DNA from: Fidelibacterota bacterium
GTDB taxonomy: Bacteria; Fidelibacterota; UBA2242
Assembly (NCBI GenBank): GCA_018002295.1
Contig: JAGNGI010000004.1
Coordinates: 3,345-67,344, forward strand
DNA: 64,000 nt
Direction: 5' to 3'
Shown here: piece by piece, positions 1-64,000 of the stretch
How positions within the stretch are numbered: position 1 is the stretch's first letter
How the letters are laid out: each line of letters opens with the position of its first letter
Made by a program: the position numbers and the translations under genes
Notes under the pieces: model-generated
What the model was told of the DNA's origin: nothing
Database searches by the model: none
What the model saw: only the letters and a program-made list of their open reading frames with translations

Positions 1-100
1 GCAAGAGGCACAAGAAAATAAAGAAAAACAAACCGTTGAGGAAGAGACAGACTTATCCGACGAAGACATCATTGACGATTTCGGTCAGGAAGAGAAATAA
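1..100 (+). CDS. 3' end of upstream gene (partial), acidic C-terminal tail consistent with NusA
   Basis: Frame 2 is open from nt 2 to TAA at 98-100 (…EEETDLSDEDIIDDFGQEEK*). Placed directly upstream of infB as in the conserved nusA-infB operon. Identity inferred from position and acidic tail only. Confidence 0.3.
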   Translation, partial: QEAQENKEKQTVEEETDLSDEDIIDDFGQEEK

Positions 101-104
101 ACAA

Positions 105-2633
105 ATGAGTATTGACCCAAAAGATAAACCCAAACGGATTTTCGAGATTGCGAAGGAATTAAATATCTCTCATAATGATATCATAAAATATCTTGAGAAA
201 GAAGGAATTCCCTGTAAAAGCATAATGACGCCGGTTGACGAATCTTCTTATATGAAAATTCTGGGCGAATTTGCTAAAGAAAAAGATATTGTCGAAAGAT
301 TACGTTTGGAGCGAGCCCGCCGTGAAGCTGAGAATAGACGTAAAGCGGAAGAAGACGCGCGTCGTACGGCTGAGATGGAGAGGCGTAAACTCGAAGAAGA
401 AGTCTATAAATCAGCCTTGCTGTTTTTTAATAGTGCCATTAAGGATGTATTTAAATATAGTCTAAACGTTCAAAGTCAGCTAATTGAATCTGTCTGGGAA
501 ACAGCCGCGGTTACCGATAGACTTCCCGAAATACCAAAAGAACCGGAAATCACTGAAATCGCAGAACCCAGTATTGAAAAAACTACTACTACCACTCCTC
601 CGTTAGAATCTCCTAAGAAAAAAGGTAAGAAAAAACTGCGTCGGATAAAAATTGATGAACTCGAAACACGTCTGGATCTGAAACATGGCAAACACAAACC
701 GACGGAAACAGGAGATGAAGTAAGCCATCGTCGCAAAAAACCAGGTAATGAGCGGGAAGCTAACGATCGCGTAGTAGATGCTCAGATTCGCAAAACAATG
801 GCTAAAATGGATGAAAAGTCAACGAAAAAAAGACATAAAAAAACTGAAACTGTTGCTGAAGAAGCTGAGGTTAGCAAAAAAATTCGCATAAGTGATTTTG
901 CTACAGTTGATTCCCTCGCCTCCTTAATAGGGATAGATGCCGCCGATGTAATCCAAAAATGTATCGAGCTGGGAACGTTTGTAACGGTAAACCAACGTCT
1001 TGATTTCGATACAATCTCGGTTCTATGTGACGAGTTCGGTTTTGAAGTTGAAAAAATGGAACACTATGGCGAAGATCAAATAAAGATTGAAGATACTAAG
1101 GAAGACCTCGAAAATGCCACTCCGCGTCCGCCAGTTGTCGTAATAATGGGACATGTTGATCACGGGAAGACCTCTCTCCTCGATTATATCCGCCGTTCGA
1201 ATGTAGTCGCAGGTGAATCAGGTGGAATTACTCAGCATATTGGCGCGTATAAAGTTGAGTTGCCTAATAAGAAATTTATTACCTTTCTCGATACTCCGGG
1301 GCATGAAGCCTTTACCGCAATGCGCGCCCGCGGTGCTCAGGTCACCGATATAGTAGTTCTGGTAGTCGCCGCCGACGACGGCGTTATGCCGCAAACAATC
1401 GAGGCAATCAATCACGCAAAAGCCGCCAATGTACCAATCGTAGTAGCCATCAATAAAATTGATAAACCAGAAGCCGATGTCGAACGAGTCAAACGTGATC
1501 TTGCCAATTATGGCGTTTTGGTAGAAAACTGGGGCGGGAAAGTCCAGACAGCCGAAATATCAGCTAAAACGGGAAAGGGAATAGACCACTTATTAGAATT
1601 AATTCTGTTAGAAGCTGAGATGCTGGAACTCAAAGCCAATTACCAGACATTGGCTAAAGGCATTGTAATCGAATCCAGCATTGATAAACGCCGTGGCCCT
1701 ATGGCAACTGTTATAATAAAAAAGGGGACATTAAAAATCGGTGACCCATTCGTTTGTGGAGCCGCCTTTGGAAAAGTACGAACAATCTTAGATGAACGTA
1801 GCCAGAAATTGACTAAAGCCGAACCTTCTGACCCGGTTGTGATTTCTGGTTTTGATTTTCCCCCTAAACCGGCTGATATATTTGCAGTGGTTCAGGATGA
1901 ACGTGAAGCACGAAAAATTGCTACCGAAAGGCAAAAAATTGAACATGAACACCAGAAACGCCAGGTAAAAGAGTGGTCATTAGATACTATTTCCGCTCAG
2001 ATTGCTGAGGGAAAAATAAAACAGCTTAATGTGATTCTAAAAGGTGATTTCGATGGTACAGTAGAGGCGATAGGCCAAACTTTGCAGGATCTTGGGAATG
2101 AAGAGGTTGCCGTGAACATTATTCATAAAGCCGCCGGTAATATTACTGAATCGGATGTACTGCTTGCCAAAACTTCCCAGGCTATCGTAATTGGATTTAA
2201 TGTAAGCGCGAATCCAAAAGTCAATGATTTAGCAAAGAAAGAAAATGTCGAAATTCGCCATTATTCGATTATTTATGAATTGACTGATGATATCAAAGCC
2301 GCGCTGGAAGGCTTATTGACTCCCGAAAAAATTGAAGAACATCTCGGTGAAGCCGAGGTGCGCGAAATATTTAAAATACCGCGGGTTGGAGAGGTAGCCG
2401 GTTCTTATGTAATCGAGGGCAAGGTTACCCGCAACGCCACAGCCCGTTTAAAACGCGACGGAGAGGTTATTTTCGAAGGTGCTGTCGAATCGTTGAAACG
2501 ATTTAAAGACGATGTCAGAGAAGTCGCAGAAGGTTTCGAATGTGGCATTTCACTGCAAGGAGCACCCGAATTTAAGGTCGGCGATCGCATAGAATTTTTT
2601 GAAGTTAAATCGGTCAAAAGGACGCTGGCTTAA
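105..2633 (+). CDS. infB: translation initiation factor IF-2
   Basis: G-domain motifs GHVDHGKTSLLD, DTPGHEAF and NKIDK. Lys/Glu/Arg-rich N-terminal region. ATG at 105 with upstream AGGAAGAGA; the ORF track extends to an upstream TTG at 36. Confidence 0.9.
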   Translation: MSIDPKDKPKRIFEIAKELNISHNDIIKYLEKEGIPCKSIMTPVDESSYMKILGEFAKEKDIVERLRLERARREAENRRKAEEDARRTAEMERRKLEEEVYKSALLFFNSAIKDVFKYSLNVQSQLIESVWETAAVTDRLPEIPKEPEITEIAEPSIEKTTTTTPPLESPKKKGKKKLRRIKIDELETRLDLKHGKHKPTETGDEVSHRRKKPGNEREANDRVVDAQIRKTMAKMDEKSTKKRHKKTETVAEEAEVSKKIRISDFATVDSLASLIGIDAADVIQKCIELGTFVTVNQRLDFDTISVLCDEFGFEVEKMEHYGEDQIKIEDTKEDLENATPRPPVVVIMGHVDHGKTSLLDYIRRSNVVAGESGGITQHIGAYKVELPNKKFITFLDTPGHEAFTAMRARGAQVTDIVVLVVAADDGVMPQTIEAINHAKAANVPIVVAINKIDKPEADVERVKRDLANYGVLVENWGGKVQTAEISAKTGKGIDHLLELILLEAEMLELKANYQTLAKGIVIESSIDKRRGPMATVIIKKGTLKIGDPFVCGAAFGKVRTILDERSQKLTKAEPSDPVVISGFDFPPKPADIFAVVQDEREARKIATERQKIEHEHQKRQVKEWSLDTISAQIAEGKIKQLNVILKGDFDGTVEAIGQTLQDLGNEEVAVNIIHKAAGNITESDVLLAKTSQAIVIGFNVSANPKVNDLAKKENVEIRHYSIIYELTDDIKAALEGLLTPEKIEEHLGEAEVREIFKIPRVGEVAGSYVIEGKVTRNATARLKRDGEVIFEGAVESLKRFKDDVREVAEGFECGISLQGAPEFKVGDRIEFFEVKSVKRTLA

Positions 2634-2649
2634 ATGGGCGTAAATTGTT

Positions 2650-2931
2650 ATGACGATTGGATTGTTACAAATAGAACTGCGCCTGAAAAATACCCATTCT
2701 TTAAAGGATAAACGTTCAATTATCAATCGCATTAAAAACCAAGTAAGAGCAAAGTTCAATGTCTCCATTGCGGAAATTGAACCAAATGATCAATATGGTC
2801 ACTGTCTGCTCGGAATAACAACCATCAGTAATGATCAAAAGATAGTGCATCAAACTTTAAACTCTGTCGAATATCTGGTTGAGAATTTTGCCGAAATCCA
2901 GATTATTGGCAGGGAAATGGAGATGTTCTAA
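2650..2931 (+). CDS. DUF503 (YlxP-like) small protein
   Basis: 93-aa ORF between infB and rbfA, the conserved position of DUF503/YlxP. Fold-type pattern LQIELRL…SLKDKRSII. Confidence 0.6.
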   Translation: MTIGLLQIELRLKNTHSLKDKRSIINRIKNQVRAKFNVSIAEIEPNDQYGHCLLGITTISNDQKIVHQTLNSVEYLVENFAEIQIIGREMEMF

Positions 2932-3305
2932 TGACTGGTTATCGCATAAAACGAGTTGAGGATGAAATTAAACGCATCGTGGCTGAGATTTTCATTCGGG
3001 ATATTCGGCTCGATAATGTTGGCTTAATAACCGTAACGAAAGTTGTTTGCTCCTCTGATCTAAGAGAAGCCAAAATCTATATGAGCATTTACAATAACCA
3101 AAAATACTCGATTGCAGAAGCAATGAAAATTATCAAGAGTCATACTTCCTTCGTGCGTGGTCTGCTCGGTAATCGAATTATGATGCGTTTCGTACCACGC
3201 ATTACCTTCTATTATGACGAGACTCAAGAATATGCCGAGAATATCGAAAAGTTATTTCAAAAAATACATCAACCGGAAGAGGATAATCAAAACGGACTGG
3301 AGTAA
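2931..3305 (+). CDS. rbfA: ribosome-binding factor A
   Basis: 124 aa, start overlaps the DUF503 stop (TAATG). RbfA-like KH fold sequence (RVEDEIKRIVAEIF…LITVTKV…DLREAKIY). Confidence 0.85.
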   Translation: MTGYRIKRVEDEIKRIVAEIFIRDIRLDNVGLITVTKVVCSSDLREAKIYMSIYNNQKYSIAEAMKIIKSHTSFVRGLLGNRIMMRFVPRITFYYDETQEYAENIEKLFQKIHQPEEDNQNGLE

Positions 3306-3963
3306 TAAAATTTTAAACGTTTATAAACCGGCTGGTATCTCTTCCTATCAGGTAGTACGTCGTGTTAAGAACCTTCTTAAAATAAAAAAAGTCGGTCATA
3401 GCGGGACACTCGATCCGTTCGCGGAAGGAGTACTCCTAATTCTGATTGGCGGGGCAACCAAAAAAATGAATGATTTATTGAAATTGCCCAAGTCTTACGA
3501 GGCGATTTTACGTTTGGGTGAAATGACTGCCTCTGGTGACAATACTGCTCCGATTATTAAGACCGCCGCGATTCAATCTATAACAGCGGAAAATTTGATT
3601 GAAATTACCAAAAATTTTATCGGCGTAATCGAACAAATTCCACCAATTTATTCCGCCAAGAAAATCAATGGCCGTCCGTCTTATAAATATGCCCGAAAAG
3701 GACAGGAAATTAAACTGCAACCAACTCAAGTAAATATTTATGAATTGGATTTGAGGCTATTAGATTATAATACGATTTTTATTAAAGTTACCTGTTCGAG
3801 TGGAACCTATATTCGTAAACTAGGCGAAGATCTTGCAGAGGCGCTCGGCACGGTGGGTCATTTGACCAACCTGAAGCGCACCCGGATCGGCAATTATGAC
3901 TGGAAAGAAGCCGTGCCCTATTCGGAATTAAATGGATATTTGCTGGAGAACGCTACGGTATGA
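3214..3963 (+). CDS. truB: tRNA pseudouridine(55) synthase
   Basis: ILNVYKPAGISS…GHSGTLDPFAEGVLLILIGGATK, with the catalytic Asp in the GTLDP motif. The ORF-track start at 3214 overlaps rbfA by ~90 nt, so the true start is uncertain. Confidence 0.85.
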   Translation: MTRLKNMPRISKSYFKKYINRKRIIKTDWSNKILNVYKPAGISSYQVVRRVKNLLKIKKVGHSGTLDPFAEGVLLILIGGATKKMNDLLKLPKSYEAILRLGEMTASGDNTAPIIKTAAIQSITAENLIEITKNFIGVIEQIPPIYSAKKINGRPSYKYARKGQEIKLQPTQVNIYELDLRLLDYNTIFIKVTCSSGTYIRKLGEDLAEALGTVGHLTNLKRTRIGNYDWKEAVPYSELNGYLLENATV

Positions 3964-4928
3964 ATATTTATTACGGCATTGAAAATATTCCTGCCGATTA
4001 TAATGGCGCTTGTGTAACGCTGGGTGTGTTTGACGGTTTGCACCTGGCGCATCGCCAGATTATTCAAAAGGTTATCGAACTTGCCACCGAGCAAAATAGC
4101 AGAGCTATGTTAATTACCTTTGAACCTCATCCGCGTCGGATACTTAGTCAATCGTCGGCTAATCATCTACCGATATTGACAACAGTGGATGAAAAAATAG
4201 AATTACTTGAAAAAATTGGAATAGAAGAAGTCCTTTTTATTAAAGCCGATCAAACTTTTCTAAATACTGAAGAATCGGTATTCGTGCAAGAAATTTTAGT
4301 TAAAAAGTTAAAGGTGAGCGCTGTCGTTGTAGGGTATGATTATCATTATGGTCGGGATCGAAAGGGTAATCCCCAGACTTTAACTGCGGCGGGCAAAAAG
4401 TTCGGTTTTAGGGTAATAGTTATCCCGCCGTTTGCAATGAATGGGATTCTGGTACGTTCATCGTTGATCCGAGAACTTATAACCGAAGGGAAAATCCTTT
4501 CTGCCAATCAAATACTCGGCTGGCAATATAGTATTAAAGGAAAGGTTGTTAGAGGAACGGGTCGTGGTCATAAACTCGGTTTCCCGACCGCTAATCTTGT
4601 TGTAAATCCACCGGATAAATTAATTCCGGGTGATGGAGTCTATTTTGTTAAAGCTTGCCTTTCAAATTTCGAATATTTTGGAATTTTGAATATTGGGATG
4701 CGAAAGACTTTCAACGAATCTGAGCGGGTAATTGAATTATTTATAATAAATTTTAAGGATGAAGATTTGTATCATCGTGAAATTAAGGTTATTTTTATCG
4801 AAAGACTCCGCGATGAATTAAAATTTGAAACGAGTGAGGCACTAAAAAAACAGATGCAAGCTGATTTGGAAATATGTTTAGCGAAAATTAATAAATTAGA
4901 AAATAAAACGGAGGTATGTTTTAAATGA
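3960..4928 (+). CDS. ribF: bifunctional riboflavin kinase / FAD synthetase
   Basis: [14 protein letters not shown] nucleotidyltransferase motif at the N-terminus and a riboflavin-kinase C-terminal half. ATGA overlap with the truB stop. Confidence 0.85.
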
Positions 4929-5194
4929 CATTGACTAAAGAAATCAAAAGTGAATTAGTATCCAAGTACGGAAAAAACAGCCATGATACTGGAGCGATTA
5001 CAGCCCAGATTGCTATGCTAACCGAAAGGATCAAAGATTTAAGCCAGCATTTTGCGGCTCATCCTAAAGATCATAGTTCGCGGCGCGGCCTGATGAAAAT
5101 GGTTAGCCGTCGGAAGCATCTTTTAGAATATTTGCGTCGTAAAGACAATGCGGCTTATAAAGAATTAATTGAGAAACTTGAATTAAGAAAATAA
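4925..5194 (+). CDS. rpsO: 30S ribosomal protein S15
   Basis: 89 aa, [17 protein letters not shown]…[25 protein letters not shown] overlap with the ribF stop. Confidence 0.9.
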
Positions 5195-5212
5195 ATAATT
5201 GGGAGTAAATAA

Positions 5213-7408
5213 TTGTACCAAAAAAAGATGACCCTTGGAGGTCGTGAATTAAGTATTGAGACCGGCCGAATGGCTAAACAGGCTTCGGGAGCCGTGGTTG
5301 TTCGTTATGCCGATACGATGATTTTAGTGACAGCGGTAGCTAATTTTGATGCCGTTACCGAACAAGATTTCTTCCCTCTACAGGTAGAATATCGGGAGCG
5401 AGCCTATGCCGCTGGTAAAATTCCTGGTGGTTTTTTCAAACGCGAAGGACGTCCATCGGAAAAGGAAATTCTGGGGTCACGGTTGATAGACCGACCGATT
5501 CGACCTCTATTTCCGGAAGATTTTCACTGTGATACTCAGATAATTGCGAACGTTATCTCAAGCGATCAGGAAAATCCCGCTGATGTACTCGGTATTATTG
5601 GAGCTTCGACAGCTTTGATGATTTCAGAAATTCCATTTTCCGGTCCAATTGCCGGAGTACGAGTTGGTCGGGTGAATGGAGAATTTATTCTCAATCCCAC
5701 TATCAAGCAGATGGAAGAAGGTGAACTCGATATCGTTGTGGCTGGTACCGAAGATTCGGTTGTAATGGTCGAAGGTGAATGTAAAATAATTTCCGAAGAT
5801 TTGTTAATTGAAGCTATTGAGTTCGGACATTCTGCCGTTCGGGAACTTATTCAGTTTCAGAAAGATATAGTCGCCGAATTAAAGCCAGTCAAACGGCCGA
5901 TTGAACCGGTTGAAGAACCGCTGGAATTAAAAAACGCGGTTAGCGCTCAAACGGAAACAATGCTAGCCGACTGGCGTCAATTGGCGCAGGTTTCTAAAAA
6001 GTCCTGGAATGATGCCATTCGAACTTTCGTCAATAAATTGACAGAAGAATATGCTGAACAATATCCGGAGAAAGGCAATTACATCGGCCAGGTAGTTGAT
6101 GAAATCGTTAAGAAAGATATGCGGCGGCTGATAATCGAGACCGGCAAAAGACTCGACGGTCGCGCACTGGATCAAATTCGACCGATTACTTGTGAAATAG
6201 GAATTTTGCCACGAGCCCACGGCTCAGCCCTTTTTACTCGCGGTGAAACTCAAAGTCTGGGTTCGGTAACTCTCGGAACGAAATTGGATGAGCAAATCAT
6301 TGACGATATTGACCGTGAAGAATTCACCAAGAAATTTATGCTTCATTACAATTTTCCGCCATTTAGCGTTGGTGAAGTCAAACCAATGAGAGGCACAGGC
6401 CGACGGGAAATTGGACACGGTAATTTGGCTGAGAGAGCTCTAAAAACTCAAATTCCAAGCGAGGAGGAATTTCCCTATACAATCCGGATCGTCTCCGATA
6501 TTCTGGAATCGAATGGCTCGTCTTCAATGGCAACGGTTTGTGCCGGTTCGCTAGCTATGATGGATGCCGGAATTCCGGTTAAAGAAACGGTAGCTGGTAT
6601 TGCGATGGGATTAATTAAAGAAGATAATAAACTCATAGTATTATCGGATATCATTGGTGCGGAAGACCATTACGGCGATATGGATTTCAAAATAACCGGT
6701 ACTCGTACCGGCATTACCGCAATTCAGATGGATCTGAAAATTCAGGGAATTGCGGCTTCGACTATGCGTGGCGCCCTCGAACAAGCTCGTGTCGGTCGCA
6801 TGCAAATTATTGATATTATGGAACAGACAATCAGCAAACCGCGAGAAAAAATATCCGATTTCGCACCGCGTATGTTGACCTTAAAAGTTGATAACGATTT
6901 AATAGGCGAAATAATCGGTCCCGGCGGTAAGAATATTCGGGCTTTGCAAACTGAAAGTAATTCGAAAATTGAGATTGATGATAACGGTATGGTTTTCATT
7001 TCAGCCGCAGATTTTGCATCGGCTGAAAAAGCACGCCAGTTGATTATTGATATGATCGCTAAACCGGAAGAAGGCAAGATTTATCATGACTGTCCGATAA
7101 AAAGGCTGGAAAGTTACGGTGCCTTCGTTGAATTTTTACCTGGTAAAGAAGGTCTGTTGCATGTTTCTGAAATTGCCTGGCGTCGAACTGAGGATATTAA
7201 TAGCGTCTTGAAAGTCGGCGATAAGGTAGATGTTCTATTGAAAAAAATCGCCGCCCCCGGACGTTTTGAACTTTCGATGAAAGAATTGGTTGAAAAGCCG
7301 GAAGGTTATCAAGAAACGCCACGTAATTCTCACCAACCAAGGCAAAGCCACAGTGATCGTTCAAAAGGTGATCATCATTCATCCCATCGGACACACCCCC
7401 GCTATTAA
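5213..7408 (+). CDS. pnp: polynucleotide phosphorylase
   Basis: Two RNase PH domains plus KH (IGEIIGPGGKNIR) and S1 (YGAFVEF) domains. TTG start 7 nt after GGGAG. Unusual His/Arg-rich C-terminal tail. Confidence 0.9.
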   Translation: MYQKKMTLGGRELSIETGRMAKQASGAVVVRYADTMILVTAVANFDAVTEQDFFPLQVEYRERAYAAGKIPGGFFKREGRPSEKEILGSRLIDRPIRPLFPEDFHCDTQIIANVISSDQENPADVLGIIGASTALMISEIPFSGPIAGVRVGRVNGEFILNPTIKQMEEGELDIVVAGTEDSVVMVEGECKIISEDLLIEAIEFGHSAVRELIQFQKDIVAELKPVKRPIEPVEEPLELKNAVSAQTETMLADWRQLAQVSKKSWNDAIRTFVNKLTEEYAEQYPEKGNYIGQVVDEIVKKDMRRLIIETGKRLDGRALDQIRPITCEIGILPRAHGSALFTRGETQSLGSVTLGTKLDEQIIDDIDREEFTKKFMLHYNFPPFSVGEVKPMRGTGRREIGHGNLAERALKTQIPSEEEFPYTIRIVSDILESNGSSSMATVCAGSLAMMDAGIPVKETVAGIAMGLIKEDNKLIVLSDIIGAEDHYGDMDFKITGTRTGITAIQMDLKIQGIAASTMRGALEQARVGRMQIIDIMEQTISKPREKISDFAPRMLTLKVDNDLIGEIIGPGGKNIRALQTESNSKIEIDDNGMVFISAADFASAEKARQLIIDMIAKPEEGKIYHDCPIKRLESYGAFVEFLPGKEGLLHVSEIAWRRTEDINSVLKVGDKVDVLLKKIAAPGRFELSMKELVEKPEGYQETPRNSHQPRQSHSDRSKGDHHSSHRTHPRY

Positions 7409-7411
7409 GCG

Positions 7412-8653
7412 ATGATTTCCGAAAATATCCAGCGTACAATTCTACCTAACGGAATCCGAGTCCTATCGGAATATGTTGATTCGGTTTATTCAGTTTCGTT
7501 AGGATTCTGGATACAAGCTGGTTCTCAAGACGAAGAAGATAATGAAAACGGTATTGCGCATTTACTTGAACATATGGTTTTTAAAGGAACGCATAAACGT
7601 TCAGCTTTTGCTATTGCGCATGAAATTGAATCGCTGGGTGGAATCATCAATGCCTTTACCAGCCGGAATGTGACTTGCTTTAATGTGCAGTTGTTACATG
7701 AAAATCTTGCTAAAGGTGTTGAGGTGTTATCTGACCTTATTTTGCATGGTCGGCTTGATCCTCACGAACTCGAGAAGGAAAAAAGAGTTATTTGCGAAGA
7801 GATCCGCGAAATCGAGGATACTCCACATGACTTAATCCACGATTTATTTATTCAGCAGCTTTTCCCAAATCAAGCAATGGGGCGTCCGATCCAGGGAACA
7901 GTCGAAAGTGTCAACGCCCTTCAGGTGTCTGATTTAAAACGTTTCCTTAAGCGTCATTATACGACCGGTCGTTTAGTTGTATCAGCCGCCGGAAGAGTCA
8001 ATCATGAACAATTAGTAAAACTGGTTGAGAAATATTGTCAAGATATGGGAAATGGTGCCGATTATCAAGAAAAAGATTCCGGTATTACTCAACCAGAAAC
8101 CCAGAAAATTTATCCCAAACCGATAATGCAAAGCCATGTTATTTTGGGACGCCGGATTTTCGGACAAGGCGATTCGCGACGATTCCAGCTCGGTTTACTC
8201 AATATGATTTTAAGTGGCGGTATGACATCGCGTTTATTTCATAACATTCGTGAAAAATACGGTTACGTTTACGAGGTTTACTCATTTTCAGATCTATTTT
8301 TAAACGAAGGCTTATTCGGAATATATGCCGGAGTTGATAAAAACCGACTGGATATGGTTATTGATAAAATTAATAATGAAATGACCGCGCTTTATCGTAA
8401 ACCAGTTCCCGTTCGTGAATACAAAAGAGCCAAACAGCAAGTCAAGGGTGGACTGGTACTAGCGATGGAAAATATGAACGCTCGAATGAGTAATTTAGCT
8501 AAGACAGAAATTTACGAAAAACATATTATTACGATTGCCGAATTATTGGAAATTATTGATAAAATCAGCATTGAGGATTTACAGGAATTGGCACGCTACT
8601 TATTCGACCGGAACGCCTTTATTGAAACCATTATTCAGCCGATAGAATCCTGA
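7412..8653 (+). CDS. M16-family zinc peptidase (insulinase/pitrilysin-like)
   Basis: Inverted zinc motif HLLEHMVFKGT near the N-terminus. Placed after pnp, as in many bacteria. Confidence 0.8.
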   Translation: MISENIQRTILPNGIRVLSEYVDSVYSVSLGFWIQAGSQDEEDNENGIAHLLEHMVFKGTHKRSAFAIAHEIESLGGIINAFTSRNVTCFNVQLLHENLAKGVEVLSDLILHGRLDPHELEKEKRVICEEIREIEDTPHDLIHDLFIQQLFPNQAMGRPIQGTVESVNALQVSDLKRFLKRHYTTGRLVVSAAGRVNHEQLVKLVEKYCQDMGNGADYQEKDSGITQPETQKIYPKPIMQSHVILGRRIFGQGDSRRFQLGLLNMILSGGMTSRLFHNIREKYGYVYEVYSFSDLFLNEGLFGIYAGVDKNRLDMVIDKINNEMTALYRKPVPVREYKRAKQQVKGGLVLAMENMNARMSNLAKTEIYEKHIITIAELLEIIDKISIEDLQELARYLFDRNAFIETIIQPIES

Positions 8654-8693
8654 TTATGATAAATGGCAAAAAGTCATAAAAGAGAAAATTATA

Positions 8694-9946
8694 TGAATCA
8701 GAAAATCATTCCAGCAAGGCGTACCGAAAAAGTCACTTATGCGATCCGTGACATAGCTGTGAAAGCCAAGCACTTAGAAGACCAGGGCAGAAAAATTATA
8801 TACTTAAATATTGGCGATCCTCCAGTTTATGACTTTGAAACTCCCTTTGAACTGCGCCAGATTGTAAGTGAAAAAATTTTACAATCGAGTGCCAATTCCC
8901 AATTGAATGTCTCGGTCTATGGCGATTCGATGGGTTTAATCGAAGCCAGAGAAGCAGTTGCTCGCTATGCTACTGAAAAAAAAAGAATAAAAGGGGTAAC
9001 AGCCAATGATGTCTTTATGGCTAATGGAGCTTCGGAAGCCATTACGCTGGCGATAGCGGCTTTAATTAATCCCGGCGACAATATCATGACGCCCTCGCCT
9101 GGCTATCCACTTTATAGCGGCCAAATCCCGGTTTATCATGGTAACTTAAATCAATATTTATTAAATGAATCAACCGGCTGGCAGATAGATTTTGACGAAT
9201 TAGAAAAGCGGGTCAACAAGCGCACTAAGGCAATTGTCGTCATTAATCCTAACAATCCGACTGGTGCGAATTATAATCGCGAAAGTTTATTAAATGTCAT
9301 CAATTTTGCCCGTCGCCATAACTTAGTGATTTTCGCTGACGAAATTTACGATAAATTGCTTCTTGACGGTCAAACGCACACCTCAATTGCCTCATTAGCT
9401 GATGATATACCCGTAATTACCTTTGGTGGATTGAGTAAAAACTATATCATGCCTGGTTGGCGGGTTGGTTGGGCAATATTTTCTGATCCTACTGCTGTGA
9501 TGGCAGATTACCGCGAAGCCATTAATAAACTCTTGCGGGCAAGACTTTGTGCGGTACATCCGCAACAATATATGGTGGCTCCAGCCCTGAATGGTAATGA
9601 CTCTCATTTATCCCAAGTCATTCAAAAACTGACGATTCGCCGTGATATTACAGACAAAATGTTAAATGAAATTCCTGGCATTTCTTGCGTTAAACCCGAG
9701 GCGGCTTTTTACGCTTTTCCCCGAATTCAATTGCCGCCCGGCGTTACTGATGAACAATTTGTCCTCGAATTGCTCAATGATACCGGAGTACTAGTAGTTT
9801 ACGGTAGCGGTTTCGGTCAGCAACGAGGGACTAATCATTTTCGGGTAGTTTTTCTACCAGATGAAAATATTCTGCGTCATTCTTATACGCTAATCGGCGA
9901 ATTTACGGCAAAATTCTACCGCAAATATAATTTCAAACCGGAGTAG
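8694..9946 (+). CDS. class I pyridoxal-phosphate aminotransferase, AlaA-like (alanine/glutamate-pyruvate transaminase type)
   Basis: PLP-lysine region GGLSKNYIMPGWRVGWAI. N-terminus (KVTYAIRDI…NIGDP) is collinear with AlaA-type enzymes. ATG 8694 follows AAGAGA; the ORF track extends to 8663. Confidence 0.75.
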
Positions 9947-10078
9947 TCAAAGGGTGGAGCCATAGACGAGTTTGTTCCCATAAAGAATCGAGTCCTTGTC
10001 TATCATAAAATTGATTGGCGTTCGGAAATCGGCGCGAGTTGCATCAAACCAGAAAAATTTCAAAAACATATCGAGTTT

Positions 10079-10744
10079 TTGCTTAATCGTGGTTATGAAT
10101 TTGCCACTCTTAGCAATCTTCAGGCTAATAAAAATAAACCGAATCTGATCGCTCTAACCTTCGACGATGGTTATCAGGATATTTATTTATATGCCTTTCC
10201 GATATTAAAAAGTCTGGGTATCCCGGCAACTATTTTTATCATCACCGATTATTTAGATCGGCCAAATACCTGGGACATTAATCTAGGTGGAATCCATTTC
10301 AACCATCTGACATATGATAACATCGCAGAATTAATCCAAAATGGGTGGGAAATCGGCTCGCATAGCATATCACATCATCTATTAGTCGGAATGCCGACTT
10401 TAGAAATGCAAGCCGAAATACACGACTCAAAGAAATTACTTGAAGAACGATTCAATTGCGAAGTCAGATTCTTTTGTGCTCCTTTCGGGAAATTGAACCC
10501 AAAAATTATTTCTGAAGCCAAATCCGCTGGTTATCAAGGTATTTGCGGATTCTTTCCATTTAGATACTATCATCAAAAACCTCCCGATTTTATCATCATG
10601 CGTTTAGCCGTTTATTCATTTGATACTTTAAGCGCAGTGGCAAGGAAGCTGGCTACCAATTGGCAATTGCGCCGTGAAATTATCAAACAAAACGTCGTAA
10701 ACTTCTGCGCCAACGGTACTATTATCGTCCAGAAATTGCGATAA
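10079..10744 (+). CDS. polysaccharide deacetylase (CE4/NodB domain); start codon unresolved
   Basis: LIALTFDDGYQD NodB motif 1 and H-x-x-x-H (HSISHH). The conserved N-terminal extension …RVLVYHKIDW… continues in-frame upstream to 9947 with no ATG/GTG/TTG (see findings). Confidence 0.65.
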   Translation: MLNRGYEFATLSNLQANKNKPNLIALTFDDGYQDIYLYAFPILKSLGIPATIFIITDYLDRPNTWDINLGGIHFNHLTYDNIAELIQNGWEIGSHSISHHLLVGMPTLEMQAEIHDSKKLLEERFNCEVRFFCAPFGKLNPKIISEAKSAGYQGICGFFPFRYYHQKPPDFIIMRLAVYSFDTLSAVARKLATNWQLRREIIKQNVVNFCANGTIIVQKLR

Positions 10745-10757
10745 ATAAAAAAATAAC

Positions 10758-10786
10758 TTGACATAACCCTTTAAACTGATTATACT
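10758..10786 (+). promoter_or_regulatory. sigma70-type promoter candidate for the MerR-like gene (TTGACA-17-TATACT)
   Basis: TTGACA at 10758-10763, a 17-nt spacer, then TATACT at 10781-10786, ~40 nt upstream of the ATG at 10828. Confidence 0.45.
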
Positions 10787-10827
10787 ATTAAAGTAATGGT
10801 TTAAATAATAGTGATAACAGGTGTGAT

Positions 10828-11214
10828 ATGGAAAAGCCAATAAAAAAATTATATTACTCAATTGGAGAAGTCAGTGAAATTACCGGGCTAAAGCAATATG
10901 TTCTCAGATACTGGGAGAAAGAATTTCCATCATTGACACCGACTAAAAACCGGGCGGGCAACCGCGCTTATCGTGAAAAAGACATCCAATTAATTCAATA
11001 TATCAAACACCTATTGTATGATAAACGTTTTACCATAGAAGGCGCCAAACAGAAGTTGAAAGAAATGAAACCGGAGGATTGGCAAAAAGCTATCGAGACT
11101 GAGAATCGGAACGAAATAGATGGAGCTGTAGTAGAAAGAACCGAAACTGCTGTGGTATTGTCAGAAATTAAAAAGGGGCTTAACGAATTACTGGAAATGC
11201 TTAATAACTGGTAA
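10828..11214 (+). CDS. MerR-family transcriptional regulator
   Basis: N-terminal HTH YYSIGEVSEITGLKQYVLRYWEKEF…RAYREKDI matches the MerR pattern; C-terminal coiled coil. AGGTG ribosome-binding site. Confidence 0.7.
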   Translation: MEKPIKKLYYSIGEVSEITGLKQYVLRYWEKEFPSLTPTKNRAGNRAYREKDIQLIQYIKHLLYDKRFTIEGAKQKLKEMKPEDWQKAIETENRNEIDGAVVERTETAVVLSEIKKGLNELLEMLNNW

Positions 11215-11273
11215 TCCAATTTTTCGTAGATAAATAAATTCTTATCAATTAAATTACTGGCGTTTTTGACAAG

Positions 11274-11349
11274 CGGAGCGTAGCGCAGTCCGGATTAGCG
11301 CACCTGAATGGGGTTCAGGGGGTCGGTGGTTCAAATCCACTCGCTCCGA
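11274..11349 (+). tRNA. tRNA-Pro (anticodon GGG)
   Basis: Cloverleaf folded by hand. Acceptor CGGAGCG/CGCTCCG, D-stem GCGC/GCGC, anticodon stem CCTGA/TCAGG with loop ATGGGGT (GGG, then G37), T-arm GGTGG-TTCAAAT-CCACT, discriminator A. CCA is not encoded. Confidence 0.8.
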
Positions 11350-11396
11350 CAAATTTCGATTGAATTAAATAAATTTTTCACGAAATTCAGAACGAA

Positions 11397-12338
11397 ATGC
11401 CAATGTTTATCAAATATTATCCCAATAAATACGAACGTCACCAATTGATTGAAGACTTAAAGATTATCCGTGATAAAGGATATGACGGCGTGTTTTATTG
11501 TATAAACAAGCCTTATGAAACCGGTGATTTGACGATGAAATTTTTTCCGGTGGCAAGGATGATCGAACTGACTAAACTGGCGGGCTTAAAAGCTGGAATT
11601 ATTTTAGATTGTTTCCAAAATCCATTTTTGTGGCAAATGGATATTTTTTCTCCACCGGTTAATTATCTCGGGACTGCCTATACCCCCCAGAAAGGATATT
11701 ATCCGGTTTGTCCCAACAATCCCATTGGACATGATTTTTATCATTTATTACTTCAAAAGACATATCGTCTGGGGCAAATTGATTACTGTATGTTTGAAAA
11801 TCTGAGATTCCCCTTTTTCTGGCAGGAAGAAAATCTGGATATACAGCATCACGTACCACCCTATTGTTACTGCCCGTTCTGCGTTACAGAATTTTCATCA
11901 ATGGTTGGTGAAGTGGTATCTTTTACCAGCCAAATCGTCGAAATGCTTCCGGATTGGTTGGAATGGCGTTCGGGAATAATTGCTAATCTAGTTTATGATG
12001 CCTGTGATGCATTAATCAAGAAAACTAAAATAATTATTAGTACTCCACCGCTGGCGCTTATAGATTTACCGTTTGCTACCGGGCAGTTACCTATGGCTTA
12101 TGTGGATAATGGATGTTTGATTTCACCGGCATTATATCACCCCAGTAAAATGGGTAATATACTTTGGGTAGAAGACATTTTAGATCAATATCGTATCGAA
12201 TTCAAAATGACTAAACTTTTTCCGACCTTTAAAGTTCAAAGTGAAAATGAGATAAAGCAATATTTAGCAATTGATTCGACTGAAAATTTTGCTGGTCTTC
12301 TGTTTGATAACTGGCAATCATTAAAATACGAAGATTAA
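11397..12338 (+). CDS. hypothetical protein, possible GHL10/DUF187-type glycoside-hydrolase-like TIM barrel
   Basis: 313 aa, no signal peptide. YPVCPNNP and CYCPFC motifs recall glycoside-hydrolase-like family 10 proteins. Assignment is tentative. Confidence 0.35.
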   Translation: MPMFIKYYPNKYERHQLIEDLKIIRDKGYDGVFYCINKPYETGDLTMKFFPVARMIELTKLAGLKAGIILDCFQNPFLWQMDIFSPPVNYLGTAYTPQKGYYPVCPNNPIGHDFYHLLLQKTYRLGQIDYCMFENLRFPFFWQEENLDIQHHVPPYCYCPFCVTEFSSMVGEVVSFTSQIVEMLPDWLEWRSGIIANLVYDACDALIKKTKIIISTPPLALIDLPFATGQLPMAYVDNGCLISPALYHPSKMGNILWVEDILDQYRIEFKMTKLFPTFKVQSENEIKQYLAIDSTENFAGLLFDNWQSLKYED

Positions 12339-12382
12339 TACTTCTTACGAATGAAATCCGGTGCAAATTTAGTAAACCTCTT

Positions 12383-13657
12383 GTGAAGCCTAATAAACAA
12401 TTACTGATTGCGCATTATACATTACCACCGGCTATAGGAGGAGTTGAGAGTATCCTTAAGCCGTTCGCTGAAGTATTTGCGCGCAATGGCTATTTAGTAA
12501 CAATCCTGAGCGGAGCCGGTTCAATCGAAGGCCAGAATATCAAGACCAGTCTATTACCGGATTTAAATCCAAATAGTCCGCATGTTCGTGAAATTCAGCG
12601 GGTTTTAAAATTCGGCTCACTACCTGAATTTTACGAATATCAAATGCAAAACCTTCAGCGGCGAATCGAAGCCGAAATCGGTAATATAGATACCATTATT
12701 ATTCACAATATAATGACTATGCCTTTTAATCTGATGGCTACTGAAGCTTTTTGGAACTATATCTTAAAATATCCAAATAAAAAGTATTACATCTGGACTC
12801 ATGATCTGGCATGGTTGATTGATGAGTACAAACCTAATTTATACGACCGACGACCATGGTCACTCCTCCGAACTGAAATTCCCCACGGTACTTACATTAC
12901 GGTTTCCGAGTATCGCAGACGTCAGATGGCTGAATTATTAAAAATTGCACGACGAAAAATTATCGTAGTCCCTAATACGATTAAATACCAGGATTTCTTC
13001 AAATTTGAACCAGCAACTAACATAATCGTTGAAGCACTCAAGGTTTTTAGTTGTTATCCAATCATTTTGGTCCCAGCCAGAATAATTCCAAGGAAGAATA
13101 TTGAACGCAGTATTAAAGTAATTGCGGCACTGCGGAATACCTGGCCTAATCTTGTCGGTATCATTACCGGAATGCCTAAGAGGGAGAATGGCGCTTTGAC
13201 AGAATACGCCGCCAGTCTTTATAATTTGGTTCAAGAAAACAACCTGTCCAATAACCTGTTTTTTCTCGGCGATCTTTTCGAGAGATTAAATATCCCGGTA
13301 GAAAAGAATCGAGCTGTGGTCCGTGACCTTTATTTTATCAGTAATTTAGTGCTTTATTTAAGCATGGATGAAGGTTTCGGTTTACCAATTCTTGAAGCAG
13401 GTATCGCCAGAACTCCATTGGCACTCAGTCAAATACCGGTATTTAGAGAAGTAGCGAAAGAAGGTGCTCTATACTTGCCGCTGGATGAGAGTCCGGAATA
13501 TAATGCTAACCGCATAGTAAAATATTTGACAGATAATCAACCGCGGAGCGATGTATTATATAAATCTATCATTCAAAAAAATAATTGGGATGATCTCTGG
13601 GAGAGCCATCTAAATTCCATCTTTAACGAAAGTATGAGTGGAGGCGGGGGGAATTGA
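12383..13657 (+). CDS. glycosyltransferase (GT4-like, GT-B fold)
   Basis: N-terminus LLIAHYTLPPAIGGVESIL and C-terminal EGFGLPILEA motif typical of GT4 enzymes. GTG start. The 3' end overlaps the tmRNA 3' end by ~19 nt. Confidence 0.6.
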   Translation: MKPNKQLLIAHYTLPPAIGGVESILKPFAEVFARNGYLVTILSGAGSIEGQNIKTSLLPDLNPNSPHVREIQRVLKFGSLPEFYEYQMQNLQRRIEAEIGNIDTIIIHNIMTMPFNLMATEAFWNYILKYPNKKYYIWTHDLAWLIDEYKPNLYDRRPWSLLRTEIPHGTYITVSEYRRRQMAELLKIARRKIIVVPNTIKYQDFFKFEPATNIIVEALKVFSCYPIILVPARIIPRKNIERSIKVIAALRNTWPNLVGIITGMPKRENGALTEYAASLYNLVQENNLSNNLFFLGDLFERLNIPVEKNRAVVRDLYFISNLVLYLSMDEGFGLPILEAGIARTPLALSQIPVFREVAKEGALYLPLDESPEYNANRIVKYLTDNQPRSDVLYKSIIQKNNWDDLWESHLNSIFNESMSGGGGN

Positions 13658-13989
13658 ACCCCCGTCCGAAAAAGAGAACTGCAGAATCGCTACGTGTGTA
13701 GTCCGTTGCTGAATCTCGCTTTTACCGTGCCAGCGGACAAACTTGGTAAAAGCCAGTTTGCTGTTTTTAATTCCGTTTACGCAAACCGATAAACGGAACG
13801 AGCCTGCTTTGACGACGCTCTGAACCAGCCTGCAGGCGAGACCGGCCCAGAACGGTCACTTACTTAAGCGTAAGCGACAGTGCCAAAAGAATTGGCATTT
13901 TCGATTCTCAGGTTTATTAACGTGGCCCTCCTGAAAACCACGACACGCTATTCGGCAGATCTTCAATCCCGTCGAATCCATTCGCCCCC
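13639..13989 (-). ncRNA. ssrA: tmRNA (transfer-messenger RNA)
   Basis: Minus-strand 5' end GGGGGCGAAUGGAUUCGACGGG. 3' end GGACGGGGGUUCAAUUCCCCCCGCCUCCA (tRNA-Ala-like T-arm and acceptor with G3-U70; CCA not encoded). Predicted tag reading frame GCC AAU UCU UUU GGC ACU GUC GCU UAC GCU UAA (ANSFGTVAYA), with the resume codon 93 nt from the 5' end. Confidence 0.8.
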
Positions 13990-14147
13990 GTCAAAAAGCG
14001 CTAAAATTTACGCAATTTCCTCCTTATAAACAAACTATCGAATGTCAGGATCTTTCCAAATTATTTAAGGAATATTTGGAATATTTTGATTAAATTTCCA
14101 CGATTTTTTGACTTTTAGAGCTTGATTAGTGTAGGAGCAAAATTAAA

Positions 14148-15497
14148 ATGAAATTGAAGACGTTCAAGAAGGGCGTTCATCCAGCAGAGTTTAAAAGTTT
14201 AAGTGATTATAAAAGCATAGAAAAATCGCCTTTACCGACAGAAGTGTCTATTCCGCTTCAGCAACATGTTGGAGCCGCATGTGTACCGGTAGTCGAAAAA
14301 GGTATGGAAGTTAAGACCGGTCAATTGATTGGCAAAAGCGGTGGATTTATATCGAGCAATATCCACGCCTCAATTTCGGGAAAAGTAAAAACGATTGAAA
14401 AATTACCGCACCCTTTGGGAAATAATTCGCTAATGATAAACATCATCGGCGATGGTCACGACGAATGGGTAGAATTACCTGATTCGATTAGCGATTGGGA
14501 AAATCTTACTCCCGAACAAATCAATAAAATTATATTAGACGCCGGAATCGTTGGCTTGGGCGGAGCGGCTTTTCCAACGCAAGTGAAATTAAATCCGCCC
14601 AAAAATAAAACCATTGATACTTTTATCCTTAACGGTTGTGAATGTGAACCTTATTTGACAGCCGATCACCGCATTATGGTCGAACATTCGGAAGAGGTAG
14701 TCCTGGGACTTCGCATTATGATGAAAGCGCTCGGAGTCAGTCGGGCAATAATAGGTATCGAAGCCAATAAACCGGATGCTATTGCGGCGCTAACCAAAGC
14801 AACCGAAAAATTCTGGGGTATTATTGTCCAGCCTCTGAAGGTAAAATATCCCCAAGGTGCCGAGAAGATGTTAATAGATGCCGTTTTAAACCGCAAGGTA
14901 CCCGCCGGCGGATTACCGATGGACGTGGGCGTTGTTGTTAATAATGTCGGCACGGCTTTGGCTGTGGCTGAAGCCGTTACAAAACACAAACCACTGATTG
15001 AAAGAGTCGTTACGGTTACCGGTCAGGGAGTGCGCGAACCAAAAAATATTTTAGCCAGAATCGGCACTCCATTTCAGAATTTAATTGACTTCTGTGGCGG
15101 ACTGACCGACGATACGGTCAAGGTAGTGATGGGCGGTCCAATGATGGGCGTAGCTCAGGCTTCTTTAGCAGTACCGGTTATAAAAGCTACCAGCGGTATT
15201 GTCTGTTTAACGGATAAAATCGCTAGTGAAAGGAAAGAATATCCCTGTATCAAATGTGGGGCTTGCCTCCATGTCTGTCCAATGAATCTAATCCCAACCA
15301 GGCTGGCGCGCTTATCTCAGTTTGCTAAGTGGGATGAAGCCGAACAATATGGTATAGCTAATTGTATCGAATGTGGTTCTTGCGCTTTTATTTGCCCGGC
15401 AGCAATCCCTTTAGTTCACCATATCCGAACTGGGAAAACGCGGGTAGCCGAAATTCAGCGTCAAAAGAGAGGTGAAAAAAAAGCCGTAAGGGTATGA
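14148..15497 (+). CDS. rnfC: Rnf electron-transport complex subunit C
   Basis: GLGGAAFPTQVKL NADH/FMN-binding region plus two 4Fe-4S motifs, CIKCGACLHVCP and CIECGSCAFICP. Confidence 0.85.
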   Translation: MKLKTFKKGVHPAEFKSLSDYKSIEKSPLPTEVSIPLQQHVGAACVPVVEKGMEVKTGQLIGKSGGFISSNIHASISGKVKTIEKLPHPLGNNSLMINIIGDGHDEWVELPDSISDWENLTPEQINKIILDAGIVGLGGAAFPTQVKLNPPKNKTIDTFILNGCECEPYLTADHRIMVEHSEEVVLGLRIMMKALGVSRAIIGIEANKPDAIAALTKATEKFWGIIVQPLKVKYPQGAEKMLIDAVLNRKVPAGGLPMDVGVVVNNVGTALAVAEAVTKHKPLIERVVTVTGQGVREPKNILARIGTPFQNLIDFCGGLTDDTVKVVMGGPMMGVAQASLAVPVIKATSGIVCLTDKIASERKEYPCIKCGACLHVCPMNLIPTRLARLSQFAKWDEAEQYGIANCIECGSCAFICPAAIPLVHHIRTGKTRVAEIQRQKRGEKKAVRV

Positions 15498-15540
15498 AGT
15501 ATCGTTCTGTATCGAGTATTTTATAAGGAAGTTTACTATA

Positions 15541-16572
15541 ATGGAAGAACAACAGAATATTATCCAAGGGGAATCAGGAAAAGAAAAGAAAGTAAAGTCA
15601 GCTCCAAATTCCGTTGACAAAACAACCGAGAAACGACTTTTTATTCTTTCATCTTCGCCACACATTAAAGCTTCCACAAATGTTTCTTTTATTATGTGGC
15701 TGGTTGTGGCTACTTTAGTGCCAACGGTTATTTTCAGTATTTACAATTTTGGATGGCGCTGTCTGACAGTCATAGCTGTTTCTATGGTTACCGCTATGAT
15801 TGCCGAGGAATTATTTAATTTAATTAGACGTCGTAAAATGACAACTTACGATGGCAGTGCCGCTTTGACCGGCTTATTATTAGCATTGTGTTTACCGCCG
15901 GGGTTACCGCTTAGTATGGTCATAATCGGTGCCGCTTTTTCCATTATAATCGGTAAACAAATTTTCGGTGGCCTTGGGCATAATATTTTCAATCCAGCCT
16001 TATTAGGGCGGGCGTTTTTACAAACCAGTTTCCCGATAGCGATGACTACCTGGACGATTCCACGGACGATTGATGCGATTACTACGGCAACCCCGCTTGG
16101 TTCTTATAAATTTGAAAAAACACTGACGCCTTATCTTGACCTTTTCATTGGCAAAGTCGGCGGCTGTATCGGTGAAACGAGTGCTTTGGCTATTCTGATC
16201 GGTGGATTGATATTAATAATTCTGCATATATCCAATTGGCGCATTCCGGTGAGCTATCTTGGTACAGTTGTGGTTTTCAGCGGAATTTTATGGCTCATTA
16301 ATCCGGCACAGTATCCCGATCCGATTTTTCATCTCTTTTCCGGCGGGTTGATGCTGGGGGCTTTTTTTATGGCGACGGATATGGTGACTTCGCCAATAAC
16401 TAATTTAGGAGCCTGGATTTTTGGAATCGGCGCCGGATTTTTGGTTGTCCTTATTCGTCAATTTGGAGGATTACCGGAGGGTGTCATGTATTCAATTTTA
16501 TTGATGAATGGATTCGTTCCGTTGATTAATCGTTATACTCGACCGAAATATTTTGGGGAGGTAAAATCGTGA
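15541..16572 (+). CDS. rnfD: Rnf complex subunit D
   Basis: Polytopic membrane protein of the NqrB/RnfD family (GKQIFGGLGHNIFNPALLGRAF…FMATDMVTSP). Confidence 0.85.
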   Translation: MEEQQNIIQGESGKEKKVKSAPNSVDKTTEKRLFILSSSPHIKASTNVSFIMWLVVATLVPTVIFSIYNFGWRCLTVIAVSMVTAMIAEELFNLIRRRKMTTYDGSAALTGLLLALCLPPGLPLSMVIIGAAFSIIIGKQIFGGLGHNIFNPALLGRAFLQTSFPIAMTTWTIPRTIDAITTATPLGSYKFEKTLTPYLDLFIGKVGGCIGETSALAILIGGLILIILHISNWRIPVSYLGTVVVFSGILWLINPAQYPDPIFHLFSGGLMLGAFFMATDMVTSPITNLGAWIFGIGAGFLVVLIRQFGGLPEGVMYSILLMNGFVPLINRYTRPKYFGEVKS

Positions 16573-17159
16573 ATAAGTCACTCAAACTGGTAGTTGTCTT
16601 AACCGTGACGGCTTTATTATCGGGATTAATATTGGCTGTGTTAAATACCTACACTGCTCCGCGTATTGAATTGAACGAAAATAAGACCTTATTGGAAGCT
16701 ATCGAATATGTAATCCCGGGCCAAAAAACCTGTGACGTAAAGGTCATCAAAGATGTTACTTTTTATGTTGGTAAAGATGATAAAGGGCAGGTAATCGGCG
16801 TGGCGTTTGTAGCAGAGGGTGATGGATTTCAGAGCCGTTTACGTATTCTGGTCGGTATGGATCCGGAAATGACTAAAATTGTACAAATGAAAATATTATC
16901 CCAAGCCGAAACTCCCGGACTCGGGACAAAAATTGAAAACGATCCAACGAACAAAACGGATGCATTTTGGTTTTTAAAGCAATTTGTTGATTTGCCAGTC
17001 GTAAATCCGATATCCGTTGTCAAGGGACAAGCCGCGGATAAAAGTAAATCGCAAATTCAAGCCATTACCGGCGCAACCATTTCTTCGAGGGCGGTCGTAG
17101 ATATTGTTAACGCCGCTATTGAAAAAAACCGCGCCCTTTATTTAGAGAAGGTGAAATAA
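16569..17159 (+). CDS. rnfG: Rnf complex subunit G (FMN-binding)
   Basis: N-terminal TM segment and FMN_bind motif AITGATISSRAV. GTG start after GGAGG. Confidence 0.8.
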   Translation: MNKSLKLVVVLTVTALLSGLILAVLNTYTAPRIELNENKTLLEAIEYVIPGQKTCDVKVIKDVTFYVGKDDKGQVIGVAFVAEGDGFQSRLRILVGMDPEMTKIVQMKILSQAETPGLGTKIENDPTNKTDAFWFLKQFVDLPVVNPISVVKGQAADKSKSQIQAITGATISSRAVVDIVNAAIEKNRALYLEKVK

Positions 17160-17160
17160 T

Positions 17161-17769
17161 ATGGCGAAGTCAAAAATTTCAGTAACGCAGGAATTTCTCA
17201 AAGGACTCTGGAACGAGAATCCCATCCTGCGTATGGTTTTAGGAACCTGCCCAACTTTAGCCGTTACAACATCAGCTATTAATGGCGTTACGATGGGATT
17301 GGCAGTAATATTTACGCTGGTTATGTCCAGCATGATGATCTCTCTTCTAAGAAAATTGATTCCCAACGAAGTCCGGATTGCGACGTTTATCATCATAATT
17401 GCGACTTTTGTGACGGTGGCAGACCGAGTTCTGGCTGCTTTTTATCCCGAAATGAGCAAGGCGCTGGGACCTTTTGTTCCATTAATTGTCGTGAATTGCA
17501 TCGTATTTGCACGTCAGGAAGCCTTTGCCTCAAAAAATCCAGTCGGTCGTTCTGTTATTGATGCGCTCGGAATGAGTGTCGGGTTTACTCTGGTATTACT
17601 GATAATGGGTTCATTTCGCGAACTAATTGGTAATGGTACTATTTTTTCGCATCAAATTATGCCGTTAACCTTTCAACCCTGGATGGCTATAGCTCTGCAA
17701 CCGGGTGCTTTCTTGACGTTGGGTTTTATAATCGGATTTACCAATTGGCTTAATACGAAAAGGAAGTAA
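17161..17769 (+). CDS. rnfE: Rnf complex subunit E
   Basis: RnfE/NqrD-family membrane protein (MVLGTCPTLAVTTSAINGV). Confidence 0.8.
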   Translation: MAKSKISVTQEFLKGLWNENPILRMVLGTCPTLAVTTSAINGVTMGLAVIFTLVMSSMMISLLRKLIPNEVRIATFIIIIATFVTVADRVLAAFYPEMSKALGPFVPLIVVNCIVFARQEAFASKNPVGRSVIDALGMSVGFTLVLLIMGSFRELIGNGTIFSHQIMPLTFQPWMAIALQPGAFLTLGFIIGFTNWLNTKRK

Positions 17770-17771
17770 AA

Positions 17772-18344
17772 ATGGATCTGATATTAATTTTCATCTCAGC
17801 CGCGGTTATCAATAATTATGTCTTGGTGTCATTCCTCGGAATTTGTCCCTTCATCGGAGTCTCGAAAAAACTCGGTTCCGCGGTTAGTATGGGAATGGCG
17901 ACGACCTTCGTGATGACGATAACGGCCGCGGTTACCTGGTTATTGAATAAGTATATTCTGGTCGGTTTACACCTGGAATTCCTCCAAATTGTATCTTTCA
18001 TCTTGGTAATTGCCTCGCTGGTCCAATTGGTTGAAATGTTTATCAAAAAAGTCAGCCGTCCGCTCTATGATGCGCTCGGTATTTTCCTGCCGCTGATCAC
18101 GACCAACTGTGCCATTCTGGGGCTGGCACTTTTCTTGGTGATGAAGCAATATAATTTTATTGAGAGTATCGTATTTGGTTTTGCTTCCGGGGCAGGCTTT
18201 ACCTTGGCGCTGGTAATTATGGCTGGCATCCGGGAAGAGTTGGAACTGGCGGATGTGCCTGAACCTTTTAAAGGAGCACCGATTACTTTAATCGTCGCCG
18301 GTTGTTTAGCCCTAGCATTTATGGGATTTTCTGGATTAATCTAA
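17772..18344 (+). CDS. rnfA: Rnf complex subunit A
   Basis: RnfA/NqrE family (NNYVLVSFLGICPFIGVSKKL). Confidence 0.8.
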   Translation: MDLILIFISAAVINNYVLVSFLGICPFIGVSKKLGSAVSMGMATTFVMTITAAVTWLLNKYILVGLHLEFLQIVSFILVIASLVQLVEMFIKKVSRPLYDALGIFLPLITTNCAILGLALFLVMKQYNFIESIVFGFASGAGFTLALVIMAGIREELELADVPEPFKGAPITLIVAGCLALAFMGFSGLI

Positions 18345-18362
18345 TCTCAAAAGGTATCTGAA

Positions 18363-19181
18363 ATGAATTCCACAACGTTTTTATACAGTTTATTAAGTAT
18401 GGGCGGAATTGGTTTGTTCTTTTCCATATTAATTGCAGTAGCTAATAAAAAACTACACGTTGAAGAAGACCCGAGAATCAGCTTGATTGCTGAGTGTTTA
18501 CCGGGTGCCAATTGCGGCAGTTGCGGCTATGCCGGCTGTAATAATTTTGCTGAGGCTTTAGCCGGTGGTAAATCGCAAATCTCAAATTGTCCGGTCTGTA
18601 GTCCATCAGCCCGGGAGGAGATAGCCCGGATTTTGGGAGTGAGTGTCGAAATTGGCGAGCGGCAAGTGGCGGTGGTTTTTTGTCAGGGCGGCGACGATGT
18701 CGCTACTAAAAAAGCCGAGTATCGCGGCATCAAAACTTGTTCTGCAGCTAATTTGGTTAGTGGCGGTGAACGTGCCTGCAGTTACGGATGTATTGGACTT
18801 GGTGATTGCGTGGCGGTTTGTCCATTTGACGCTATTCATATGGATGAAAATAACTTACCGGTCGTAGACCGCGCCAAATGCACCGGTTGTGGCAATTGCG
18901 TTACTGCCTGTCCACGGGGCATTATCGAATTGCATCCAATCAGTCATCATGTTTTTGTGCTTTGTAGGAATCGTGACATCGGTAGAATTGCCCGTACGGT
19001 TTGTAAGCGTGCCTGTACCGGCTGTCTATTGTGCGAAAAAGCCGTCAACGGCCAAGGCTTCAAAGTCGTGGATAATCTTGCCGTGGTTGATCACGACGTT
19101 TATACCAAGGAACTGGTTTTGCCGACCGAAAAATGCCCAACGAAAGCTATTGTAATCCTTGGAACTAAGGATGAACAATAA
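18363..19181 (+). CDS. rnfB: Rnf complex subunit B (polyferredoxin)
   Basis: N-terminal TM segment, CGSCGYAGCNNFAEALAGG motif and several CxxCxxCxxxCP ferredoxin motifs. Confidence 0.8.
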   Translation: MNSTTFLYSLLSMGGIGLFFSILIAVANKKLHVEEDPRISLIAECLPGANCGSCGYAGCNNFAEALAGGKSQISNCPVCSPSAREEIARILGVSVEIGERQVAVVFCQGGDDVATKKAEYRGIKTCSAANLVSGGERACSYGCIGLGDCVAVCPFDAIHMDENNLPVVDRAKCTGCGNCVTACPRGIIELHPISHHVFVLCRNRDIGRIARTVCKRACTGCLLCEKAVNGQGFKVVDNLAVVDHDVYTKELVLPTEKCPTKAIVILGTKDEQ

Positions 19182-19644
19182 CGACCAATATTTCAAAACT
19201 GATGATGAAACGGCGACGGTGATTGATGCTGACCAGCACTGGGTAACGGTCGAACTGGCAGAAAAAGATACCTGCCACTCCTGCGGTGCAAAAATGATCT
19301 GTCGCCCCAATTCTACGGGCAAACGCATTCTTAAAATACCTAATACCATTAATGCTAAAGTGGGCGATACGGTTTTAATCGAGCAAATCGGTGCTAATCA
19401 GCTAAAATTAACCATAGTTCAATATGGTTTACCTTTATTTGGTTTTCTGTTTGGAGTACTAATCGCTAACCGATTTATTAAGCATAGTATTTTTGGAATT
19501 CCAGCGGACATCGTGCAGATGTTTTGTGGAATTATAGTAGTTATCTTGACCGGGTTCGTCATTTATTTTTGGAGTAAACGTAAAGCCAAAAGTGGATTTA
19601 ATGTCTTTCGTTTGCGTCAGACATTAAATGGCAAGTTTGAATGA
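19171..19644 (+). CDS. RseC/MucC-family (SoxR-reducing-system-like) membrane protein
   Basis: Small protein with an N-terminal Cys pair (CHSCGAKMIC) and two C-terminal TM helices. Often appended to rnf operons. ATG 19171 overlaps the end of rnfB. Confidence 0.55.
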   Translation: MNNNDQYFKTDDETATVIDADQHWVTVELAEKDTCHSCGAKMICRPNSTGKRILKIPNTINAKVGDTVLIEQIGANQLKLTIVQYGLPLFGFLFGVLIANRFIKHSIFGIPADIVQMFCGIIVVILTGFVIYFWSKRKAKSGFNVFRLRQTLNGKFE

Positions 19645-19660
19645 TTCCGCAGAAGAAGTA

Positions 19661-20665
19661 ATGCTTAATTTCAAAATCCCTATTCCTTACTTTTTATTTT
19701 GTGTTTTTCTGTTGACAAGTTGCCAACCTAAAAGCAAGCTGGTCAAGGCTCAATCAACGCGTTTCGCTATGGGAACGGTTATCGAAATAACCGTATTAGA
19801 TACGACCGAAGCCGAAGCCAATAATGCGCTTGAAGCCGGGTTTGCCGAAATCAACCGCATTTCCACCCAATTCTGGGAAGGCAATCCCGAGAGCCCAATC
19901 TATGCTTTCAACCATCGTTCCACTGAAACAGTCACTATGCCGCTTGAAATTTTGGAGTTGATTGCTCGTTGTGAAGCTTATTCTACAAAGCTCGATGGTG
20001 CGTTTGACATTACCGTTGGGACGATTTCGCCGCTTTATAATTTCAAGGGTGATTCTCCACGACCGCCGGATCTTGCTATGATTAAAGCACTTCTGCCGGC
20101 TGTAAATTACCAAAACCTTACCATTGATTTTGCGAAAGCGCAATTGGGTGCTAAAAATCGTCAGACCAAAATTGGACTTGGTGCAGTTGCCAAAGGTTAC
20201 GGTGTTGATCGAGCAATCACAGTCATTGCAAGACAAAATATCGCTGGTGCATTAGTCAATGCCGGCGGAGATTTACGAGCACTGAGGCGTGTAGATGGAC
20301 AAAAGTGGAGAATCGGGATTCAGGATCCGCGTCAAGCCGATAATATTCTACTTGTAATTGAATTCGACAGTGGGGCAGTGGCTACTTCCGGAGATTATGA
20401 GAAATTTTTTATGTATGAAGGCAAACGCATTCATCATATCTTAAATCCACGTACCGGTTTACCGGCTGACTCCTGTCAATCCACAACTGTAATTGCGCCA
20501 ATTGCTGAGCAAGCTGACGCAATGGCAACTGGATTATTTGTTTTGGGCGCTTTAGCCGGACAAAAAGCTCTGGAAAACTTCCCCAATTGCGAAGTGCTTT
20601 GGATTTGCGCCGATGGCCAGAAGGTTCAATCTGCCGGTTTTGAGAAATATTTAGCACAGCACTAG
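19661..20665 (+). CDS. apbE: FAD:protein FMN transferase (ApbE), lipoprotein
   Basis: Lipoprotein signal (…FLLTSC) and ApbE motifs ALVNAGGDLRAL and ATSGDYEKFFMYEGKRIHHILNPRTG. ApbE flavinylates RnfG/RnfD. An alternative upstream ATG lies at 19628. Confidence 0.8.
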   Translation: MLNFKIPIPYFLFCVFLLTSCQPKSKLVKAQSTRFAMGTVIEITVLDTTEAEANNALEAGFAEINRISTQFWEGNPESPIYAFNHRSTETVTMPLEILELIARCEAYSTKLDGAFDITVGTISPLYNFKGDSPRPPDLAMIKALLPAVNYQNLTIDFAKAQLGAKNRQTKIGLGAVAKGYGVDRAITVIARQNIAGALVNAGGDLRALRRVDGQKWRIGIQDPRQADNILLVIEFDSGAVATSGDYEKFFMYEGKRIHHILNPRTGLPADSCQSTTVIAPIAEQADAMATGLFVLGALAGQKALENFPNCEVLWICADGQKVQSAGFEKYLAQH

Positions 20666-20883
20666 TCTAAGTTCTAAAAATTTAAATAACAATATTCGAG
20701 CAATTCATAATTGATTTTTGAATATTCATTTACATTCCTTAATGCAATATTAATAATAAATAATCACTGACATACAAAATTGGCGATAGAAGTTTTGTTA
20801 TTAAAAATTTTTATTGGAATGATAAGTCAATATTTTATAGATTCAGTCATTGGACAGAGTCGATAAAAATAAAGGATGTTTAG

Positions 20884-22257
20884 ATGGAAGATAATAAACC
20901 GGTTCAGAACCCTTTACGTGAAATCGTTGATCCGTTTGTTAATTTGATTAAGGCGCCTCGCGCTTTATGGGGAATTAATTTATCGTATTTGCTGGAGGGA
21001 ATCACCTATTTTGGTATTCTCAGTCTTTTAGCAATGTATTTCAATGATCTCGGACTGAACGATATACAGGCTGGACAAATGGTCGGGATTCAAACTGCCG
21101 GGATAACATTGGCAATGTTATTTTTAGGAGCGACGGTAGATTGGATCGGAGTGCGGAAGGCTTTATTGATTTCACTTTCAACGATGTTGGTTGGGCGTGT
21201 GCTTCTAACATTAGCACCTCAAACCGGTGCTCCCGGACTTTGGCAAAAAGCTCATATTGTTGCTATGTTGGGAATATTGGGAGTAATCTTAGGTTATGGC
21301 ATTTATCAGCCCGCCTGTTATGCCGCGGTCAAGCAATTCACTGACAAAAAAACTTCCGCTATGGGCTATGCGATGCTCTATGCAATTATGAATCTGGGGG
21401 GTTTCCTGCCAGGATTAATTTCGCCGCCAATCAGGAAAAATCATGGAATTGTCGGTGTATATTGGGTTTATGTAGCTTTAACGGTAGCTGGGATTTTAGT
21501 AGTTGCCTTCATTTTATCGAAGAAGACCGTCGAGATGGCGATTGCCAATGCTCGGGAAGGACAGGACGAACCGGTTTCTGAACCAGAAACGACTGAAACG
21601 CAATCAACCAAGGAAAAGATTGTTTATTACTTAAAAAATTTCCCCATTAAAGATGGCCGATTTATGTTTTTCATTTTCATTCTAATTCCGGTTCAGACTC
21701 TATTTGCTCATAATTGGCTGACTCTACCGATGTATTTCGAACGAGCTTTTTCGGGTGTGGTTTCCAACAATTTTGAATTCTTTGTCAATTTTAATCCTAT
21801 CCTGATTTTTATTCTGGCTCCAATGGTAGCGGCCTTAACCGCCCAAAAAGACACTTATAAAATGATGATTTTAGGCACTACTGTAATGGCTCTACCGACT
21901 TTTTTACTGGCAATTGGCCCAAATATCTACTCGGTGTTTGGCTATCTAATCATTATGACAATCGGAGAGGCTATCTGGCAACCGCGTTTTTTGCAGTGGG
22001 TAGCTGAAATCGCTCCTAAAAATATGACTGGCATTTATATGGGGATTGGACAGTTTCCCTGGTTTCTGACCAAAGTCATTACCTCGCTTTATTCTGGCTG
22101 GTTCCTGACGAAATATTGCCCAGCCGGAGTTACACCGGAACAAACTAATACTGAGACGATGTGGCTGATTTATGGCTTTATCGCAATCATTAGTCCGATT
22201 GCTTTATTAATAGCAAGGAAATGGATGGGTAAAGGACTCGAAAAACAAAAAGCCTAA
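20884..22257 (+). CDS. MFS-type transporter (12 TM), substrate unknown
   Basis: 457 aa, mostly hydrophobic, with a central hydrophilic loop (…GQDEPVSEPETTETQSTKEK…). AAGGA ribosome-binding site before the ATG. Confidence 0.55.
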   Translation: MEDNKPVQNPLREIVDPFVNLIKAPRALWGINLSYLLEGITYFGILSLLAMYFNDLGLNDIQAGQMVGIQTAGITLAMLFLGATVDWIGVRKALLISLSTMLVGRVLLTLAPQTGAPGLWQKAHIVAMLGILGVILGYGIYQPACYAAVKQFTDKKTSAMGYAMLYAIMNLGGFLPGLISPPIRKNHGIVGVYWVYVALTVAGILVVAFILSKKTVEMAIANAREGQDEPVSEPETTETQSTKEKIVYYLKNFPIKDGRFMFFIFILIPVQTLFAHNWLTLPMYFERAFSGVVSNNFEFFVNFNPILIFILAPMVAALTAQKDTYKMMILGTTVMALPTFLLAIGPNIYSVFGYLIIMTIGEAIWQPRFLQWVAEIAPKNMTGIYMGIGQFPWFLTKVITSLYSGWFLTKYCPAGVTPEQTNTETMWLIYGFIAIISPIALLIARKWMGKGLEKQKA

Positions 22258-22629
22258 ATGCCAATAAAACCCAAAATATTAATCGTTGATGATGAAGCGG
22301 TAATTCGTGAAATCTACGGGGATTTCTTGGAACAGAATGGATTTGAAGTGACGACAGCTTTAAATGTCGAAACGGCTTTGGAGTCTATAAAGGCTAAAAA
22401 GCCGGATTTAATTCTATTAGATATTGTGATGCCTTTTCGTAATGGCTTTGATCTTTACGACCAAGTAATAGTTGATTACCCTGATATTAAATTTGTCTTT
22501 ATGACCGGTTATGATGATGATATAAAGATTACTGACCGTTTAAGCAAATCTGGGAAGAAATGGTTTGCTAAACCAATTAAATTAGAAGAAATGTTAGAAG
22601 TAATTCGGAATGAGTTATCAGCTTTTTAA
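22258..22629 (+). CDS. stand-alone response-regulator receiver domain (CheY-like)
   Basis: ILIVDDEAVIREIY…KPDLILLDIVMPFRNGFDL…FMTGY…AKP receiver motifs. No output domain. Confidence 0.7.
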   Translation: MPIKPKILIVDDEAVIREIYGDFLEQNGFEVTTALNVETALESIKAKKPDLILLDIVMPFRNGFDLYDQVIVDYPDIKFVFMTGYDDDIKITDRLSKSGKKWFAKPIKLEEMLEVIRNELSAF

Positions 22630-23393
22630 ACTGATAGATTCCGGCGGATATGTTTTTTAAAATATTTTATCTTTATCGGTAAACAGTGCTCGTTTACTAA
22701 TTTCTGCACGATTTTGTAGTTATCCATAGTCCGAACGATAACTGTAGCCTCGAAATGAGACGTTGTATTTTTATGGCATTCTACCAGAGAATTCAAGCGA
22801 TCCAGAAAAGATTCTTCCATAATTGATTGAGTGGTCTCAAAATTAAAACAACGCAATTTTTCGGGTTTTTCGATTATCATGTCCGGAATATAACCTTTCC
22901 AATAGGGCGGGTGAGGGCTATAATTATCCAGTAATTTGGAATAGACTTTGTAACCACGTTTTGAATATACTCTAAGTAAATATGAGAGCAAGTTAAATTG
23001 ATCGTGTTTAAAACGAGTGGGAAGAAGCGAACGTCGTAGTGAATTGAGAACTCGAGCATAGAGAACATTGAGATCAAAAGGCTTGGTAACATAATCGTCA
23101 GCACCAGAGACTAGTCCATCGACTTGAAATTCGGTAGATGCTTTTGCGGTTAACATAATCACCGGAATAAAAGCCGTGATTGGATGAGTCTTTAAAGTTT
23201 TCAAAATAGAGAGGCCGTCTATATCCGGTAAATTAATATCAAGAATAATTAAATCGGGTTCTTTACTGATAGCTAGATCAAGTACTTGTGCTCCTTCTGT
23301 AGTCGCGTAAACTTCAAATCCACGAGCTGAAAAATAGGATGTGATCAATTCTATAATGTTAGGATCATCATCAACTGCTAAAATTTTTTTCAT
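22626..23393 (-). CDS. response regulator: receiver domain plus ~135-aa uncharacterised C-terminal domain
   Basis: N-terminal half is a receiver (ILAVDDDPNIIELI…DLIILDINLPDIDG…VIMLTAKAS…GADDYVTKP). The C-terminal half fits no known output domain. Stop codon overlaps the stop of the convergent 22258..22629 gene. Confidence 0.65.
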   Translation of the reverse strand: MKKILAVDDDPNIIELITSYFSARGFEVYATTEGAQVLDLAISKEPDLIILDINLPDIDGLSILKTLKTHPITAFIPVIMLTAKASTEFQVDGLVSGADDYVTKPFDLNVLYARVLNSLRRSLLPTRFKHDQFNLLSYLLRVYSKRGYKVYSKLLDNYSPHPPYWKGYIPDMIIEKPEKLRCFNFETTQSIMEESFLDRLNSLVECHKNTTSHFEATVIVRTMDNYKIVQKLVNEHCLPIKIKYFKKHIRRNLSV

Positions 23394-23744
23394 TACTCTA
23401 TAATTTCATTAAACAATCAATTATTATCAATAAAAAAAGTTAGATGAAAAAAGAAAATATATTTTTAAGAGGAATGAAAATCTGAGGAGTTATCTACGAA
23501 ATATTATAGATTAACCAAAAATTTATTGTAACCAGGTCTAAAATATTTTGTCTAATTAACTATATTTGCTATTTGAATATTGGCATAAAATTTGTAAATT
23601 AAGTTTCGTTATTTGACTTAATGATAATGTCCAAAAGAAGATAGATTTCCCCTCCCCCTCCCCGGATGTGCCGTAATATCCCTCAAAATCCCCCTCTTTT
23701 ACGTTCGGGGAGGGAAACCTCAAAATCACAGAAAAACCATAGAT

Positions 23745-23775
23745 AAGCCGCTTACAAGAGCGGCTTTTTTATTTT
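23745..23775 (+). terminator. intrinsic terminator (AAGCCGCT-tacaag-AGCGGCTT followed by a T-run)
   Basis: Perfect 8-bp GC-rich stem, 6-nt loop, then TTTTTTATTTT. No CDS lies upstream on this strand. Confidence 0.5.
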
Positions 23776-24129
23776 ATCAAAAATTCATTATTTATGATCA
23801 AAAATTGATAAATTTTTATAACCCTTCGTAACATCCTTATATCCATATTTTAGAAATAGATTAGGTTAACGCGTAATAGTTTTTTGTAATTCACAGGATT
23901 GTCGATCACATTTAAGCAAGCTTTAGACTATTCGTGTCAACACTCCCGCGTCGAGACTAGGTGGAGTTACTGATAATATTGTTCAACCGCGGCAGGGTTT
24001 GGTGTAGTCTTTAGTATTTTTAGACTCAGGATTGAATCCAGAGTTAAACAGGTTCAACTCCCGACGGAGGAGGAGGTTACTCAAGATTTGATTTGCTGGG
24101 GTCTTAGTATCACCTAATCCAATTTTGAC

Positions 24130-24161
24130 AGTGGGGGATTGGAATCTTCCCACTTTTTATT
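24130..24161 (+). terminator. intrinsic terminator (AGTGGG…CCCACT followed by TTTTTATT)
   Basis: 6-bp stem with a nested GATT/AATC mini-stem, followed by a T-run. About 55 nt upstream of the next promoter. Confidence 0.45.
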
Positions 24162-24216
24162 ACCAAAAGTGAATACCATATCTTTAGCTCAGACAAAATC
24201 AGTAAAAAAAAAACTA

Positions 24217-24245
24217 TTGACTTAAATATTTTAATACGCTATATT
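24217..24245 (+). promoter_or_regulatory. sigma70-type promoter candidate for the GH13 gene (TTGACT-17-TATATT), preceded by an A10 tract
   Basis: TTGACT at 24217-24222, 17-nt spacer, TATATT at 24240-24245. An A10 run lies immediately upstream. Confidence 0.45.
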
Positions 24246-24276
24246 CTTTTAGTAGTAACTCAGATTAGAACTACAA

Positions 24277-26124
24277 TTGAAAAACGCGACAGAAAATCAA
24301 GTCCCAAAAGGCAAATTTTCACTGGCAAGAGGATTGCTTGTCATCGGAATAGTAGCTGGGATTTGTTTGAGTGACAACCTCTCAGATAGAACATACTGGA
24401 CTTACGATGCTATCTGGTATCAAATATTCCCAGAGCGCTTTAGGAACGGTGATCCGACTAATGATCCAACGATTGAAACGCTAAAAGGCACCTGGCCATA
24501 TGAACCTCAAACGCAATGGAGCATTATGCCCTGGACTGCTGATTGGTATAAACTCCAGCCTTGGGAAAAATCCAACCAACGCGACTTTTACTATAATGCT
24601 CAATTGCGTCGTTATGGCGGTGATATCGAGGGAATAATTGATAAACTCGATTATCTTGTAGATTTAGGAATCAATGCAATTTATTTGAATCCAGTCTTTG
24701 AATCGGCTTCGTCGCATAAATACGGTGCTACAATGTATCATCATATTGATAATAATTTTGGGCCTGATCCGGCTGGTGATATAGCAATTTGGCAAACTGA
24801 AAATCCTAATGATCCTTTGACCTGGCAGTGGACTTCCGCTGATAAATTATTTCTGAAACTAATACAGGAGGTGCATACCCGTCAAATGAAAATAATCATT
24901 GATGGAGTATTCAATCATGTTGGCATACCTTTCTGGGCTTTTCAGGACGTCAAAAAAAATGGAGAAGCCAGTCCATACGCCGATTGGTTTGTGATAGAGT
25001 TCTTTGATGATCCGAGTACAATCGAAGATGAATTTGAATATCAAGGCTGGAATGGAATTCCGGATTTACCGGAGATCTGGGAAGACGAGAATGGTCCTGT
25101 ACAAGGATTTCGGGCGCATATAAAAGCCGTGGTTGAAAGATGGGGTGATCCAAATGGTGATGGCGATCCGTCGGACGGGATTGACGGCTGGCGATTGGAT
25201 GTGGCTGAGAAGGTCAGTAAAAATTTCTGGCGTGATTTTCGCAAATGGGTGAAAAGCATAAATCCCGAGGCATATTTAACTGGTGAAATATGGTGGGAAG
25301 ATTTTATGAATAATAAGATGTTCGATGCTTCACCATGGTTGCAGGGCGATATTTTTGACGGCGTGATGAATTATCGTTTCGGCGATGCTATGCTTAAAGC
25401 CTTTGTTGACAGAGAAATGAGGATAAAACCATCCGAGCTTGATCAATTATTAGGCGATATTAGAGAAAAATATCCGCTACCCGCTCAATATCAACTGCAA
25501 AATATAATTGGTAGTCACGATAATGAGCGTTTTGCCAGTATGTTATTAAATCCAGACCGCTGGATCGATCACGGTGGCAATCTGGTTTACAATAAAGATT
25601 TTAAGATAAACCGTCCTTCGGATGAGCTCCGACAAATCCAAAAGACAATTCTTGTTTTTCAATTTACTTATATCGGAGCACCTTATATTTATTATGGCGA
25701 TGAAGTGGGGATGTGGGGAGCAGATGATCCCGACAATCGAAAACCAATGGTTTGGGATGATATGCAATATGAACCGGAGACTACTCATCCATTTGGAATA
25801 AAGAGACCTGTAGATTCCGTTAAAGTTGATACAGATTTGTTCAATTTCTATAAATCTGTAATAAATCTCAGAAAAAATCATGAATGTCTAAGAAGAGGCA
25901 GGTATAAAACAATATTGACTGACGACAAAAGGGGGATTTTCGGATTTGAGCGTAAATATGATACTGAGACCATCTACATCTTTGCAAATTTGAATGATAA
26001 ACCTATCAAAATGAGCGAGATAAATTTTGATGTCACAAAATGCGAAAAGATTTTTACAGTTAATACCGATACAAATTATCTCGGGTCGAAAGGAATAGTA
26101 GTTTATAAAATTATTAAAGGGTAA
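24277..26124 (+). CDS. GH13 alpha-amylase-family enzyme (neopullulanase/cyclomaltodextrinase-like), exported
   Basis: GH13 regions I (IIDGVFNHVG), II (GWRLDVAEKV), III (GEIWWED) and IV (IGSHDNERF). N-terminal hydrophobic segment. TTG start. Confidence 0.8.
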   Translation: MKNATENQVPKGKFSLARGLLVIGIVAGICLSDNLSDRTYWTYDAIWYQIFPERFRNGDPTNDPTIETLKGTWPYEPQTQWSIMPWTADWYKLQPWEKSNQRDFYYNAQLRRYGGDIEGIIDKLDYLVDLGINAIYLNPVFESASSHKYGATMYHHIDNNFGPDPAGDIAIWQTENPNDPLTWQWTSADKLFLKLIQEVHTRQMKIIIDGVFNHVGIPFWAFQDVKKNGEASPYADWFVIEFFDDPSTIEDEFEYQGWNGIPDLPEIWEDENGPVQGFRAHIKAVVERWGDPNGDGDPSDGIDGWRLDVAEKVSKNFWRDFRKWVKSINPEAYLTGEIWWEDFMNNKMFDASPWLQGDIFDGVMNYRFGDAMLKAFVDREMRIKPSELDQLLGDIREKYPLPAQYQLQNIIGSHDNERFASMLLNPDRWIDHGGNLVYNKDFKINRPSDELRQIQKTILVFQFTYIGAPYIYYGDEVGMWGADDPDNRKPMVWDDMQYEPETTHPFGIKRPVDSVKVDTDLFNFYKSVINLRKNHECLRRGRYKTILTDDKRGIFGFERKYDTETIYIFANLNDKPIKMSEINFDVTKCEKIFTVNTDTNYLGSKGIVVYKIIKG

Positions 26125-26169
26125 TTGTCTTTGATAAAATCAATAAATCAAATTCAATTGAGGTAAAGG

Positions 26170-28968
26170 ATGAGATATAAGGATTGGTTAATAACAGTTG
26201 TTCTGATTTTAACTGCAGGGTATTTATTCGGAGGTAATACTGGTAAAATTACTGGTATAGTTACTGATAGTCAAACTGGTCTTCCTTTAATAGGTTGTAA
26301 CATAATGCTTGAGGATACTTATTTGGGTGCGGCATCCGATACAGATGGACGATATATGATTCTTAATGTACCGCCCGGCGAATATCGTTTAAAAGCTCAA
26401 ATGATTGGTTACCAGCCAAAAGTGATAACCGGCGTGATTGTATCAGCTGATTTGACAACTACTATCAATATTGGGCTTTCGACCCAGGTTTTAGAGGGTG
26501 AAGAAGTGATAGTTACTGCAGAGCGCAAAATGGTTGTCAAAGATATGACTGCGACTGCTTCCCATGTTAAAGCTGAAGAACTAGCCGCTTTACCAGTGAC
26601 TGAAGTTAGCGACGTTCTTGAAATGCAAGCCGGATATGTAGATGGGAGTTTACGGGGAGGCAGAAGAGGTGAAGTTGCCTATTTAATAGATGGTATTCCG
26701 GTAACCGATTCTTATGATCGTAGTGCGGTCATTGATGTCAATAAAAATATGATTCAGGAATTGCAGGTAATTTCCGGAGCGTTTAATGCAGAATACGGAA
26801 AGGTAATGTCAGGCATCGTCAATATCACTACCAAGCAAGGTAGCAACAAGCACGGTGCGTCGCTAGAAATGTATATTGGAGATTATCTTAGTACACATGA
26901 CGAAATCTTTGATAATATTGGGTCAATAAATCCTCTAAATATCCATAATGCTGAAATCAGTTTTTTTGGACCATTAATAAAGGATAAGTTATTTTACAAT
27001 TTCAATACGCGCTATATTTACTTTGGGGGTTGGCTTCAAGGTCAGAACCGTTATAAACCAACTAGTATATTAGCTGTGTCTCCCGATGGTTCGCATTTCT
27101 TGCTGGACTCAACTACTATGTTAGGAGATCAGAAGTGGGTCAATATGAACTGGAACGAAAAGTTGTATTTTCAAGGACAATTAATCTACCGGCTTTCTAA
27201 CCGAAGTAGTATTTATTATAATCTTTTTTACGATAATAAAGATTACCAGGATTATGATCGTATGTTCAAATATAATCCGGCGGGAATGTTAAAGAAAAAC
27301 CTAACCGCTGAAACGCATTTACTGAAGTTTCAGCGACAATTAAGTTCTAAAACCTTTTTCACTCTGGCTGGCTCATATTATTATCGTAAATATACCGGCA
27401 GATTGTCTGCCGATACCAGTTACAACGATAGCACCACCTATGTCCACCCGGCTTACCTTTATCAATATCCTTATCAATTTTATTTTGGTGGGACTCAAAA
27501 TGATCACGAATATCGTGACAGTAGAACATACCTTGCGAAATGGGATATGACTTCCCAGATAAATGGACAACATCAGATAAAGGGCGGTTTGGAATTTCAA
27601 CAGCATGATATTTCATTAAGAACATTTAATATTCGTCCAGCGACTGGTGAGACCTATATAGACTTTGCATCCGGATTGAATATACCATCTACCTGGAATC
27701 CATATATTCATCCGACGATTTTGGATAATAGTACGATTTATGCTAGCTATTACCGTCATAAACCTTATGAATTTGCCGGATATTTACAAGATAAAATGGA
27801 GTTTAGCGAGTTAATCATTAATATCGGGGTAAGATTTGATTATTTTGAACCGGATGGTGTTGTGCTTGCCGATCCCAGTGACCCTGAAATCTATGAGCCA
27901 ATTAAACCTGAAAATCGTTATCATGATCTTAACGGAAATGGTGTTCAGGATCCTGGCGAACCAGAAGTCACTTTGGAGGAACGGAGACAGTATTGGTATA
28001 AAAAAGCCAGCCCAAAATATCAATTTAGCCCTAGAATCGGATTGTCATTTCCAATTAGTGATCGCGGGGTATTTCATTTTTCTTATGGTCATTTTTTTCA
28101 AATTCCCAACTTTAATTATTTATATATGAATCCTGATTTTGATCTTGGTTCTGGAACCGGTAATCAAGGAGTAATTGGAAATGCGGATTTGAAGCCAGAA
28201 CAAACTATCGTGGGAGAAATCGGAGTTCAGCAACAATTAAGTGATAATTTTTCAGTTGACATTACTGCCTATCTGAAAGACATAAGAGACTTGACCGGAA
28301 CGAGAGCAGAAGAGATTATAGTTTATGGCGGAGCGGCCTCTTATAGCCGATTAGTTAATAGTGATTTTGGTGTAGTAAAAGGTATTACTATAGCACTTAA
28401 TCAGCAGAATCCGAGCGGTTTATATACCAGTTTTGATTATACGCTCCAAATTGCTAAAGGCACTGCATCAGATCCGGAAGCATACCGTAATGCGATTGCT
28501 GGTGGAAACCAACCAGAAATTCAACTTAATCCCTTAGATTGGGATCAACGCCATACAATTAATGGAACAGTGGGATATAATCACAAAAATTATGGAATAA
28601 ATTTTATCGGTCGCTGGGGAAGTGGTTTGCCCTATACTCCGCAATCAAGTGAAGATATTACATCACTTTTAACTAATGCTGGTACTAAACCACCTACCCT
28701 AACAATTGATGCTAAATCTTACTACCGATTCACCTTATCAGGAAGATATTCGGTTGAATTATTTATCAGAATTCAGAATTTATTTGATAAATTGAATGAA
28801 GTTAATGTTTATGACGAGACCGGTCGAGCTGGTTTTACGACCGATGAAGCCCGAGTAGAAGCTTTAAATATTAAAACTCCGATTAATTCGGTTCACGAGT
28901 GGTTTACCGACCCAACGTATTATTCCGAACCACGTCGAGTCGAAATAGGAATGAGGATAAGTATATGA
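26170..28968 (+). CDS. TonB-dependent outer-membrane receptor with N-terminal carboxypeptidase-regulatory-like domain (SusC-like architecture)
   Basis: Signal peptide, CarbopepD_reg-like N-terminus (ITGIVTDSQTGLPLIGCNIML…GEYRLKAQMIGY), plug region (VTAERK…LAALPVTEVSDVLEMQAGY…LRGGRRGEVAYLIDGIPV) and a long barrel. No SusD-like gene follows. Confidence 0.65.
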   Translation: MRYKDWLITVVLILTAGYLFGGNTGKITGIVTDSQTGLPLIGCNIMLEDTYLGAASDTDGRYMILNVPPGEYRLKAQMIGYQPKVITGVIVSADLTTTINIGLSTQVLEGEEVIVTAERKMVVKDMTATASHVKAEELAALPVTEVSDVLEMQAGYVDGSLRGGRRGEVAYLIDGIPVTDSYDRSAVIDVNKNMIQELQVISGAFNAEYGKVMSGIVNITTKQGSNKHGASLEMYIGDYLSTHDEIFDNIGSINPLNIHNAEISFFGPLIKDKLFYNFNTRYIYFGGWLQGQNRYKPTSILAVSPDGSHFLLDSTTMLGDQKWVNMNWNEKLYFQGQLIYRLSNRSSIYYNLFYDNKDYQDYDRMFKYNPAGMLKKNLTAETHLLKFQRQLSSKTFFTLAGSYYYRKYTGRLSADTSYNDSTTYVHPAYLYQYPYQFYFGGTQNDHEYRDSRTYLAKWDMTSQINGQHQIKGGLEFQQHDISLRTFNIRPATGETYIDFASGLNIPSTWNPYIHPTILDNSTIYASYYRHKPYEFAGYLQDKMEFSELIINIGVRFDYFEPDGVVLADPSDPEIYEPIKPENRYHDLNGNGVQDPGEPEVTLEERRQYWYKKASPKYQFSPRIGLSFPISDRGVFHFSYGHFFQIPNFNYLYMNPDFDLGSGTGNQGVIGNADLKPEQTIVGEIGVQQQLSDNFSVDITAYLKDIRDLTGTRAEEIIVYGGAASYSRLVNSDFGVVKGITIALNQQNPSGLYTSFDYTLQIAKGTASDPEAYRNAIAGGNQPEIQLNPLDWDQRHTINGTVGYNHKNYGINFIGRWGSGLPYTPQSSEDITSLLTNAGTKPPTLTIDAKSYYRFTLSGRYSVELFIRIQNLFDKLNEVNVYDETGRAGFTTDEARVEALNIKTPINSVHEWFTDPTYYSEPRRVEIGMRISI

Positions 28969-31900
28969 AACATTCGATAAAATATCTTACTATTGAGATT
29001 CTCTCAATTTTGTTAATGACGATTACAACGTCACAAATAATTTTAGCTAATCAAAGTGGGAAAGCTTACCGGCGTAGTTCCATCCATAACGGTAATCTGG
29101 TTCGGACAGTTTTCGGTAACTGGGGAGTCATTGGCCAACCAAGGGAAAAAGGTCCGCGTGGGGCATGGCTTTTTGATACCAATGGATATATCGGCGATGT
29201 CAGTCCAATGGTAGGCGCTGAAGTAAATTATCATTCTGAAGAACTTGACTCGACAATAACATTCCATAGCGTTGTAGTTTGTCCGGTAGATCGCCCGGCA
29301 ACTGCTCGCGAAGAATCGCCTACCGGTGATCAGTGGACTTTTGAGCCGGTTTCCGGTTATTTTAATGAGTCTTCTCAAGGAATAGCTATGAGTACTGATC
29401 AAAATTCGTGGCCTCCTTATTGGCCTGATAAAATGGATGATCCTGAGGATCCGGGTTGGCCAGAGCAATGGAATGGATTTTTTGGAAAAGGGGTAACCAA
29501 TGCTGATCAAGAAAGTTATTTTATTATGGATGATAATAATGATGTTGAATTCAACAGTGGTCACAATCTAAAGGGTGTCTATTTCAAACCTGATAATAGA
29601 GATGCGAATCGCAACGGACTCGGCTTGGAAGTGAAGGTTCGGGGAATGCAATGGGCTCAGTTTCTGGCACAGGATGTAATATTTTGGCTTTATGAAATTA
29701 CCAATACAAGCACTACGGATTATGATAAAGTGGTCTTCGGAATGATAGCTGGAACTTACAACGGAGTGACTGGTACAGATGATTCACCTCAGGAATATGA
29801 TGACGATTATTCTTTCTTTGATGTTGAACGGGATTTGACTTATACTGGTGATTACCCTAATAATAATAGTCGTAATCCTAAATGGCAGGGACCGGTTGGA
29901 CTGGTCGGATATGCTTTTCTGGAAAGTCCCGGTAATCCTTATGACGGCATTGATAATGACGGTGATAATAAACCTGAAGAACATCCTGGTAAAAATTTAA
30001 TTTTTACGGCACCCCTATTTACCGAATCAGATTTCGACTCAGTTGTATATAATAAAGGAGACCAGATAGTATTAATTGATAAAGATTATAAGCGTACTTT
30101 TCACACAATTACCAGTGATACAGAAACGGTTGTAACCAAAGGGATGCAAATCACAATCATTGCGGGACAAACAAAATTAGTAGAAGGAAATGTCCTGGCA
30201 AATGGTTCAATTAATCCAAATGTTTATGACGGCATTGATAATGATCTGGACGGATTAATTGACGAGAATTACCTGTTGCATTATAGACAACGCCGGGTGG
30301 ATCAAAACGGAGTAGTTTTATTTGACACCTTGAATCCGGTAGCCTATAAAGATTATCGAAGGGGATTGGGAATTGGTGATCCTTTGATTGACGAAGCCCG
30401 CAATGATGGACTTGATAATGACGGTGATTGGAATCCTGAAACAGATGATGTCGGTAATGATGGTAAACCAGGTACAAATGATTATGGAGAGAATGACGGC
30501 AAACCTACAGCAAATGAACCGAATTTCGATAAAACCGATGTTGATGAATCGGACCAAATCGGTTTAACTAGTTTTAATTATTTCGTTCCATCTAATGCTT
30601 ATCCAATGGCGGATGATGAATTGCTCTGGGAATGGTTAAAACCGGGATATTTTGATGTGCCGTCGAGTATTCAAAATGGCAAACCAGTTGCCGGGGAAGA
30701 TGGCGATTTCATTTATGGCTCGGGGTATTTTCCACTACGAGCCGGTGATACCCAGCGTTTTTCATTGGCTTTAGTATATGGTTATGATTTGACCGATCTA
30801 CTCAAGAATCGGGAAACGGTTCAGGATATTTACAACAGTGATTATCGTTTTCCCCAACCGCCGGATAAGCCGACGGTAACGGCGGTTGCCGGTGACGGCA
30901 AGGTAACCCTTTACTGGGATAGAAAGGCTGAAGAAAGTATCGATCCAGTAACTAAGGAGAAAGATTTCGAAGGTTATAAAATCTATAAAGCTACTGATCC
31001 TGATTTCAATGATGTATTTGTTATTACCGATGCCAATGGTGTGCTGACTGGTTACAAGCCACTAGCTCAATTTGATAAGGTCAATGGAATCAAAGGAATT
31101 TTCGAGGCGAGTTCGGATTTGTATCAAAGTGCTGGCGGTTATTCTTACTATTTAGGCTCTGACAATGGTTTAGTGCATTCCTACGTTGATGAAGATGTTC
31201 AGAACGGACGAATCTACTATTATGCGGTAGTCGCCTATGATCACGGTGACGCCAGTAATGATATTTTTCCATCGGAAAATACCAAGTTTATTTCGGTGCA
31301 GTCAGATGGGACGGTAATTACCGATATAAACACCGTTCAAGTTAGACCAACTGCGAAAGTTGCCGGTTATGATGAACAAAATAGTGAATTAGCCCTGAAA
31401 CACCTGGAAGGTCCGGCAACCGGCGTTATTCAGTATAAAATTATTGATGAAACACTATTAAATGGGCATACCTATAAAGTGAATTTCACCGATACACGAA
31501 CCGACGGAATTGATAATGATGGCGATTGGAATTATTTAACTTGCGATGTTGGCTCTGATGGCAAACCAGGTACAAATGATTATGGAGAAGGGGATGGCAT
31601 ACCTACGAGCGGTGAGCCGAATTTTGAATGGAATGATGAAGATGAATTTGCTCAAATTACATCCACTTACTCTGTTTTAGATAAAACAGGCGTCGAAGAA
31701 TTTATCAATCTTGACACTTCTTATGTTTGGCTTACCTATCAAAATATTCAATATGACGATATTTTAATTGCCAGTGAGTCAGATCCGAATAACTATTTAT
31801 CATTAAGTAAATTCGAAATAGATACCTTACGAGGAAAAATTAAAATAAAAGCGGGTAGTAACCTAAAAAGTGGTAGTTATCGTATATTTTATAAGTATTA

Positions 31901-32876
31901 TCCTGTCTTTAAAAGTCCAAACATTCAGTATAGTCCTTATATGAAAGAAACAAAAGACTCCGATATTTTCGATGGCGTTGAGTTAGTGTTTAGTAATCCG
32001 TGGGATATTAAAATGATTAAATCTAAGTCGGGCTGGAATTCGACTGATAGAATTATTGATTTTACCTTTAGAATTGATCAGGCTTTATTGGAAGGCGATA
32101 CCATAGTTGGAGTACAATATCCCGGAATATATGAGCTGCGAGTCGGTGATAGTAGCGAAGTATTATATGAAACTCCCAAAGAATTCTTAAAGTCCATCTA
32201 TCCTAGTTTCTCAGATGTAATTATAAGAACCCTGGTAAAGAAGACTAATTTTTATCTATTTAATGTGTTGGATTCTGTAAAGATACCTTTTCTTTATAAT
32301 GGTGGAATAAAAAACAGTTATGGAATTTATGAAATAACGCCAGGTGGCTTGATTGAATCTTATATTCCTAAACCGGATAGTACTTATCAATATTCCTGGG
32401 TGATAAACTTTCCGCCTATTTCAGATAAAGTCACACCGCCCCGGTTCCTAAAAGGTGACATTCTCCATATTGAAACAGAAATCCCCTTCCGTAATGGTGA
32501 TATTTATGAATTCACTACTGAAATTCCTAATGTAGATGATGAAGTGGCTAAATCTAGCTTAGATGATATTCAGGTTGTCCCTAATCCTTATGTGGTTGCC
32601 AATACGATGGAATCGCCATTACCGCCTGCCATTACCAGTGGCCGAGGGGAAAGGCGGATTGAATTTCGCAAATTGCCTAACGATGCCAAAGTACATATCT
32701 TTACATCAGCCGGGGCGCATGTAATTACCCTAAATCACAACGGCAATATTCATAATGGTACTTTAGCCTGGAATGTTAAATCGAAAGAGAATCTCGATGT
32801 AGCATTTGGGGTTTATTACTATATCATAGAATCATCGGTCGGTAAAAAATCCGGCAAATTAGCAGTAATAAAATAG
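28965..32876 (+). CDS. 1303-aa secreted protein with thrombospondin-type-3-like Ca-binding Asp repeats and T9SS C-terminal sorting domain
   Basis: ATG overlaps the receptor stop (ATGA). Signal peptide present. Repeats DGIDNDGDNKPEEHPG, DGIDNDLDGLIDEN and DNDGDWN…VGNDGKPGTNDYGENDGKPT occur twice. Fn3-like module. C-terminus VVPNPYV…KVHIFTSAGAHVITL…GVYYYII…KSGKLAVIK fits a T9SS type-A CTD. Confidence 0.6.
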   Translation: MKHSIKYLTIEILSILLMTITTSQIILANQSGKAYRRSSIHNGNLVRTVFGNWGVIGQPREKGPRGAWLFDTNGYIGDVSPMVGAEVNYHSEELDSTITFHSVVVCPVDRPATAREESPTGDQWTFEPVSGYFNESSQGIAMSTDQNSWPPYWPDKMDDPEDPGWPEQWNGFFGKGVTNADQESYFIMDDNNDVEFNSGHNLKGVYFKPDNRDANRNGLGLEVKVRGMQWAQFLAQDVIFWLYEITNTSTTDYDKVVFGMIAGTYNGVTGTDDSPQEYDDDYSFFDVERDLTYTGDYPNNNSRNPKWQGPVGLVGYAFLESPGNPYDGIDNDGDNKPEEHPGKNLIFTAPLFTESDFDSVVYNKGDQIVLIDKDYKRTFHTITSDTETVVTKGMQITIIAGQTKLVEGNVLANGSINPNVYDGIDNDLDGLIDENYLLHYRQRRVDQNGVVLFDTLNPVAYKDYRRGLGIGDPLIDEARNDGLDNDGDWNPETDDVGNDGKPGTNDYGENDGKPTANEPNFDKTDVDESDQIGLTSFNYFVPSNAYPMADDELLWEWLKPGYFDVPSSIQNGKPVAGEDGDFIYGSGYFPLRAGDTQRFSLALVYGYDLTDLLKNRETVQDIYNSDYRFPQPPDKPTVTAVAGDGKVTLYWDRKAEESIDPVTKEKDFEGYKIYKATDPDFNDVFVITDANGVLTGYKPLAQFDKVNGIKGIFEASSDLYQSAGGYSYYLGSDNGLVHSYVDEDVQNGRIYYYAVVAYDHGDASNDIFPSENTKFISVQSDGTVITDINTVQVRPTAKVAGYDEQNSELALKHLEGPATGVIQYKIIDETLLNGHTYKVNFTDTRTDGIDNDGDWNYLTCDVGSDGKPGTNDYGEGDGIPTSGEPNFEWNDEDEFAQITSTYSVLDKTGVEEFINLDTSYVWLTYQNIQYDDILIASESDPNNYLSLSKFEIDTLRGKIKIKAGSNLKSGSYRIFYKYYPVFKSPNIQYSPYMKETKDSDIFDGVELVFSNPWDIKMIKSKSGWNSTDRIIDFTFRIDQALLEGDTIVGVQYPGIYELRVGDSSEVLYETPKEFLKSIYPSFSDVIIRTLVKKTNFYLFNVLDSVKIPFLYNGGIKNSYGIYEITPGGLIESYIPKPDSTYQYSWVINFPPISDKVTPPRFLKGDILHIETEIPFRNGDIYEFTTEIPNVDDEVAKSSLDDIQVVPNPYVVANTMESPLPPAITSGRGERRIEFRKLPNDAKVHIFTSAGAHVITLNHNGNIHNGTLAWNVKSKENLDVAFGVYYYIIESSVGKKSGKLAVIK

Positions 32877-32886
32877 CGGTGAGAAC

Positions 32887-33900
32887 ATGAATAGAAAATT
32901 ACCTACTATAATTTCGACAGTACTGATTAGCACTATATTTTTAAATGCTCAGAATAAAGAAGGAACTGCCGCCGGTCAATTTTTGCAAATTCCAGTCGGT
33001 GGGAAGGCAATTGCAATGGGTGGCGCATTCACGGCTCTGGCCGATGATGCGAGTGCAATTTATTATAATCCGGGAGCAATTTCCCGAATTAGTAAAAATA
33101 AATTGTATGTTTCTCAAACTAATTGGTTAGTGGGAGGGAAGCATCAATTTATAGCGGCTCAGGTAATGGCAACCAGCAATGATATCATTGGAATTGGCGT
33201 TGATTACTTAGATTACGGTGAGCGAGAAAAAATAACTACGGTAGCGGAGCCAGATGGTACCGGTGAATATTGGGAAGCAAGTGATTTAGCTTTTAGCTTG
33301 GGCTATGCTCGCAACTTAACCGACCGCTTTTCAATCGGAGGCAGTGTCAAATTCATTCAACAAAATATCTGGCATGTCAGCGCAACGGGATTTGCCGCTG
33401 ATCTGGGATTATTATTTAAAACTCAATTCAACGGACTTCAGATTGGTGCCAGCATGCGGAATTTTGGTAGCGAGTTACAATTAACAGGACGCGATTTAAT
33501 TACTCAGGTTGACCTTGACGAAGAAGCCTCTGGCAATAACGAGACAATCGTCGCTTATCTTAAAACTGATAAATGGCCAATTCCTTTAACGTTTACTATA
33601 GGAGTCGCGATGCCGGTGATCAATAGTAATCAATTTGTTTTGACACTGGCAGGTGATGTCGTACGTCCTACGGATAATAGCCAGACGCTTAACTGTGGGG
33701 CTGAGGCAATAATAATGAAAATGATTAGTCTTCGTGCCGGTTATCAAGCTTTATTTCGCGAAAATAAACAGCAAGGATTGACCGCTGGTATTGGCTTGAA
33801 ATTGCCAATCCAATATGCCGATTTTTATTTTGATTATTCTTATCAAGAATTTGGATTTTTTGGGAATCTTTCAACTATGTCTATATCAATAGGTTTTTAA
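32887..33900 (+). CDS. PorV/PorQ-like (UPF0164-type) outer-membrane beta-barrel protein
   Basis: Signal peptide, then FLQIPVGGKAIAMGGAFTALADDASAIYYNPGAI, an N-terminal signature I recall for PorV/PorQ-family barrels. Alternating-residue beta-strand character; ends in F. Confidence 0.45.
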   Translation: MNRKLPTIISTVLISTIFLNAQNKEGTAAGQFLQIPVGGKAIAMGGAFTALADDASAIYYNPGAISRISKNKLYVSQTNWLVGGKHQFIAAQVMATSNDIIGIGVDYLDYGEREKITTVAEPDGTGEYWEASDLAFSLGYARNLTDRFSIGGSVKFIQQNIWHVSATGFAADLGLLFKTQFNGLQIGASMRNFGSELQLTGRDLITQVDLDEEASGNNETIVAYLKTDKWPIPLTFTIGVAMPVINSNQFVLTLAGDVVRPTDNSQTLNCGAEAIIMKMISLRAGYQALFRENKQQGLTAGIGLKLPIQYADFYFDYSYQEFGFFGNLSTMSISIGF

Positions 33901-33922
33901 CAACAAAAGAAAGGAGTAAGCT

Positions 33923-35974
33923 ATGAAAAAAGCTACTGTTTTGATGTTGATGTTGACTCTAATTGCTGTCTCGGGATTAGCCGATGTGACAGTTAATTAT
34001 ATTGTCAATACATCAACTCTGCAAGGGGTCACCGATTCGACCCATCAGGTCCAGATTTGTGGTGCGGAAGTCGGGCCAGAAGGTGTTGAAAAGTGGTACA
34101 ACCTTTTTCTGACCTGGGGTGATGAATCACCACTAGCCGCCAATATTGGAGGAGATTACTGGAAATTGACGATTGCTTATCCGGATTCGATGATTGGCTG
34201 GCGGATGGCTTATAAGGTTCGTTATAAGGCTAATGAGGATGATGCCTTTACGTGGGAGAATGTAACTGGTGGTGGCAACCGTATGTGGGTTTTACCGGCT
34301 ACTGACACGACTTTAGCGGTTGCTTATGTTAACAATGATTTCAATCCGCCCTTTGCGCCATCCGATTCTGTTGACATTTTAGTTCGGGTAAATATGGAGA
34401 ATTACGAAGACAGTTTCTCACTATTGTCGGTTGTTGGCCATTGGCCTTTCTGTGATCCAGCCTGGACACCTGGGGCACTGCCTTTGACTCAAGAAGGCAC
34501 CTCCGATTACTGGAGCAGAACGATCCGGATTCCACAGGCTGTGATGGATACCGTTGATCGAGTACAACCTCTCGGTGCAGAGCATCCCGGGGTACTAATG
34601 TATCGTTTTGCGATCGGTAATGATTGGAACAATTCAGAAAACTTGAATGGTAAATACTGGCCAGGTAATGAAAACCGGATCATTGCTCTGCATCCTGGCT
34701 TGGAAGATACGACCTTGGCTTGGAAATATTGGAATGACAATCCACCGGCCGGATTTATAGCGGAAGATACCGTTGATATTACTTTTACCGCCGATTTAAC
34801 TAATGCCATTGCCAATAAAGGTTTTGCAGTTGGCGATACCATTTTAGTCCGGATGGGTTATTTTAACAGTCTGTCTTCAACAATGGATGCTAATCTGCTT
34901 CGAATTTCCGGAACCTACCTATATTCGACCACTTTTACAGATGTTCCAGTAGTTCTTAACGAACCGCTTTATTATCAGTATTATCTTGTAAAAGATGCCG
35001 TAGAACAACGTGAAGTATATTTCAATTTTGATTATGAAGGCGAAGACGTTACGCGAGCAGAAAGACGTGCATACGTCATAACCGGCGATGCTGAAATCAA
35101 CGACATCGAGGATAGCGAAACCGATCCACGTCGCATGCCCAAATTCAGGAATAACCAGAAACTTAGTCAGGCGGTTACCGTAACTATTGAATGCGACCTG
35201 CGTCCGGCCTATTATCAAGTCTGGGCTGGTTCGACGCTTGACGATATTCAAGGCAACATTGACATTACCCCAGCGATGCTGGAAGCCAATCCAGATACTC
35301 TCGCTAAATTAGGTTTATGTATCAATGGCCCAATGTCCAACAATGGCGAAGGTACCTGGGCAACTTGGGGTGGAACGTTAGCCAGTGACGCTACTCGCAG
35401 AATGTATGACGATGGAACTAATGGTGACGAGACTGCTGGTGATACCATTTATACGATTGTATACAATTTTACCACTGAAAAAACCATCGGTCAGGAATTC
35501 AAATTCGGGATTGGCGGCGGAGATAATGAAAGCAGTTATGGTCTTAACCATATAGAAAATATTGATGACACGAATCCGACTTTTACACTGGAGGTTCAGT
35601 TTGGCTCGATCAATCCGAATTTCTATTCGGCTTGGGATTTTAATGCCAGAGCACCTAAGGTCGGAATCAAAAATCAAAATGCCACTATTGCCAAGGAATT
35701 CTCCCTCTCTCAGAATTTTCCAAATCCATTCAATCCAACTACAGAAATTCGTTTTACTATCTCGGAAAAAAGCGATGTTCATTTGACGATATACAACCTG
35801 CTTGGTAAGGTTGTCAATAAGGTTACTTATAATAACCTGGACATCGGCAATTACAGCTACGTCTGGAATAGTAAAGACCTAAACGGCAACAGTGTTGCCT
35901 CCGGTATTTATTTCTATGAACTACGGGCTGGTAGTAAATATCATGCTATCAAAAAGATGGTTTTGATGAAATAA
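33923..35974 (+). CDS. secreted protein with four tandem CBM20-like starch-binding-type modules and T9SS C-terminal sorting domain
   Basis: Signal peptide. Four ~110-aa repeats each ending in a CBM20-like W…WE…NR pattern (e.g. FTWENVTGGGNRMWVLP). C-terminus NFPNPFNPTTEIRFTI…LTIYNLLGKVV…SGIYFYELRAG…KKMVLMK is a T9SS type-A CTD. Confidence 0.55.
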   Translation: MKKATVLMLMLTLIAVSGLADVTVNYIVNTSTLQGVTDSTHQVQICGAEVGPEGVEKWYNLFLTWGDESPLAANIGGDYWKLTIAYPDSMIGWRMAYKVRYKANEDDAFTWENVTGGGNRMWVLPATDTTLAVAYVNNDFNPPFAPSDSVDILVRVNMENYEDSFSLLSVVGHWPFCDPAWTPGALPLTQEGTSDYWSRTIRIPQAVMDTVDRVQPLGAEHPGVLMYRFAIGNDWNNSENLNGKYWPGNENRIIALHPGLEDTTLAWKYWNDNPPAGFIAEDTVDITFTADLTNAIANKGFAVGDTILVRMGYFNSLSSTMDANLLRISGTYLYSTTFTDVPVVLNEPLYYQYYLVKDAVEQREVYFNFDYEGEDVTRAERRAYVITGDAEINDIEDSETDPRRMPKFRNNQKLSQAVTVTIECDLRPAYYQVWAGSTLDDIQGNIDITPAMLEANPDTLAKLGLCINGPMSNNGEGTWATWGGTLASDATRRMYDDGTNGDETAGDTIYTIVYNFTTEKTIGQEFKFGIGGGDNESSYGLNHIENIDDTNPTFTLEVQFGSINPNFYSAWDFNARAPKVGIKNQNATIAKEFSLSQNFPNPFNPTTEIRFTISEKSDVHLTIYNLLGKVVNKVTYNNLDIGNYSYVWNSKDLNGNSVASGIYFYELRAGSKYHAIKKMVLMK

Positions 35975-35983
35975 GTTGCTCTT

Positions 35984-36024
35984 AAGAGGAAGGACGGATT
36001 TTCCGTCCTTCCTCTTTTTCTTTG
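35984..36024 (+). terminator. strong intrinsic terminator
   Basis: AAGAGGAAGGACGG-atttt-CCGTCCTTCCTCTT, a perfect 14-bp stem, followed by TTTTCTTT. Sits right after the 33923..35974 gene. Confidence 0.75.
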
Positions 36025-36048
36025 ATTGTTCATTAAGGAGATCGCCAG

Positions 36049-37881
36049 ATGCATATAGTAGATTATTTTATTATCTGTATTTATCTGATAGGAATCCTCA
36101 TAGTGGGTTTATGGTTCCAGCGTAAAGCCTCTGAGGGTATTAATTCATATTTTCTGGGTAATCGGTCATTGCCTTGGTGGGCTTTAGGAGCATCCGGCAT
36201 GGCATCCAATCTTGATATAAGCGGAACTATGATTATTGTTGCCCTGGTCTATGCCTTAGGAGCCCGAGGTTTATATATCGAATTTCGGGGGGGTGTTACC
36301 TTGATTATGGCATTTTTAATGATTTTTATGGGTAAATGGAACCGGCGTTCAAAAGTGATGACTTTAGCGGAATGGATGGAATTCCGTTTTGGGAAAGGTA
36401 CAGAGGGGCGCTTAGCGCGGATGATTACGGCTTTGACCTCGATTCTGGTCACGATTGCGATGGTAACTTATTTTGCTGTGGGTGGAGGAAAATTTTTAGA
36501 CAAATTTTTAGGTATTCCAAATTTTTTGGGTTTATCGTCGCAATTTTGGGCGGCGGCGGTTCTGATCGCCATTGCGATGATTTATACGGTTGCTTCCGGA
36601 TTATATGGAGTGGTGTGGACAGATGTATTTCAAGGTTCACTGATATTTTTAATGATTTTATACGTAGTTATCCAGGTGTTTCATTTTGATATACCGTCGG
36701 AATTTTCTGTAGTTATGCCTTTGAAGGATGCTGCAGGAGGTGGATTCCAGTTTTTCCCCACAACTTATCAGGAGTGGACCGACGTTCTCCCCAAATTCAA
36801 ATTATCGATCGATTCCAGCAGTGTCTATAGTATGTACAATTTATTCGGAATCGCTGTACTGTTTTATTTGCTTAAGGTAGTTATCGAGGGTTGTGGAGGG
36901 ACCGGCAACTATATGATTCAACGTTACTACGCCGCTAAAGATGATCGTGAAGCTGGATTACTCTCGTTATTCTGGACATTTTTATTATCATTCCGCTGGC
37001 TTTTTGTGGGAGCTATGGCAGTCTGGGGGATATATCTCGGAACTCAAATTACCGATCCCGAGATGGTTTTACCCATTGTGGTCCAAACTGTACCAATTGG
37101 AATAAAAGGATTTCTGGTGGCTGGTATGATGGCGGCGGCAATGTCAACTTTCGACTCGACTGTTAATGCTGGTGCGGCTTATTGGGTCAAAGATATTTAT
37201 CTTGAATATATAAATAAAAATGCTTCTGATCATCAGCAGATACGACAAAGCTATGGAGCCTCGATAATTATTGTAGTTCTTGGACTGGTTCTAATGCTTA
37301 TTATTAAGAATATTAATGAAATTTGGGGCTGGATTACTATGAGTATAGGAGCCGGCTTGATTGTGCCCCAATTACTGCGCTGGTATTGGTGGCGACTAAA
37401 TGGTTATGGTTATACTATCGGTATGGCTGCCGGAATGCTAGCTTCGATCATCTGGAAAATTATCGCCCCTGAAGCAACCGCCGAATACTGGTCATTTCTA
37501 TTTGCCGCCGGAATTAGTACCGTCGCTACGGTTATCGGCACCCTTTTAACCGAACCAACTGACGAGAAAGTATTGGATAATTTCTACCGAGTTACCCGTC
37601 CATTTGGTTTTTGGGGACCAATCCGAGCTAAATTACCCGAAAAACTGATATCTCAAATCAATCGTGAAAATCGACGCGATATAATCTCAATTTTCTTCGC
37701 CGTGCCTTGGCAGGTGTGCCTGTTTTTGATGTGGATGGTTCTAGTGATGAAACGCTATGATACTTTCCTTAGCTTATTACTGATTGTAGTAACACTATCA
37801 ACAATATTATACTTTACCTGGTTTCGTCATCTTGCGACAGAGGTAAACATCGAATCCGATGCCGATTCATCTTCGGGGTAA
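36049..37881 (+). CDS. sodium:solute symporter family (SSF) transporter
   Basis: 610 aa, ~14 TM segments, SSF-type glycine-rich helices. Located between the glycan-binding and regulator genes. Confidence 0.7.
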   Translation: MHIVDYFIICIYLIGILIVGLWFQRKASEGINSYFLGNRSLPWWALGASGMASNLDISGTMIIVALVYALGARGLYIEFRGGVTLIMAFLMIFMGKWNRRSKVMTLAEWMEFRFGKGTEGRLARMITALTSILVTIAMVTYFAVGGGKFLDKFLGIPNFLGLSSQFWAAAVLIAIAMIYTVASGLYGVVWTDVFQGSLIFLMILYVVIQVFHFDIPSEFSVVMPLKDAAGGGFQFFPTTYQEWTDVLPKFKLSIDSSSVYSMYNLFGIAVLFYLLKVVIEGCGGTGNYMIQRYYAAKDDREAGLLSLFWTFLLSFRWLFVGAMAVWGIYLGTQITDPEMVLPIVVQTVPIGIKGFLVAGMMAAAMSTFDSTVNAGAAYWVKDIYLEYINKNASDHQQIRQSYGASIIIVVLGLVLMLIIKNINEIWGWITMSIGAGLIVPQLLRWYWWRLNGYGYTIGMAAGMLASIIWKIIAPEATAEYWSFLFAAGISTVATVIGTLLTEPTDEKVLDNFYRVTRPFGFWGPIRAKLPEKLISQINRENRRDIISIFFAVPWQVCLFLMWMVLVMKRYDTFLSLLLIVVTLSTILYFTWFRHLATEVNIESDADSSSG

Positions 37882-37902
37882 CCTAAAATAGAAAGAAAAA
37901 AA

Positions 37903-38736
37903 ATGGATATTTTTCAGGATAATGTTCTTCATAAAATGATGCAACTGGGCTTTACTAATTATGAAGCCCGCACTTACCTCGGACTACTGAAATTGAGTCC
38001 TGCTACCGGTTATGAAATCAGTCAATTGGCTCACGTTCCTCGTTCCGTAGTTTACTCGGTATTAAAGCAGTTAGAATCGCGAGGTATCGTAATTTCGATT
38101 CATGATAAACCGCGCCGATATATCCCTTTGGCACCGGACGAGATGCTGAAGCGGATGGAGACCGATTATGCCAGTCGAGTATCGAACCTTAAAGACGATT
38201 TAGCCGAACTCAGTAATAAATCAGGCACCGAGGGATTCTGGAACTTACGTGGATACCAATCTTTAATGCAAACCTGTGAGACGTTAATCCGCGAAGCTCA
38301 TAAATCTATCTACATTTCCGGCTGGCAACGTGAGATTTCGCTCCTTAGAGAGCACTTACTAAATGCCTGTAAACGCAATGTTTTTGTCGTAATTTTTTCC
38401 TTTAATGAAATTAATCCGCCAATCGGAGAAACCTTGGCTTATGGCATTCCAGAAGAAAAACTGGAACATTATTGGGATCGGAAATTAATTTTGGTAACCG
38501 ATTCGAAAAATTTAATTATGGGACCAGCTAATCAGAAAGAAGATGAGCAAGCCATCTGGACTCAGAATAAAGCGGCACTAACAATTGCTACCAATTATAT
38601 TATTCTGGATATAACCCTTTTCGGTCAGCGAATGAATATGGATATTTCTAACATTATTGCTGGTATGTTGACTGACGAATTTGAAAAAGTTGATGATCTC
38701 ATTCAAGAAGCCATTGAAAAACACAAAAAGGCTTAA
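37903..38736 (+). CDS. TrmB-family sugar-responsive transcriptional regulator
   Basis: N-terminal HTH LGFTNYEARTYLGLLKLSPATGYEISQLAHVPRSVVYSVLKQLESRGIV matches the TrmB DNA-binding domain. The C-terminal domain is the length of a TrmB sugar-binding domain. Confidence 0.7.
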   Translation: MDIFQDNVLHKMMQLGFTNYEARTYLGLLKLSPATGYEISQLAHVPRSVVYSVLKQLESRGIVISIHDKPRRYIPLAPDEMLKRMETDYASRVSNLKDDLAELSNKSGTEGFWNLRGYQSLMQTCETLIREAHKSIYISGWQREISLLREHLLNACKRNVFVVIFSFNEINPPIGETLAYGIPEEKLEHYWDRKLILVTDSKNLIMGPANQKEDEQAIWTQNKAALTIATNYIILDITLFGQRMNMDISNIIAGMLTDEFEKVDDLIQEAIEKHKKA

Positions 38737-38759
38737 GGCTCCAAGTGATTTAACCTGGA

Positions 38760-40580
38760 ATGACCAATATGCCTCGAGTGTTACCTTTAATTTTTGCATT
38801 ACTTATGATTTTAAATAATTGTGAAATAAACCAGAATTTGCAGAGTTTGAACGGCAAATGGTTGTTCAAGTACGATCGCAACGGCATCGGTGATACTCAA
38901 GGTTATTACCGCACCGAATATGATCGGAAAGACTGGAGCACTATAAATGTTCCAGCCTTCTGGGATGATCCGCATTATGACGGAATCGGTTGGTACGCGA
39001 CTGAATTTAAACTTAAAAAACCGCTGGGTAATAACCGACTGGCACTTGTTTTTGAGGCGGTTGACGATGACGCCGTCGTATATCTTAACGGCGAAAAAGT
39101 TGGTGAACATGCCGGTTACGGAATCCAATTTTACCTTGATATAACTCATCAAATCATACCGGGAACATCCAATTTATTAGTCGTGCGTATCAATGATACC
39201 GGTGGAGCGGGCGGGATTACCGGTAATGTCCTGTTGCAATATTATACCGATGAGACAGAACTTCTACAATCAGAATTTTCTCAAAAAGAAGCAAACCCAG
39301 TTCCCGATTGGGTAAAATCAGCTTGCCTTTATGAAGTGTTCGTCAGAGCCTATAGTCCGGAAGGTAACTTTCAAGCACTGACTGAGGATTTACCGCGACT
39401 CAAATTACTCGGAATAGATTGTATCTGGTTGATGCCGATTTTCCCAATCGGCGCTAAACACCGCAAAGGCTCAATGGGCAGTCCTTATTCAATCCGTGAC
39501 TTCAAGAGTATCAATCCGGATCTAGGGACAGAGTCGGATTTGAAAAACCTCGTTACCAGTGCCCATCAACCGGGAATAAAGGTTATTCTCGATATTGCTT
39601 GCAATCACAGCTCCTGGGATAATCTACTTATAGAAGAACACCCCAATTGGTACACTCAAGATGCGCAAGGTAAAATAATTGCCCCGAATGAGAATTGGAG
39701 TGACGTAGCCGATTTTAATTATAATCAAACCGGTTTGCGTGAATATATGTGGGAGGTATTAGAATATTGGGTCAAAGAGTTTGATATAGATGGATACCGG
39801 CTCGATGTCGCTGAACTGGTACCAGATGATTTCTGGAAAACAGCCGCACACCGCCTCCAAAAAATCAAACCGGATATTTTAATGCTGGCGGAAGGCGATC
39901 ATCCTCGTTTGTATCTTAATGGTTTTCATTTGACCTATGGTTGGAATACAAGGCGGGCTTTTTATCAGATTATTAAAAACAATTATCCGGCTGAATTTTT
40001 AGCTCAAACTCTGAGGAAAGAGTATTATCGTTACCCTAAGAATGCGCTCAAAATGCGTTTTACCGAAAATCATGATGAAGCGCGAACTATGGCTTTATTT
40101 TCACCTGAACAGACTATGGTCTTGACCTTCCTGATATTTACCTTGCCGGGCGTCCCGATGATTTATGCTGGACAGGAAATTGGCGTTAGCGAAAAGCCAT
40201 CTCTATTCGAGAAGGATGTTATCAACTGGCGTCAGTTTGATAAAAGTTTAAATGAATTAATCACGAAAATGAATGAACTGCGGCGCAACATTTCTGCTCT
40301 ATCATCGGACACATACCAGGTTATAAATACTTCCGACCCGGAGAGCATCTTCGCATTTTCTCGATATAATGCTCAAGAAGTTGTACTTATTGTTACCAAT
40401 TTGAAAAGTAAATCTCAGATGGCGACGATTGATTTGGCGCCGATTTCAGCGAAAATTCCCAATACTGAACCGGAATTATTGGTCGGAACTGGAGCATTTT
40501 TGCTGGAAAATAATACATTATATTTGCCGTGTTACGGATATGATTATTATTTATTCCGGTTTGAGACCAAAAATGATTAA
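38760..40580 (+). CDS. GH13 alpha-amylase-family enzyme with N-terminal GH2-N-like (sugar-binding jelly-roll) domain
   Basis: N-terminal ~170 aa follows the Glyco_hydro_2_N pattern (DWSTINVPAFWDD…GIGWYATEFKL…LVFEAVDDDAVVYLNGEKVGEHAG…LLVVRIND). Then GH13 regions I (VILDIACNHSS), II (GYRLDVAELV), III (MLAEG) and IV (FTENHDEAR). Confidence 0.75.
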   Translation: MTNMPRVLPLIFALLMILNNCEINQNLQSLNGKWLFKYDRNGIGDTQGYYRTEYDRKDWSTINVPAFWDDPHYDGIGWYATEFKLKKPLGNNRLALVFEAVDDDAVVYLNGEKVGEHAGYGIQFYLDITHQIIPGTSNLLVVRINDTGGAGGITGNVLLQYYTDETELLQSEFSQKEANPVPDWVKSACLYEVFVRAYSPEGNFQALTEDLPRLKLLGIDCIWLMPIFPIGAKHRKGSMGSPYSIRDFKSINPDLGTESDLKNLVTSAHQPGIKVILDIACNHSSWDNLLIEEHPNWYTQDAQGKIIAPNENWSDVADFNYNQTGLREYMWEVLEYWVKEFDIDGYRLDVAELVPDDFWKTAAHRLQKIKPDILMLAEGDHPRLYLNGFHLTYGWNTRRAFYQIIKNNYPAEFLAQTLRKEYYRYPKNALKMRFTENHDEARTMALFSPEQTMVLTFLIFTLPGVPMIYAGQEIGVSEKPSLFEKDVINWRQFDKSLNELITKMNELRRNISALSSDTYQVINTSDPESIFAFSRYNAQEVVLIVTNLKSKSQMATIDLAPISAKIPNTEPELLVGTGAFLLENNTLYLPCYGYDYYLFRFETKND

Positions 40581-49900: not shown

Positions 49901-51028
49901 ATGGACAAAAAGTTATTGATTGCCATTACCGCTCTAACCAGCATTTTGACGGTTAATTGTGCGAAAAAGGAGCAGGGTAGCCAAGCTTCGGTAGAAATCT
50001 TCGGGACATTGTCAAATGGCACCGAAATAAAAAAATATACGATTTCCAATAGTAAGGGATTGACAGCCGAAATTATCAATTACGGAGCCAGAGTAGTATC
50101 ATTGAAAGCACCTGATCGTACCGGCAAAATTGAAGACATTATCTTCGGTTTTGATGATTTGGCTTCTTATGAGCGCGATAATTCCTATCAAGGCGCTATC
50201 GTTGGGCGCTACGGTAACCGCATTCGGGATGGTAAGTTTAGTTTAGAGGGAAAGACGTATCAGCTTGATATTAATGATGGTAAGAATCATCTACACGGTG
50301 GAAAAGACGGATTTTATAGACAGGTTTGGGAATGTCGCGAGGCTGATTCCAGATCAATTCAGCTATGTTACATCAGTCCGGATGGGGAAGGCGGATATCC
50401 GGGACAAGTTGAAATAACTGTTATTTATACAATTACGGATGATAATGGACTCAAGATCGAATATAGTGCCAAAACCGACAAGACGACGATTTTGAATCCA
50501 ACCAGTCATTGCTATTTCAATTTGAGTGGATTTCCGGAAAAAAGTATCTTAGATCACGAACTAATGATAAATGCCGACTATTTTACGCCGGTGGATGCCG
50601 GTTTAATTCCAACCGGTGAAATTCGACTTGTTGCAGGTACGCCGATGGATTTCCGAGTTGCAAAAGCGGTTGGCAAAGACATTGAAGCCGATGATGAACA
50701 AATTTTATATGGCAACGGCTACGATCATAACTGGGTTCTGAACGATTATAACGGGCAGGTTCGACTTGCGGCGACTTTGTACGAAAAAGAAACTGGCCGA
50801 TTGATGGAAGTTTTAACCGACCAACCGGGCTTGCAATTTTATTCTGGAAATTTCCTGGATGGTTCAATGACCGGCAAGGGAGGGGTAAAGTATAATCACC
50901 GTACCGCTCTTTGTCTGGAAGCTCAGGCTTTTCCGGATTCGCCCAATAAGCCTAATTTTCCGTCGGTGGTTTTAAGACCCGGTGAAGAATATAAGCAGAC
51001 GACAATCTATCGTTTTTCGACAAAATAG
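49901..51028 (+). CDS. galM: aldose 1-epimerase (galactose mutarotase), lipoprotein
   Basis: Lipoprotein signal (…LTVNC). HGG…, CYFNL and C-terminal NHRTALCLEAQAFPDSPNKPNFPSVVLRPGEEY mutarotase signature. Confidence 0.8.
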   Translation: MDKKLLIAITALTSILTVNCAKKEQGSQASVEIFGTLSNGTEIKKYTISNSKGLTAEIINYGARVVSLKAPDRTGKIEDIIFGFDDLASYERDNSYQGAIVGRYGNRIRDGKFSLEGKTYQLDINDGKNHLHGGKDGFYRQVWECREADSRSIQLCYISPDGEGGYPGQVEITVIYTITDDNGLKIEYSAKTDKTTILNPTSHCYFNLSGFPEKSILDHELMINADYFTPVDAGLIPTGEIRLVAGTPMDFRVAKAVGKDIEADDEQILYGNGYDHNWVLNDYNGQVRLAATLYEKETGRLMEVLTDQPGLQFYSGNFLDGSMTGKGGVKYNHRTALCLEAQAFPDSPNKPNFPSVVLRPGEEYKQTTIYRFSTK

Positions 51029-51055
51029 TTCAACTTTTAACAAGGGGAAATAGCT

Positions 51056-52801
51056 ATGTTACAGACTTTAGACTGGATAATCATTGTAGGCTATTTTGGA
51101 ATCATTCTCGGAATAGCTTGGTGGGTAATGAGACAGAAGCAAGAAACATCCACAGATTACTTTCTTGCCAGCCGCAATTTGGGCTGGTTCATCATTGGAG
51201 CTTCAATTTTCGCTTCGAATATCGGTTCGGAGCATTTAGTCGGACTAGCCGGTTCAGGAGCGACCGACGGCGTTGCTATGGCGCATTACGAATTACATGC
51301 CTGGTGCTTATTAATCCTTGGGTGGGTGATGATACCTTTCTATATGCGTTCGAAAGTATTCACGATGCCGGAATTTTTGGAAAGACGTTTCTCGCCCAGA
51401 GCCCGGACAGTTTTGTCTCTAATTTCGTTAGTGGCTTATGTGTTGACTAAAATTGCCGTAGGAATTTTTGCCGGTGGTATTGTATTTAGTGTGCTATTAC
51501 CGGATTTGAATTTTATGGGATTAGATAGTTTCTGGGTTGGTTCGATATTGGTAGTGGTGTTGACTGGATTATATACGATTTTGGGCGGTTTGAAAGCCGT
51601 TGCTTATACTGAAGCCATCCAAACGATTGTTTTGGTTTTCGGTTCAATTTTGGTAACCCTGTTCGGTCTAAAGGCTCTCGGCGGTTGGGGAGAATTACGG
51701 GAAATCGCCGGTTCAGAAATGTTTAACCTCTGGAAGCCACTCATTCCCCATGGTGTCGAGGGTACCTGGGCACCAATTAAAGAAAGCGGTCGGATGGCTT
51801 GGTATTTCAATGATAATTATCCCTGGATAGGAATGCTGTTATGCGCTCCAATTATTGGATTATGGTATTGGACAACCGACCAATATATTGTACAGAGAGC
51901 ATTAGCGGCTCCAGATATAAAAACAGCGCGACGTGGCACCATTGCCGCCGGGTACTTTAAATTATTACCAGTTTTCATTTTCATAATACCTGGTATAATT
52001 GCATACGCCCTGGCAGTCAGTGGTAAAATTCCAGCCCTTCAGAGCCAGCTAATCGGACCGGGAGGTGAGGTTATCAGGGATAATTCTCAGAGCGCCTTTC
52101 CACTCTTAGTATCTTACGTCTTGCCGGTCGGTGTTCGAGGTATCGTCGTCGCCGGATTATTAGCGGCGTTAATGAGTTCCTTAGCAGGCGTTTTCAACGC
52201 TTCAGCGACCCTTTTTACGATTGACTTTTACTCACGCTTTCATCCGGAAGCCAGTCAGAAGAAGCTGGTTTGGATTGGCCGGGTAGCTACTGCCGTTATG
52301 GTATTGATTGGTCTGATATGGATTCCGGTAATTCGGGGTGGGAAGGGACTTTATGATTATTTACAAGGTGTTCAATCTTATTTAGCGCCGCCTATTTTTG
52401 TGGTCTTTTTCTTGGGAGTATTTTGGAAACGAGCGAATGCTAAGGGCTGTCTGGCTACCTTGATAACCGGCTTTACCCTTGGTCTTTTCCGATTGGCAGT
52501 TGATACACCGGTAAAATTGTTAAATGTTAAATACGCCGAAGGTTCTTTCCTGTGGATTGTGAATAACATATACTTCCAATACTATAGCCTTTTGATAACG
52601 ATAATATCAATTCTCGTTATGATTTTTGTTAGTTTGGGCACAAAAGAACCTGATTATGAAAAGATCAAAGGTTTGACCTATGGTACCAGAACCGAAGAGG
52701 ATCGCAAGGAATTACGTGCTAATCGGTCACGTGGCGATGTAATCGCTTCGGTCATATTAGTAGTTCTGATTGTTTTGTGCTATATCTATTTTTCGGGTTG
52801 A
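51056..52801 (+). CDS. sodium:solute symporter (SGLT-type) sugar transporter
   Basis: 581 aa, ~14 TM. SSF motifs (DYFLASRNLGWFIIGASIFASNIGSEHLVGLAGSG). Sits between galM and araB. Confidence 0.75.
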   Translation: MLQTLDWIIIVGYFGIILGIAWWVMRQKQETSTDYFLASRNLGWFIIGASIFASNIGSEHLVGLAGSGATDGVAMAHYELHAWCLLILGWVMIPFYMRSKVFTMPEFLERRFSPRARTVLSLISLVAYVLTKIAVGIFAGGIVFSVLLPDLNFMGLDSFWVGSILVVVLTGLYTILGGLKAVAYTEAIQTIVLVFGSILVTLFGLKALGGWGELREIAGSEMFNLWKPLIPHGVEGTWAPIKESGRMAWYFNDNYPWIGMLLCAPIIGLWYWTTDQYIVQRALAAPDIKTARRGTIAAGYFKLLPVFIFIIPGIIAYALAVSGKIPALQSQLIGPGGEVIRDNSQSAFPLLVSYVLPVGVRGIVVAGLLAALMSSLAGVFNASATLFTIDFYSRFHPEASQKKLVWIGRVATAVMVLIGLIWIPVIRGGKGLYDYLQGVQSYLAPPIFVVFFLGVFWKRANAKGCLATLITGFTLGLFRLAVDTPVKLLNVKYAEGSFLWIVNNIYFQYYSLLITIISILVMIFVSLGTKEPDYEKIKGLTYGTRTEEDRKELRANRSRGDVIASVILVVLIVLCYIYFSG

Positions 52802-52825
52802 TATTCAAGCAGTTAACATTATTTT

Positions 52826-54559
52826 TTGGATATTATGGTTAAGACAAAAAAATATACTATCGGATTAGATTTTGGCACTAACTCTTGCCGTTCGCTAATT
52901 GTAGATATTTCTAACGGCCGGGAATTAGCGACACATGTTTTTAATTATCCTTCGGGTGAAGCCGGGATTATTGTTGATTCGGCAAATCCTAACCTTGCTC
53001 GCCAGAACCCGGCTGATTATCTGCTGGGCTTAGAAGTTACAATTCGAGAGGCGCTTCGTAAAGCCGCCCAAATTGAACCTGATTTTTCACCTAAGGACGT
53101 AATTGGAATCGGAGTAGATACTACCGGAAGTAGTCCAATGCCCGTAGATCAAGAAGGTATGCCGCTCTGTTTTCAGGCTAAATTTAAAGATAACCCTTCA
53201 GCTATGGTCTGGCTCTGGAAAGATCATACCAGTTATGCCGAAGCTCAAAAAATAACTGAACTTGCTCGTCAATTACGGCCACAATATTTAGCAAAAATCG
53301 GTGGCATTTACTCATCGGAATGGTTTTGGAGCAAACTCTGGCATCTGCAAAGCGAATGTCCGGAAGTTTTTCGGAACACTTTCAGTTTTGTCGAGATATG
53401 CGACTGGATTCCGGCCGTATTGACGGGTAATACCGACCCATTACTAATTAAGAGAAGCATCTGCGCCGCTGGGCATAAAGCCCTGTTCAACGAGCAGTGG
53501 GGCGGTTTGCCTGATGAAGAATTTCTGAAAAAACTATCACCAGAAATCGCGGCAATGCGTGAACGTCTTTACCAGAAAGCCTATTCGGCCGAAGAGAAAA
53601 TTGGGAATCTATCCCCAGAATGGGCTGAAAAATTGGGACTGACGACTGAAGTCACCGTCGCGGTTGGAGCTTTCGATGCCCATATGGGAGCGGTTGGTGC
53701 TGGAATTTCTACCGGAATTCTGGTGAAAATTCTGGGAACCAGCACTTGCGATATAATGGTCTGGCCGAATAGCGAGAAATTGAATGACATACCAGGAGTA
53801 TGCGGGATAGTGGACGGTTCAGTTCTGAAAGGCTATTTCGGTATCGAAGCCGGGCAATCAGCGGTGGGCGATATTTTTCTGTGGTTTGTTAATAATTTAG
53901 TGCCTGATTCCTTCGGTAAAACTCAAGTAGAAAAGTTCGAAAATCTGGCGAAAGCCGCTGGCGGTCTAAAACCCGGCGAATCAGGTTTGCTGGCACTCGA
54001 CTGGAATAATGGCAATCGCACTATTTTGGTTGATGTTCGGTTGACTGGTTTATTGGTTGGTCAAACTTTGCATACTCAAGCACACGAAATTTATCGAGCA
54101 TTAATCGAAGCGACGGCTTATGGCGCTTTGGCAATTATTGACCAAATTGAAAGCTACGGCGTTCCCGTACGAGAAATTGTCAACTGCGGTGGTTTGGCAG
54201 TCAAAAATCCACTATTGATGCAAATATATGCCGATGTCACCGGCCGACCGATGAAAGTTTCGACCAGTGAACAAACTCCGGCGCTGGGCGCAGCTATCTT
54301 TGCGGCGGTTTCGGCTGGCAAAGCGCACGGTGGATATGATGGTGTTACTGAGGCCCAGCGAGCGATGACCAGCACCGGCAAGGAGTATTTACCCGATAAC
54401 CGTAATCACCAGACATACAAAGAGTTATATACTCTTTATAAACAGATGCATGATGCTTTTGGTACGCCGGAATGGTCTGGAAAAATGTTCAACGTTATGA
54501 AAGATTTGTTAAATATTCGCGACCGAGTAAGGCAGGAGAAATTGTGCTCGAAAAACTAA
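52826..54559 (+). CDS. araB: ribulokinase (FGGY family)
   Basis: N-terminus YTIGLDFGTNSCRSLIVD. Length and motifs (GTSTCDIM, GGLAVKNPLLMQIYADVTGRP) match AraB. Confidence 0.85.
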   Translation: MDIMVKTKKYTIGLDFGTNSCRSLIVDISNGRELATHVFNYPSGEAGIIVDSANPNLARQNPADYLLGLEVTIREALRKAAQIEPDFSPKDVIGIGVDTTGSSPMPVDQEGMPLCFQAKFKDNPSAMVWLWKDHTSYAEAQKITELARQLRPQYLAKIGGIYSSEWFWSKLWHLQSECPEVFRNTFSFVEICDWIPAVLTGNTDPLLIKRSICAAGHKALFNEQWGGLPDEEFLKKLSPEIAAMRERLYQKAYSAEEKIGNLSPEWAEKLGLTTEVTVAVGAFDAHMGAVGAGISTGILVKILGTSTCDIMVWPNSEKLNDIPGVCGIVDGSVLKGYFGIEAGQSAVGDIFLWFVNNLVPDSFGKTQVEKFENLAKAAGGLKPGESGLLALDWNNGNRTILVDVRLTGLLVGQTLHTQAHEIYRALIEATAYGALAIIDQIESYGVPVREIVNCGGLAVKNPLLMQIYADVTGRPMKVSTSEQTPALGAAIFAAVSAGKAHGGYDGVTEAQRAMTSTGKEYLPDNRNHQTYKELYTLYKQMHDAFGTPEWSGKMFNVMKDLLNIRDRVRQEKLCSKN

Positions 54560-55239
54560 AAACTGAAGTTCTGAATGCCAACCGATCTCTGGTGCAGTAT
54601 GGATTGGTGATTTTAACCTGGGGCAATGTCAGTGGCATTGATCGTGAGAAAAATCTAGTCGTTATCAAACCGAGTGGTATCGAATATGACAAGTTGACGA
54701 TTGACGATCTGGTAGTAGTGAATTTGGATGGGAGAGTAGTTGAAGGTAATCGCCGTCCATCGTCGGATACCCCGACACATCTGGCTTTATATCGAGCGTT
54801 TGACAACATTGGCGGAATCAGCCATACCCATAGCGATTACGCTACAACCTTTGCTCAAGCCGGTTGCGCAGTTCATTGCTATGGCACGACGCATGCCGAT
54901 TATTTCAACGGTACGATTCCAATTACTCGTCTATTGACCAAATCAGAAGTTAATCGCGATTACGAATTGAATACCGGTAAAGTTATCATCGAGTGTTTTC
55001 AAGGCTTGGACCCTCTCGCAATGCCGGCCGTTCTAGTAGCTGGGCATGCACCTTTTACCTGGGGAAAAAATGCCACCGAGGCGGCTAAAAATAGCTATAT
55101 TCTGGAAAAGGTTGCCCAACTGGCGTTTCAAAGCATTTTACTGAATGAAAATCTAACGGAATTACCTGAATATATCCGGCAAAAGCATTACTTACGGAAA
55201 CATGGACCGTCCGCCTATTACGGTCAAAATGGTAAATAA
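54544..55239 (+). CDS. araD: L-ribulose-5-phosphate 4-epimerase
   Basis: Collinear with AraD (LKTEVLNANRSLVQYGLVILTWGNVSGIDREKNLVVIKPSGIEYDKLT…PSSDTPTHLALY…HTHSDYAT). GTG start 5 nt after AGGAGA; 231 aa. The ORF track starts earlier at 54472. Confidence 0.85.
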   Translation: MLEKLKTEVLNANRSLVQYGLVILTWGNVSGIDREKNLVVIKPSGIEYDKLTIDDLVVVNLDGRVVEGNRRPSSDTPTHLALYRAFDNIGGISHTHSDYATTFAQAGCAVHCYGTTHADYFNGTIPITRLLTKSEVNRDYELNTGKVIIECFQGLDPLAMPAVLVAGHAPFTWGKNATEAAKNSYILEKVAQLAFQSILLNENLTELPEYIRQKHYLRKHGPSAYYGQNGK

Positions 55240-55257
55240 TCAATAAAGGAATAAAAA

Positions 55258-56745
55258 ATGAAAGTATTTGAAAATTACGAAGTTTGGTTTGTTACCGGCA
55301 GTCAGCACCTGTACGGAGAAGATGTTTTGCGCCAGGTAGCCGACCATTCCCGCGAAATGGCTAAGTACCTATCTGATTCGCCGAATATTCCTGCTAAAGT
55401 AATTTTTAAATCAGTTTTGACTGAACCAGAGGCGATTTTGAATCTTGCGTTGGAAGCCAACAGCGCCAGAAACTGTATCGGTCTGATTGTCTGGATGCAT
55501 ACTTTTTCACCGGCAAAAATGTGGATCGCCGGATTGAAAAACCTACAAAAACCATTTGTTCATCTGCATACCCAGTATAACCGCGATCTGCCCTGGTCGG
55601 AAATTGATATGGATTTTATGAATCTGAATCAATCAGCCCACGGCGATCGCGAATTCGGCTTCATTTGTTCCCGAATGAAAATCAACCGCAAGGTGATTGT
55701 CGGGCACTGGCGCGATGAAAACGTCATAAATGAATTGGCAATCTGGGTCCGCGCCGCGGTCGCTTGGCAGGATAGCCGCACCGGGAAAATTGCCCGTTTT
55801 GGCGATAATATGCGTGAAGTTGCCGTCACAGAAGGTGACAAAGTCGAAGCTCAAATCCGGTTCGGATATTCGGTAAATGGCTATGGAATAGGCGATTTGG
55901 CACAAGTAGTTCAGAATATTCCTGAAGCCGAAATTGATAAATTGATCGAGGAATACAATGCTAAGTATATTGTCGCCAGAGAAGCCGCTAAAGGTGGCGA
56001 GCAATACGACGCTCTGCGAGAAGCCGCCCGTATTGAACTGGGTTTGCGACAATTTCTGAAATGTGGCAATTTTACCGCATTTACGACAACCTTCGAGGAT
56101 TTGCACGGTTTGAAGCAACTTCCCGGTTTAGCAGTCCAGCGCTTAATGGCGGACGGTTACGGTTTTGGAGCGGAAGGCGACTGGAAAACTGCCGCATTAG
56201 TACGAGCGATGAAAATTATGGCAACCGGCTTAACCGGTGGCACCTCGTTTATGGAAGATTATACTTATCATTTCAATCCATCAGGAATGAAAGTCTTAGG
56301 CGCACATATGCTGGAAGTATGTGAATCTGTCGCCGCCAATAAACCCCGCTTAGAAGTTCATCCACTCTCAATCGGTGGCAAAGCTGACCCGCCGCGTTTG
56401 GTATTCAATGCTCCGACCGGTCCGGCGCTGAATGTTTCGCTCATTGATCTCGGTGATCGTTTTCGGATGATTCTCAACGAAGTCGAGAGTGTCCAACCGG
56501 ATGCCGATTTACCAAAACTACCGGTTGCCCGGGTGGTCTGGATACCCAAACCTAACCTGAAGACTGCCGCTCAATGCTGGATTCTAGCAGGTGGAGCTCA
56601 TCATACCGGCTTCAGTCAAGCCTTGACCGCAGACTATCTACGCGACTTCGCCGAAATTGCCGGAATCGAACTGGTAGAAATCAACAACAACACTAATGTT
56701 ACCGAATTCAAGAAAGAACTGCGTTGGAACGAGGCGGTGTACTGA
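55258..56745 (+). CDS. araA: L-arabinose isomerase
   Basis: 495 aa. N-terminus [20 protein letters not shown] and overall collinearity with AraA (…FMEDYTYHF…). Confidence 0.9.
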
Positions 56746-56860
56746 GAATTGTTACACTATGAAGGCCTGAATTTATTTCAAAGCAGATGTAGAAATAAAA
56801 CTACATTTCCATTAATACATATCATAATTTCGGTGAACGTAAGAGTGTCATGACAACTAA

Positions 56861-56983
56861 AGTAAAACCGCTGGAGATTATAAAGTCCAATGGATGCCTA
56901 AGGGATTACCGAGTGGAATTTACTTCTACCGAATTCAGGCAGGTGCCTACTCAGAAACGAAAAAACTGGTCTTGCAGAAGTGA
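56861..56983 (+). pseudogene. orphan remnant of a T9SS C-terminal sorting domain (last ~40 codons of a lost cargo gene)
   Basis: Frame open from the stop at 56858: SKTAGDYKVQWMPKGLPSGIYFYRIQAGAYSETKKLVLQK*. This matches the tail of the T9SS CTDs elsewhere in the window (…SGIYFYRIEAGSLSSVKKCLLIK). No upstream coding body remains. Confidence 0.5.
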
Positions 56984-57292
56984 TTAGACTTCAGGTCTTT
57001 TCCGATATTTCAGATATTTCCGATGCATATCTGCTGATTTGCTGATAACAACAATTTGATGGTTCTCGTTTAGACGCAGGATAGATAAAGACCCTGCAAA
57101 ATAATTGGGATTATCTCTTAAAGAGAATAACTCTCCTGACTTTGTTGCTCTAAAATACCTTCGCCGTTTCGTAGGTAATATTAATCTATCAATCATCCAT
57201 TTTTCAAATCAGCTTGCGGAGATTTAATATTCCGAGAAATTAGGGATTGTAATTTGCTTGAAATTCGCCACATTGTTTCTTAAAATAACGGC

Positions 57293-58003
57293 GTGAAAAT
57301 GAGATATAGAATAGAATTACTTGTATTGATCGTGACATTTTGCCTGTTTGCTACTATATGTTCTAAAAAACAATCGGAACCAACTAGTGAGTTTAGCCCG
57401 GAAGTTGGCGACCTAATGTTTCAAGATTTAGATGGCAGTCCGTTTTATGACGCGATTGAAACCGTTACGAAAGGCTATCAAGGTGCGAGTCTCAGCCATA
57501 TAGGCATCGTCACCAAAGATTCGAGCGGTAAAATTTTTGTGCTGGAAGCGATACTTGCCGGAGTCAGTTTGACCCCGCTCTTTGAATTTTTAGCTAGAAG
57601 TTATGACAATCAAAATCATCCCAAAGTCTTAGTCGGCCGACTCAAGCCGAAATATCGCCACCAAATTCTACCGGCATTAAAGGAAGCCCAAAAACTTATT
57701 GGTAAACCTTACGACAATTTTTTCGACATTGAAAACGATGCCTATTATTGCTCTGAAGTAATTTATAAGGCTTTTCTCAAATCGACTGATAATCAGTCAC
57801 TTTTTAAACTGCAACCAATGACATTTGTTGATCCAAGTACAGGAGAAACTTTTCCGATATGGCTGGAGTATTTCGCCGAACTCGGTGTGGCTATCCCAGA
57901 AGGAAAGTTAGGTATCAATCCTGGTGAAATATCGCGCTCAAGAGCTATTGACATCATATATAATTATGGAATTCCAGACGGTTGGAAAAAGCTCAACAAA
58001 TAA
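57293..58003 (+). CDS. YiiX/YaeF-family permuted papain-like (C92) amidase, lipoprotein
   Basis: Lipoprotein signal (…FATIC). Motifs GDLMFQD, SLSHIGIV and catalytic-Cys context AYYCSEVIYKAF. GTG start; ATG at 57299. Confidence 0.6.
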   Translation: MKMRYRIELLVLIVTFCLFATICSKKQSEPTSEFSPEVGDLMFQDLDGSPFYDAIETVTKGYQGASLSHIGIVTKDSSGKIFVLEAILAGVSLTPLFEFLARSYDNQNHPKVLVGRLKPKYRHQILPALKEAQKLIGKPYDNFFDIENDAYYCSEVIYKAFLKSTDNQSLFKLQPMTFVDPSTGETFPIWLEYFAELGVAIPEGKLGINPGEISRSRAIDIIYNYGIPDGWKKLNK

Positions 58004-58022
58004 AAATGAAAGGAATATCCCT

Positions 58023-59006
58023 TTGAAACAAATTAGAATCGGTATCGTCGGCTATGGAAATCTTGGTCGAGGAGTGGAACAGGCTGTAACTCAGAATCCG
58101 GATATTGAATTAGTAGCCATTTTCACCAGAAGAGACCCAGCTAAAATTATAACGGCAAGTGAATCTACTAAGGTGCTGAGCGCCAATGAATTAGCAAGTA
58201 TGCAATCAGCAATTGATGTGATGATATTATGTGGTGGTTCAGCCACAGATTTGCCGAAGCAAGGACCGGCTTTCGCTTCGTTGTTTAACACAGTAGATAG
58301 CTTCGATACGCACGCCAAGATTCCGGAATATTTCGCTAAAGTTGACAAAGCCGCGCGCGATAATGGCCATTTGGCTATTATTTCGGTAGGTTGGGACCCC
58401 GGGCTATTTTCAATCAATAGATTGTATGCCGAGGCAATCTTGCCTAATGGCAACGGATATACTTTTTGGGGGAAAGGGGTTAGCCAGGGACATTCGGATG
58501 CTATTCGGCGGATTAAAGGTGTCAAAAATGCTATCCAATACACCATACCAATCGAGGAATCGCTTGTGGCAGTTCGTAGTGGTGTCAATCCGCATTTGAC
58601 CACTCGTCAAATGCATCGTAGAGAATGTTTTGTCGTGCTTGAAGAAAATGCGGATAAAGATTATGTCGAAAATACTATAAAAAATATGCCCAACTATTTC
58701 ATTGAGAATGAAACGGTTGTCCATTTTATTTCCGAAGATGAATTTAAGAAGAATCATAGAAAAATGAATCACGGTGGATTTGTAATTCGGAGCGGACATA
58801 CCGGAGCAGGGAATAAGCACATTATTGAATATTCGTTGAAGTTAGATTCTAATCCTGAATTTACCGGAAATGTATTGGTTTGTTATGCCCGTGCGGCTTA
58901 CCGTTTAGCGCAAACCGGCGCAATAGGTGCGAGAACTGCGTTTGACATTCCGCCGGCTTTATTGTCACCCAAGAGTGGCGAACAACTGCGGAACGAGTTA
59001 TTGTGA
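58023..59006 (+). CDS. ddh: meso-diaminopimelate D-dehydrogenase
   Basis: Collinear with Corynebacterium Ddh (IRIGIVGYGNLGRGVEQAV…ILCGGSATDLP…SVGWDPGLFSINRLYAEA…FWGKGVSQGHSDAIRRIKGV…). TTG start after GAAAGGA. The ORF track extends upstream into the previous gene. Confidence 0.8.
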   Translation: MKQIRIGIVGYGNLGRGVEQAVTQNPDIELVAIFTRRDPAKIITASESTKVLSANELASMQSAIDVMILCGGSATDLPKQGPAFASLFNTVDSFDTHAKIPEYFAKVDKAARDNGHLAIISVGWDPGLFSINRLYAEAILPNGNGYTFWGKGVSQGHSDAIRRIKGVKNAIQYTIPIEESLVAVRSGVNPHLTTRQMHRRECFVVLEENADKDYVENTIKNMPNYFIENETVVHFISEDEFKKNHRKMNHGGFVIRSGHTGAGNKHIIEYSLKLDSNPEFTGNVLVCYARAAYRLAQTGAIGARTAFDIPPALLSPKSGEQLRNELL

Positions 59007-59078
59007 TCATTTTTAGATCGTTTAAATCTGGTTGGATAATCATAGATAAATTTTATTTTTAAAATAAATTTAATTATA

Positions 59079-60116
59079 ATGAAAGCAGTATCACTCACCG
59101 GAATCAGACAATTCACCATCCAGCAGGTTGCCGATCCAACAATTGTAAATGACACCGATGTATTAATTCGAGTTAAAATGGTCGGAGTTTGCGGCTCAGA
59201 CATCCATTATTATAAAAATGGCAAAATTGGATCGCAGGTTATTCAATTTCCATTCATCATCGGGCACGAAGCCACTGGAATCGTTGAAAAGGTTGGGAAT
59301 AAAGTTACTCGAGTCAAAATCGGTCAGCGGATTGCCATTGATCCGACAGTATTCTGTGGCAATTGCGACCAGTGTCGCTCAGGTCGTGAAAATACCTGCC
59401 GCAACCTGAAATTCCTGGGTACTCCAAAACAACTAAACGGTGCTCTATGCGAGTATATCGTGCTCCCGGAAAATTGTTGCTATCCAATCAGTGATAAAAT
59501 GACCTTCGAGCAGGCTGTTTTATCTGAACCATTAGCGATTGCGATTTATTCCGTCGCAAGATCCCGGCTTCCGGATAATGCTAATGTTGCTATCCTGGGA
59601 GTCGGACCGATTGGTATGTCGGTTTTTTGTATCTTGCGAACAAAAAATGTCGGTTATATCTATGTAACTGATAAAATTCAGGAACGCCTCGATTTTGCCC
59701 AACAATTAAATCCTGAGTGGCGCGGTAATCCAGATTTAACTGATGTAGTTAGCGAAATTAATAAACGAGAGCCTCTACAACTGGACGTCGTTTATGAATG
59801 TAGCGGAGATACAACAGCAATTAGTCAGGCAATTCAATTGCTTAAACCAGGTGGAATTCTAGTATTGGTTGGCATCCCTGAAATGGATGAAATTTCATTT
59901 CCAATTCATGAGCTTCGACGTAGGGAGATCACCATAATTAATGTCCGTCGCCAAGTCCGTTGCACTCAAAAAGCTATCGATTTATTAGAAAGCCATCTGG
60001 TAAATATGAATGCAATGGCGACGCATCATTTTCCACTCGAAAAAACTGCCGAAGCATTCGAACTGGTTGCTAATTATCGGGATGGTGTAATGAAAGCGCT
60101 AATTTCCATAGATTAA
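59079..60116 (+). CDS. zinc-dependent medium-chain dehydrogenase (sorbitol/L-iditol/threonine dehydrogenase-like)
   Basis: GVCGSDIHYY, GHEATGIV, structural-zinc Cys4 CGNCDQCRSGRENTC and Rossmann GVGPIG. Confidence 0.75.
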   Translation: MKAVSLTGIRQFTIQQVADPTIVNDTDVLIRVKMVGVCGSDIHYYKNGKIGSQVIQFPFIIGHEATGIVEKVGNKVTRVKIGQRIAIDPTVFCGNCDQCRSGRENTCRNLKFLGTPKQLNGALCEYIVLPENCCYPISDKMTFEQAVLSEPLAIAIYSVARSRLPDNANVAILGVGPIGMSVFCILRTKNVGYIYVTDKIQERLDFAQQLNPEWRGNPDLTDVVSEINKREPLQLDVVYECSGDTTAISQAIQLLKPGGILVLVGIPEMDEISFPIHELRRREITIINVRRQVRCTQKAIDLLESHLVNMNAMATHHFPLEKTAEAFELVANYRDGVMKALISID

Positions 60117-60201
60117 TGTTTTTTGATTTATTTAGATGATATTTAAGGTTATGTAATATAATTAAATGAAAGGGTAGAGGCACAAAAGGAGCAATTTTAT
60201 C

Positions 60202-61551
60202 ATGCAGAAAATCACCAGAAAAAATTTGACTTGCAGTAATCTGTTAAAATTGATATTGATTTTATTGATAATCGGGCAATTCTCTCCAATTTTAGTTGCT
60301 CGGGACACATCACGGGCGGCTTATTATCCCGATCCTACTCAATATCCCGACCATCTAATTCTTTCCTGGAGTGATGATCCCACCAGCACTCAATCGGTAA
60401 CCTGGCGCACAGACACCAGCATTAAATCTGCTTATGGTGAAATAGCGCTAGCCGATGCATCGCCCAACTTTGTTTATCAAGCCAAGCGAATACCTGCCAA
60501 GACCGAGCTCCTTAATTTCGATGGAAAAAGCGCCAATTATCATTCGGTAACTTTTACCGGTTTGCAATCAAATACATTATATATTTACCGGGTTGGTTCA
60601 GACAAGCGATGGAGTGAGTGGTTTCAATTCCGCACTGCGAGTAAAAAACCAGAACCATTTCGATTTATTTACTTAGGCGATGGGCAAGAAGATGTACTTT
60701 CTCTATGGTCACGAGCGATCCGCACTGCATATAAAAATGCGCCGGATGCGCGGTTTATCATTCATGGCGGTGATCTAGTCAATAATGCTCGTGACTATCC
60801 GGCTTTAAATGAATGGTTCACAGCCGCCAGCTGGATCAATGCCACGGTTCCGATTATGCCAGCAATTGGTAACCACGAATATTATGATGGAAATTGGGGC
60901 GAGCAATTTTTTATGCCGTACTGGCGGCCGCAATTCACTTTACCTTTAAACGGAATCGAGGAACTTCCTGAGACTAATTACTATTTCGATTTTCAGGGCT
61001 TGCGTGTGATTGTACTTAATTCCAATTTTGAGTTAGAGAAACAGGCGCAATGGTTGGAAGAAATTTTGAAAAATAACCCTAATAAATGGACGGTTGTAGC
61101 CTTCCATCATCCCATTTATTGCGGAGCTGAAGGTCGTGATTATCAGGAACTTCGTGATACCTGGAATCCAATTTTCATAAAATATAAGGTAGATTTAATT
61201 CTTAACGGTCATGACCACACTTATGCACGCGGAAATAATCCAGAGCGTTTGACTATTCGTCCTAATGATCCAACAGGACCGGTTTATGTTGTTTCAGTCA
61301 GCGGCCCAAAATTATATAATATTAATAAAATCCGCTGGATGGATCGTGCGGCAGAAAATACTCAACTCTATCAAATTATAACCATTAATGATAATATTCT
61401 CGATTATAAAGCCTATACCGTTACTGAAGAACTTTATGATGCTTTTCAAATCATAGAGAATTCTAAAGGTTACAAAGTCTTTTTTGATTTACAACCAAAG
61501 AATTTTCCAGAGAGAATGTATAAAAATACATTAAATGCACCAAATAATTAG
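60202..61551 (+). CDS. secreted metallophosphoesterase, purple-acid-phosphatase-like
   Basis: Signal peptide. PAP N-terminal Fn3-like region (LSWSDDPTSTQSVTWRTD). Calcineurin-like motifs GDGQEDV, IHGGDLVNN, GNHEYY, AFHHP and LNGHDHTYAR. Confidence 0.75.
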   Translation: MQKITRKNLTCSNLLKLILILLIIGQFSPILVARDTSRAAYYPDPTQYPDHLILSWSDDPTSTQSVTWRTDTSIKSAYGEIALADASPNFVYQAKRIPAKTELLNFDGKSANYHSVTFTGLQSNTLYIYRVGSDKRWSEWFQFRTASKKPEPFRFIYLGDGQEDVLSLWSRAIRTAYKNAPDARFIIHGGDLVNNARDYPALNEWFTAASWINATVPIMPAIGNHEYYDGNWGEQFFMPYWRPQFTLPLNGIEELPETNYYFDFQGLRVIVLNSNFELEKQAQWLEEILKNNPNKWTVVAFHHPIYCGAEGRDYQELRDTWNPIFIKYKVDLILNGHDHTYARGNNPERLTIRPNDPTGPVYVVSVSGPKLYNINKIRWMDRAAENTQLYQIITINDNILDYKAYTVTEELYDAFQIIENSKGYKVFFDLQPKNFPERMYKNTLNAPNN

Positions 61552-61561
61552 GATTGTATAA

Positions 61562-61801
61562 ATGAAATACGACAAAGACAAAGTCGATAATATGATTTTA
61601 GCTCTTTTATTTCTTACTAGTTCATCTGATCAATATGGTACTAAAGCATGGAAAGGATTTGACTTTGAGGCTTTGGATCGTTTATATCAAAAAGGTTTAA
61701 TTAGTGACCCTAAAGATAAATCAGCAACTGTATCATTAAGTGAAAAAGGTGCAAAATTATCTAAAGAATTGTTCTTCAAGTATTTCGTTATTAAAGATTG
61801 A
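61562..61801 (+). CDS. small conserved-looking hypothetical protein (79 aa)
   Basis: ORF 11 nt after the previous stop. Pattern …ILALLFLTSSSDQYGTKAWKGFDFEALDRLYQKGLISDPKDKSATVSLSEKG… resembles a small DUF family I cannot name with certainty. Confidence 0.4.
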   Translation: MKYDKDKVDNMILALLFLTSSSDQYGTKAWKGFDFEALDRLYQKGLISDPKDKSATVSLSEKGAKLSKELFFKYFVIKD

Positions 61802-62080
61802 AATATATTTCAATAATTAATTGATATTCAGAGAATTGTTATTACTAATAATAGCATTTTATAAAAACACAGTCCAAGAATATAATTCATTAATAGTATA
61901 ACAGAAGGTAGGAAGAGGAAAATCAATTCTATCCTATATATAACTTCTTTAAATTTATCTGCAACTATACATAATATATCTTATGCGTATATTGATTTTA
62001 GAGCATTTTTAGACATTTGTAAGTATCATTCAATTCATTTTGAATTATGCCACTGTTGATTAAATTCCCAGTTATATGAT

Positions 62081-63160
62081 ATGTATAAAAAAATTATTTT
62101 GTTAATGTTAATTGTTGTAATCAATGCCAGCGGCAATGATTATGAATATTATTTCTACAATCCTGACCTTGATTATGGCTCTGAATCAATTTTTAACCCA
62201 ATTAGTTTGTTCATCAATGGTTCGTTTGATATTTTGCGAAATGGTGCTCACAATAAAAATATTTTTGACCAGCCATATAAAACCGGTTTTAATAATGTTG
62301 TTGATAATGTTTTGCATCCTATAGATAATATTAGAAATTATGGCGTTAAAAATTTTTTAAATCGTGAAATATTTAACCTTGAAGTAAATAAAAATGAATC
62401 CCAATTTTTACCCAACATCGGTTTACATTTGATTGGCAATGGTATGCAATATCGCAAATTAGCTGAATGGTATGATTACCATGAATATCCGAATCCTAAT
62501 CTATTATCAATAATAACTACAATATCATATCAATTGGTAAATGAAATCGTTGAAAATGGTTCATATTCAGGCACTAATGTAGATCCGATTTCAGATATGT
62601 TAATATTCAATCCATTAGGAATATTACTTTTCAGTACAAAAGCAGGACAAGAATTTTTCTCAACTAAAATACCGATTTACGATTGGTCGCTAAATCCCTA
62701 TTTTAATCCAAATAACTATTTTTTAGAGAATGCCGGCCAGCAATATGCCACAAAGATTAAGTTAAAAACGACTGATAAAAATGCGCTTTTTGGCTATTGG
62801 GGTGTTGTCTCTACTTTTGGAATTAGCCATACCGTAAATGAAACCGATGCGATATCATTTTCTGTCGGTGCTGTTGTGGCTAAGTTAAAGCCAAATGAAG
62901 AATTTTCTGGTCGTTTTATGATTCCGAACCTTGATTACGCTGTAGCTTTTTTCTATGATAGAAATAATTCATTACTCGGATCTTTAACTTTATTTGGTCC
63001 TAAGTTTTATAATCTTCGTCTGGAAATATTCCCGGGCATAATTGGATTTAAAAATTATAAACCAGGTTTTTTTATAGGAATTGGCGAGATGGATAATTTT
63101 CAGTTTGGAATCTCATTTCCCCCAATTCCTATTGGAATAATTGGAGAAATTAGCAACTAA
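62081..63160 (+). CDS. secreted hypothetical protein (359 aa), AT-rich gene
   Basis: Signal peptide (MYKKIILLMLIVVINASG). Asn/Tyr/Phe-rich with no recognisable motifs. Preceded by a ~280-bp very AT-rich spacer. Confidence 0.4.
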   Translation: MYKKIILLMLIVVINASGNDYEYYFYNPDLDYGSESIFNPISLFINGSFDILRNGAHNKNIFDQPYKTGFNNVVDNVLHPIDNIRNYGVKNFLNREIFNLEVNKNESQFLPNIGLHLIGNGMQYRKLAEWYDYHEYPNPNLLSIITTISYQLVNEIVENGSYSGTNVDPISDMLIFNPLGILLFSTKAGQEFFSTKIPIYDWSLNPYFNPNNYFLENAGQQYATKIKLKTTDKNALFGYWGVVSTFGISHTVNETDAISFSVGAVVAKLKPNEEFSGRFMIPNLDYAVAFFYDRNNSLLGSLTLFGPKFYNLRLEIFPGIIGFKNYKPGFFIGIGEMDNFQFGISFPPIPIGIIGEISN

Positions 63161-63172
63161 AATGGACATACT

Positions 63173-64000
63173 ATGAAAATATTATTAACAGGCGGTGCCG
63201 GGTATATCGGAAGCCATACATTGGTCGAATTGTTGAATCAAAACCATGAGATAACGGTTATTGATAATCTTTCCAATAGCAAAATAGAGTCTATAAAAAG
63301 AGTTAAGACTATAACTGGTAAGGAATTGATATTCAATAAGATTGACCTATGTAATATCATTGAACTTGAAAAAGTATTTTCTTCTAATCAATTCGAAGCA
63401 GTAATCCATTTTGCCGGTCTGAAAGCCGTCGGTGAATCCGTCCAAAAGCCCCTGCTTTACTATTATAATAACATTACGGGAACGATTAACCTATGCCAGA
63501 TGATGATTAAATACGATGTCAAGAACATCGTGTTCAGTTCTTCCGCTACCGTGTACGGCAATCCGACATCAGTTCCAATTACCGAAGATTTCCCAATCAA
63601 ACCTGCGAATCCTTATGGTAATACCAAATATATTATTGAAACGATTCTAAAAGACATTCAAATCGCTAATCCGGATTGGAATGTTATCATATTACGGTAT
63701 TTCAATCCAGTTGGTGCTCATGAATCCGGTTTAATCGGCGAAGATCCTAATGGCATTCCTAATAATTTAATGCCTTATATTTCTCAAGTCGCGGTAGGAC
63801 GTCTCCCCTATTTAAAGGTTTATGGAAATGACTACCCCACCAAAGATGGCACCGGTATCCGAGATTATATTCACGTTGTTGATTTAGCCCAAGGACATTT
63901 AAAAGCATTAGACAAATTACTGACAAATCCCGGTTATTGTATTTACAATTTAGGTACTGGACAGGGATATAGTGTGCTGGATGTAATTACAACTTTTGAG
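63173..64000 (+). CDS. galE: UDP-glucose 4-epimerase (partial, runs off window end)
   Basis: N-terminal Rossmann motif [15 protein letters not shown]. GalE-collinear catalytic YGNTKY motif in [12 protein letters not shown]… and …NPVGAH…. Confidence 0.85.

Follow-up and report, generated by a model that had tools for sequence, protein, structure and literature searches.

A predicted sigma-54-type small RNA gene divergent from a response-regulator gene in Marinimicrobia, and a neighboring spacer that resembles one

Introduction

Promoters of the sigma-54 class share a -24/-12 consensus, TGGCACG-N4-TTGCW, with GG at -24, GC at -12 and a fixed spacing of 10 nt. The Qrr RNAs of the Vibrionaceae, activated by LuxO together with sigma-54, are transcribed from such promoters, and qrr1 adjoins a response-regulator gene. 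CrcZ and CrcY depend on sigma-54 and CbrB, while CsrB and RsmZ act as protein sponges; in each of these RNAs a short motif is repeated several times. GlmY and GlmZ are small RNAs (sRNAs) with sigma-54 promoters, some of which overlap sigma-70 promoters. RsaE/RoxS and other C-rich sRNAs of the Firmicutes expose CCCC and CCUC motifs, by which they pair with G-rich ribosome-binding sites. Almost no Marinimicrobia (SAR406, Fidelibacterota) have been cultured, although the group is plentiful in oceans, sediments and digesters, and a search of the literature found no description of a regulatory RNA or sRNA from this group.

Here, we describe an intergenic region of 883 nt (23394-24276) in a 64-kb window, by which we mean the whole stretch of 64,000 nt of Fidelibacterota DNA that was analyzed. 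An earlier sequence-only reading had proposed that the region encodes two independent small RNAs on the plus strand, each ending in an intrinsic terminator. Comparison with related loci strongly supports the first of these predicted RNAs (element 1) and does not support the second (element 2). Element 1 is predicted to represent a new sRNA family, one whose conserved neighbor in the genome is unusual, a divergently transcribed gene for a response regulator.

The intergenic region and its flanks

The region separates a minus-strand response-regulator gene from a plus-strand GH13 gene, and its features are collected in Table 1. The closest relatives of the GH13 protein, at 87-60% identity, are found in metagenome-assembled genomes of Marinimicrobia (Candidatus Neomarinimicrobiota, Fidelibacterota). 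The region had been described as lacking open reading frames (ORFs) of 60 aa or more, and this is correct: the longest in 23394-24276 are two minus-strand ORFs of 57 and 56 aa. Two GC-richer islands (~23640-23775 and ~23900-24160) are embedded in AT-rich DNA.

A BLAST comparison with related loci divided the gap into three parts. The first (23394-23843) is kept in the four nearest species (L001-L004), and the second (23844-24194) had no match among the related loci. The third, containing the GH13 promoter and 5′ untranslated region (UTR), is widely kept and was found upstream of GH13 in L001-L015 and L041; within it, 24211-24276 differs from the sister strain L114 at one of 66 sites. The near-consensus promoter that had been read ahead of the GH13 gene is present as described, and it is conserved ahead of GH13 in many Marinimicrobia.

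At gathering thresholds, Rfam 15 identified no family in the gap, and the window yielded just tmRNA and tRNA-Pro. The sequence-only reading could not assign its RNAs to 6S, SRP or RNase P RNA by eye, and the covariance-model scan likewise gave zero matches to these families. When E values up to 10 were admitted for 23300-24400, low-scoring matches appeared, nearly all of them on the terminator of element 1. Two other weak matches were CRISPR-DR18 (16.4 bits, E 8.4), located in the loop of stem P1, and U6, just downstream.

Table 1. Features of the intergenic region and its flanking genes (positions in the 64-kb window).
Feature	Position	Strand	Basis or remark
Response-regulator gene	22626-23393	-	Left flank of gap
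Regulator-gene promoter (-35 TAGACA, 18-nt spacer, -10 TACAAT)	23525-23554	-	Consensus scan, 10/12
Sigma-54-type promoter TGGCAT-AAAAT-TTGT (-24 GG, -12 GT)	23581-23595	+	Motif conservation
Predicted small RNA (element 1), ~165 nt	about 23607-23772	+	Single covariance-model copy
YUUUUGA-type motif TTATTTGA	23609-23616	+	Near predicted 5′ end; G3, T7-T9 and G10 invariant in alignment A2
Ultra-conserved 38-nt block UCCCCUCCCCCUCCCCGGAUGUGCCGUAAUAUCCCUCA	23648-23685	+	Sequence comparison
Stem P1, 5′ strand CCCUCCCCGGAUGU	23656-23669	+	Pairs with 23701-23714
Stem P1, 3′ strand ACGUUCGGGGAGGG	23701-23714	+	Pairs with 23656-23669
Predicted sRNA intrinsic terminator (9-bp stem, ACAA loop, U-run)	23745-23775	+	Hairpin 23745-23766, then U-run
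Element 2, probable lineage-specific, fast-evolving spacer, 420 nt	23776-24194	.	Comparison with relatives
tRNA-like fragment GGTTCAACTCCCGACGGAGG (T-arm and 3′ acceptor strand)	24051-24070	+	Exact 20-nt match
Terminator-like hairpin 2 (hairpin 24133-24151)	24130-24161	+	Weak, not conserved
GH13 promoter and 5′ UTR	24195-24276	+	TTGACT-17-TATATT at 24217-24245
GH13 gene	24277-26124	+	Right flank of gap

Conservation of element 1

Judged by its conservation, element 1 is very probably a real and independent sRNA gene. The 5′ end of the predicted transcript was placed by promoter geometry and the 3′ end by the U-run of the terminator, and the corresponding transcripts in relatives would be 141-177 nt long. 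Versions of the sRNA were gathered in three ways, through homologues of the regulator, through GH13, and by a single scan of metagenomes for a 21-nt pattern from the core, and 23 distinct versions were collected. The 38-nt block is identical at 35-38 of its 38 positions in at least 15 distinct Marinimicrobia lineages, among which the adjacent regulator protein falls to 42-54% identity. At the loci retrieved by the exact 21-nt pattern, which lies inside the core (L108-L130), core identity is partly a matter of ascertainment; the loci found through proteins (L001-L004, L101-L104, and L131-L134), whose regulators are 42-78% identical to that of the window, show the same invariance of the 38 nt.

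The sequence-only reading had suggested a comparative alignment of the spacer in related genomes, and for the first RNA this bore the proposal out. In an alignment of five species the core (23645-23722) is near-invariant and the flanks diverge; in a set of 15 distinct sequences, compensatory changes are found in stem P1. Between the window and L114 the core differs at none of 78 positions; four-fold degenerate sites of the flanking genes differ at 37 of 531 (7%). Near the predicted 5′ end, a YUUUUGA-type motif lies about 16-17 nt past the -12 element in most lineages. A covariance model built for the element 1 sRNA (R1) matched the window once, with 108 bits, and found zero copies in more than 70 non-syntenic loci. 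A scan of viral contigs for the core also gave zero matches.

A promoter of the sigma-54 type

The predicted sRNA promoter matches the -24/-12 signature of the sigma-54 class. In the 64-kb window the pattern TGGCAY-N5-TTGY has a single match, the one listed in Table 1, and [T/C]GGCA[C/T]-N5-TTG[C/T] was found in all lineages (23/23), with variable bases in the N5 segment. The motif is placed 51-82 nt upstream of the core across versions. Its -12 element reads GT (TTGT) in the clade of the window and has the canonical GC in L128, L129, L131, L132, and L134. Canonical-type promoters thus occur in deep lineages (TGGCAC-N5-TTGCA in L131; TGGCAT-N5-TTGCA in L128, L129, and L134), and the promoter of L104 carries TGGCACG. 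A Bacteroidetes-type -33/-7 promoter was also considered for the sRNA and rejected because its spacing is wrong. As we read the sequence, the window's clade has a weak TTGAAT-16-TAAATT that might overlap the -24/-12 elements.

A six-frame motif search (GAFTGA and RpoN box) of the 64-kb window found neither an rpoN gene nor a gene for an enhancer-binding protein, and no upstream activator site was identified. A Sigma54_activat gene was seen on one Marinimicrobia contig (L106). The divergent regulator gene has a predicted promoter of its own, the hexamers of which coincide with two blocks, TTGTAACC and TGTC.AA, that are invariant in five species (alignment A1). In L104 these blocks stay at a constant distance from the regulator gene and not from the sRNA promoter.

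Terminator, fold and independence of the predicted RNA

The first terminator is present where the sequence-only reading had placed it, as a hairpin (23745-23766) with a U-run behind it. In every lineage the sRNA is followed by a hairpin of this kind, the stem sequences differing, and seven of the eight predicted pairs show changes on both sides. The reading had also argued that its RNAs would be separate transcripts and not attenuators. For the first RNA both points hold up: its promoter is its own and is conserved, its core is ultra-conserved and its intrinsic terminator covaries, and the downstream neighbor is a convergent M49 peptidase gene in most lineages, GH13 taking this place in the window's clade alone. 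Because the next gene is convergent in most lineages, element 1 is not a leader.

The long-range pairing between a C-rich and a G-rich segment, claimed for this part of the gap, was recovered as the dominant feature of the fold. RNAalifold predicted one long-range stem of 14 bp (P1) plus the terminator, and folding was more stable than that of shuffled sequences (z = -4.6 for 23607-23775 and -5.1 for 23630-23780). Among 15 distinct sequences 98.5% of the cells of P1 are paired, compared with 36-62% in slid controls. Two pairs have compensatory changes, from C-G to U-A (L124/L129/L132) and from C-G to G-C (L132), and three further pairs have one-sided changes that preserve a wobble. Covariation in P1 is sparse, with two events, because the sequence hardly varies. 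The stem encloses a loop of ~31 nt with an invariant 5′ half (GCCGUAAUAUCCCUCA), an invariant single-stranded C-run lies just before it, and about five copies of CCUC/CCCUC motifs are distributed over the sRNA. Two other pairings were examined and rejected. An alternative register of P1 (23647-57 with 23707-17) would be left with an A-C mismatch by a G-to-A change in L124/L129, and pairing of the 5′ UUUUGA with UCAAAA in the loop shows no covariation.

Could the conservation of element 1 reflect something other than an RNA that acts in trans? Five G-runs on its minus strand might indicate an element that works as DNA (a G-quadruplex or i-motif, or a protein-binding site), and the minus-strand ORFs (57-68 aa) that overlap it, both in the window and in L001, might point to a small proline-rich ORF. 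However, promoter and terminator keep the same orientation and spacing in 23 lineages, and the stem is maintained at the RNA level by compensatory changes. A cis-acting leader is further contradicted by a downstream gene that is convergent or differs between lineages. The P1 loop varies from 30 to 36 nt between lineages by indels of 1-5 nt, which break any frame, and has no third-position pattern; peptide coding is therefore excluded. Taken together, a DNA-level element, a leader or an ORF would be a highly improbable account of element 1.

The divergent response regulator

At nearly all loci where both flanks are present, sRNA and regulator gene are divergently oriented. Two exceptions were found: in L119 the sRNA has no adjoining regulator and its upstream neighbor is ftsZ, and in L106/L107 the regulator has no adjoining sRNA. 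Neither this association nor the sigma-54-type promoter had been noticed in the sequence-only reading.

The regulator has a receiver domain and a sub-threshold AHJR-like match. Its C-terminal domain shows the alpha-beta-beta-beta-alpha-beta core of the restriction-endonuclease-like, or PD-(D/E)xK nuclease, fold, and its conserved residues include a PD (P169, D170) along with E185, K175, and K178. Reading of the invariant residues found no canonical ExK in strand 3, and when PDB sequences were searched with a profile of the C-terminal domain nothing meaningful was returned. The domain may just be a DNA-binding output domain that controls transcription. AAA+ and HTH domains are absent from the protein, and it therefore cannot be the sigma-54 activator.

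Element 2 as a lineage-specific spacer

Element 2 is probably not a conserved functional RNA, judging from its distribution and rate of change. It is present in all contigs of the same species and missing from L001-L004, where the equivalent spacer measures 66-1460 nt and is of unrelated sequence. BLAST of element 2 against the window, more than 100 loci, and collections of phages and plasmids found no homologue outside the same species. Compared with L114, 23850-24161 differs at 47 of 312 positions (15%), vs. 37 of 531 (7%) at four-fold sites; by segment, divergence is 9.6% in 23850-24015, 22.8% in 24016-24129, and 15.6% in the hairpin 24130-24161. Two possible origins as gene remnants, of the cation-efflux ORF of L002 and of an ancestral M49 peptidase gene, were tested and ruled out.

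In this segment, repeated motifs had been said to form hairpins. One of them, TTTAGACT, has four copies in the 64-kb window where 2.2 are expected, and 17 of 100 shuffles reach four copies, a chance frequency; the CAAC..CTCCCG..GAG motifs are altered in L114, where CAACTCCCG...GGAGG has turned into TAATTCCTA...GGAGTTTA. The fold of 23840-24165, like that of 24010-24165, was no more stable than that of shuffled sequences (z = -0.5). Substitutions read from strains L089, L092, and L114 break the predicted pairings without compensation: G23865A in the closing stem, G23948T, G23950T, and G23989C in the CCGCG/CGCGG pairing, T23931A and G23934A in the stem 23869-81/23927-37, and G24029A and T24045A in the hairpin 24023-45. 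The second terminator could be confirmed in part. Its hairpin (24133-24151) is present, but the clean T5 run after it is confined to the window; in 12 of the 12 other contigs compared T24156A and T24161C interrupt the U-run, which there reads CTTATTATC, and a terminator scan of L114 no longer calls the site. For the second RNA the comparison gave no compensatory base changes, and the element is absent in the sister species. A second independent small RNA, as proposed in the sequence-only reading, is thus not upheld: the segment is lineage-specific, evolves at or above the synonymous rate, has stems broken without compensation and lacks a conserved terminator.

Two other readings of element 2 were weighed. 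In one, a form of the sequence-only proposal, it would be a second sRNA that is young and strain-specific (about 23850-24161), running from TTGATA-18-TAACAT (23805-23834) to the hairpin at 24133-24151. Such a gene would fit the promoter-like site, which scores 9/12 and persists in L114 and L082, the hairpin and T5 run of the window, and the higher GC content of the segment (0.41-0.46) within an AT-rich spacer. However, the sister species are without element 2, it diverges by 15% (vs. 7% at four-fold sites), its fold does not depart from shuffles and every predicted stem is broken uncompensated, none of the 12 other contigs compared has an unbroken U-run and L114 has lost the terminator, and Rfam 15 run on element 2 alone gave zero matches, which makes a young sRNA quite improbable. 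Somewhat less improbable, though still doubtful, is descent of element 2 from one or two tRNA genes, or from an attachment site derived from a tRNA, that have since decayed; what survives of them would be the GC island, the TCAAC motifs that resemble a T-loop, and the hairpin downstream. The fragment GGTTCAACTCCCGACGGAGG agrees at all 20 nt with the T-arm and acceptor strand in the 3′ portion of a tRNA-Ile gene from a phage (L135 8909-8981), and ARAGORN at an 80% threshold called two adjacent, tandem pseudo-tRNAs (23917-24002 and 23982-24073); the neutral or faster rate at which element 2 now evolves would also suit a relic. Against this, the viral collection is so large that a single 20-mer match is near a rough chance estimate, and 11 of the 20 matching bases are universal T-arm consensus. 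At the 80% threshold ARAGORN makes ~28 false calls per 64 kb, at default and -ps settings it found no gene in element 2, and the Rfam tRNA model was silent there up to E 10. No 5′ acceptor strand is evident, and neither an integrase nor an intact tRNA gene lies nearby. Given the noisy threshold and the silent Rfam model, a tRNA relic is put forward as a possibility. We retain the reading of element 2 as a fast-evolving spacer.

How the predicted sRNA might act

The explanation that we prefer overall, with reasonable confidence, is that the gap holds both a sigma-54-type sRNA gene, acting by base pairing with mRNAs, and an unconstrained 420-nt spacer that is possibly a decayed tRNA relic. Base pairing as the mechanism, taken by itself, is suggested by analogy and held more tentatively. 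The sRNA would be induced through sigma-54 and an enhancer-binding activator and would then act in trans. Its exposed C-rich motifs (CCCCUCC, UCCCUCA, CCCC(C)UC, and CCUCA) resemble the anti-Shine-Dalgarno sequence and could pair with target mRNAs at their G-rich ribosome-binding regions, as those of RsaE/RoxS do. The divergently encoded regulator, with its receiver domain and nuclease fold, would likely belong to the same circuit. A search of the window for exact complements to the C-rich motifs returned only the sRNA itself. RNAduplex predictions gave no consistent signal above shuffles for the sRNA and the translation-initiation region of the regulator in 16 lineages, and no clear outlier among 43 gene starts in the window, where only about one third of the genes have a Shine-Dalgarno-like motif.

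The near-identity of element 1 over ~65 nt exceeds what a pairing seed usually needs, and a protein or machinery partner would therefore fit at least as well. The sRNA could then work mainly through a protein, either as a sponge or decoy by way of its CCUC/CCCUC motifs or by serving the neighboring regulator as a specific ligand, substrate or guide. Repetition of the C-rich motif agrees with this, as does the divergent arrangement of sRNA and regulator at nearly every locus with two flanks, maintained down to 42% protein identity. However, by our reading a (D/E)xK triad is not clearly recognizable in strand 3 of the regulator's domain, which may just bind DNA, and each partner occurs without the other beside it (the sRNA in L119, the regulator in L106/L107). 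On these sequence comparisons we consider action through a protein unlikely, yet the most serious competitor to pairing. It is less probable still that sRNA and regulator form one signaling module, in which a nuclease-fold protein controlled by phosphorylation would bind, process or be guided by a sigma-54-induced RNA; to our knowledge, no RNA-coupled output domain of such kind has been described for two-component systems.

Under the preferred reading, in which the sRNA would act by pairing, the promoter class of element 1 predicts how it might be induced and the invariant C-rich core predicts possible pairing partners. Its fixed neighbor, an unusual regulator whose output domain has a nuclease fold, points to a circuit that could be taken apart. 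The family could join Rfam and serve the annotation of metagenomes. Element 2, for its part, illustrates that a hairpin, a U-run and short repeats in a spacer can mimic an sRNA.

Comparison with known sRNAs

Covariance-model scans gave no match of the region to Qrr (RF00378), RsaE (RF01820), CrcZ, GlmY/Z, or CsrB/Rsm, and the likenesses are accordingly ones of arrangement. GlmY and GlmZ share with element 1 the promoter class; they have no similarity to it in sequence or structure, and GlrR-type sites were not identified. With CrcZ, element 1 has in common a dependence of the sigma-54 type, as predicted from its promoter, and a repeated motif; the motifs of CrcZ/CrcY and CsrB/RsmZ are A-rich or GGA, whereas that of element 1 is C-rich (CCUC), and no Rfam match links them. 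RsaE/RoxS differs from element 1 in promoter type, length and fold, and no Rfam match was obtained; the exposed C-rich motifs are common to both, and this functional analogy lies behind the mechanism proposed above. For Qrr, similarity in sequence and by covariance model is nil. Qrr RNAs fold into four stem-loops, whereas element 1 is predicted to form one long-range stem and a terminator; the phylum is different and, unlike in the Qrr setting, the regulator beside element 1 is without AAA+ and HTH domains. What element 1 and Qrr appear to share is a gene plan, in which a sigma-54 promoter, a long and almost or absolutely conserved block, and an intrinsic terminator stand, as at qrr1, beside a gene for a response regulator.

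Response Regulator Adjoining the Small RNA

The gene divergent from the conserved C-rich small RNA encodes a response regulator whose receiver domain is joined to a C-terminal domain of nuclease fold (see table). Its homologues P0001-P0060, with identities ranging from 42 to 96%, appear to be confined to Marinimicrobia, and the gene order kept with this family runs MFS transporter, single receiver-domain protein, regulator, sRNA, and M49 peptidase.

Features located in the window
Feature	Position	Strand	Remarks
Response regulator	22626-23393	-	receiver domain + PD-(D/E)xK nuclease-fold C-terminal domain
20-nt tRNA-like identity	24051-24070		exact match to tRNA-Ile(TAT) T-arm and 3' acceptor strand
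tmRNA gene	13636-13989	-	tag peptide ENANSFGTVAYA, unusual
tRNA-Pro(GGG) gene	11274-11350	+	

Neighboring Genes and Variation Among Strains

Judging by their translations, the ORFs at 14148-19644 look like an operon for an Rnf-type electron-transport complex. This candidate operon is followed by an ApbE-like gene, a homologue of which carries the Pfam domain ApbE. Within the ApbE-like gene, 12 substitutions common to the related strain contigs L092, L094, and L098 are clustered in 200 nt (20000-20200), vs. 0-4 in adjoining bins, which suggests that the tract was acquired by recombination or that this patch is locally hypervariable. Elsewhere, the alignment of another strain contig, L081, flanks 27869-28117 on either side and leaves the intervening ~250 nt, part of a TonB-dependent-receptor-like gene, unaligned; at the counterpart of this stretch L081 has no gene call for the receptor-like gene. 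This indicates a segment that is divergent or rearranged among strains.

The Spacer Between the Small RNA and the GH13 Gene

In L001, from one of the four nearest sister species, the counterpart of the fast-changing spacer downstream of the sRNA terminator holds an 84-nt unit repeated in tandem (3351-3627, 3.3 copies). Each unit consists of two 42-nt half-units beginning TCATTTGACAATTT, and the array contains no ORF; iteron-like sites and a decayed repeat are both possible origins. In the spacer of the window itself lies the 20-nt tRNA-like identity. The matching tRNA-Ile(TAT) gene is found at 8909-8981 of L135, a 145-kb phage contig (IMG/VR) on which at least five tRNA genes are clustered.

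Follow-up and report, generated by a model that had tools for sequence, protein, structure and literature searches.

A 64,000-nucleotide stretch of the genome of a Fidelibacterota bacterium (contig JAGNGI010000004.1, positions 3,345 to 67,344; the whole stretch is the window) encodes a TonB-dependent receptor and, directly behind it, a protein of 1303 aa. This arrangement raises the question of what occupies the SusD-like position in an FCB-group bacterium without SusD. The answer that we favour, with confidence about evenly balanced, is that the 1303-aa protein is a non-lipoprotein surface subunit of alpha-glucan (starch or glycogen) uptake that is exported by the T9SS.

Gene order of the locus

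The ORF, 28965–32876 on the + strand, codes for 1303 aa followed by a stop. Its ATG at 28965 shares bases with the receptor stop TGA (28966–28968) to form ATGA, an overlap already pointed out by the sequence-only reading. Terminator-like hairpins flank the unit, one before the first GH13 gene and one directly 3′ of the fourth gene of the module described below. The features of the locus are:

23745..23766, + strand: terminator-like hairpin upstream of the operon (9-bp stem, 5 GC pairs, then a T run)
24277..26124, + strand: GH13 alpha-amylase-family enzyme, likely operon gene 1 (Pfam Alpha-amylase, 187.9 bits)
26170..28968, + strand: TonB-dependent receptor, 932 aa (Pfam CarbopepD_reg_2, Plug, TonB_dep_Rec_b-barrel)
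28965..32876, + strand: the 1303-aa protein, whole ORF including the stop (ORF reading; full-length homologs)
32887..33900, + strand: PorV/PorQ-family outer-membrane barrel, proposed cognate anchor or shuttle (NF033709, 188.5 bits, cutoff 90)
33923..35974, + strand: type-A-CTD surface protein, 683 aa (Por_Secre_tail, 34.9 bits)
35984..36016, + strand: strong terminator-like hairpin, likely operon end (15-bp stem, 8 GC pairs, then a T run)
36049..37881, + strand: sodium:solute symporter, probable inner-membrane sugar importer (Pfam SSF, 127.7 bits)
37903..38736, + strand: TrmB-family sugar-responsive regulator (Pfam TrmB, Regulator_TrmB)
38760..40580, + strand: GH13 enzyme with a signal peptide (Pfam Alpha-amylase, 137.9 bits)
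40573..43506, + strand: GH13 surface amylase in a SusG-like role, bearing a type A T9SS CTD (Pfam Alpha-amylase, Por_Secre_tail)

The first GH13 enzyme is cyclomaltodextrinase- or maltodextrin glucosidase-like by NCBIfam and has a hydrophobic N-terminus; the start of the last was set at Met49 of the listed ORF 40429–43506, and a signal-peptide-like sequence follows Met49. Together with the symporter, which has orthologs in related loci, and the TrmB regulator, the three GH13 genes provide an alpha-glucan context. The 683-aa protein is called CBM20-type here: Pfam CBM_20 matched 9 of its 18 orthologs (best E 5.4e-10) and did not match the window copy. The receptor consists of a carboxypeptidase-regulatory-like N-terminal domain, a plug and a barrel. 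It matches the SusC/RagA model TIGR04056 at the N-terminus only (71.8 bits, cutoff 368), a PDB sequence search returned no SusC chain, and judged by its sequence it is not a SusC/RagA member.

The full-length homologs of the 1303-aa protein form over 2400 clusters, every one of them named ‘hypothetical’, and Pfam, NCBIfam and PDB sequence searches gave no match for this family. The N-terminal domain alone as query retrieved 833 clusters at 50% identity, and none of the best 240 homologs comes from a cultured host. Across 155 related long-form loci, the gene adjoins the receptor (111/112) and a PorV/PorQ-family barrel (118/118), with the CBM20-type protein downstream in 73 of 75. These four genes form a strict module, present in Marinimicrobia, KSB1, Ignavibacteriota, Calditrichia and MAGs labelled Gemmatimonadota or Acidobacteriota. 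Measured in 77 loci, 28 of which show an overlap, the gap to the receptor has a median of 3 nt, so the tight coupling first suggested from the window holds for the family; the gap to the barrel has a median of 17 nt. A GH13, GH77 or debranching enzyme is found in other loci too, and in 22 of 53 the flank includes a GH13 catalytic domain. Since, in several phyla that lack the classic SusD lipoprotein, it always sits between a sugar receptor and its own PorQ-like barrel, the protein is probably a surface part of a starch-uptake system that relies on the T9SS for its assembly.

The same synteny brings close to refutation the alternative, highly improbable in our estimate, that the protein is a T9SS adhesin or surface-layer protein of a generic kind, linked to the receptor only incidentally. 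Its size, its richness in beta structure and in Asp, and its Fn3-like module are shared with many adhesins, and its short paralogs have mixed T9SS cargo as neighbours, but adjacency of this consistency, at near-zero spacing and in several phyla, cannot be incidental.

Architecture of the protein

AlphaFold models (pLDDT 87.5 and 90.5) show an all-beta protein that includes an Fn3-like module, a variable beta body and a CTD closest to PorZ and PorU. The following features were delineated:

28965..29048, + strand: Sec signal peptide, aa 1-28, non-lipoprotein (MKHSIKYLTIEILSILLMTITTSQIILA/NQSG)
29049..29936, + strand: N-terminal beta-supersandwich part A, aa 29-324, boundaries approximate
29937..30545, + strand: long-form-specific insert, aa 325-527, missing from short type-A-CTD paralogs
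30405..30533, + strand: Asp-rich cassette 1, aa 481-523, presumed Ca-binding loop (from the motif)
30546..30869, + strand: N-terminal supersandwich part B, aa 528-635 (top conservation, 77%)
30870..31244, + strand: Fn3-like module, aa 636-760, boundaries approximate (AF2 predicts a unit of seven strands)
31245..32564, + strand: variable beta-sandwich body, aa 761-1200
31503..31631, + strand: Asp-rich cassette 2, aa 847-889, copy of cassette 1
32565..32873, + strand: divergent T9SS CTD with a conserved insertion, aa 1201-1303

The signal peptide reads as SPI type; its ...AQ/SG cleavage site is conserved across the family, and 110 of 115 members lack a lipobox. With this Sec signal and a CTD fold, the protein has the features of the T9SS-type cargo that it had been proposed to be, and would be secreted by that route. 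For the Fn3-like module (69% conserved), the support comes from the predicted fold, with its seven strands and with FnIII pairs among its weak Foldseek hits (maximum probability 0.98, at E ~6e-3); Pfam fn3 did not match.

As with SusD/RagB, the gene lies directly downstream of a TonB-dependent transporter in a glycan-utilisation operon, and the window, with its starch-type locus, surface GH13 and separate starch-binding protein, mirrors the susC-susD-susE/F-susG order. As opposed to SusD, an alpha-helical TPR protein of roughly 550 aa with a lipoprotein signal, the 1303-aa protein is predicted to be all-beta, is delivered by a Sec/SPI signal and probably a T9SS CTD, and has a partner receptor outside SusC/RagA. 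A SusD relative was ruled out by the all-beta fold and the lack of a SusD HMM match and of a lipobox.

The C-terminal domain and its barrel

The CTD passes neither the curated type A nor the curated type B thresholds. It matches Pfam CHU_C (type B) at 23.6 bits, under the cutoff of 27, and the C-terminus of the NCBIfam PorZ model at E 2.9e-5, where the score of 22.7 compares with a threshold of 260 and the alignment covers only model positions 688-753 of 757. An insertion at aa ~1207-1229, PLPPAITSGRGER, follows the first strand VVPNPYVV, so the internal insertion that had been described earlier is real; several lines speak for the T9SS CTD itself. Although of low pLDDT, the insertion is 78% conserved, and the CTD 67%, as opposed to 35% for the body, a pattern that fits a protein-binding interface.

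By HMM and by fold, the nearest relatives of this CTD are PorZ and PorU, and the neighbouring barrel is of the PorV/PorQ family, scoring best against PorQ (130, below the equivalog threshold of 220; PorV 55.7, below 250). In the PorZ-PorQ and PorU-PorV pairs, the CTD is retained and bound to the barrel (PMC10202324). The likeness points to non-covalent anchoring of the 1303-aa protein, whose CTD, by analogy with these pairs, may likewise be retained on the outer membrane. Where short paralogs carry a bona fide type A CTD, the receptor and the PorV-like neighbour are both missing, and this correlation between CTD kind and barrel presence counts for anchoring. Similarly, type B cargo genes (SprB-SprF, PG1035-PorP) are clustered with a dedicated barrel for secretion and anchorage, and their CTD is probably uncleaved (PMC9143113, PMC12618676, PMC10202324). 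The present pair shares with them a large surface protein, a dedicated barrel gene and the CHU_C match, yet that match is sub-threshold, the barrel is not PorP/SprF, and the known examples are gliding adhesins rather than receptor partners.

A very unlikely reading of the same resemblance is that the protein and its barrel form a local PorZ/PorQ-like attachment or sorting module, whose task would be to place or process, close to the receptor, the type-A-CTD cargo of the same locus (the surface amylase and the CBM20-type protein). The affinities of CTD and barrel would suit such a module, as would the type-A cargo genes that follow in nearly all loci. The body, however, is unrelated to PorZ and PorU, without PorZ's two beta-propellers or a PorU-like peptidase domain, and the pair sits in a sugar-uptake operon, strictly paired with the receptor gene and not with T9SS core genes.

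The supersandwich head

The best fold matches of the N-terminal domain all come from glycoside hydrolases or phosphorylases, namely the N-domains of GH15 glucoamylase, glucodextranase, dextran dextrinase and GH94/GH65 phosphorylases, at 6-11% identity. It differs from them by an insert of roughly 200 aa with three Asp-rich motifs and by the lack of an (alpha/alpha)6 catalytic domain. Short type-A-CTD paralogs align over aa 28-324 and then aa 528-627, skipping the insert. Part B contains the invariant ESDQIGLTSF and GEDGDFIYGSGYFPL, and the head as a whole is 50-55% conserved across phyla, with numerous invariant Asp, Glu, His, Arg and Trp residues. Such conservation is above that usual for surface glycan-binding proteins, and the head could instead be an enzyme or a machine part.

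An enzyme, a new carbohydrate-active one with its active site in the supersandwich head or the body and acting on alpha-glucan before uptake, is quite unlikely in our judgement. The invariant residues, the strong conservation and the origin of the fold matches are what it would predict, and mutarotases show that the galactose-mutarotase fold is able to support catalysis. Against it, the matches fall on N-domains that have no catalytic role in their (alpha/alpha)6-barrel enzymes, and the all-beta model has no such barrel; three GH13 enzymes are already encoded in the locus; and the earlier remark that no catalytic motif is recognisable agrees with Pfam, NCBIfam and PDB sequence searches, profile search included, in which no enzyme family matched.

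A proposed model for alpha-glucan uptake

In the surface-subunit reading that we favour, the CTD, uncleaved as in PorZ and PorU, would use its fold and its conserved insertion to bind the dedicated PorQ-like barrel of the next gene, and so hold the protein at the outer membrane next to the receptor with which it is co-translated. The variable beta-sandwich body would be a stalk. The head of supersandwich and Fn3-like module, stiffened by Asp-rich, probably Ca-binding, loops, would engage alpha-glucan chains or oligosaccharides that the T9SS-anchored GH13 amylase frees and the CBM20-type protein holds, and would hand them to the receptor.

SusE/SusF, BtuG and TbpB are also surface accessory proteins of TonB-dependent transporters, lipoproteins that use lipoprotein surface-export or Slam pathways. 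The 1303-aa protein resembles them in being beta-rich, encoded beside such a transporter and a putative substrate-capture protein, but their folds are unlike its own, and the CBM20-type fourth gene is the better candidate for a SusE/F-like role. That gene encodes the more obvious starch binder, so the 1303-aa protein need not bind starch, which weakens the case that it must be the glycan-capture component. In addition, lectin activity is not established for the supersandwich N-domains of GH15, GH65 and GH94. Short head-domain paralogs lie mostly amid unrelated T9SS cargo, with one of seven in a GH13/GH31 locus, and the head is therefore not demonstrably alpha-glucan-specific.

The separate CBM20-type binder lends some weight to an alternative that we still hold to be unlikely, a structural gate or lid that caps or organises the receptor (and barrel) without itself recognising glycan, leaving the substrate to the surface amylase and the CBM20-type protein. 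Direct, translationally coupled placement after the receptor would favour a lid, as would very high conservation in both the head and the long-form insert, the latter missing in paralogs unlinked to a receptor. On the other hand, contact with the receptor is putative, and a protein more than twice the size of SusD, anchored C-terminally through a long variable body, would make a lid of odd geometry; to our knowledge, TonB-dependent sugar transporters outside Bacteroidota function without lids.

Asp-rich motifs

The long-form insert contains DGIDNDGD, a hairpin subdomain, DGIDNDLDGLIDEN and cassette 1, and its motifs are near-invariant. DGIDNDGD occurs at aa 327 and aa 847 and DGIDNDLDGLIDEN at aa 422, and the cassettes at aa 484-521 and aa 850-887 are identical at 30 of 38 residues, bearing out the duplication and motif copies reported from the sequence. 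The label ‘thrombospondin-type-3-like’ given to them describes a motif resemblance only, as Pfam TSP_3 had no match even at E<=10. The protein has four DG[ILV]DND motifs, where composition-preserving shuffles give a mean of 0.0012 and only 24 of 20000 contain at least one. Motifs 1-3 are retained in 109-115 of 116 family members and motif 4 in only 37. Cassette 1, a coil in the AF2 model, aligns without gaps at a mean identity of 72% across 115 homologs, and its motif suggests that it may bind Ca. Cassette 2 is shrunk to a 13-aa stub in many orthologs; in the window, the two copies share an exact 26-nt run (31563-31588 and 30465-30490).

Gene context

The 1,303-residue protein analysed here, hereafter the target (amino acid numbers are its own), is encoded between a TonB-dependent receptor and an outer-membrane barrel of the PorV/PorQ family, in a part of the window with the following features:

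23745-23766, terminator-like hairpin
26170-28968, TonB-dependent receptor, 932 aa
28965-32876, + strand, target ORF, 1303 aa
32887-33900, PorV/PorQ-family barrel, 10 nt 3′ of the target (NF033709, 188.5 bits against a cutoff of 90)
33923-35974, fourth gene, 683 aa, otherwise unannotated, with a type A T9SS C-terminal domain (CTD) and a 'choice-of-anchor X' match
35984-36016, strong terminator-like hairpin

As the sequence-only reading had noticed, the target's ATG sits inside an ATGA that also holds the TGA of the receptor ORF. Given the hairpins at 23745-23766 and 35984-36016, a GH13 gene, the receptor, the target, the barrel and the fourth gene likely form one five-gene transcription unit. 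Beside this upstream GH13, the locus has a sodium:solute symporter, a regulator of the TrmB type and two more GH13 genes, the last of which (the third GH13) encodes a type A CTD. The third GH13 ORF is listed with a TTG start and overlaps the second by about 150 nt (40429-40580); a start at Met49 (nt 40573), where a signal-peptide-like sequence begins, is more likely.

Pfam divides the receptor into a carboxypeptidase-regulatory-like N-terminal domain, a plug and a barrel. It is not a member of the SusC/RagA family, as model TIGR04056 gives 71.8 bits against a cutoff of 368 and covers the N-terminal 200 residues only, and its sequence relatives in the PDB are YncD and PqqU only, matched across the plug. 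For the fourth gene, the Pfam model CBM20 (PF00686) is found in 9 of 18 orthologs, with a best E of 5.4e-10; the window's own copy has no CBM20 match at E ≤ 0.1, and a profile weakly matches the starch-binding domain of glucoamylase (E 0.21). The product, hereafter the CBM20-type protein, is probably a starch binder similar to SusE/F.

Predicted fold of the target

Two AlphaFold2 models, both built from a 116-sequence alignment, cover aa 29-1228 (pLDDT 87.5, pTM 0.76) and aa 760-1303 (pLDDT 90.5, pTM 0.85), and predict an almost entirely beta fold. The N-terminal domain (aa 29-324 and 528-635) is predicted to be a galactose-mutarotase-like supersandwich of the GH15/GH65/GH94 type. This domain bears on the second by weight of four alternative explanations, that the target is a new surface enzyme: the (α/α)6 catalytic barrel of GH15/GH65/GH94 is absent, the models containing short helices only, and no glycoside hydrolase family in Pfam or NCBIfam matches the target. 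For the Fn3-like module proposed earlier, the models contain a seven-strand unit that Foldseek weakly matches to pairs of FnIII domains (probability up to 0.98, E ~6e-3); Pfam fn3 does not match it. Together, the supersandwich and this module are referred to as the head, and aa 761-1200 as the body. Foldseek against the PDB returns nothing for the target at E ≤ 1e-3, and the body is unmatched in Pfam, NCBIfam and PDB sequence searches, whether by single sequence or by the 116-sequence profile. A search within the window found no second copy of the target.

Family size and conserved gene order

Among 5.8 billion protein clusters, more than 2,400 full-length homologs were found, 1,230-1,325 aa in length and 52-99% identical to the query, and a search started from an Ignavibacteriales ortholog agreed with this. 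Wherever a homolog has a name, it is 'hypothetical protein', and precomputed Pfam domains are almost entirely absent. Relatives are encoded in at least 596 GTDB species genomes, the closest among the matches listed being a Candidatus Neomarinimicrobiota MAG (92%, locus L004), which makes Marinimicrobia the most likely source of the window. Hosts include Marinimicrobia/Fidelibacterota, KSB1, Ignavibacteriota, Calditrichia, Cloacimonetes, MAGs labelled Bacteroidota or Acidobacteriota, and one complete genome labelled Gemmatimonadota. The N-terminal 612 residues alone retrieve 833 clusters at 50% identity, of which 290 reach E ≤ 1e-30.

The window's proteins were run by tblastn across all fetched loci, 155 of which carry a long-form, target-like protein. 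The receptor adjoins the target in 111 of the 112 long-form loci with enough upstream sequence, separated by a median of 3 nt and overlapping in 28 of 77. The single locus without it (L094) matches the head only and may hold a short-form paralog. On the other side, a PorV/PorQ-like barrel adjoins the target in every long-form locus scored (118/118; median gap 17 nt), the CBM20-type protein, recognised by its body, comes downstream in 73 of 75, and a GH13 catalytic domain falls inside the flank in 22 of 53. Annotated examples among Gemmatimonadota-labelled and KSB1 loci have the same gene order, and their surroundings include LacI, GH13, GH77, a debranching enzyme and a symporter. This synteny nearly excludes the last-ranked of the four alternatives, in which the target is a generic adhesin.

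One metagenome contig, Ga0265292_1000001 (L093), carries tandem long-form copies (30-3644 and 8001-11798) with identical CTD HMM scores. After the upstream copy comes a LacI regulator and not a PorV-like barrel, so two cargo proteins may share one barrel.

Short paralogs

Seven loci (L084-L090) encode shorter relatives of 930-1,100 aa, which keep the supersandwich core (target aa 28-324 and 528-627), have no counterpart of the aa 325-527 insert and end in bona fide type A CTDs. None of the seven has an adjoining receptor or PorV-like gene. The divergent CTD of the target, the aa 325-527 insert, the receptor and the barrel thus travel together, since the short paralogs lack all of them. GH13 or GH31 neighbours occur in only one of the seven loci, the others containing mixed T9SS cargo or housekeeping genes, so the head is not demonstrably specific for alpha-glucans, and the idea that it is always tied to alpha-glucan genes is unsupported. 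The paralog of L087 sits among three GH31 genes and one GH13.

A PorZ-like C-terminal domain with a conserved insertion

The target ends in a predicted Ig-like β-sandwich of the CTD type that falls between the established models. The type A model TIGR04183 gives 12.2 bits (E 0.14) against a cutoff of 23, the other type A model, PF18962, is not reported in Pfam searches of the whole protein and its fragments, and the type B model PF13585 (CHU_C) gives 20.2-23.6 bits against a cutoff of 27; two orthologs (P0106 and P0119) have a precomputed PF13585 match. The top NCBIfam match of the domain is to the last 66 positions of the PorZ model (E 2.9e-5), and it recurs in an ortholog just 46% identical, together with a weak match to the PorU C-terminus. 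An orthologous relationship to PorZ can be ruled out, as PorZ has two β-propellers before its CTD and the models contain none; the PorZ equivalog NF052228 gives 22.7 bits against a cutoff of 260, over model positions 688-753 only. The barrel also scores below the equivalog cutoffs, with PorQ best (130.4 against 220) and PorV lower (55.7 against 250), and the barrel of the L093 ortholog shows the same pattern. These PorZ and PorQ matches are the ground on which a local PorZ/PorQ-like sorting module, third by weight among the alternatives, is to be judged. From the remaining type-A-CTD proteins of the window one can conclude that the organism has a T9SS in use, and no more.

An insertion in the CTD, also pointed out beforehand, was confirmed: PLPPAITSGRGER follows the first strand, VVPNPYVV. 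It spans window positions 32583-32651 (aa ~1207-1229) and is predicted to be disordered, with pLDDT below 50 in places. Despite this low pLDDT, aa 1201-1229 is the most conserved stretch measured in the target, at 78% compared with 67% for the rest of the CTD and 35% for the preceding body. Conservation combined with predicted disorder is the mark of a peptide that becomes folded when it meets its partner. In P. gingivalis, the CTDs of PorZ and PorU are kept, fixing these proteins on PorQ and PorV, and cognate PorV-like barrels have been proposed to shield such CTDs against cleavage (PMC10202324). PorP/SprF-like barrels, encoded alongside, likewise anchor type B cargo (PMC9143113, PMC12618676).

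Asp-rich cassettes and signal peptide

The target is rich in Asp (9.9%) and contains only 2 Cys. The two Asp-rich cassettes described from the sequence are present at aa 484-521 and 850-887, identical at 30 of 38 positions; DGIDNDGD occurs at aa 327 and 847, and DGIDNDLDGLIDEN at aa 422. DG[ILV]DND motifs number 4 in the target, against a mean of 0.0012 per same-composition shuffle. The cassettes share exactly a 26-nt run, AAACCAGGTACAAATGATTATGGAGA (window 30465-30490 and 31563-31588), and cassette 2 is reduced to a 13-aa stub in many orthologs, which together suggest intragenic gene conversion or lineage-specific re-copying of cassette 1. Their description as thrombospondin-type-3-like is not supported: TSP_3 (PF02412) is unmatched at E ≤ 10 on the fragments that contain them, and the DxDxDG-like motif is all they have in common. 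Both cassettes are coil in the AlphaFold2 models, as metal-binding loops would be, and we infer calcium binding from the motif alone.

The N-terminus is a predicted Sec signal peptide. N-terminal Gln after cleavage follows the 'Q-rule' of many Bacteroidota signal-peptidase-I substrates. Across the family (alignment A1), the mature N-termini show a conserved ...A-Q|SG site that leaves such a Gln, the window copy reading ILA|NQSG. The window copy has no Cys in its signal peptide and no lipobox, and a lipobox is absent from 110 of 115 homologs, the family keeping AQ|SG. A Cys near the N-terminus is present in 32 homologs, and it lies within the hydrophobic core, upstream of the conserved AQ|SG site, so that a lipoprotein can be ruled out.

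A possible functional counterpart of SusD

The order of the module mirrors that of susC, susD, susE/F and susG: the receptor corresponds to SusC, the CBM20-type protein to SusE/F and the CTD-bearing GH13 to SusG, with the target in the position of SusD. The earlier suggestion that the target replaces SusD stands as far as position goes, the gene being directly 3′ of the receptor (ATGA overlap; 111/112 loci), but the target has no SusD match, fold or lipobox. SusD_RagB and SusD-like Pfam models match neither the whole target (E ≤ 0.01) nor its fragments (E ≤ 10), the alpha-helical TPR fold of SusD is not seen, and by no tested criterion is the target a SusD relative.

We propose, with moderate confidence, that the target is a surface subunit exported by the T9SS, whose uncleaved PorZ-like CTD would pin it onto its own PorQ-like barrel beside the receptor. 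The conserved head would take part in handing over the substrate, the variable body would form a stalk and the Asp-rich loops would be calcium braces. This architecture fits the conservation pattern, in which head and anchor are conserved and the stalk varies. The most heavily weighted of the four alternatives is that the target is a lid or organiser that does not itself bind.

A bolder reading, which we regard as possible though rather unlikely, is that the family functionally replaces SusD in FCB lineages outside the classical Bacteroidia. The target would then be a calcium-stiffened all-beta lid, kept on that dedicated barrel by its uncleaved CTD. Joined by the receptor and by a CBM20-type protein and an amylase that are both attached through type A CTDs, it would form a lipoprotein-free outer-membrane 'utilisome'.

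Relation to known glycan uptake systems

What is known of TonB-dependent glycan uptake comes almost wholly from the SusCD lipoprotein model of Bacteroidota. Oceans, sediments and soils are rich in Marinimicrobia, KSB1, Ignavibacteriota, Calditrichota and related bacteria, whose polysaccharide uptake has, to our knowledge, been inferred from enzyme lists only. If the proposed model is right, these bacteria assemble a Sus-like machine from type IX-secreted parts, not lipoproteins. Extra PorV/PorQ paralogs would gain a defined role, and the module would provide a genomic marker of alpha-glucan uptake loci beyond Bacteroidia. Under the bolder, SusD-replacement reading, glycan capture at TonB-dependent transporters would have been solved a second time, independently.

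Taken singly, the parts of the module belong to known kinds, namely a partner of a transporter and a CTD cargo that has its cognate barrel. The novelty appears to lie in combining them, and in equipping a TonB-dependent sugar transporter by way of the T9SS in place of lipoprotein export. Pfam, NCBIfam and the PDB hold no relative of the target family, no source gives it an informative name, and within the library searched no paper describes the family or a module of receptor, CTD protein and PorQ-like barrel. Caldithrix abyssi grows on starch (PMC5317091). The module goes unmentioned in the Caldithrix genome paper, and no Melioribacter protein is among the 120 best matches of the Ignavibacteriales query. 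The Melioribacter roseus genome paper labels Mros0761-0759 'SusC, SusD, SusE' within a starch operon (PMC3534657). A protein family this large, with neither a Pfam or NCBIfam model nor a solved relative, is worth a structure.

Other genes in the window

Just past the alpha-glucan locus, which is 45-55% identical across phyla, lie an IS200-like Y1 transposase ORF (43982-44632, + strand) and an rve-type integrase ORF (45472-46269, − strand), possible traces of mobility. They are followed by a 988-aa protein (46721-49687) with CotH kinase, lamin-tail and chitobiase C-terminal-like domains and a type A T9SS CTD, and by a second, small sugar cluster (49862-54559) of an aldose 1-epimerase, a sodium:solute symporter and an FGGY-family sugar kinase. 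At 22626-23393 on the reverse strand, a response-regulator receiver is fused to a weakly matching AHJR-like restriction-endonuclease-fold domain, and a stand-alone receiver gene (22258-22629) adjoins this fusion gene.

Follow-up and report, generated by a model that had tools for sequence, protein, structure and literature searches.

Organization of the locus

The gene at positions 32887..33900 of the forward strand starts with ATG and encodes a 337-aa protein of a Marinimicrobia/Fidelibacterota bacterium. It lies in the window analysed here, a stretch of 64,000 nucleotides, inside an alpha-glucan utilisation locus that comprises three GH13 genes, a TonB-dependent receptor, a sodium:solute symporter (SSS) and a TrmB regulator. 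An earlier note on this DNA, made from the sequence alone, had placed the gene in a substrate-utilisation locus, and these neighbours bear it out. All genes of the window described below are on the forward strand.

The first gene of the putative operon (24277..26124) encodes a GH13 alpha-amylase-family enzyme (Pfam Alpha-amylase, 187.9 bits) that resembles cyclomaltodextrinases and maltodextrin glucosidases; its best NCBIfam matches are to cyclomaltodextrinase, below cutoff. A sigma-70-like promoter candidate on the same strand (TTGACT-17-TATATT, 10/12; 24217..24245) lies 32 nt before it. It is only a weak candidate, because the scan was not enriched over shuffled sequence (75 promoter-like sites against 61 +/- 9.7). 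The second gene (26170..28968) encodes the TonB-dependent receptor, which consists of a CarboxypepD_reg-like N-terminal domain, a plug and a barrel (Pfam PF00593, PF13715 and PF07715). Against the SusC/RagA model TIGR04056 it scores 71.8, far below the cutoff of 368, and matches with its N-terminus only. No SusD-family match was found anywhere in the window. The TGA of the receptor gene overlaps the ATG of the next gene in the sequence ATGA (28965-28968). This third gene (28965..32876) adjoins the barrel gene upstream, at a distance of 10 nt, and encodes a secreted protein of 1303 aa that belongs to no Pfam or NCBIfam family and is called BIG here.

[quoted passage not shown] It is probably a surface glycan-binding protein. 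Ten nucleotides 3' of this gene lies an intrinsic-terminator-like hairpin (35984..36016, forward strand) with a 15-bp stem containing 8 GC pairs and a T-run. A strong terminator occurs only here, after the fifth gene, and the hairpin likely ends a five-gene transcription unit. Farther downstream are the symporter (36049..37881), likely the inner-membrane sugar importer of the locus; a TrmB-family sugar-sensing transcriptional regulator (37903..38736); a GH13 enzyme that has a signal peptide and a sugar-binding domain resembling GH2-N (38760..40580); and a GH13 enzyme with a type-A T9SS CTD, likely a surface or secreted amylase (40573..43506). The open reading frame of this last enzyme mechanically begins at 40429, and the ATG at 40573 yields a signal peptide.

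The 64-kb window contains no core T9SS gene and no separate core porV or porQ. No PorU-like gene was found in the window or in any of the neighbourhoods retrieved around homologs. Neither neighbour of the barrel matches PorZ; the PorZ model NF052228 hits only the CTD of the 683-aa protein, with 19.6 bits where 260 are required.

Assignment of the 337-aa protein to the PorV/PorQ family

The N-terminus, MNRKLPTIISTVLISTIFLNA followed by QNKEG, bears the hallmarks of a Sec signal peptide (aa 1-21). It is followed by a conserved N-terminal segment that lies in the barrel (aa 22-71) and by the barrel itself (aa 72-337). The earlier note had described a protein of 337 aa that begins with a signal peptide and carries an N-terminal PorV/PorQ signature, and the translation confirms all of this: residues 32-65 (32980..33081), which read FLQIPVGGKAIAMGGAFTALADDASAIYYNPG, match the signature (FLQIPVGG...YYNPG) position by position. 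The signature sits inside the most conserved part of the protein, aa 22-71, where the mean frequency of the top residue is 0.74, and in a profile search the same region aligns with the N-terminal region of F. johnsoniae PorV.

The protein matches the NCBIfam model "PorV/PorQ family" (NF033709) with 188.5 bits against a cutoff of 90 (E=2.3e-55), over residues 28-337 and model positions 2-326 of 326, and it passes the Pfam model UPF0164 (PF03687; 27.6 against 21.4). The family membership that the earlier note had proposed is thus established, and "PorV/PorQ family protein" is also all that the NCBI name says. The Pfam PorV model (PF19572) reaches 16.2, below its cutoff of 27; precomputed annotations show it as present in most homologs. 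Against the models of individual members of the family the protein stays well below cutoff throughout: PorQ (T9SS_PorQ, NF033711) is the best-scoring of these equivalogs with 130.4 bits against 220, followed by PorV2 with 61 against 325, PorV (T9SS_OM_PorV, NF033710) with 55.7 against 250 over the N-terminal half only, and BamG (NF053685) with 21.6 against 250. No PorP/SprF model is among its Pfam and NCBIfam matches at E<=1. A FadL/OmpP1-type transporter, which the earlier note had named as the outcome that would speak against its reading, is not the best match either. The FadL model (Toluene_X, PF03349) reaches 20.8 bits against a gathering cutoff of 29.7, over residues 28-75 only, and PorV ranks first. 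A profile search of the PDB gave PorV (6H3I_F, E=4e-13) as the sole significant match and no FadL chain, while single-sequence PDB searches with the barrel and with BIG gave no matches.

The AlphaFold (AF2) model of the barrel has 14 strands (pLDDT 79.4, pTM 0.75). Its top Foldseek matches are the PorV chains 8GL6_F and 6H3I_F, with TM-scores of 0.71-0.72, whereas FadL/TodX score lower (about 0.55); BamG (9HIV_F) is also among the structural matches at 0.51. The last residue, F337, is aromatic. The 337-aa protein is an outer membrane barrel of the PorV/PorQ family whose best match is not FadL. The family is large: relatives comprise 2,028 cluster representatives (50% identity clusters) at E<=1e-30 and 23,149 at E<=1e-3.

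Two of the long loops predicted to be extracellular, with a topology deduced from the 14-strand model, are at least as conserved as the strands (0.73 for L2 and 0.72 for L4, against 0.64, as measured in fairly close orthologs of at least 46% identity). L2 (33214..33276, aa 110-130, ..PDGTGEYWE) is a candidate partner-binding surface because it is long and highly conserved. L4 (33490..33588, aa 202-234) has a pLDDT below 50. Its low model confidence despite its conservation is as would be expected of a loop that becomes ordered only upon binding a partner.

BIG and its C-terminal domain

BIG has a signal peptide but lacks the lipobox cysteine. It is all-beta, with four DxDxDG-like motifs, one or more FN3 domains and a beta-supersandwich of the galactose-mutarotase type, and it ends in a CTD variant; it contains no catalytic domain. 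Its counterparts in the conserved unit described below measure about 1000-1300 aa and likewise belong to no Pfam or NCBIfam family. BIG has thousands of homologs, with identities above 50% across phyla; its architecture as a whole has no solved relative. The N-terminal core of BIG is highly conserved across substrate classes, which would be compatible, too, with a function that is not glycan binding, such as a structural cap or assembly.

The C-terminal domain of BIG (32517..32873, delimited by its HMM match) is a homolog of the T9SS CTDs, with a conserved insert of 16 residues (..E-PLPP-x-x-SGRGER-x-I-x-F..). Its mean identity among homologs is 66%, compared with about 55% for the remainder of the protein. 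BIG in the window gives no match to the type-A models (PF18962 and TIGR04183), and the type-A model Por_Secre_tail matches just 5 of 27 BIG homologs at E<=1. The type-B model CHU_C (PF13585) reaches 20-24 bits, below its cutoff of 27, and matches 26 of the 27 homologs, every one below threshold; the other type-B model, TIGR04131, gives no match. The CHU_C match is not diagnostic, since the type-A CTDs of these loci give similar sub-threshold scores, and an assignment of the domain as leaning towards type B was withdrawn because ordinary type-A CTDs of these lineages score likewise. In a profile-profile comparison (hhalign) the domain is homologous to the local type-A CTDs with a probability of 94.8% (E=5e-8). 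These comparisons favour a description of the domain as a CTD variant in its own right. Since neither the curated type-A models nor the curated type-B models recognise the domain, the dependence of BIG on the T9SS rests on profile-profile homology and analogy. The earlier note had the barrel between two CTD-bearing proteins. This is right for the downstream neighbour, a bona fide type-A protein; the upstream one offers a sub-threshold CHU_C match, yet the profile-profile homology supports it as well.

A conserved unit of receptor, BIG and barrel

The order TonB-dependent receptor, BIG and barrel, usually followed by a type-A CTD protein, recurs in Marinimicrobia, Ignavibacteriota, Kryptonia, KSB1, Calditrichota and WOR-3. 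In all 83 loci compared, the gene immediately upstream of the barrel gene encodes a BIG homolog (median gap 25 nt), and in all 64 loci in which this could be tested a receptor homolog directly precedes BIG (median gap 18 nt). A BIG-type CTD precedes the barrel in 92 of 93 cases, the 93rd barrel being located at a contig end. The converse, that a barrel follows a BIG-type CTD in 92 of 92 cases, is largely a matter of ascertainment, as the loci were gathered via barrel homology; it is the pairing from barrel to CTD that is informative. Judging from these gene neighbourhoods, a receptor-centred unit with a PorV-like barrel is widespread outside the classic Bacteroidota.

The unit adjoins GH13, GH66, GH31/97, GH16/GH3 or GH2 genes, sometimes with two units in tandem. 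One metagenome-assembled genome has two copies of the barrel (loci L041 and L044), and tandem modules occur on single contigs in L090 and in L092, the latter a chromosome-sized contig. In L092 a protein of 680 aa lacks the N-terminal core of BIG but has the CTD variant (iE 7e-16), and it keeps a barrel of its own that is 28% identical. About 1.6 Mb of flanks around the homologous loci contained no weaker PorV-family matches.

We found no description of the receptor-BIG-barrel unit in the openly accessible literature, and the Caldithrix abyssi genome paper is silent on it (PMC5317091). An "atypical PUL" of Cytophaga hutchinsonii (chu_1276-1280; PMC12016534) was considered and set aside as a loose analogy: nothing PorV-like or from the T9SS has been reported for it, and homology was not established. 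A machine for the uptake of sugar polymers with a PorV-like anchor, as proposed below, does not seem to have been described before.

Proposed role of the barrel

We propose that the barrel is a module-specific PorV/PorQ paralog that tethers the uncleaved CTD of BIG at the cell surface, beside the transporter, and we put the probability of this reading at roughly 0.6. The barrel probably anchors BIG because its gene follows those of the receptor and BIG in every genome examined. The sub-cutoff scores against the equivalogs, the multiple copies, the tandem modules and the large number of related clusters speak for a module-specific paralog over a general T9SS shuttle or core component. The earlier note had likewise suggested a paralog dedicated to cargo rather than the core component, which these scores and copies and the constant link to a transporter support. 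It had treated both neighbours as cargo alike, and in this respect it needs to be narrowed: the constant partner is BIG upstream.

According to this proposal BIG, with a signal peptide and without a lipobox, would be exported via Sec and would cross the outer membrane through the T9SS by means of its CTD, as the homology of that domain suggests. The CTD variant would be neither cleaved nor linked to a glycolipid, unlike that of ordinary type-A cargo, and may be held by the conserved extracellular loops of the barrel, a contact to which the strict gene pairing and the conservation of the loops point. Such a hold would resemble those of PorQ on PorZ, PorV on PorU and PorP/SprF on type-B cargo. 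Uncleaved CTDs are retained by cognate PorV-like barrels (reviewed in PMC10202324), the PorP-PG1035 and SprF-SprB complexes provide a precedent for cargo held by a barrel (PMC9143113), and BamG, a FadL-like barrel, is an attachment platform beside BamA (PMC12578637). The barrel would thereby tether BIG beside the receptor, with which gene order and translational coupling suggest contact. BIG may then catch the oligosaccharides that the CTD-bearing GH13 enzyme frees, hand them to the receptor and take over the function of the SusD/SGBP lipoproteins of Bacteroidota PULs. From the annotations, import would lead through the receptor and, via periplasmic GH13 enzymes, through the SSS symporter, with TrmB in control.

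The strict gene pairing would fit a dedicated shuttle equally well. In that case the barrel would take the CTD of BIG at the T9SS translocon only transiently, and BIG would then be released or attached in some other way. The nearest solved structure is that of PorV in translocon complexes, of which 8GL6 has substrate bound, and PorV has been described as a shuttle (PMC10202324). However, by HMM score the barrel is nearer to PorQ, which anchors PorZ stably, than to PorV, the known cognate barrels with adjacent cargo genes (PorP/SprF and PorQ) are all anchors, the unusually high conservation of the CTD variant suggests a lasting structural role, and the tight translational coupling suggests stoichiometric co-assembly. 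We consider a transient shuttle unlikely.

The barrel might instead serve the downstream 683-aa protein, or both neighbours, rather than BIG. A CTD-type protein with a variable N-terminal part is encoded downstream of the barrel on the same strand in 62 of 67 loci, and in the window its gene is only 22 nt away, within the same terminator-bounded unit. Yet the downstream gene is absent in the other 5 loci, and in some cases other genes lie between it and the barrel gene or a CTD-less GH3 or GH2 gene takes its place (L093 and L094); its CTD is an ordinary type A, as found in many cargo proteins that are not linked to a barrel. In a further locus (L018) a protein that shares the pre-CTD region of BIG ends in a type-A CTD, and no barrel follows it, whereas the BIG-type CTDs in the loci gathered by barrel homology are paired with barrels in 92 of 92 cases. 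A primary role for the downstream protein appears decidedly unlikely.

Equally doubtful is an accessory barrel of the receptor complex that is independent of the T9SS and has retained only its PorV ancestry, acting as a BamG-like platform or as a FadL-like lateral channel. The fold is that of the FadL superfamily, with weak matches to BamG and Toluene_X, BamG itself sits on a larger barrel and holds an extracellular protein without any role in the T9SS (PMC12578637), and core T9SS genes are absent nearby. But the BamG and FadL models both score below cutoff, PorV is clearly the best match in structure and in sequence, and the domain invariably paired with the barrel is a T9SS-CTD homolog; moreover, the abundant type-A CTD proteins in these loci imply an active T9SS, and nothing in the gene context hints at a hydrophobic substrate for a channel.

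That the barrel is simply the core PorQ or PorV of the organism, located in a carbohydrate locus by chance, is very improbable: its NCBI name goes no further than the family, and equivalog cutoffs trained mostly on Bacteroidota could leave a divergent core protein below threshold, but receptor and BIG accompany it without exception in at least six phylum-level lineages (100% synteny), multiple copies are present per genome, among them tandem modules that differ in their CAZymes, and the paralogs track substrate-specific loci (GH13, GH66, GH31/97, GH16/GH3 and GH2).

Comparison with known systems

A tethering barrel of this kind would be closest to PorQ of the P. gingivalis T9SS attachment complex, which belongs to the same family (NF033709), is of similar size (model about 335 aa) and stably holds the uncleaved CTD of a single partner, PorZ, at the cell surface (PMC10202324). 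Unlike PorQ, the barrel has as its putative partner a family-less protein of about 1300 aa with a CTD variant, and it is found in a nutrient-uptake operon with a TonB-dependent receptor, in several substrate-specific copies and in organisms outside the classic Bacteroidota. With F. johnsoniae PorV (LptO; SprA-PorV, PDB 6H3I and 8GL6) it shares the 14-stranded FadL-type barrel and the same conserved N-terminal segment, but it is about 60 residues shorter (337 compared with 402 aa). PorV is a single-copy, general type-A shuttle, typically encoded together with porU, and the anchor of PorU, whereas the barrel described here is multi-copy and locus-specific.

PorP/SprF barrels anchor uncleaved type-B cargo at the surface without the need for PorU or PorV (PMC9143113; PMC10202324), and there too the gene for a cargo protein with a non-type-A CTD adjoins that of its cognate outer membrane barrel. 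The differences are that the present barrel is of the PorV/PorQ family, that the CTD of its candidate cargo is sub-threshold for type B and has an insert of its own, and that the pair forms part of a TonB-dependent uptake unit, not of a motility or adhesin locus. BamG binds lipoproteins, whereas the barrel here is proposed to bind a CTD protein; the partner-contacting loops of BamG are reported to be poorly conserved, in contrast to the highly conserved L2 and L4. FadL, TodX and OmpP1 have the 14-stranded fold of the superfamily and an N-terminal segment within the barrel, but the barrel is about 80-90 residues shorter and has a carbohydrate-locus context.

The unit as a whole resembles SusC/SusD. 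A receptor with a CarboxypepD_reg-like N-terminus is translationally coupled to the gene of a surface protein, substrate-specific CAZymes, binding proteins, an inner-membrane transporter and a regulator lie around it as in PULs, and the core recurs with different CAZymes. Unlike SusD, an alpha-helical TPR-like lipoprotein, BIG is all-beta, has FN3 and supersandwich domains and lacks a lipobox, and the PorV-like barrel is a third, obligatory component that has no counterpart in SusC/SusD.

Possible implications for glycan capture outside the Bacteroidota

Marine SAR406/Marinimicrobia, Ignavibacteria, KSB1 and Calditrichota are abundant degraders of polymers in the environment that, as far as we know, possess receptors of the SusC-like kind and numerous T9SS cargo proteins but lack SusD. 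Receptor, BIG and barrel may together be a general glycan-import core of the SusD-less FCB lineages (Marinimicrobia/Fidelibacterota, Ignavibacteriota, Kryptonia, KSB1, Calditrichota and WOR-3), in which the substrate-capturing partner would not be a lipoprotein but would be exported by the T9SS and held by its own PorV-family barrel via a previously unclassified type of CTD. We offer this wider generalization tentatively, as somewhat less than an even chance. The unit is in any case a concrete and testable candidate for the glycan-capture machinery outside the Bacteroidota, the combination of barrel and BIG-type CTD is a simple genomic marker for PUL-like loci in these phyla, and BIG deserves a family definition and a structure. 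If the proposed role is correct, the rule of uncleaved CTDs being retained by cognate barrels would extend to a large new class of about 2,000 clusters and to a new CTD variant. The wider generalization, if it holds, would mean a third architecture for glycan uptake across the outer membrane, and a new structural use of the T9SS in the assembly of nutrient transporters.

Identity of the barrel protein

The ORF at 32887-33900 (+) starts with ATG and encodes 337 aa, with an N-terminus (MNRKLPTIISTVLISTIFLNA, followed by QNKEG) that looks like a Sec signal peptide, exactly as the earlier note had described it. The signature by which that note recognized a PorV/PorQ outer-membrane barrel is present letter for letter at residues 32-65 (FLQIPVGGKAIAMGGAFTALADDASAIYYNPG). 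A 99% identical protein in the public databases carries the NCBI name 'PorV/PorQ family protein', and the NCBIfam model of the family (NF033709) matches with 188.5 bits (cutoff 90, E=2.3e-55) over model positions 2-326 of 326; Pfam UPF0164 scores 27.6 bits (cutoff 21.4). The equivalog models for PorQ (130.4 bits, cutoff 220), PorV2 (61, cutoff 325), PorV (55.7, cutoff 250) and BamG (21.6, cutoff 250) stay below threshold, as does Pfam FadL/Toluene_X (20.8, cutoff 29.7), which aligns to 48 N-terminal residues only, and the Pfam and NCBIfam HMM searches gave no matches to PorP/SprF models. A profile built from 53 homologs (alignment A1) has a single significant relative in the PDB, Flavobacterium johnsoniae PorV (6H3I chain F, E=4e-13), and recovered no FadL chains from it. 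The AlphaFold2 model (pLDDT 79.4, pTM 0.75) consists of an N-terminal segment and 14 strands; Foldseek ranks PorV first (8GL6_F and 6H3I_F, TM 0.71-0.72), ahead of FadL/TodX (about 0.55) and BamG (about 0.5). The family models favor PorV/PorQ, and PDB profile and Foldseek favor PorV, so the best match is not a FadL-type transporter, the outcome that would have spoken against the earlier assignment. The protein is a member of the PorV/PorQ family, somewhat nearer PorQ than PorV, and under the NCBI thresholds it is neither core PorQ nor core PorV.

If the C-terminal strand ends in the periplasm, as is standard, two long loops of the 14-strand model are predicted to be extracellular, L2 (aa 110-130) and L4 (aa 202-234, pLDDT <50). 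Extracellular loops of outer-membrane proteins are seldom conserved. The mean frequency of the top residue is 0.73 in L2 and 0.72 in L4, compared with 0.64 in strands and 0.57 in periplasmic turns, and on this modeled topology such conservation would fit a conserved protein partner at the cell surface.

Gene content of the window

The host belongs to Candidatus Marinimicrobia/Neomarinimicrobiota (phylum Fidelibacterota, FCB group). The window has a GC content of about 40%, and the locus is also present, at 98% identity, in a Neomarinimicrobiota species-representative MAG (L009). From 24277 to 43506 every gene lies on the + strand, in the order GH13 enzyme, TonB-dependent receptor (CarboxypepD_reg-like domain, plug and barrel), a protein of 1303 aa that we call BIG (28965-32876), the PorV-like barrel, a 683-aa protein that carries a canonical type-A T9SS C-terminal domain (CTD), SSS symporter, TrmB regulator, second GH13, and a GH13 with a type-A CTD. 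The TGA of the receptor and the ATG of BIG overlap as ATGA (28965-28968), 10 nt separate the BIG stop from the barrel start, and 22 nt the barrel stop from the 683-aa gene, directly 3' of which is a strong terminator-like hairpin with a 15-bp stem (35984-36016). The top promoter-like site is at 24217-24245, although such sites do not exceed the shuffled-sequence level and are weak evidence. Given the tight spacing, the hairpin and this site, the first five genes, from the GH13 to the 683-aa protein, look like a single transcription unit. No core T9SS genes were found within the 64-kb window. For the CTD-bearing GH13, the mechanically listed TTG start at 40429 would place about 150 nt of the gene inside the GH13 gene before it; the true start is probably the ATG at 40573, because it gives a plausible signal peptide (MINNHLNKILYKVGALCLMFFSTQILIAQ) and an overlap of merely 8 nt.

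Divergent to this alpha-glucan locus is a gene (22626-23393, -) in which an AHJR-like, restriction-endonuclease-fold domain replaces the usual DNA-binding output of a response-regulator receiver; it holds the same position in an 80%-identity relative (L001). Just past the last GH13 are an IS200/REP-associated tyrosine-transposase-like gene (43982-44632, +) and, in the same stretch, an IS3-family transposase (45472-46269, -). They look like lineage-specific insertions, since L001 has a signal-peptidase gene there instead. The 988-aa product of 46721-49687 (+) is a putative secreted CotH-like kinase; it has a CotH kinase domain, two lamin-tail domains, chitobiase-C/Fn3-associated domains and a T9SS CTD of type A. 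At 14148-20665 (+) the window also has a complete Rnf-type operon (RnfC, D, G, E, A, B), with RseC/MucC-like and ApbE genes after it. A cluster for L-arabinose catabolism occupies 49862-56745 (+) and encodes aldose 1-epimerase, SSS transporter, FGGY kinase, AraD-like class II aldolase and L-arabinose isomerase. RNA genes include a tmRNA (13636-13989, -; Rfam score 184.7 bits; tag peptide ENANSFGTVAYA) and tRNA-Pro(GGG) (11274-11350, +).

A conserved receptor-BIG-barrel unit

Homologs at 80%, 56%, 50%, 48% and 47% identity occur in identical order: receptor, a Pfam-less protein of about 1200-1300 aa, barrel, CTD protein. A pattern scan with one genome per species confirmed at least 492 barrel relatives; the best 80 of these (44-98% identity) come from Neomarinimicrobiota, Kryptonia, Ignavibacteriota/Melioribacteraceae, KSB1 and MAGs labeled Bacteroidota, and the few implausible taxon labels among them are probably binning errors, MAG labels being unreliable in places. 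Four loci (L035, L036, L028, L031) bear titles including Acidobacteriota, Syntrophomonadaceae and Chromatiales; because their genes are 46-51% identical to Marinimicrobia/Ignavibacteria versions, mis-binning or mislabeling of MAG contigs seems likelier than genuine presence. By tblastn on 85 non-duplicate loci, the gene immediately 5' of the barrel is a BIG homolog in every one of the 83 loci that could be tested (median spacing 25 nt), and the gene immediately 5' of BIG is a receptor homolog in 64 of 64 (median spacing 18 nt). Downstream of the barrel, 62 of 67 loci have a CTD-type protein. The enzymes around close-ortholog loci are all alpha-glucan-active (GH13, GH77, GH66-CTD, GH31 with GH97).

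When 1.84 billion cluster representatives were searched exhaustively with a barrel profile, 2,028 matched at E<=1e-30, 10,547 at E<=1e-10 and 23,149 at E<=1e-3, with smooth score decay. Six contexts were inspected after a search seeded with representatives 29-33% identical to the window barrel. The WOR-3 locus L090 has receptor, 1101-aa protein, barrel, a CBM-bearing CTD protein and the beginning of a second unit. On a 4.2-Mb contig (L092), receptor, 1198-aa protein, barrel and GHL10-CTD are immediately followed by a second triad of receptor, 680-aa protein and PorV-like barrel. L093 (1.6-Mb contig) encodes a CBM9-CTD protein, receptor, 990-aa protein, barrel, GH3, GH16-CTD and GH3-CTD, an enzyme set of beta-glucan type, and L094 (5.4-Mb contig) receptor, 1122-aa protein, barrel and GH2. 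The other two are decayed copies: in Calditrichaeota (L089, 6741-9988) the BIG gene is broken into three ORFs of 132, 665 and 212 aa between receptor and barrel, and in CP070762.1 (L091, 2945-9986; 5.2 Mb) IS110-type and DDE transposases truncate the unit, leaving a 562-aa C-terminal BIG fragment before an intact barrel, with GH5/CBM4_9 and GH116-CTD genes adjoining. The BIG homolog profile (A2) matches the upstream proteins of all six (E from 1e-304 to 1e-73). The unit thus extends past alpha-glucan loci. Tandem units, complete or nearly so, stand on single contigs in L092 (3566-20842) and L090 (2603-19746).

BIG and its CTD variant

BIG has a signal peptide and lacks a lipobox cysteine. It belongs to no family in Pfam or NCBIfam, and sequence search found no PDB relative. 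Its homologs number more than 2,400; the best 120 of these, from several phyla, are all at least 51% identical and are called 'hypothetical protein' wherever the source names them. The model of residues 25-1200 (pLDDT 80, pTM 0.70) is nearly all beta, with FN3-level Foldseek matches only. BIG bears a carbohydrate-binding-type domain, is no homolog of SusD and is probably not an enzyme. Its N-terminal 850 or so residues are conserved across substrate classes and two internal regions are variable, a pattern consistent with a constant scaffold in which specificity regions vary.

In the barrel (32947-32952) and its homologs (consensus AQ in A1), the signal peptide is predicted to be cleaved between A and Q, so that the mature protein would begin with glutamine. 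BIG homologs likewise have AQ as their consensus in A2, where the window BIG (29043-29051) has ILA-NQSG instead. These sites recall the 'Q-rule', reported for Bacteroidetes signal-peptidase-I substrates and described as not valid for the entire FCB group (PMC5837995).

The last 120 or so residues of BIG homologs are 66% identical to the window protein, compared with about 55% for the remainder, and have the consensus VVPNPY..A...E-PLPP..SGRGER.I.F..LP....IFT..G.....L......G...W.LK..ENLD.A.G.YFY......G...GK.A.IK. The earlier note had placed the barrel between two CTD proteins. This stands for the canonical type-A protein downstream; the CTD of BIG falls below the cutoff of type-A models. The type-B Pfam model matches 26 of 27 homologs, all at 24 bits or less (threshold 27), and ordinary type-A CTDs of the same lineages reach equal sub-threshold scores, so the domain is not assigned to type B. 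Compared profile to profile, the domain matches nine local type-A CTDs with 94.8% probability (E=5e-8, 79 columns) and has a 16-residue insert peculiar to BIG; from this match and insert, the BIG CTD is a T9SS-CTD homolog of a distinct subclass.

When all fetched loci and the window were scanned with HMMs in six frames, 92 of 93 barrels proved to be directly preceded by the CTD variant, the remaining one being at a contig end, and all complete copies of the variant (92/92) have a barrel within 400 nt downstream. The barrel-to-CTD direction is the informative one, since barrel homology served to select the loci. The 680-aa protein of L092 lacks the N-terminal core of BIG, shares only FN3 and the CTD end with it, and keeps the variant (iE 7e-16) before a barrel 28% identical to that of the window. 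In L018, an 849-aa protein combines the BIG pre-CTD region with a type-A CTD and no barrel follows. Both cases suggest that it is the CTD with which the barrel is paired.

Proposed role of the barrel

The barrel is non-core by HMM thresholds and copy number, and its linkage to the receptor and the BIG-type CTD is obligatory. We are highly confident that it is a module-dedicated PorV/PorQ-family paralog, as the earlier note had favored over a core T9SS component. In our proposal, BIG would be exported via Sec and then T9SS; its CTD variant would stay uncleaved and bound to the neighboring barrel, which would retain BIG in the outer membrane beside the receptor, where BIG may act as an extracellular glycan-capturing partner. 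Precedents exist: PorQ holds the PorZ CTD, PorV holds the PorU CTD, and type-B cargo needs and binds PorP/SprF-like barrels of adjacent genes (PMC10202324, PMC9143113); a review proposes that 'cognate PorV-like beta-barrels' shield CTDs from cleavage (PMC10202324); and BamG, a FadL-type barrel, sits against a larger barrel and offers a platform to an extracellular protein (PMC12578637). We put the probability that the barrel anchors BIG through its CTD at roughly 0.6. The full SusCD-like picture of the unit is more tentative, falling somewhat short of even odds. The tandem units and the short 680-aa cargo in L092 suggest that barrel and CTD form a transferable anchoring cassette.

The strongest competitor, still an unlikely one, is that the barrel is a cargo-specific shuttle and not a stable anchor. 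A partnership with the downstream type-A CTD protein is improbable: the barrel does have such a neighbor in the window, but the downstream gene varies between loci, and L018, L093 and L094 speak against it. We give equally little credence to an accessory barrel or channel independent of T9SS, given the CTD homology of the paired domain and the low BamG and FadL scores. Universal synteny and the presence of multiple copies contradict the idea that the barrel is the host's core PorQ or PorV, which is very improbable.

The PorV/PorQ family and the NCBI family-level annotation of the barrel protein were already known. Full-text literature, with subscription journals thinly covered, yielded no description of the receptor-BIG-barrel unit, the BIG family or the CTD variant. 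What would be new is cognate-barrel/CTD anchoring applied to a TonB-dependent glycan-uptake unit, in FCB phyla outside the Bacteroidia.

Follow-up and report, generated by a model that had tools for sequence, protein, structure and literature searches.

The gene at 33923..35974 (+ strand) of the window, which is the whole 64,000-nucleotide stretch of Fidelibacterota DNA analysed here, probably encodes a non-catalytic alpha-glucan binder that is exported by type IX secretion (T9SS), stands last in a conserved cassette and is held at the cell surface for GH13 enzymes and a TonB-dependent receptor. By sequence criteria the predicted protein is non-enzymatic and built from modules of the starch-binding type.

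Polysaccharide capture is poorly understood in the Marinimicrobia (SAR406/Fidelibacterota), KSB1, Calditrichota and Ignavibacteriota, abundant groups most of whose members are uncultured. To our knowledge, they possess neither SusD-type polysaccharide-utilisation loci (PULs) nor the classical SusD/E/F proteins of Bacteroides. The protein family and four-gene cassette described below provide a concrete, testable model of surface alpha-glucan capture in those phyla, in which the T9SS delivers a multivalent binder and a dedicated PorV/Q-like barrel stands beside a TonB-dependent receptor. Recognising the family would sharpen the prediction of PUL-like loci in metagenomes, and two of its modules (D3 and D4) could add new families of starch-binding modules, useful in enzyme engineering. 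Public databases name the family "T9SS type A sorting domain-containing protein" or "hypothetical", and literature searches brought up neither this family nor the cassette, nor any non-catalytic starch binder displayed through the T9SS. The CHU_1279 paper was checked as a possible T9SS precedent and is none.

Results

Export signals and overall architecture

Position and length (683 aa) of the open reading frame were confirmed from the translation, and a chance ORF was rejected because more than 200 species-level orthologues exist; the gene is real. The closest MAG is DAOTJS01 (L004). The following features were assigned:

33923..33982, + strand: Sec (SPase I type) signal peptide, residues 1-20 (MKKATVLMLMLTLIAVSGLA, cleaved before D), read from the translation
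33983..34348, + strand: D1 (residues 21-142), divergent CBM20 starch-binding domain, from profile homology and putative site residues
34349..34750, + strand: D2 (residues 143-276), D1 paralogue of the CBM20/CBM48 clan with insertions, from hhalign and orthologue hits
34751..35167, + strand: D3 (residues 277-415), eight-strand beta module without a sequence family
35168..35692, + strand: D4 (residues 416-590), beta core with a helical insertion, from invariant columns and NF041940
35693..35974, + strand: linker, type-A T9SS C-terminal sorting domain (CTD, residues ~599-683) and stop codon, from TIGR04183 and PF18962

The predicted structure is beta-rich and confident (pLDDT 87.6), with an N-terminal helix at residues 2-17. 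The N-terminus MKKATVLMLMLTLIAVSGLADV carries no Cys and hence no lipobox, so the protein is no lipoprotein. The C-terminal T9SS domain that had been proposed was borne out, as residues 599-680 score 35 bits against TIGR04183 (cut-off 23) and 34.9 bits against PF18962 (cut-off 27); the protein thus combines a Sec signal with a CTD above the curated thresholds, as expected of type-A cargo. It would leave the cytoplasm by the Sec pathway, cross the outer membrane through the T9SS by means of this CTD, and is probably displayed on the cell surface. Core T9SS machinery genes were not seen among the annotated ORFs of the window, where only a PorV/PorQ-family paralogue was met, and this counts against the reading. 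A Pfam and NCBIfam scan of the target itself returned nothing beyond the CTD and one short motif of the choice-of-anchor type.

Two related modules and two without detectable relation

The original prediction described four tandem repeats of ~110 aa. This layout was not retrieved: the modules measure ~122 (D1), 134 (D2), 139 (D3) and 175 aa (D4), and self-BLASTP detected no internal repeats. Relatedness was judged instead by hhalign profile-profile comparison of alignment slices, in which D1 and D2 proved homologous and paralogous (97.9 %, E 3e-13), the only such pair among the four, whereas D3 and D4 show no detectable relation to D1/D2 or to one another. As for the W..WE..G-NR ending attributed to every repeat, the string FTWENVTGGGNRMWVLP was located at residues 109-125, and the pattern is complete only in D1 (W111-E112...N119-R120) and recognisable in D2 (W235...E239...N251-R252), but degenerate in D3 (E380-R381-R382) and D4 (N542-H543).

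D1 is a divergent CBM20 and D2 its paralogue

A profile-HMM scan against CBM families had been suggested as a check, and its outcome was divided. The target's own sequence yields no Pfam CBM match even at E <= 0.1, and the curated score of CBM_20 (PF00686) is reached neither by the whole protein at E<=0.1 nor by isolated D1 at E<=0.01; orthologues with 38-43 % identity, however, pass the gathering scores of Pfam CBM_20, AMPK1_CBM or CBM_48 in D1 and D2. For CBM_20 in the D1 region these are P0098, P0109, P0111, P0113 and P0116, and when D1 sequences were isolated, 5 out of 15 matched Pfam CBM_20. Profile-profile comparison agrees with the orthologues, since the D1 family profile matches verified CBM20 domains of glucoamylase and CGTase over 83 columns (hhalign: 96 %, E 4e-9). 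In this alignment W65, K98, W111-E112 and N119-R120, the putative equivalents of binding site 1, coincide with W543, K578, W590-E591 and N595-R596 of the Aspergillus niger glucoamylase. At all of these positions 78-90 of 90 homologues agree (W65 in 90, K98 in 89, W111 in 89, E112 in 90, N119 in 78 with Asp in the other 12), and the site-1 residues W65, K98, W111, E112 and N119 are all in place. Putative site-2 equivalents are Y79 and W80, the latter corresponding to W563 and kept in 89/90 homologues. Judged by homology and by the intact putative site 1, D1 is a genuine but divergent CBM20, as had been proposed.

The CBM20-like reading is also supported for D2, both as the paralogue of D1 and through its score as CBM_48 or CBM_20 in some orthologues: CBM_48 matches lie in D2 of P0107 and P0119, one of 15 isolated D2 sequences matched CBM_20, and D2 aligns weakly with the AMPK CBM48 (31.6 %, E 5e-4). 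Conserved residues are W181, R/K228, W235, E239, N251 and R252. Sequence-profile searches against PDB sequences with the whole family, D1, D2 and D3-D4 gave no significant CBM match, the best being the SEX4 CBM48 for D2 (E 0.16, non-significant).

Secondary Pfam matches in orthologues all fall into starch- or glycogen-binding families (CBM20, 48, 53, 26, X25 and AMPK CBM). The claim of a non-catalytic protein was upheld, with no catalytic domain found in the target. A hidden one was rejected as well, for it is absent from the target and from all eight longer family members scanned, six of which carry extra canonical CBM_20, CBM_48 or CBM53 modules.

D3 and D4: possible binding modules or a possible docking unit

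For D3 and D4 as a unit, structural similarity may point to the proposed CBM nature; no link to any CBM family was found in their sequences. In the predicted structure D3 packs rigidly on D4, and a pTM of 0.86 marks the two as a rigid pair, whose best structural neighbours are CBM20-type starch-binding domains and not generic Ig domains. At the sequence level, comparison of D3 and D4 with CBM20, CBM48, D1 and D2 remained non-significant in local and global hhalign, the register being suggestive only; when 15 diverse D3-D4 sequences were scanned with Pfam at E<=1, nothing but noise came back; and a word-indexed homologue search with D4 retrieved only fragments from the target's own family. D3 lacks Trp and shows a Tyr-rich face (Y334, Y351, Y353, Y354). 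D4 is the most conserved module of the protein with ~35 invariant residues. Its acidic loop DDGTxGDxxAGD represents the 'choice-of-anchor X' motif (residues 494-518; NF041940, 33.2 bits, cut-off 25), in keeping with the alternative C-terminal anchors of the homologues, which end in either a T9SS CTD or a type-I dockerin. Found in 142 representative clusters (E<=1e-10), D4 almost always lies just before the C-terminal anchor and co-occurs with canonical CBM_20/48/53, never with catalytic domains. In a register-consistent but non-significant global alignment of D4 with D1, CBM20 site-1 positions are taken up by the invariant W482, K527 and N542-H543. D4 may be a remodelled CBM20-type fold.

Alternatively, labour could be divided, with D1 and D2 alone binding glucan and D3-D4 forming, instead of a third and fourth CBM, a docking or stalk module that fastens the target, perhaps with the aid of Ca2+, to another product of the cassette (1300-aa protein, PorV/Q-like barrel or receptor). 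We regard this as rather unlikely, albeit the strongest competitor. The majority of the target's invariant residues lie in D4, many of them polar or Gly (D425, R427, D496, D502, D507, D534, N535, N542, H543, N546), a pattern typical of an interface or metal site. The rigid pairing (pTM 0.86), the position of D4 next to the anchor, the co-occurrence of the partners in 40/40 loci, the missing Trp in D3 and the missing CBM sequence signal in both modules point the same way. These are opposed by the structural neighbours, which are starch-binding and not generic Ig domains, by the site-1 register of W482, K527 and N542-H543 in the non-significant D4/D1 alignment, and by the variants that end in a dockerin in place of the T9SS tail and yet keep D4, which speaks against a function bound to partners of the T9SS.

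A conserved cassette in an alpha-glucan locus

As originally reported, the target lies between a PorV-like gene and an SSS transporter in a GH13 cluster; three GH13 genes were counted there. The neighbourhood comprises:

24277..26124, + strand: GH13, cyclomaltodextrinase/maltodextrin-glucosidase-like, first gene of the unit (PF00128, 187.9 bits; NCBIfam hits)
26170..28968, + strand: TonB-dependent receptor with N-terminal carboxypeptidase-regulatory-like domain and plug (Pfam; 40/40 synteny)
28965..32876, + strand: conserved ~1300-aa protein (translation; 40/40 synteny)
32887..33900, + strand: PorV/PorQ-family outer-membrane beta-barrel (NF033709, 188.5 bits, cut-off 90)
35984..36016, + strand: intrinsic-terminator-like hairpin, 15-bp perfect stem followed by a T-run, 10 nt after the target stop codon
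36049-37881, + strand: SSS transporter, downstream alpha-glucan gene
37903-38736, + strand: TrmB-type sugar regulator, downstream alpha-glucan gene
38760-40580, + strand: GH13 with GH2_N-like N-terminal domain, downstream alpha-glucan gene
40429-43506, + strand: GH13 with its own T9SS tail, downstream alpha-glucan gene

The cassette runs from the TonB-dependent receptor over the 1300-aa protein and the PorV/PorQ-family barrel to the target as last gene, a context that had escaped the original prediction. The three genes that precede the target recur in 40/40 related loci whose sequence reaches far enough upstream, and in each the barrel gene lies upstream of the target homologue at a distance of <=3.2 kb; only 22 nt separate it from the target in the window. 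The cassette is spread over Neomarinimicrobiota/Fidelibacterota, KSB1, Ignavibacteriota and Calditrichota. Its carriers include the complete genome OY781066.1 (locus L015) and a MAG of Caldithrix sp. (L075); the cultured relative Caldithrix abyssi grows on starch (PMC5317091).

Against TIGR04056 the receptor scores 71.8 bits (cut-off 368), through its N-terminus alone, and no SusD gene adjoins it; on these sequence grounds it is no bona fide SusC. The ORF of the 1300-aa protein opens at 28899 (GTG) with a likely start at the ATG at 28965, and its product displays a signal peptide and acidic repeats of the DNDGD type; its C-terminal tail bears a weak resemblance to those of T9SS cargo (CHU_C 20 bits, short of the cut-off). 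Its homologues form at least 2400 clusters, all 'hypothetical' and without Pfam. PDB sequence relatives were found neither for this protein nor for the barrel, which may be the shuttle or anchor dedicated to the T9SS cargo of the cassette.

The hairpin behind the target marks the end of the cassette transcription unit: it is the strongest terminator-like site between 23.9 and 43.8 kb and folds with a Delta-G of -26.3 kcal/mol (z = -6.8), a value equalled by 0/200 shuffles. A promoter-like site at 24217-24245 near the first GH13 is given low weight, as this phylum may not follow the sigma-70 consensus. GH13, receptor, 1300-aa protein, barrel and target would be co-transcribed in this order.

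A strong GH13 (>=200 bits) occurs within +-10 kb in 27/40 related loci and GDE_C in one further locus. That the ligand is no alpha-glucan, the CBM20-like fold having been re-purposed for another polymer or a protein beside GH13 genes that are there by coincidence, appears very improbable. Such a reading could draw on the target's position below Pfam detection, on the many ligands bound by CBM-fold beta-sandwiches and on the 13/40 loci devoid of a strong GH13 within +-10 kb, yet it would have to accommodate an almost invariant Trp/Lys/Glu/Asn constellation of CBM20 site 1, secondary Pfam matches confined to starch- and glycogen-binding families, and annotated enzyme neighbours that are all active on alpha-glucans (GH13 or GDE_C).

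Discussion

The original observation was partly confirmed, in that the description as T9SS cargo, multivalent and CBM20-like, from an alpha-glucan locus stands; its interpretation is partly supported, with glucan binding a prediction from sequence. In the preferred reading, the distal N-terminal D1 would act as a functional-looking CBM20 and D2 as its diverged copy, while the membrane-proximal rigid unit D3-D4 would supply one or more additional folds that resemble starch-binding domains. The protein, most likely retained at the surface, would capture chains of starch, glycogen or maltodextrin for the GH13 enzymes located there and for the TonB-dependent receptor, cooperating with the latter and with the PorV/Q-like barrel; this would be the role of SusE/SusF in Bacteroides, with a T9SS tail replacing the lipid anchor.

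A good many type-A CTD cargos end up in the medium and are not retained, which counts against surface retention, and in Flavobacteria many type-A CTD proteins are soluble once secreted; F. johnsoniae ChiA, for example, is reportedly PUL-encoded and T9SS-secreted. A protein freed into the medium by CTD cleavage, or an adhesin to particles rich in starch or glycogen, was considered, neither of which would feed the receptor. Multivalent CBMs would suit adhesion to granules, and the dockerin-ended variants recall adherence proteins of amylosomes. The strict co-location and apparent co-transcription with receptor and PorV/Q-family barrel in 40/40 loci speak against both, as does the presumable cost of a freely diffusing binder in dilute aquatic habitats, and we hold them to be distinctly unlikely.

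More tentatively, the cassette may represent a distinct, SusD-independent polysaccharide-utilisation machine of FCB phyla beyond the classical PULs of Bacteroidota, in which surface glycan binders are not lipoproteins but arrive through the T9SS, a dedicated PorV/Q paralogue tethering them next to the receptor. If so, D3 and D4 would found one or two new CBM families.

Comparison with known systems

With the CBM20 domains of Aspergillus glucoamylase, CGTase (domain E), STBD1, laforin and GDE5, D1 shares homology at profile level and the site-1 residues. It differs by a ~15-residue insertion after strand 2, and the target as a whole by falling below the Pfam threshold, by modules not attached to an enzyme and by D3 and D4, which cannot be classified by sequence.

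PorZ-PorQ of P. gingivalis and SprB-SprF of F. johnsoniae each pair a T9SS cargo with a dedicated outer-membrane barrel. The target resembles them in that the gene of a T9SS-tailed protein invariably adjoins a PorV/PorQ-family barrel gene (NF033709). However, those pairs serve an attachment complex or gliding motility and not nutrient capture, whereas in the present cassette two predicted cargos flank one putative barrel partner beside a TonB-dependent receptor.

Sas6 and Sas20 of the Ruminococcus bromii amylosome, with CBM26 and CBM74, belong to a Gram-positive cohesin-dockerin system. Like the target by prediction, they are non-catalytic multi-CBM starch binders displayed by a modular C-terminal anchor, and some members of the target family likewise end in a dockerin instead of a T9SS tail; the modules of the target are, in contrast, of the CBM20 type, its organism is diderm and its gene belongs to a TonB-dependent receptor cassette.

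In Bacteroides thetaiotaomicron, SusE and SusF are non-catalytic proteins of tandem starch-binding beta-sandwich modules that hold alpha-glucan at the cell surface. The suggestion of a functional analogue is plausible in the light of this comparison: both are non-catalytic proteins of tandem modules, predicted beta-sandwiches in the target, both have genes accompanied by those of GH13 enzymes and of an outer-membrane TonB-dependent transporter, and they would share the presumed role of holding alpha-glucan at the surface. Membership in the SusE/SusF family was rejected. The target has no lipobox, no SusE or SusF/SusE Pfam match was obtained in it at E<=0.1 or in its orthologues, and a SusC/SusD pair is absent beside it, its neighbours and partners being the 1300-aa protein and the PorV/Q-family barrel; the likeness would be functional only, every tested defining feature being absent. 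The anchor would be a C-terminal T9SS domain and not a lipid, and the orientation would therefore be reversed relative to SusE/SusF, with the C-terminus proximal to the membrane.

Results

The open reading frame at 33923..35974 (+) encodes 683 aa, exactly as originally predicted, and was analyzed as the target. Its N-terminus, MKKATVLMLMLTLIAVSGLA/DV, reads as a Sec/SPase-I type signal peptide lacking a lipobox Cys, and the string FTWENVTGGGNRMWVLP, quoted originally for repeat 1, lies at residues 109-125. The postulated T9SS tail was recovered above curated thresholds as a type-A sorting domain at the C-terminus (PF18962, 34.9 bits vs 27; TIGR04183, 35 bits vs 23), and the neighbours were those expected, a PorV/PorQ-family barrel upstream (NF033709, 188.5 bits vs 90) and an SSS transporter downstream. 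Three GH13 genes and a TrmB-type regulator make up the rest of the locus.

Features of the target locus and adjoining DNA (positions in the window)
28899-32876, likely start 28965 (+): secreted protein of ~1300 aa, signal peptide, acidic DNDGD repeats
32887-33900 (+): PorV/PorQ-family barrel paralogue between two T9SS-tailed proteins, synteny invariant
33923-35974 (+): target, 683 aa
35984-36016: terminator-like hairpin, 15-bp perfect stem followed by a T-run, beginning 10 nt past the target stop codon
37903-38736: TrmB-family sugar-sensing regulator inside a bacterial alpha-glucan locus
38760-40580: GH13 enzyme whose N-terminal domain is of the GH2 sugar-binding type (galactose-binding-like; PF02837, 53 bits)
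40429-43506: GH13 enzyme, 1025 aa, TreZ/GlgB-like core at residues ~340-840, own T9SS type-A tail
43982-46269: IS200-like transposase fragment and rve-type integrase, immediately past the alpha-glucan locus
46721-49687: CotH-kinase and lamin-tail-domain protein, 988 aa, T9SS tail
49862-56745: arabinose catabolism genes

Conserved gene cassette

Target homologues were present in at least 202 species-level genomes, mainly of Candidatus Neomarinimicrobiota/Fidelibacterota, and further in KSB1, Ignavibacteriota, Calditrichota, one Cloacimonetes-labelled genome and some Bacteroidota-labelled MAGs; the closest (92 % identity) belonged to a Neomarinimicrobiota MAG. Forty related loci had 9 kb or more of sequence upstream, and in every one of them the target homologue was preceded by a TonB-dependent receptor, a ~1300-aa protein and a PorV/PorQ-family barrel in the same order and orientation, and these four genes are referred to as the cassette. 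A GH13 of at least 200 bits lay within ±10 kb at 27 of the 40, and a GDE_C-type debranching enzyme at one further locus.

The receptor carries a carboxypeptidase-regulatory-like N-domain and scored below the cut-off for a bona fide SusC (TIGR04056, 71.8 bits vs 368); no SusD was found at the target locus. The ~1300-aa protein has a weakly T9SS-like tail (CHU_C, 20 bits, below cut-off) and matched neither a Pfam or NCBIfam family nor a PDB sequence, while its family comprises at least 2400 homologous clusters, every one labelled "hypothetical", and keeps a higher identity between phyla (45-63 %) than the target does (35-50 %). The barrel scored below the equivalog cut-offs of PorV and PorQ alike, and may therefore represent a distinct subfamily.

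The hairpin behind the target is the strongest terminator-like site of the 20-kb locus (delta-G -26.3 kcal/mol, z -6.8) and divides the cassette from the SSS-TrmB-GH13-GH13 genes. Since the genes from 24277 to 35974 are also closely spaced on one strand, the target most likely closes a transcription unit of the form GH13-receptor-1300aa-barrel-target.

Several side observations concern these loci. The TrmB family is best known from archaea, and several related loci also have such a regulator close to the cassette. For an amylase-family enzyme, the GH2-type N-domain of the GH13 at 38760-40580 is an unusual partner. In the GH13 at 40429-43506 the ~330 N-terminal residues have no assigned domain, and the listed TTG start overlaps the preceding gene by ~150 nt, so that the true start is probably farther downstream. 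In a complete "Gemmatimonadota"-labelled genome (CP070758.1; locus L084, 5796-8978) the cassette receptor is split into two ORFs, possibly a frameshift or pseudogene, and one cassette contig (locus L076) labelled Synechococcus sp. UW140 is probably a binning contaminant.

Modules of the target

A 90-sequence alignment of the target family was cut into D1 (21-142), D2 (143-276), D3 (277-415), D4 (416-590) and the C-terminal sorting domain (CTD), and the slices were compared by hhalign. D1 and D2 were the sole homologous pair (97.9 %, E 3e-13), with D3 and D4 giving short matches in the first strand only, and self-BLASTP detected no internal repeats in the target. The four repeats of ~110 aa originally proposed were therefore too tidy in detail: the repeats are unequal, and sequence evidence can demonstrate no more than D1 and D2.

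Pfam found no CBM family in the target's own sequence; full-length orthologues (38-43 % identity), however, exceeded the gathering score with CBM_20 or AMPK1_CBM over D1 and CBM_48 over D2. When D1 was taken in isolation from 15 diverse members, five of the sequences matched CBM_20 (best E 1.5e-6) and others AMPK1_CBM, CBM26, X25 or CBM53, all starch- or glycogen-binding families; one of 15 isolated D2 sequences matched CBM_20. The identity of the reference sequences was confirmed by Pfam (A. niger glucoamylase SBD, CBM_20, 125 bits; CGTase domain E, CBM_20, 90 bits; AMPK beta1, AMPK1_CBM, 117 bits). Against the two CBM20 references the D1 family profile aligned over 83 columns (96 %, E 4e-9), placing W65, W80, Y97-K98, W111-E112 and N119-R120 on glucoamylase W543, W563, Y577-K578, W590-E591 and N595-R596, the residues that form binding site 1 and contribute to site 2. 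Conservation of these D1 residues was nearly complete (W65, E112 and R120 90/90; W80, K98 and W111 89/90; N119 78/90, the other 12 being Asp). D2 retains W181 (90/90), W235 (81/90), E239 (86/90), N251 (80/90) and R252 (84/90) as well as R/K228, and leans weakly to CBM48 (31.6 %, E 5e-4). D1 is almost certainly a CBM20 homologue, and the protein as a whole is predicted with good confidence to bind alpha-glucans.

The AlphaFold2 model of the full-length target, built with the family alignment, was confident (pLDDT 87.6). Foldseek on the full chain returned generic multi-Ig proteins only (TM ~0.1) and was set aside. Other fold matches were to CBM41, CBM26 and CBM25, and those to T9SS CTDs and FlgD are explained by the tail. 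Modelled alone, D3-D4 reached pLDDT 91.7, and its pTM of 0.86 indicates that the pair would form a rigid two-module unit.

Judged by sequence, this unit is an orphan: Pfam gave no recurring family on D3-D4 of 15 diverse members (E<=1), and a PDB sequence search no match. D4 is the most conserved part of the target, with ~35 invariant positions, and contains the NCBIfam "choice-of-anchor X" motif (33.2 bits vs 25). A forced, non-significant global alignment of D4 on D1 superposes the invariant pairs W482/W65, G506-D507/G77-D78, K527/K98 and N542-H543/N119-R120, a lead that D4 may be a CBM20-type module that was remodelled and gained a helical insertion. Exhaustive phmmer placed D4 in 142 representative clusters (E<=1e-10), nearly always immediately N-terminal of a C-terminal anchor. 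Of eight longer D4-containing proteins scanned, six had an extra canonical CBM_20, CBM_48 or CBM53 and none a catalytic domain.

Eight homologues on short metagenomic contigs (P0125, P0126, P0137, P0141, P0148, P0150, P0153, P0315) bear a type-I dockerin in place of or beside the T9SS tail, and this anchor swapping is consistent with the "choice-of-anchor X" motif. Enlarged architectures of 850-1425 aa (homologues P0281, P0282, P0283, P0048, P0016, P0052, P0114) include, in some cases each, two D4 copies, extra canonical CBM_20/CBM_48/CBM53 or a lamin-tail insert (PF00932).

Discussion

Except for the four equal repeats, the original prediction largely stands, namely that the alpha-glucan locus encodes a CBM20-type T9SS cargo that is non-catalytic and multivalent. 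The protein would be exported by Sec, recognized by the T9SS via its type-A CTD and displayed on the cell surface, D1 outermost and the C-terminus next to the cell, where D1 (and D2) would bind alpha-1,4-glucan helices via the conserved Trp pair. Rigid D3-D4 could add one or two binding sites or be a conserved element that serves for docking or as a stalk. Both T9SS-tailed proteins of the cassette might be shuttled by the adjacent PorV/PorQ paralogue, or tethered by it next to the receptor. Cleavage of the bound glucan would fall to surface GH13 enzymes, among them the T9SS-tailed one at 40429-43506, and uptake of the oligosaccharides to the receptor. Surface retention of the target, combined with a joint action with the receptor, is slightly favoured.

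In its proposed role the target would work like SusE/SusF, as had been suggested, but it is no member of that family: a lipobox and SusE/SusF domains are lacking, and so is a SusC/SusD pair. Another resemblance is to Sas6/Sas20, non-catalytic proteins for starch adherence in the Ruminococcus bromii amylosome, a likeness strengthened by the dockerin-ended variants. The arrangement of cargo and barrel recalls PorZ-PorQ and SprB-SprF, here in a setting of nutrient acquisition. No description of the target family or the cassette was found in the literature searched; the nearest retrieved precedent for a PUL combined with T9SS concerns a secreted chitinase, F. johnsoniae ChiA (PMC5127042). Caldithrix abyssi, of a cassette-carrying phylum, grows on starch (PMC5317091) and is a possible experimental system. 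The target is a predicted surface starch-binding protein of known type with a different anchor, and more novel than the protein itself are the invariant, unannotated four-gene cassette and the orphan D3-D4 unit.
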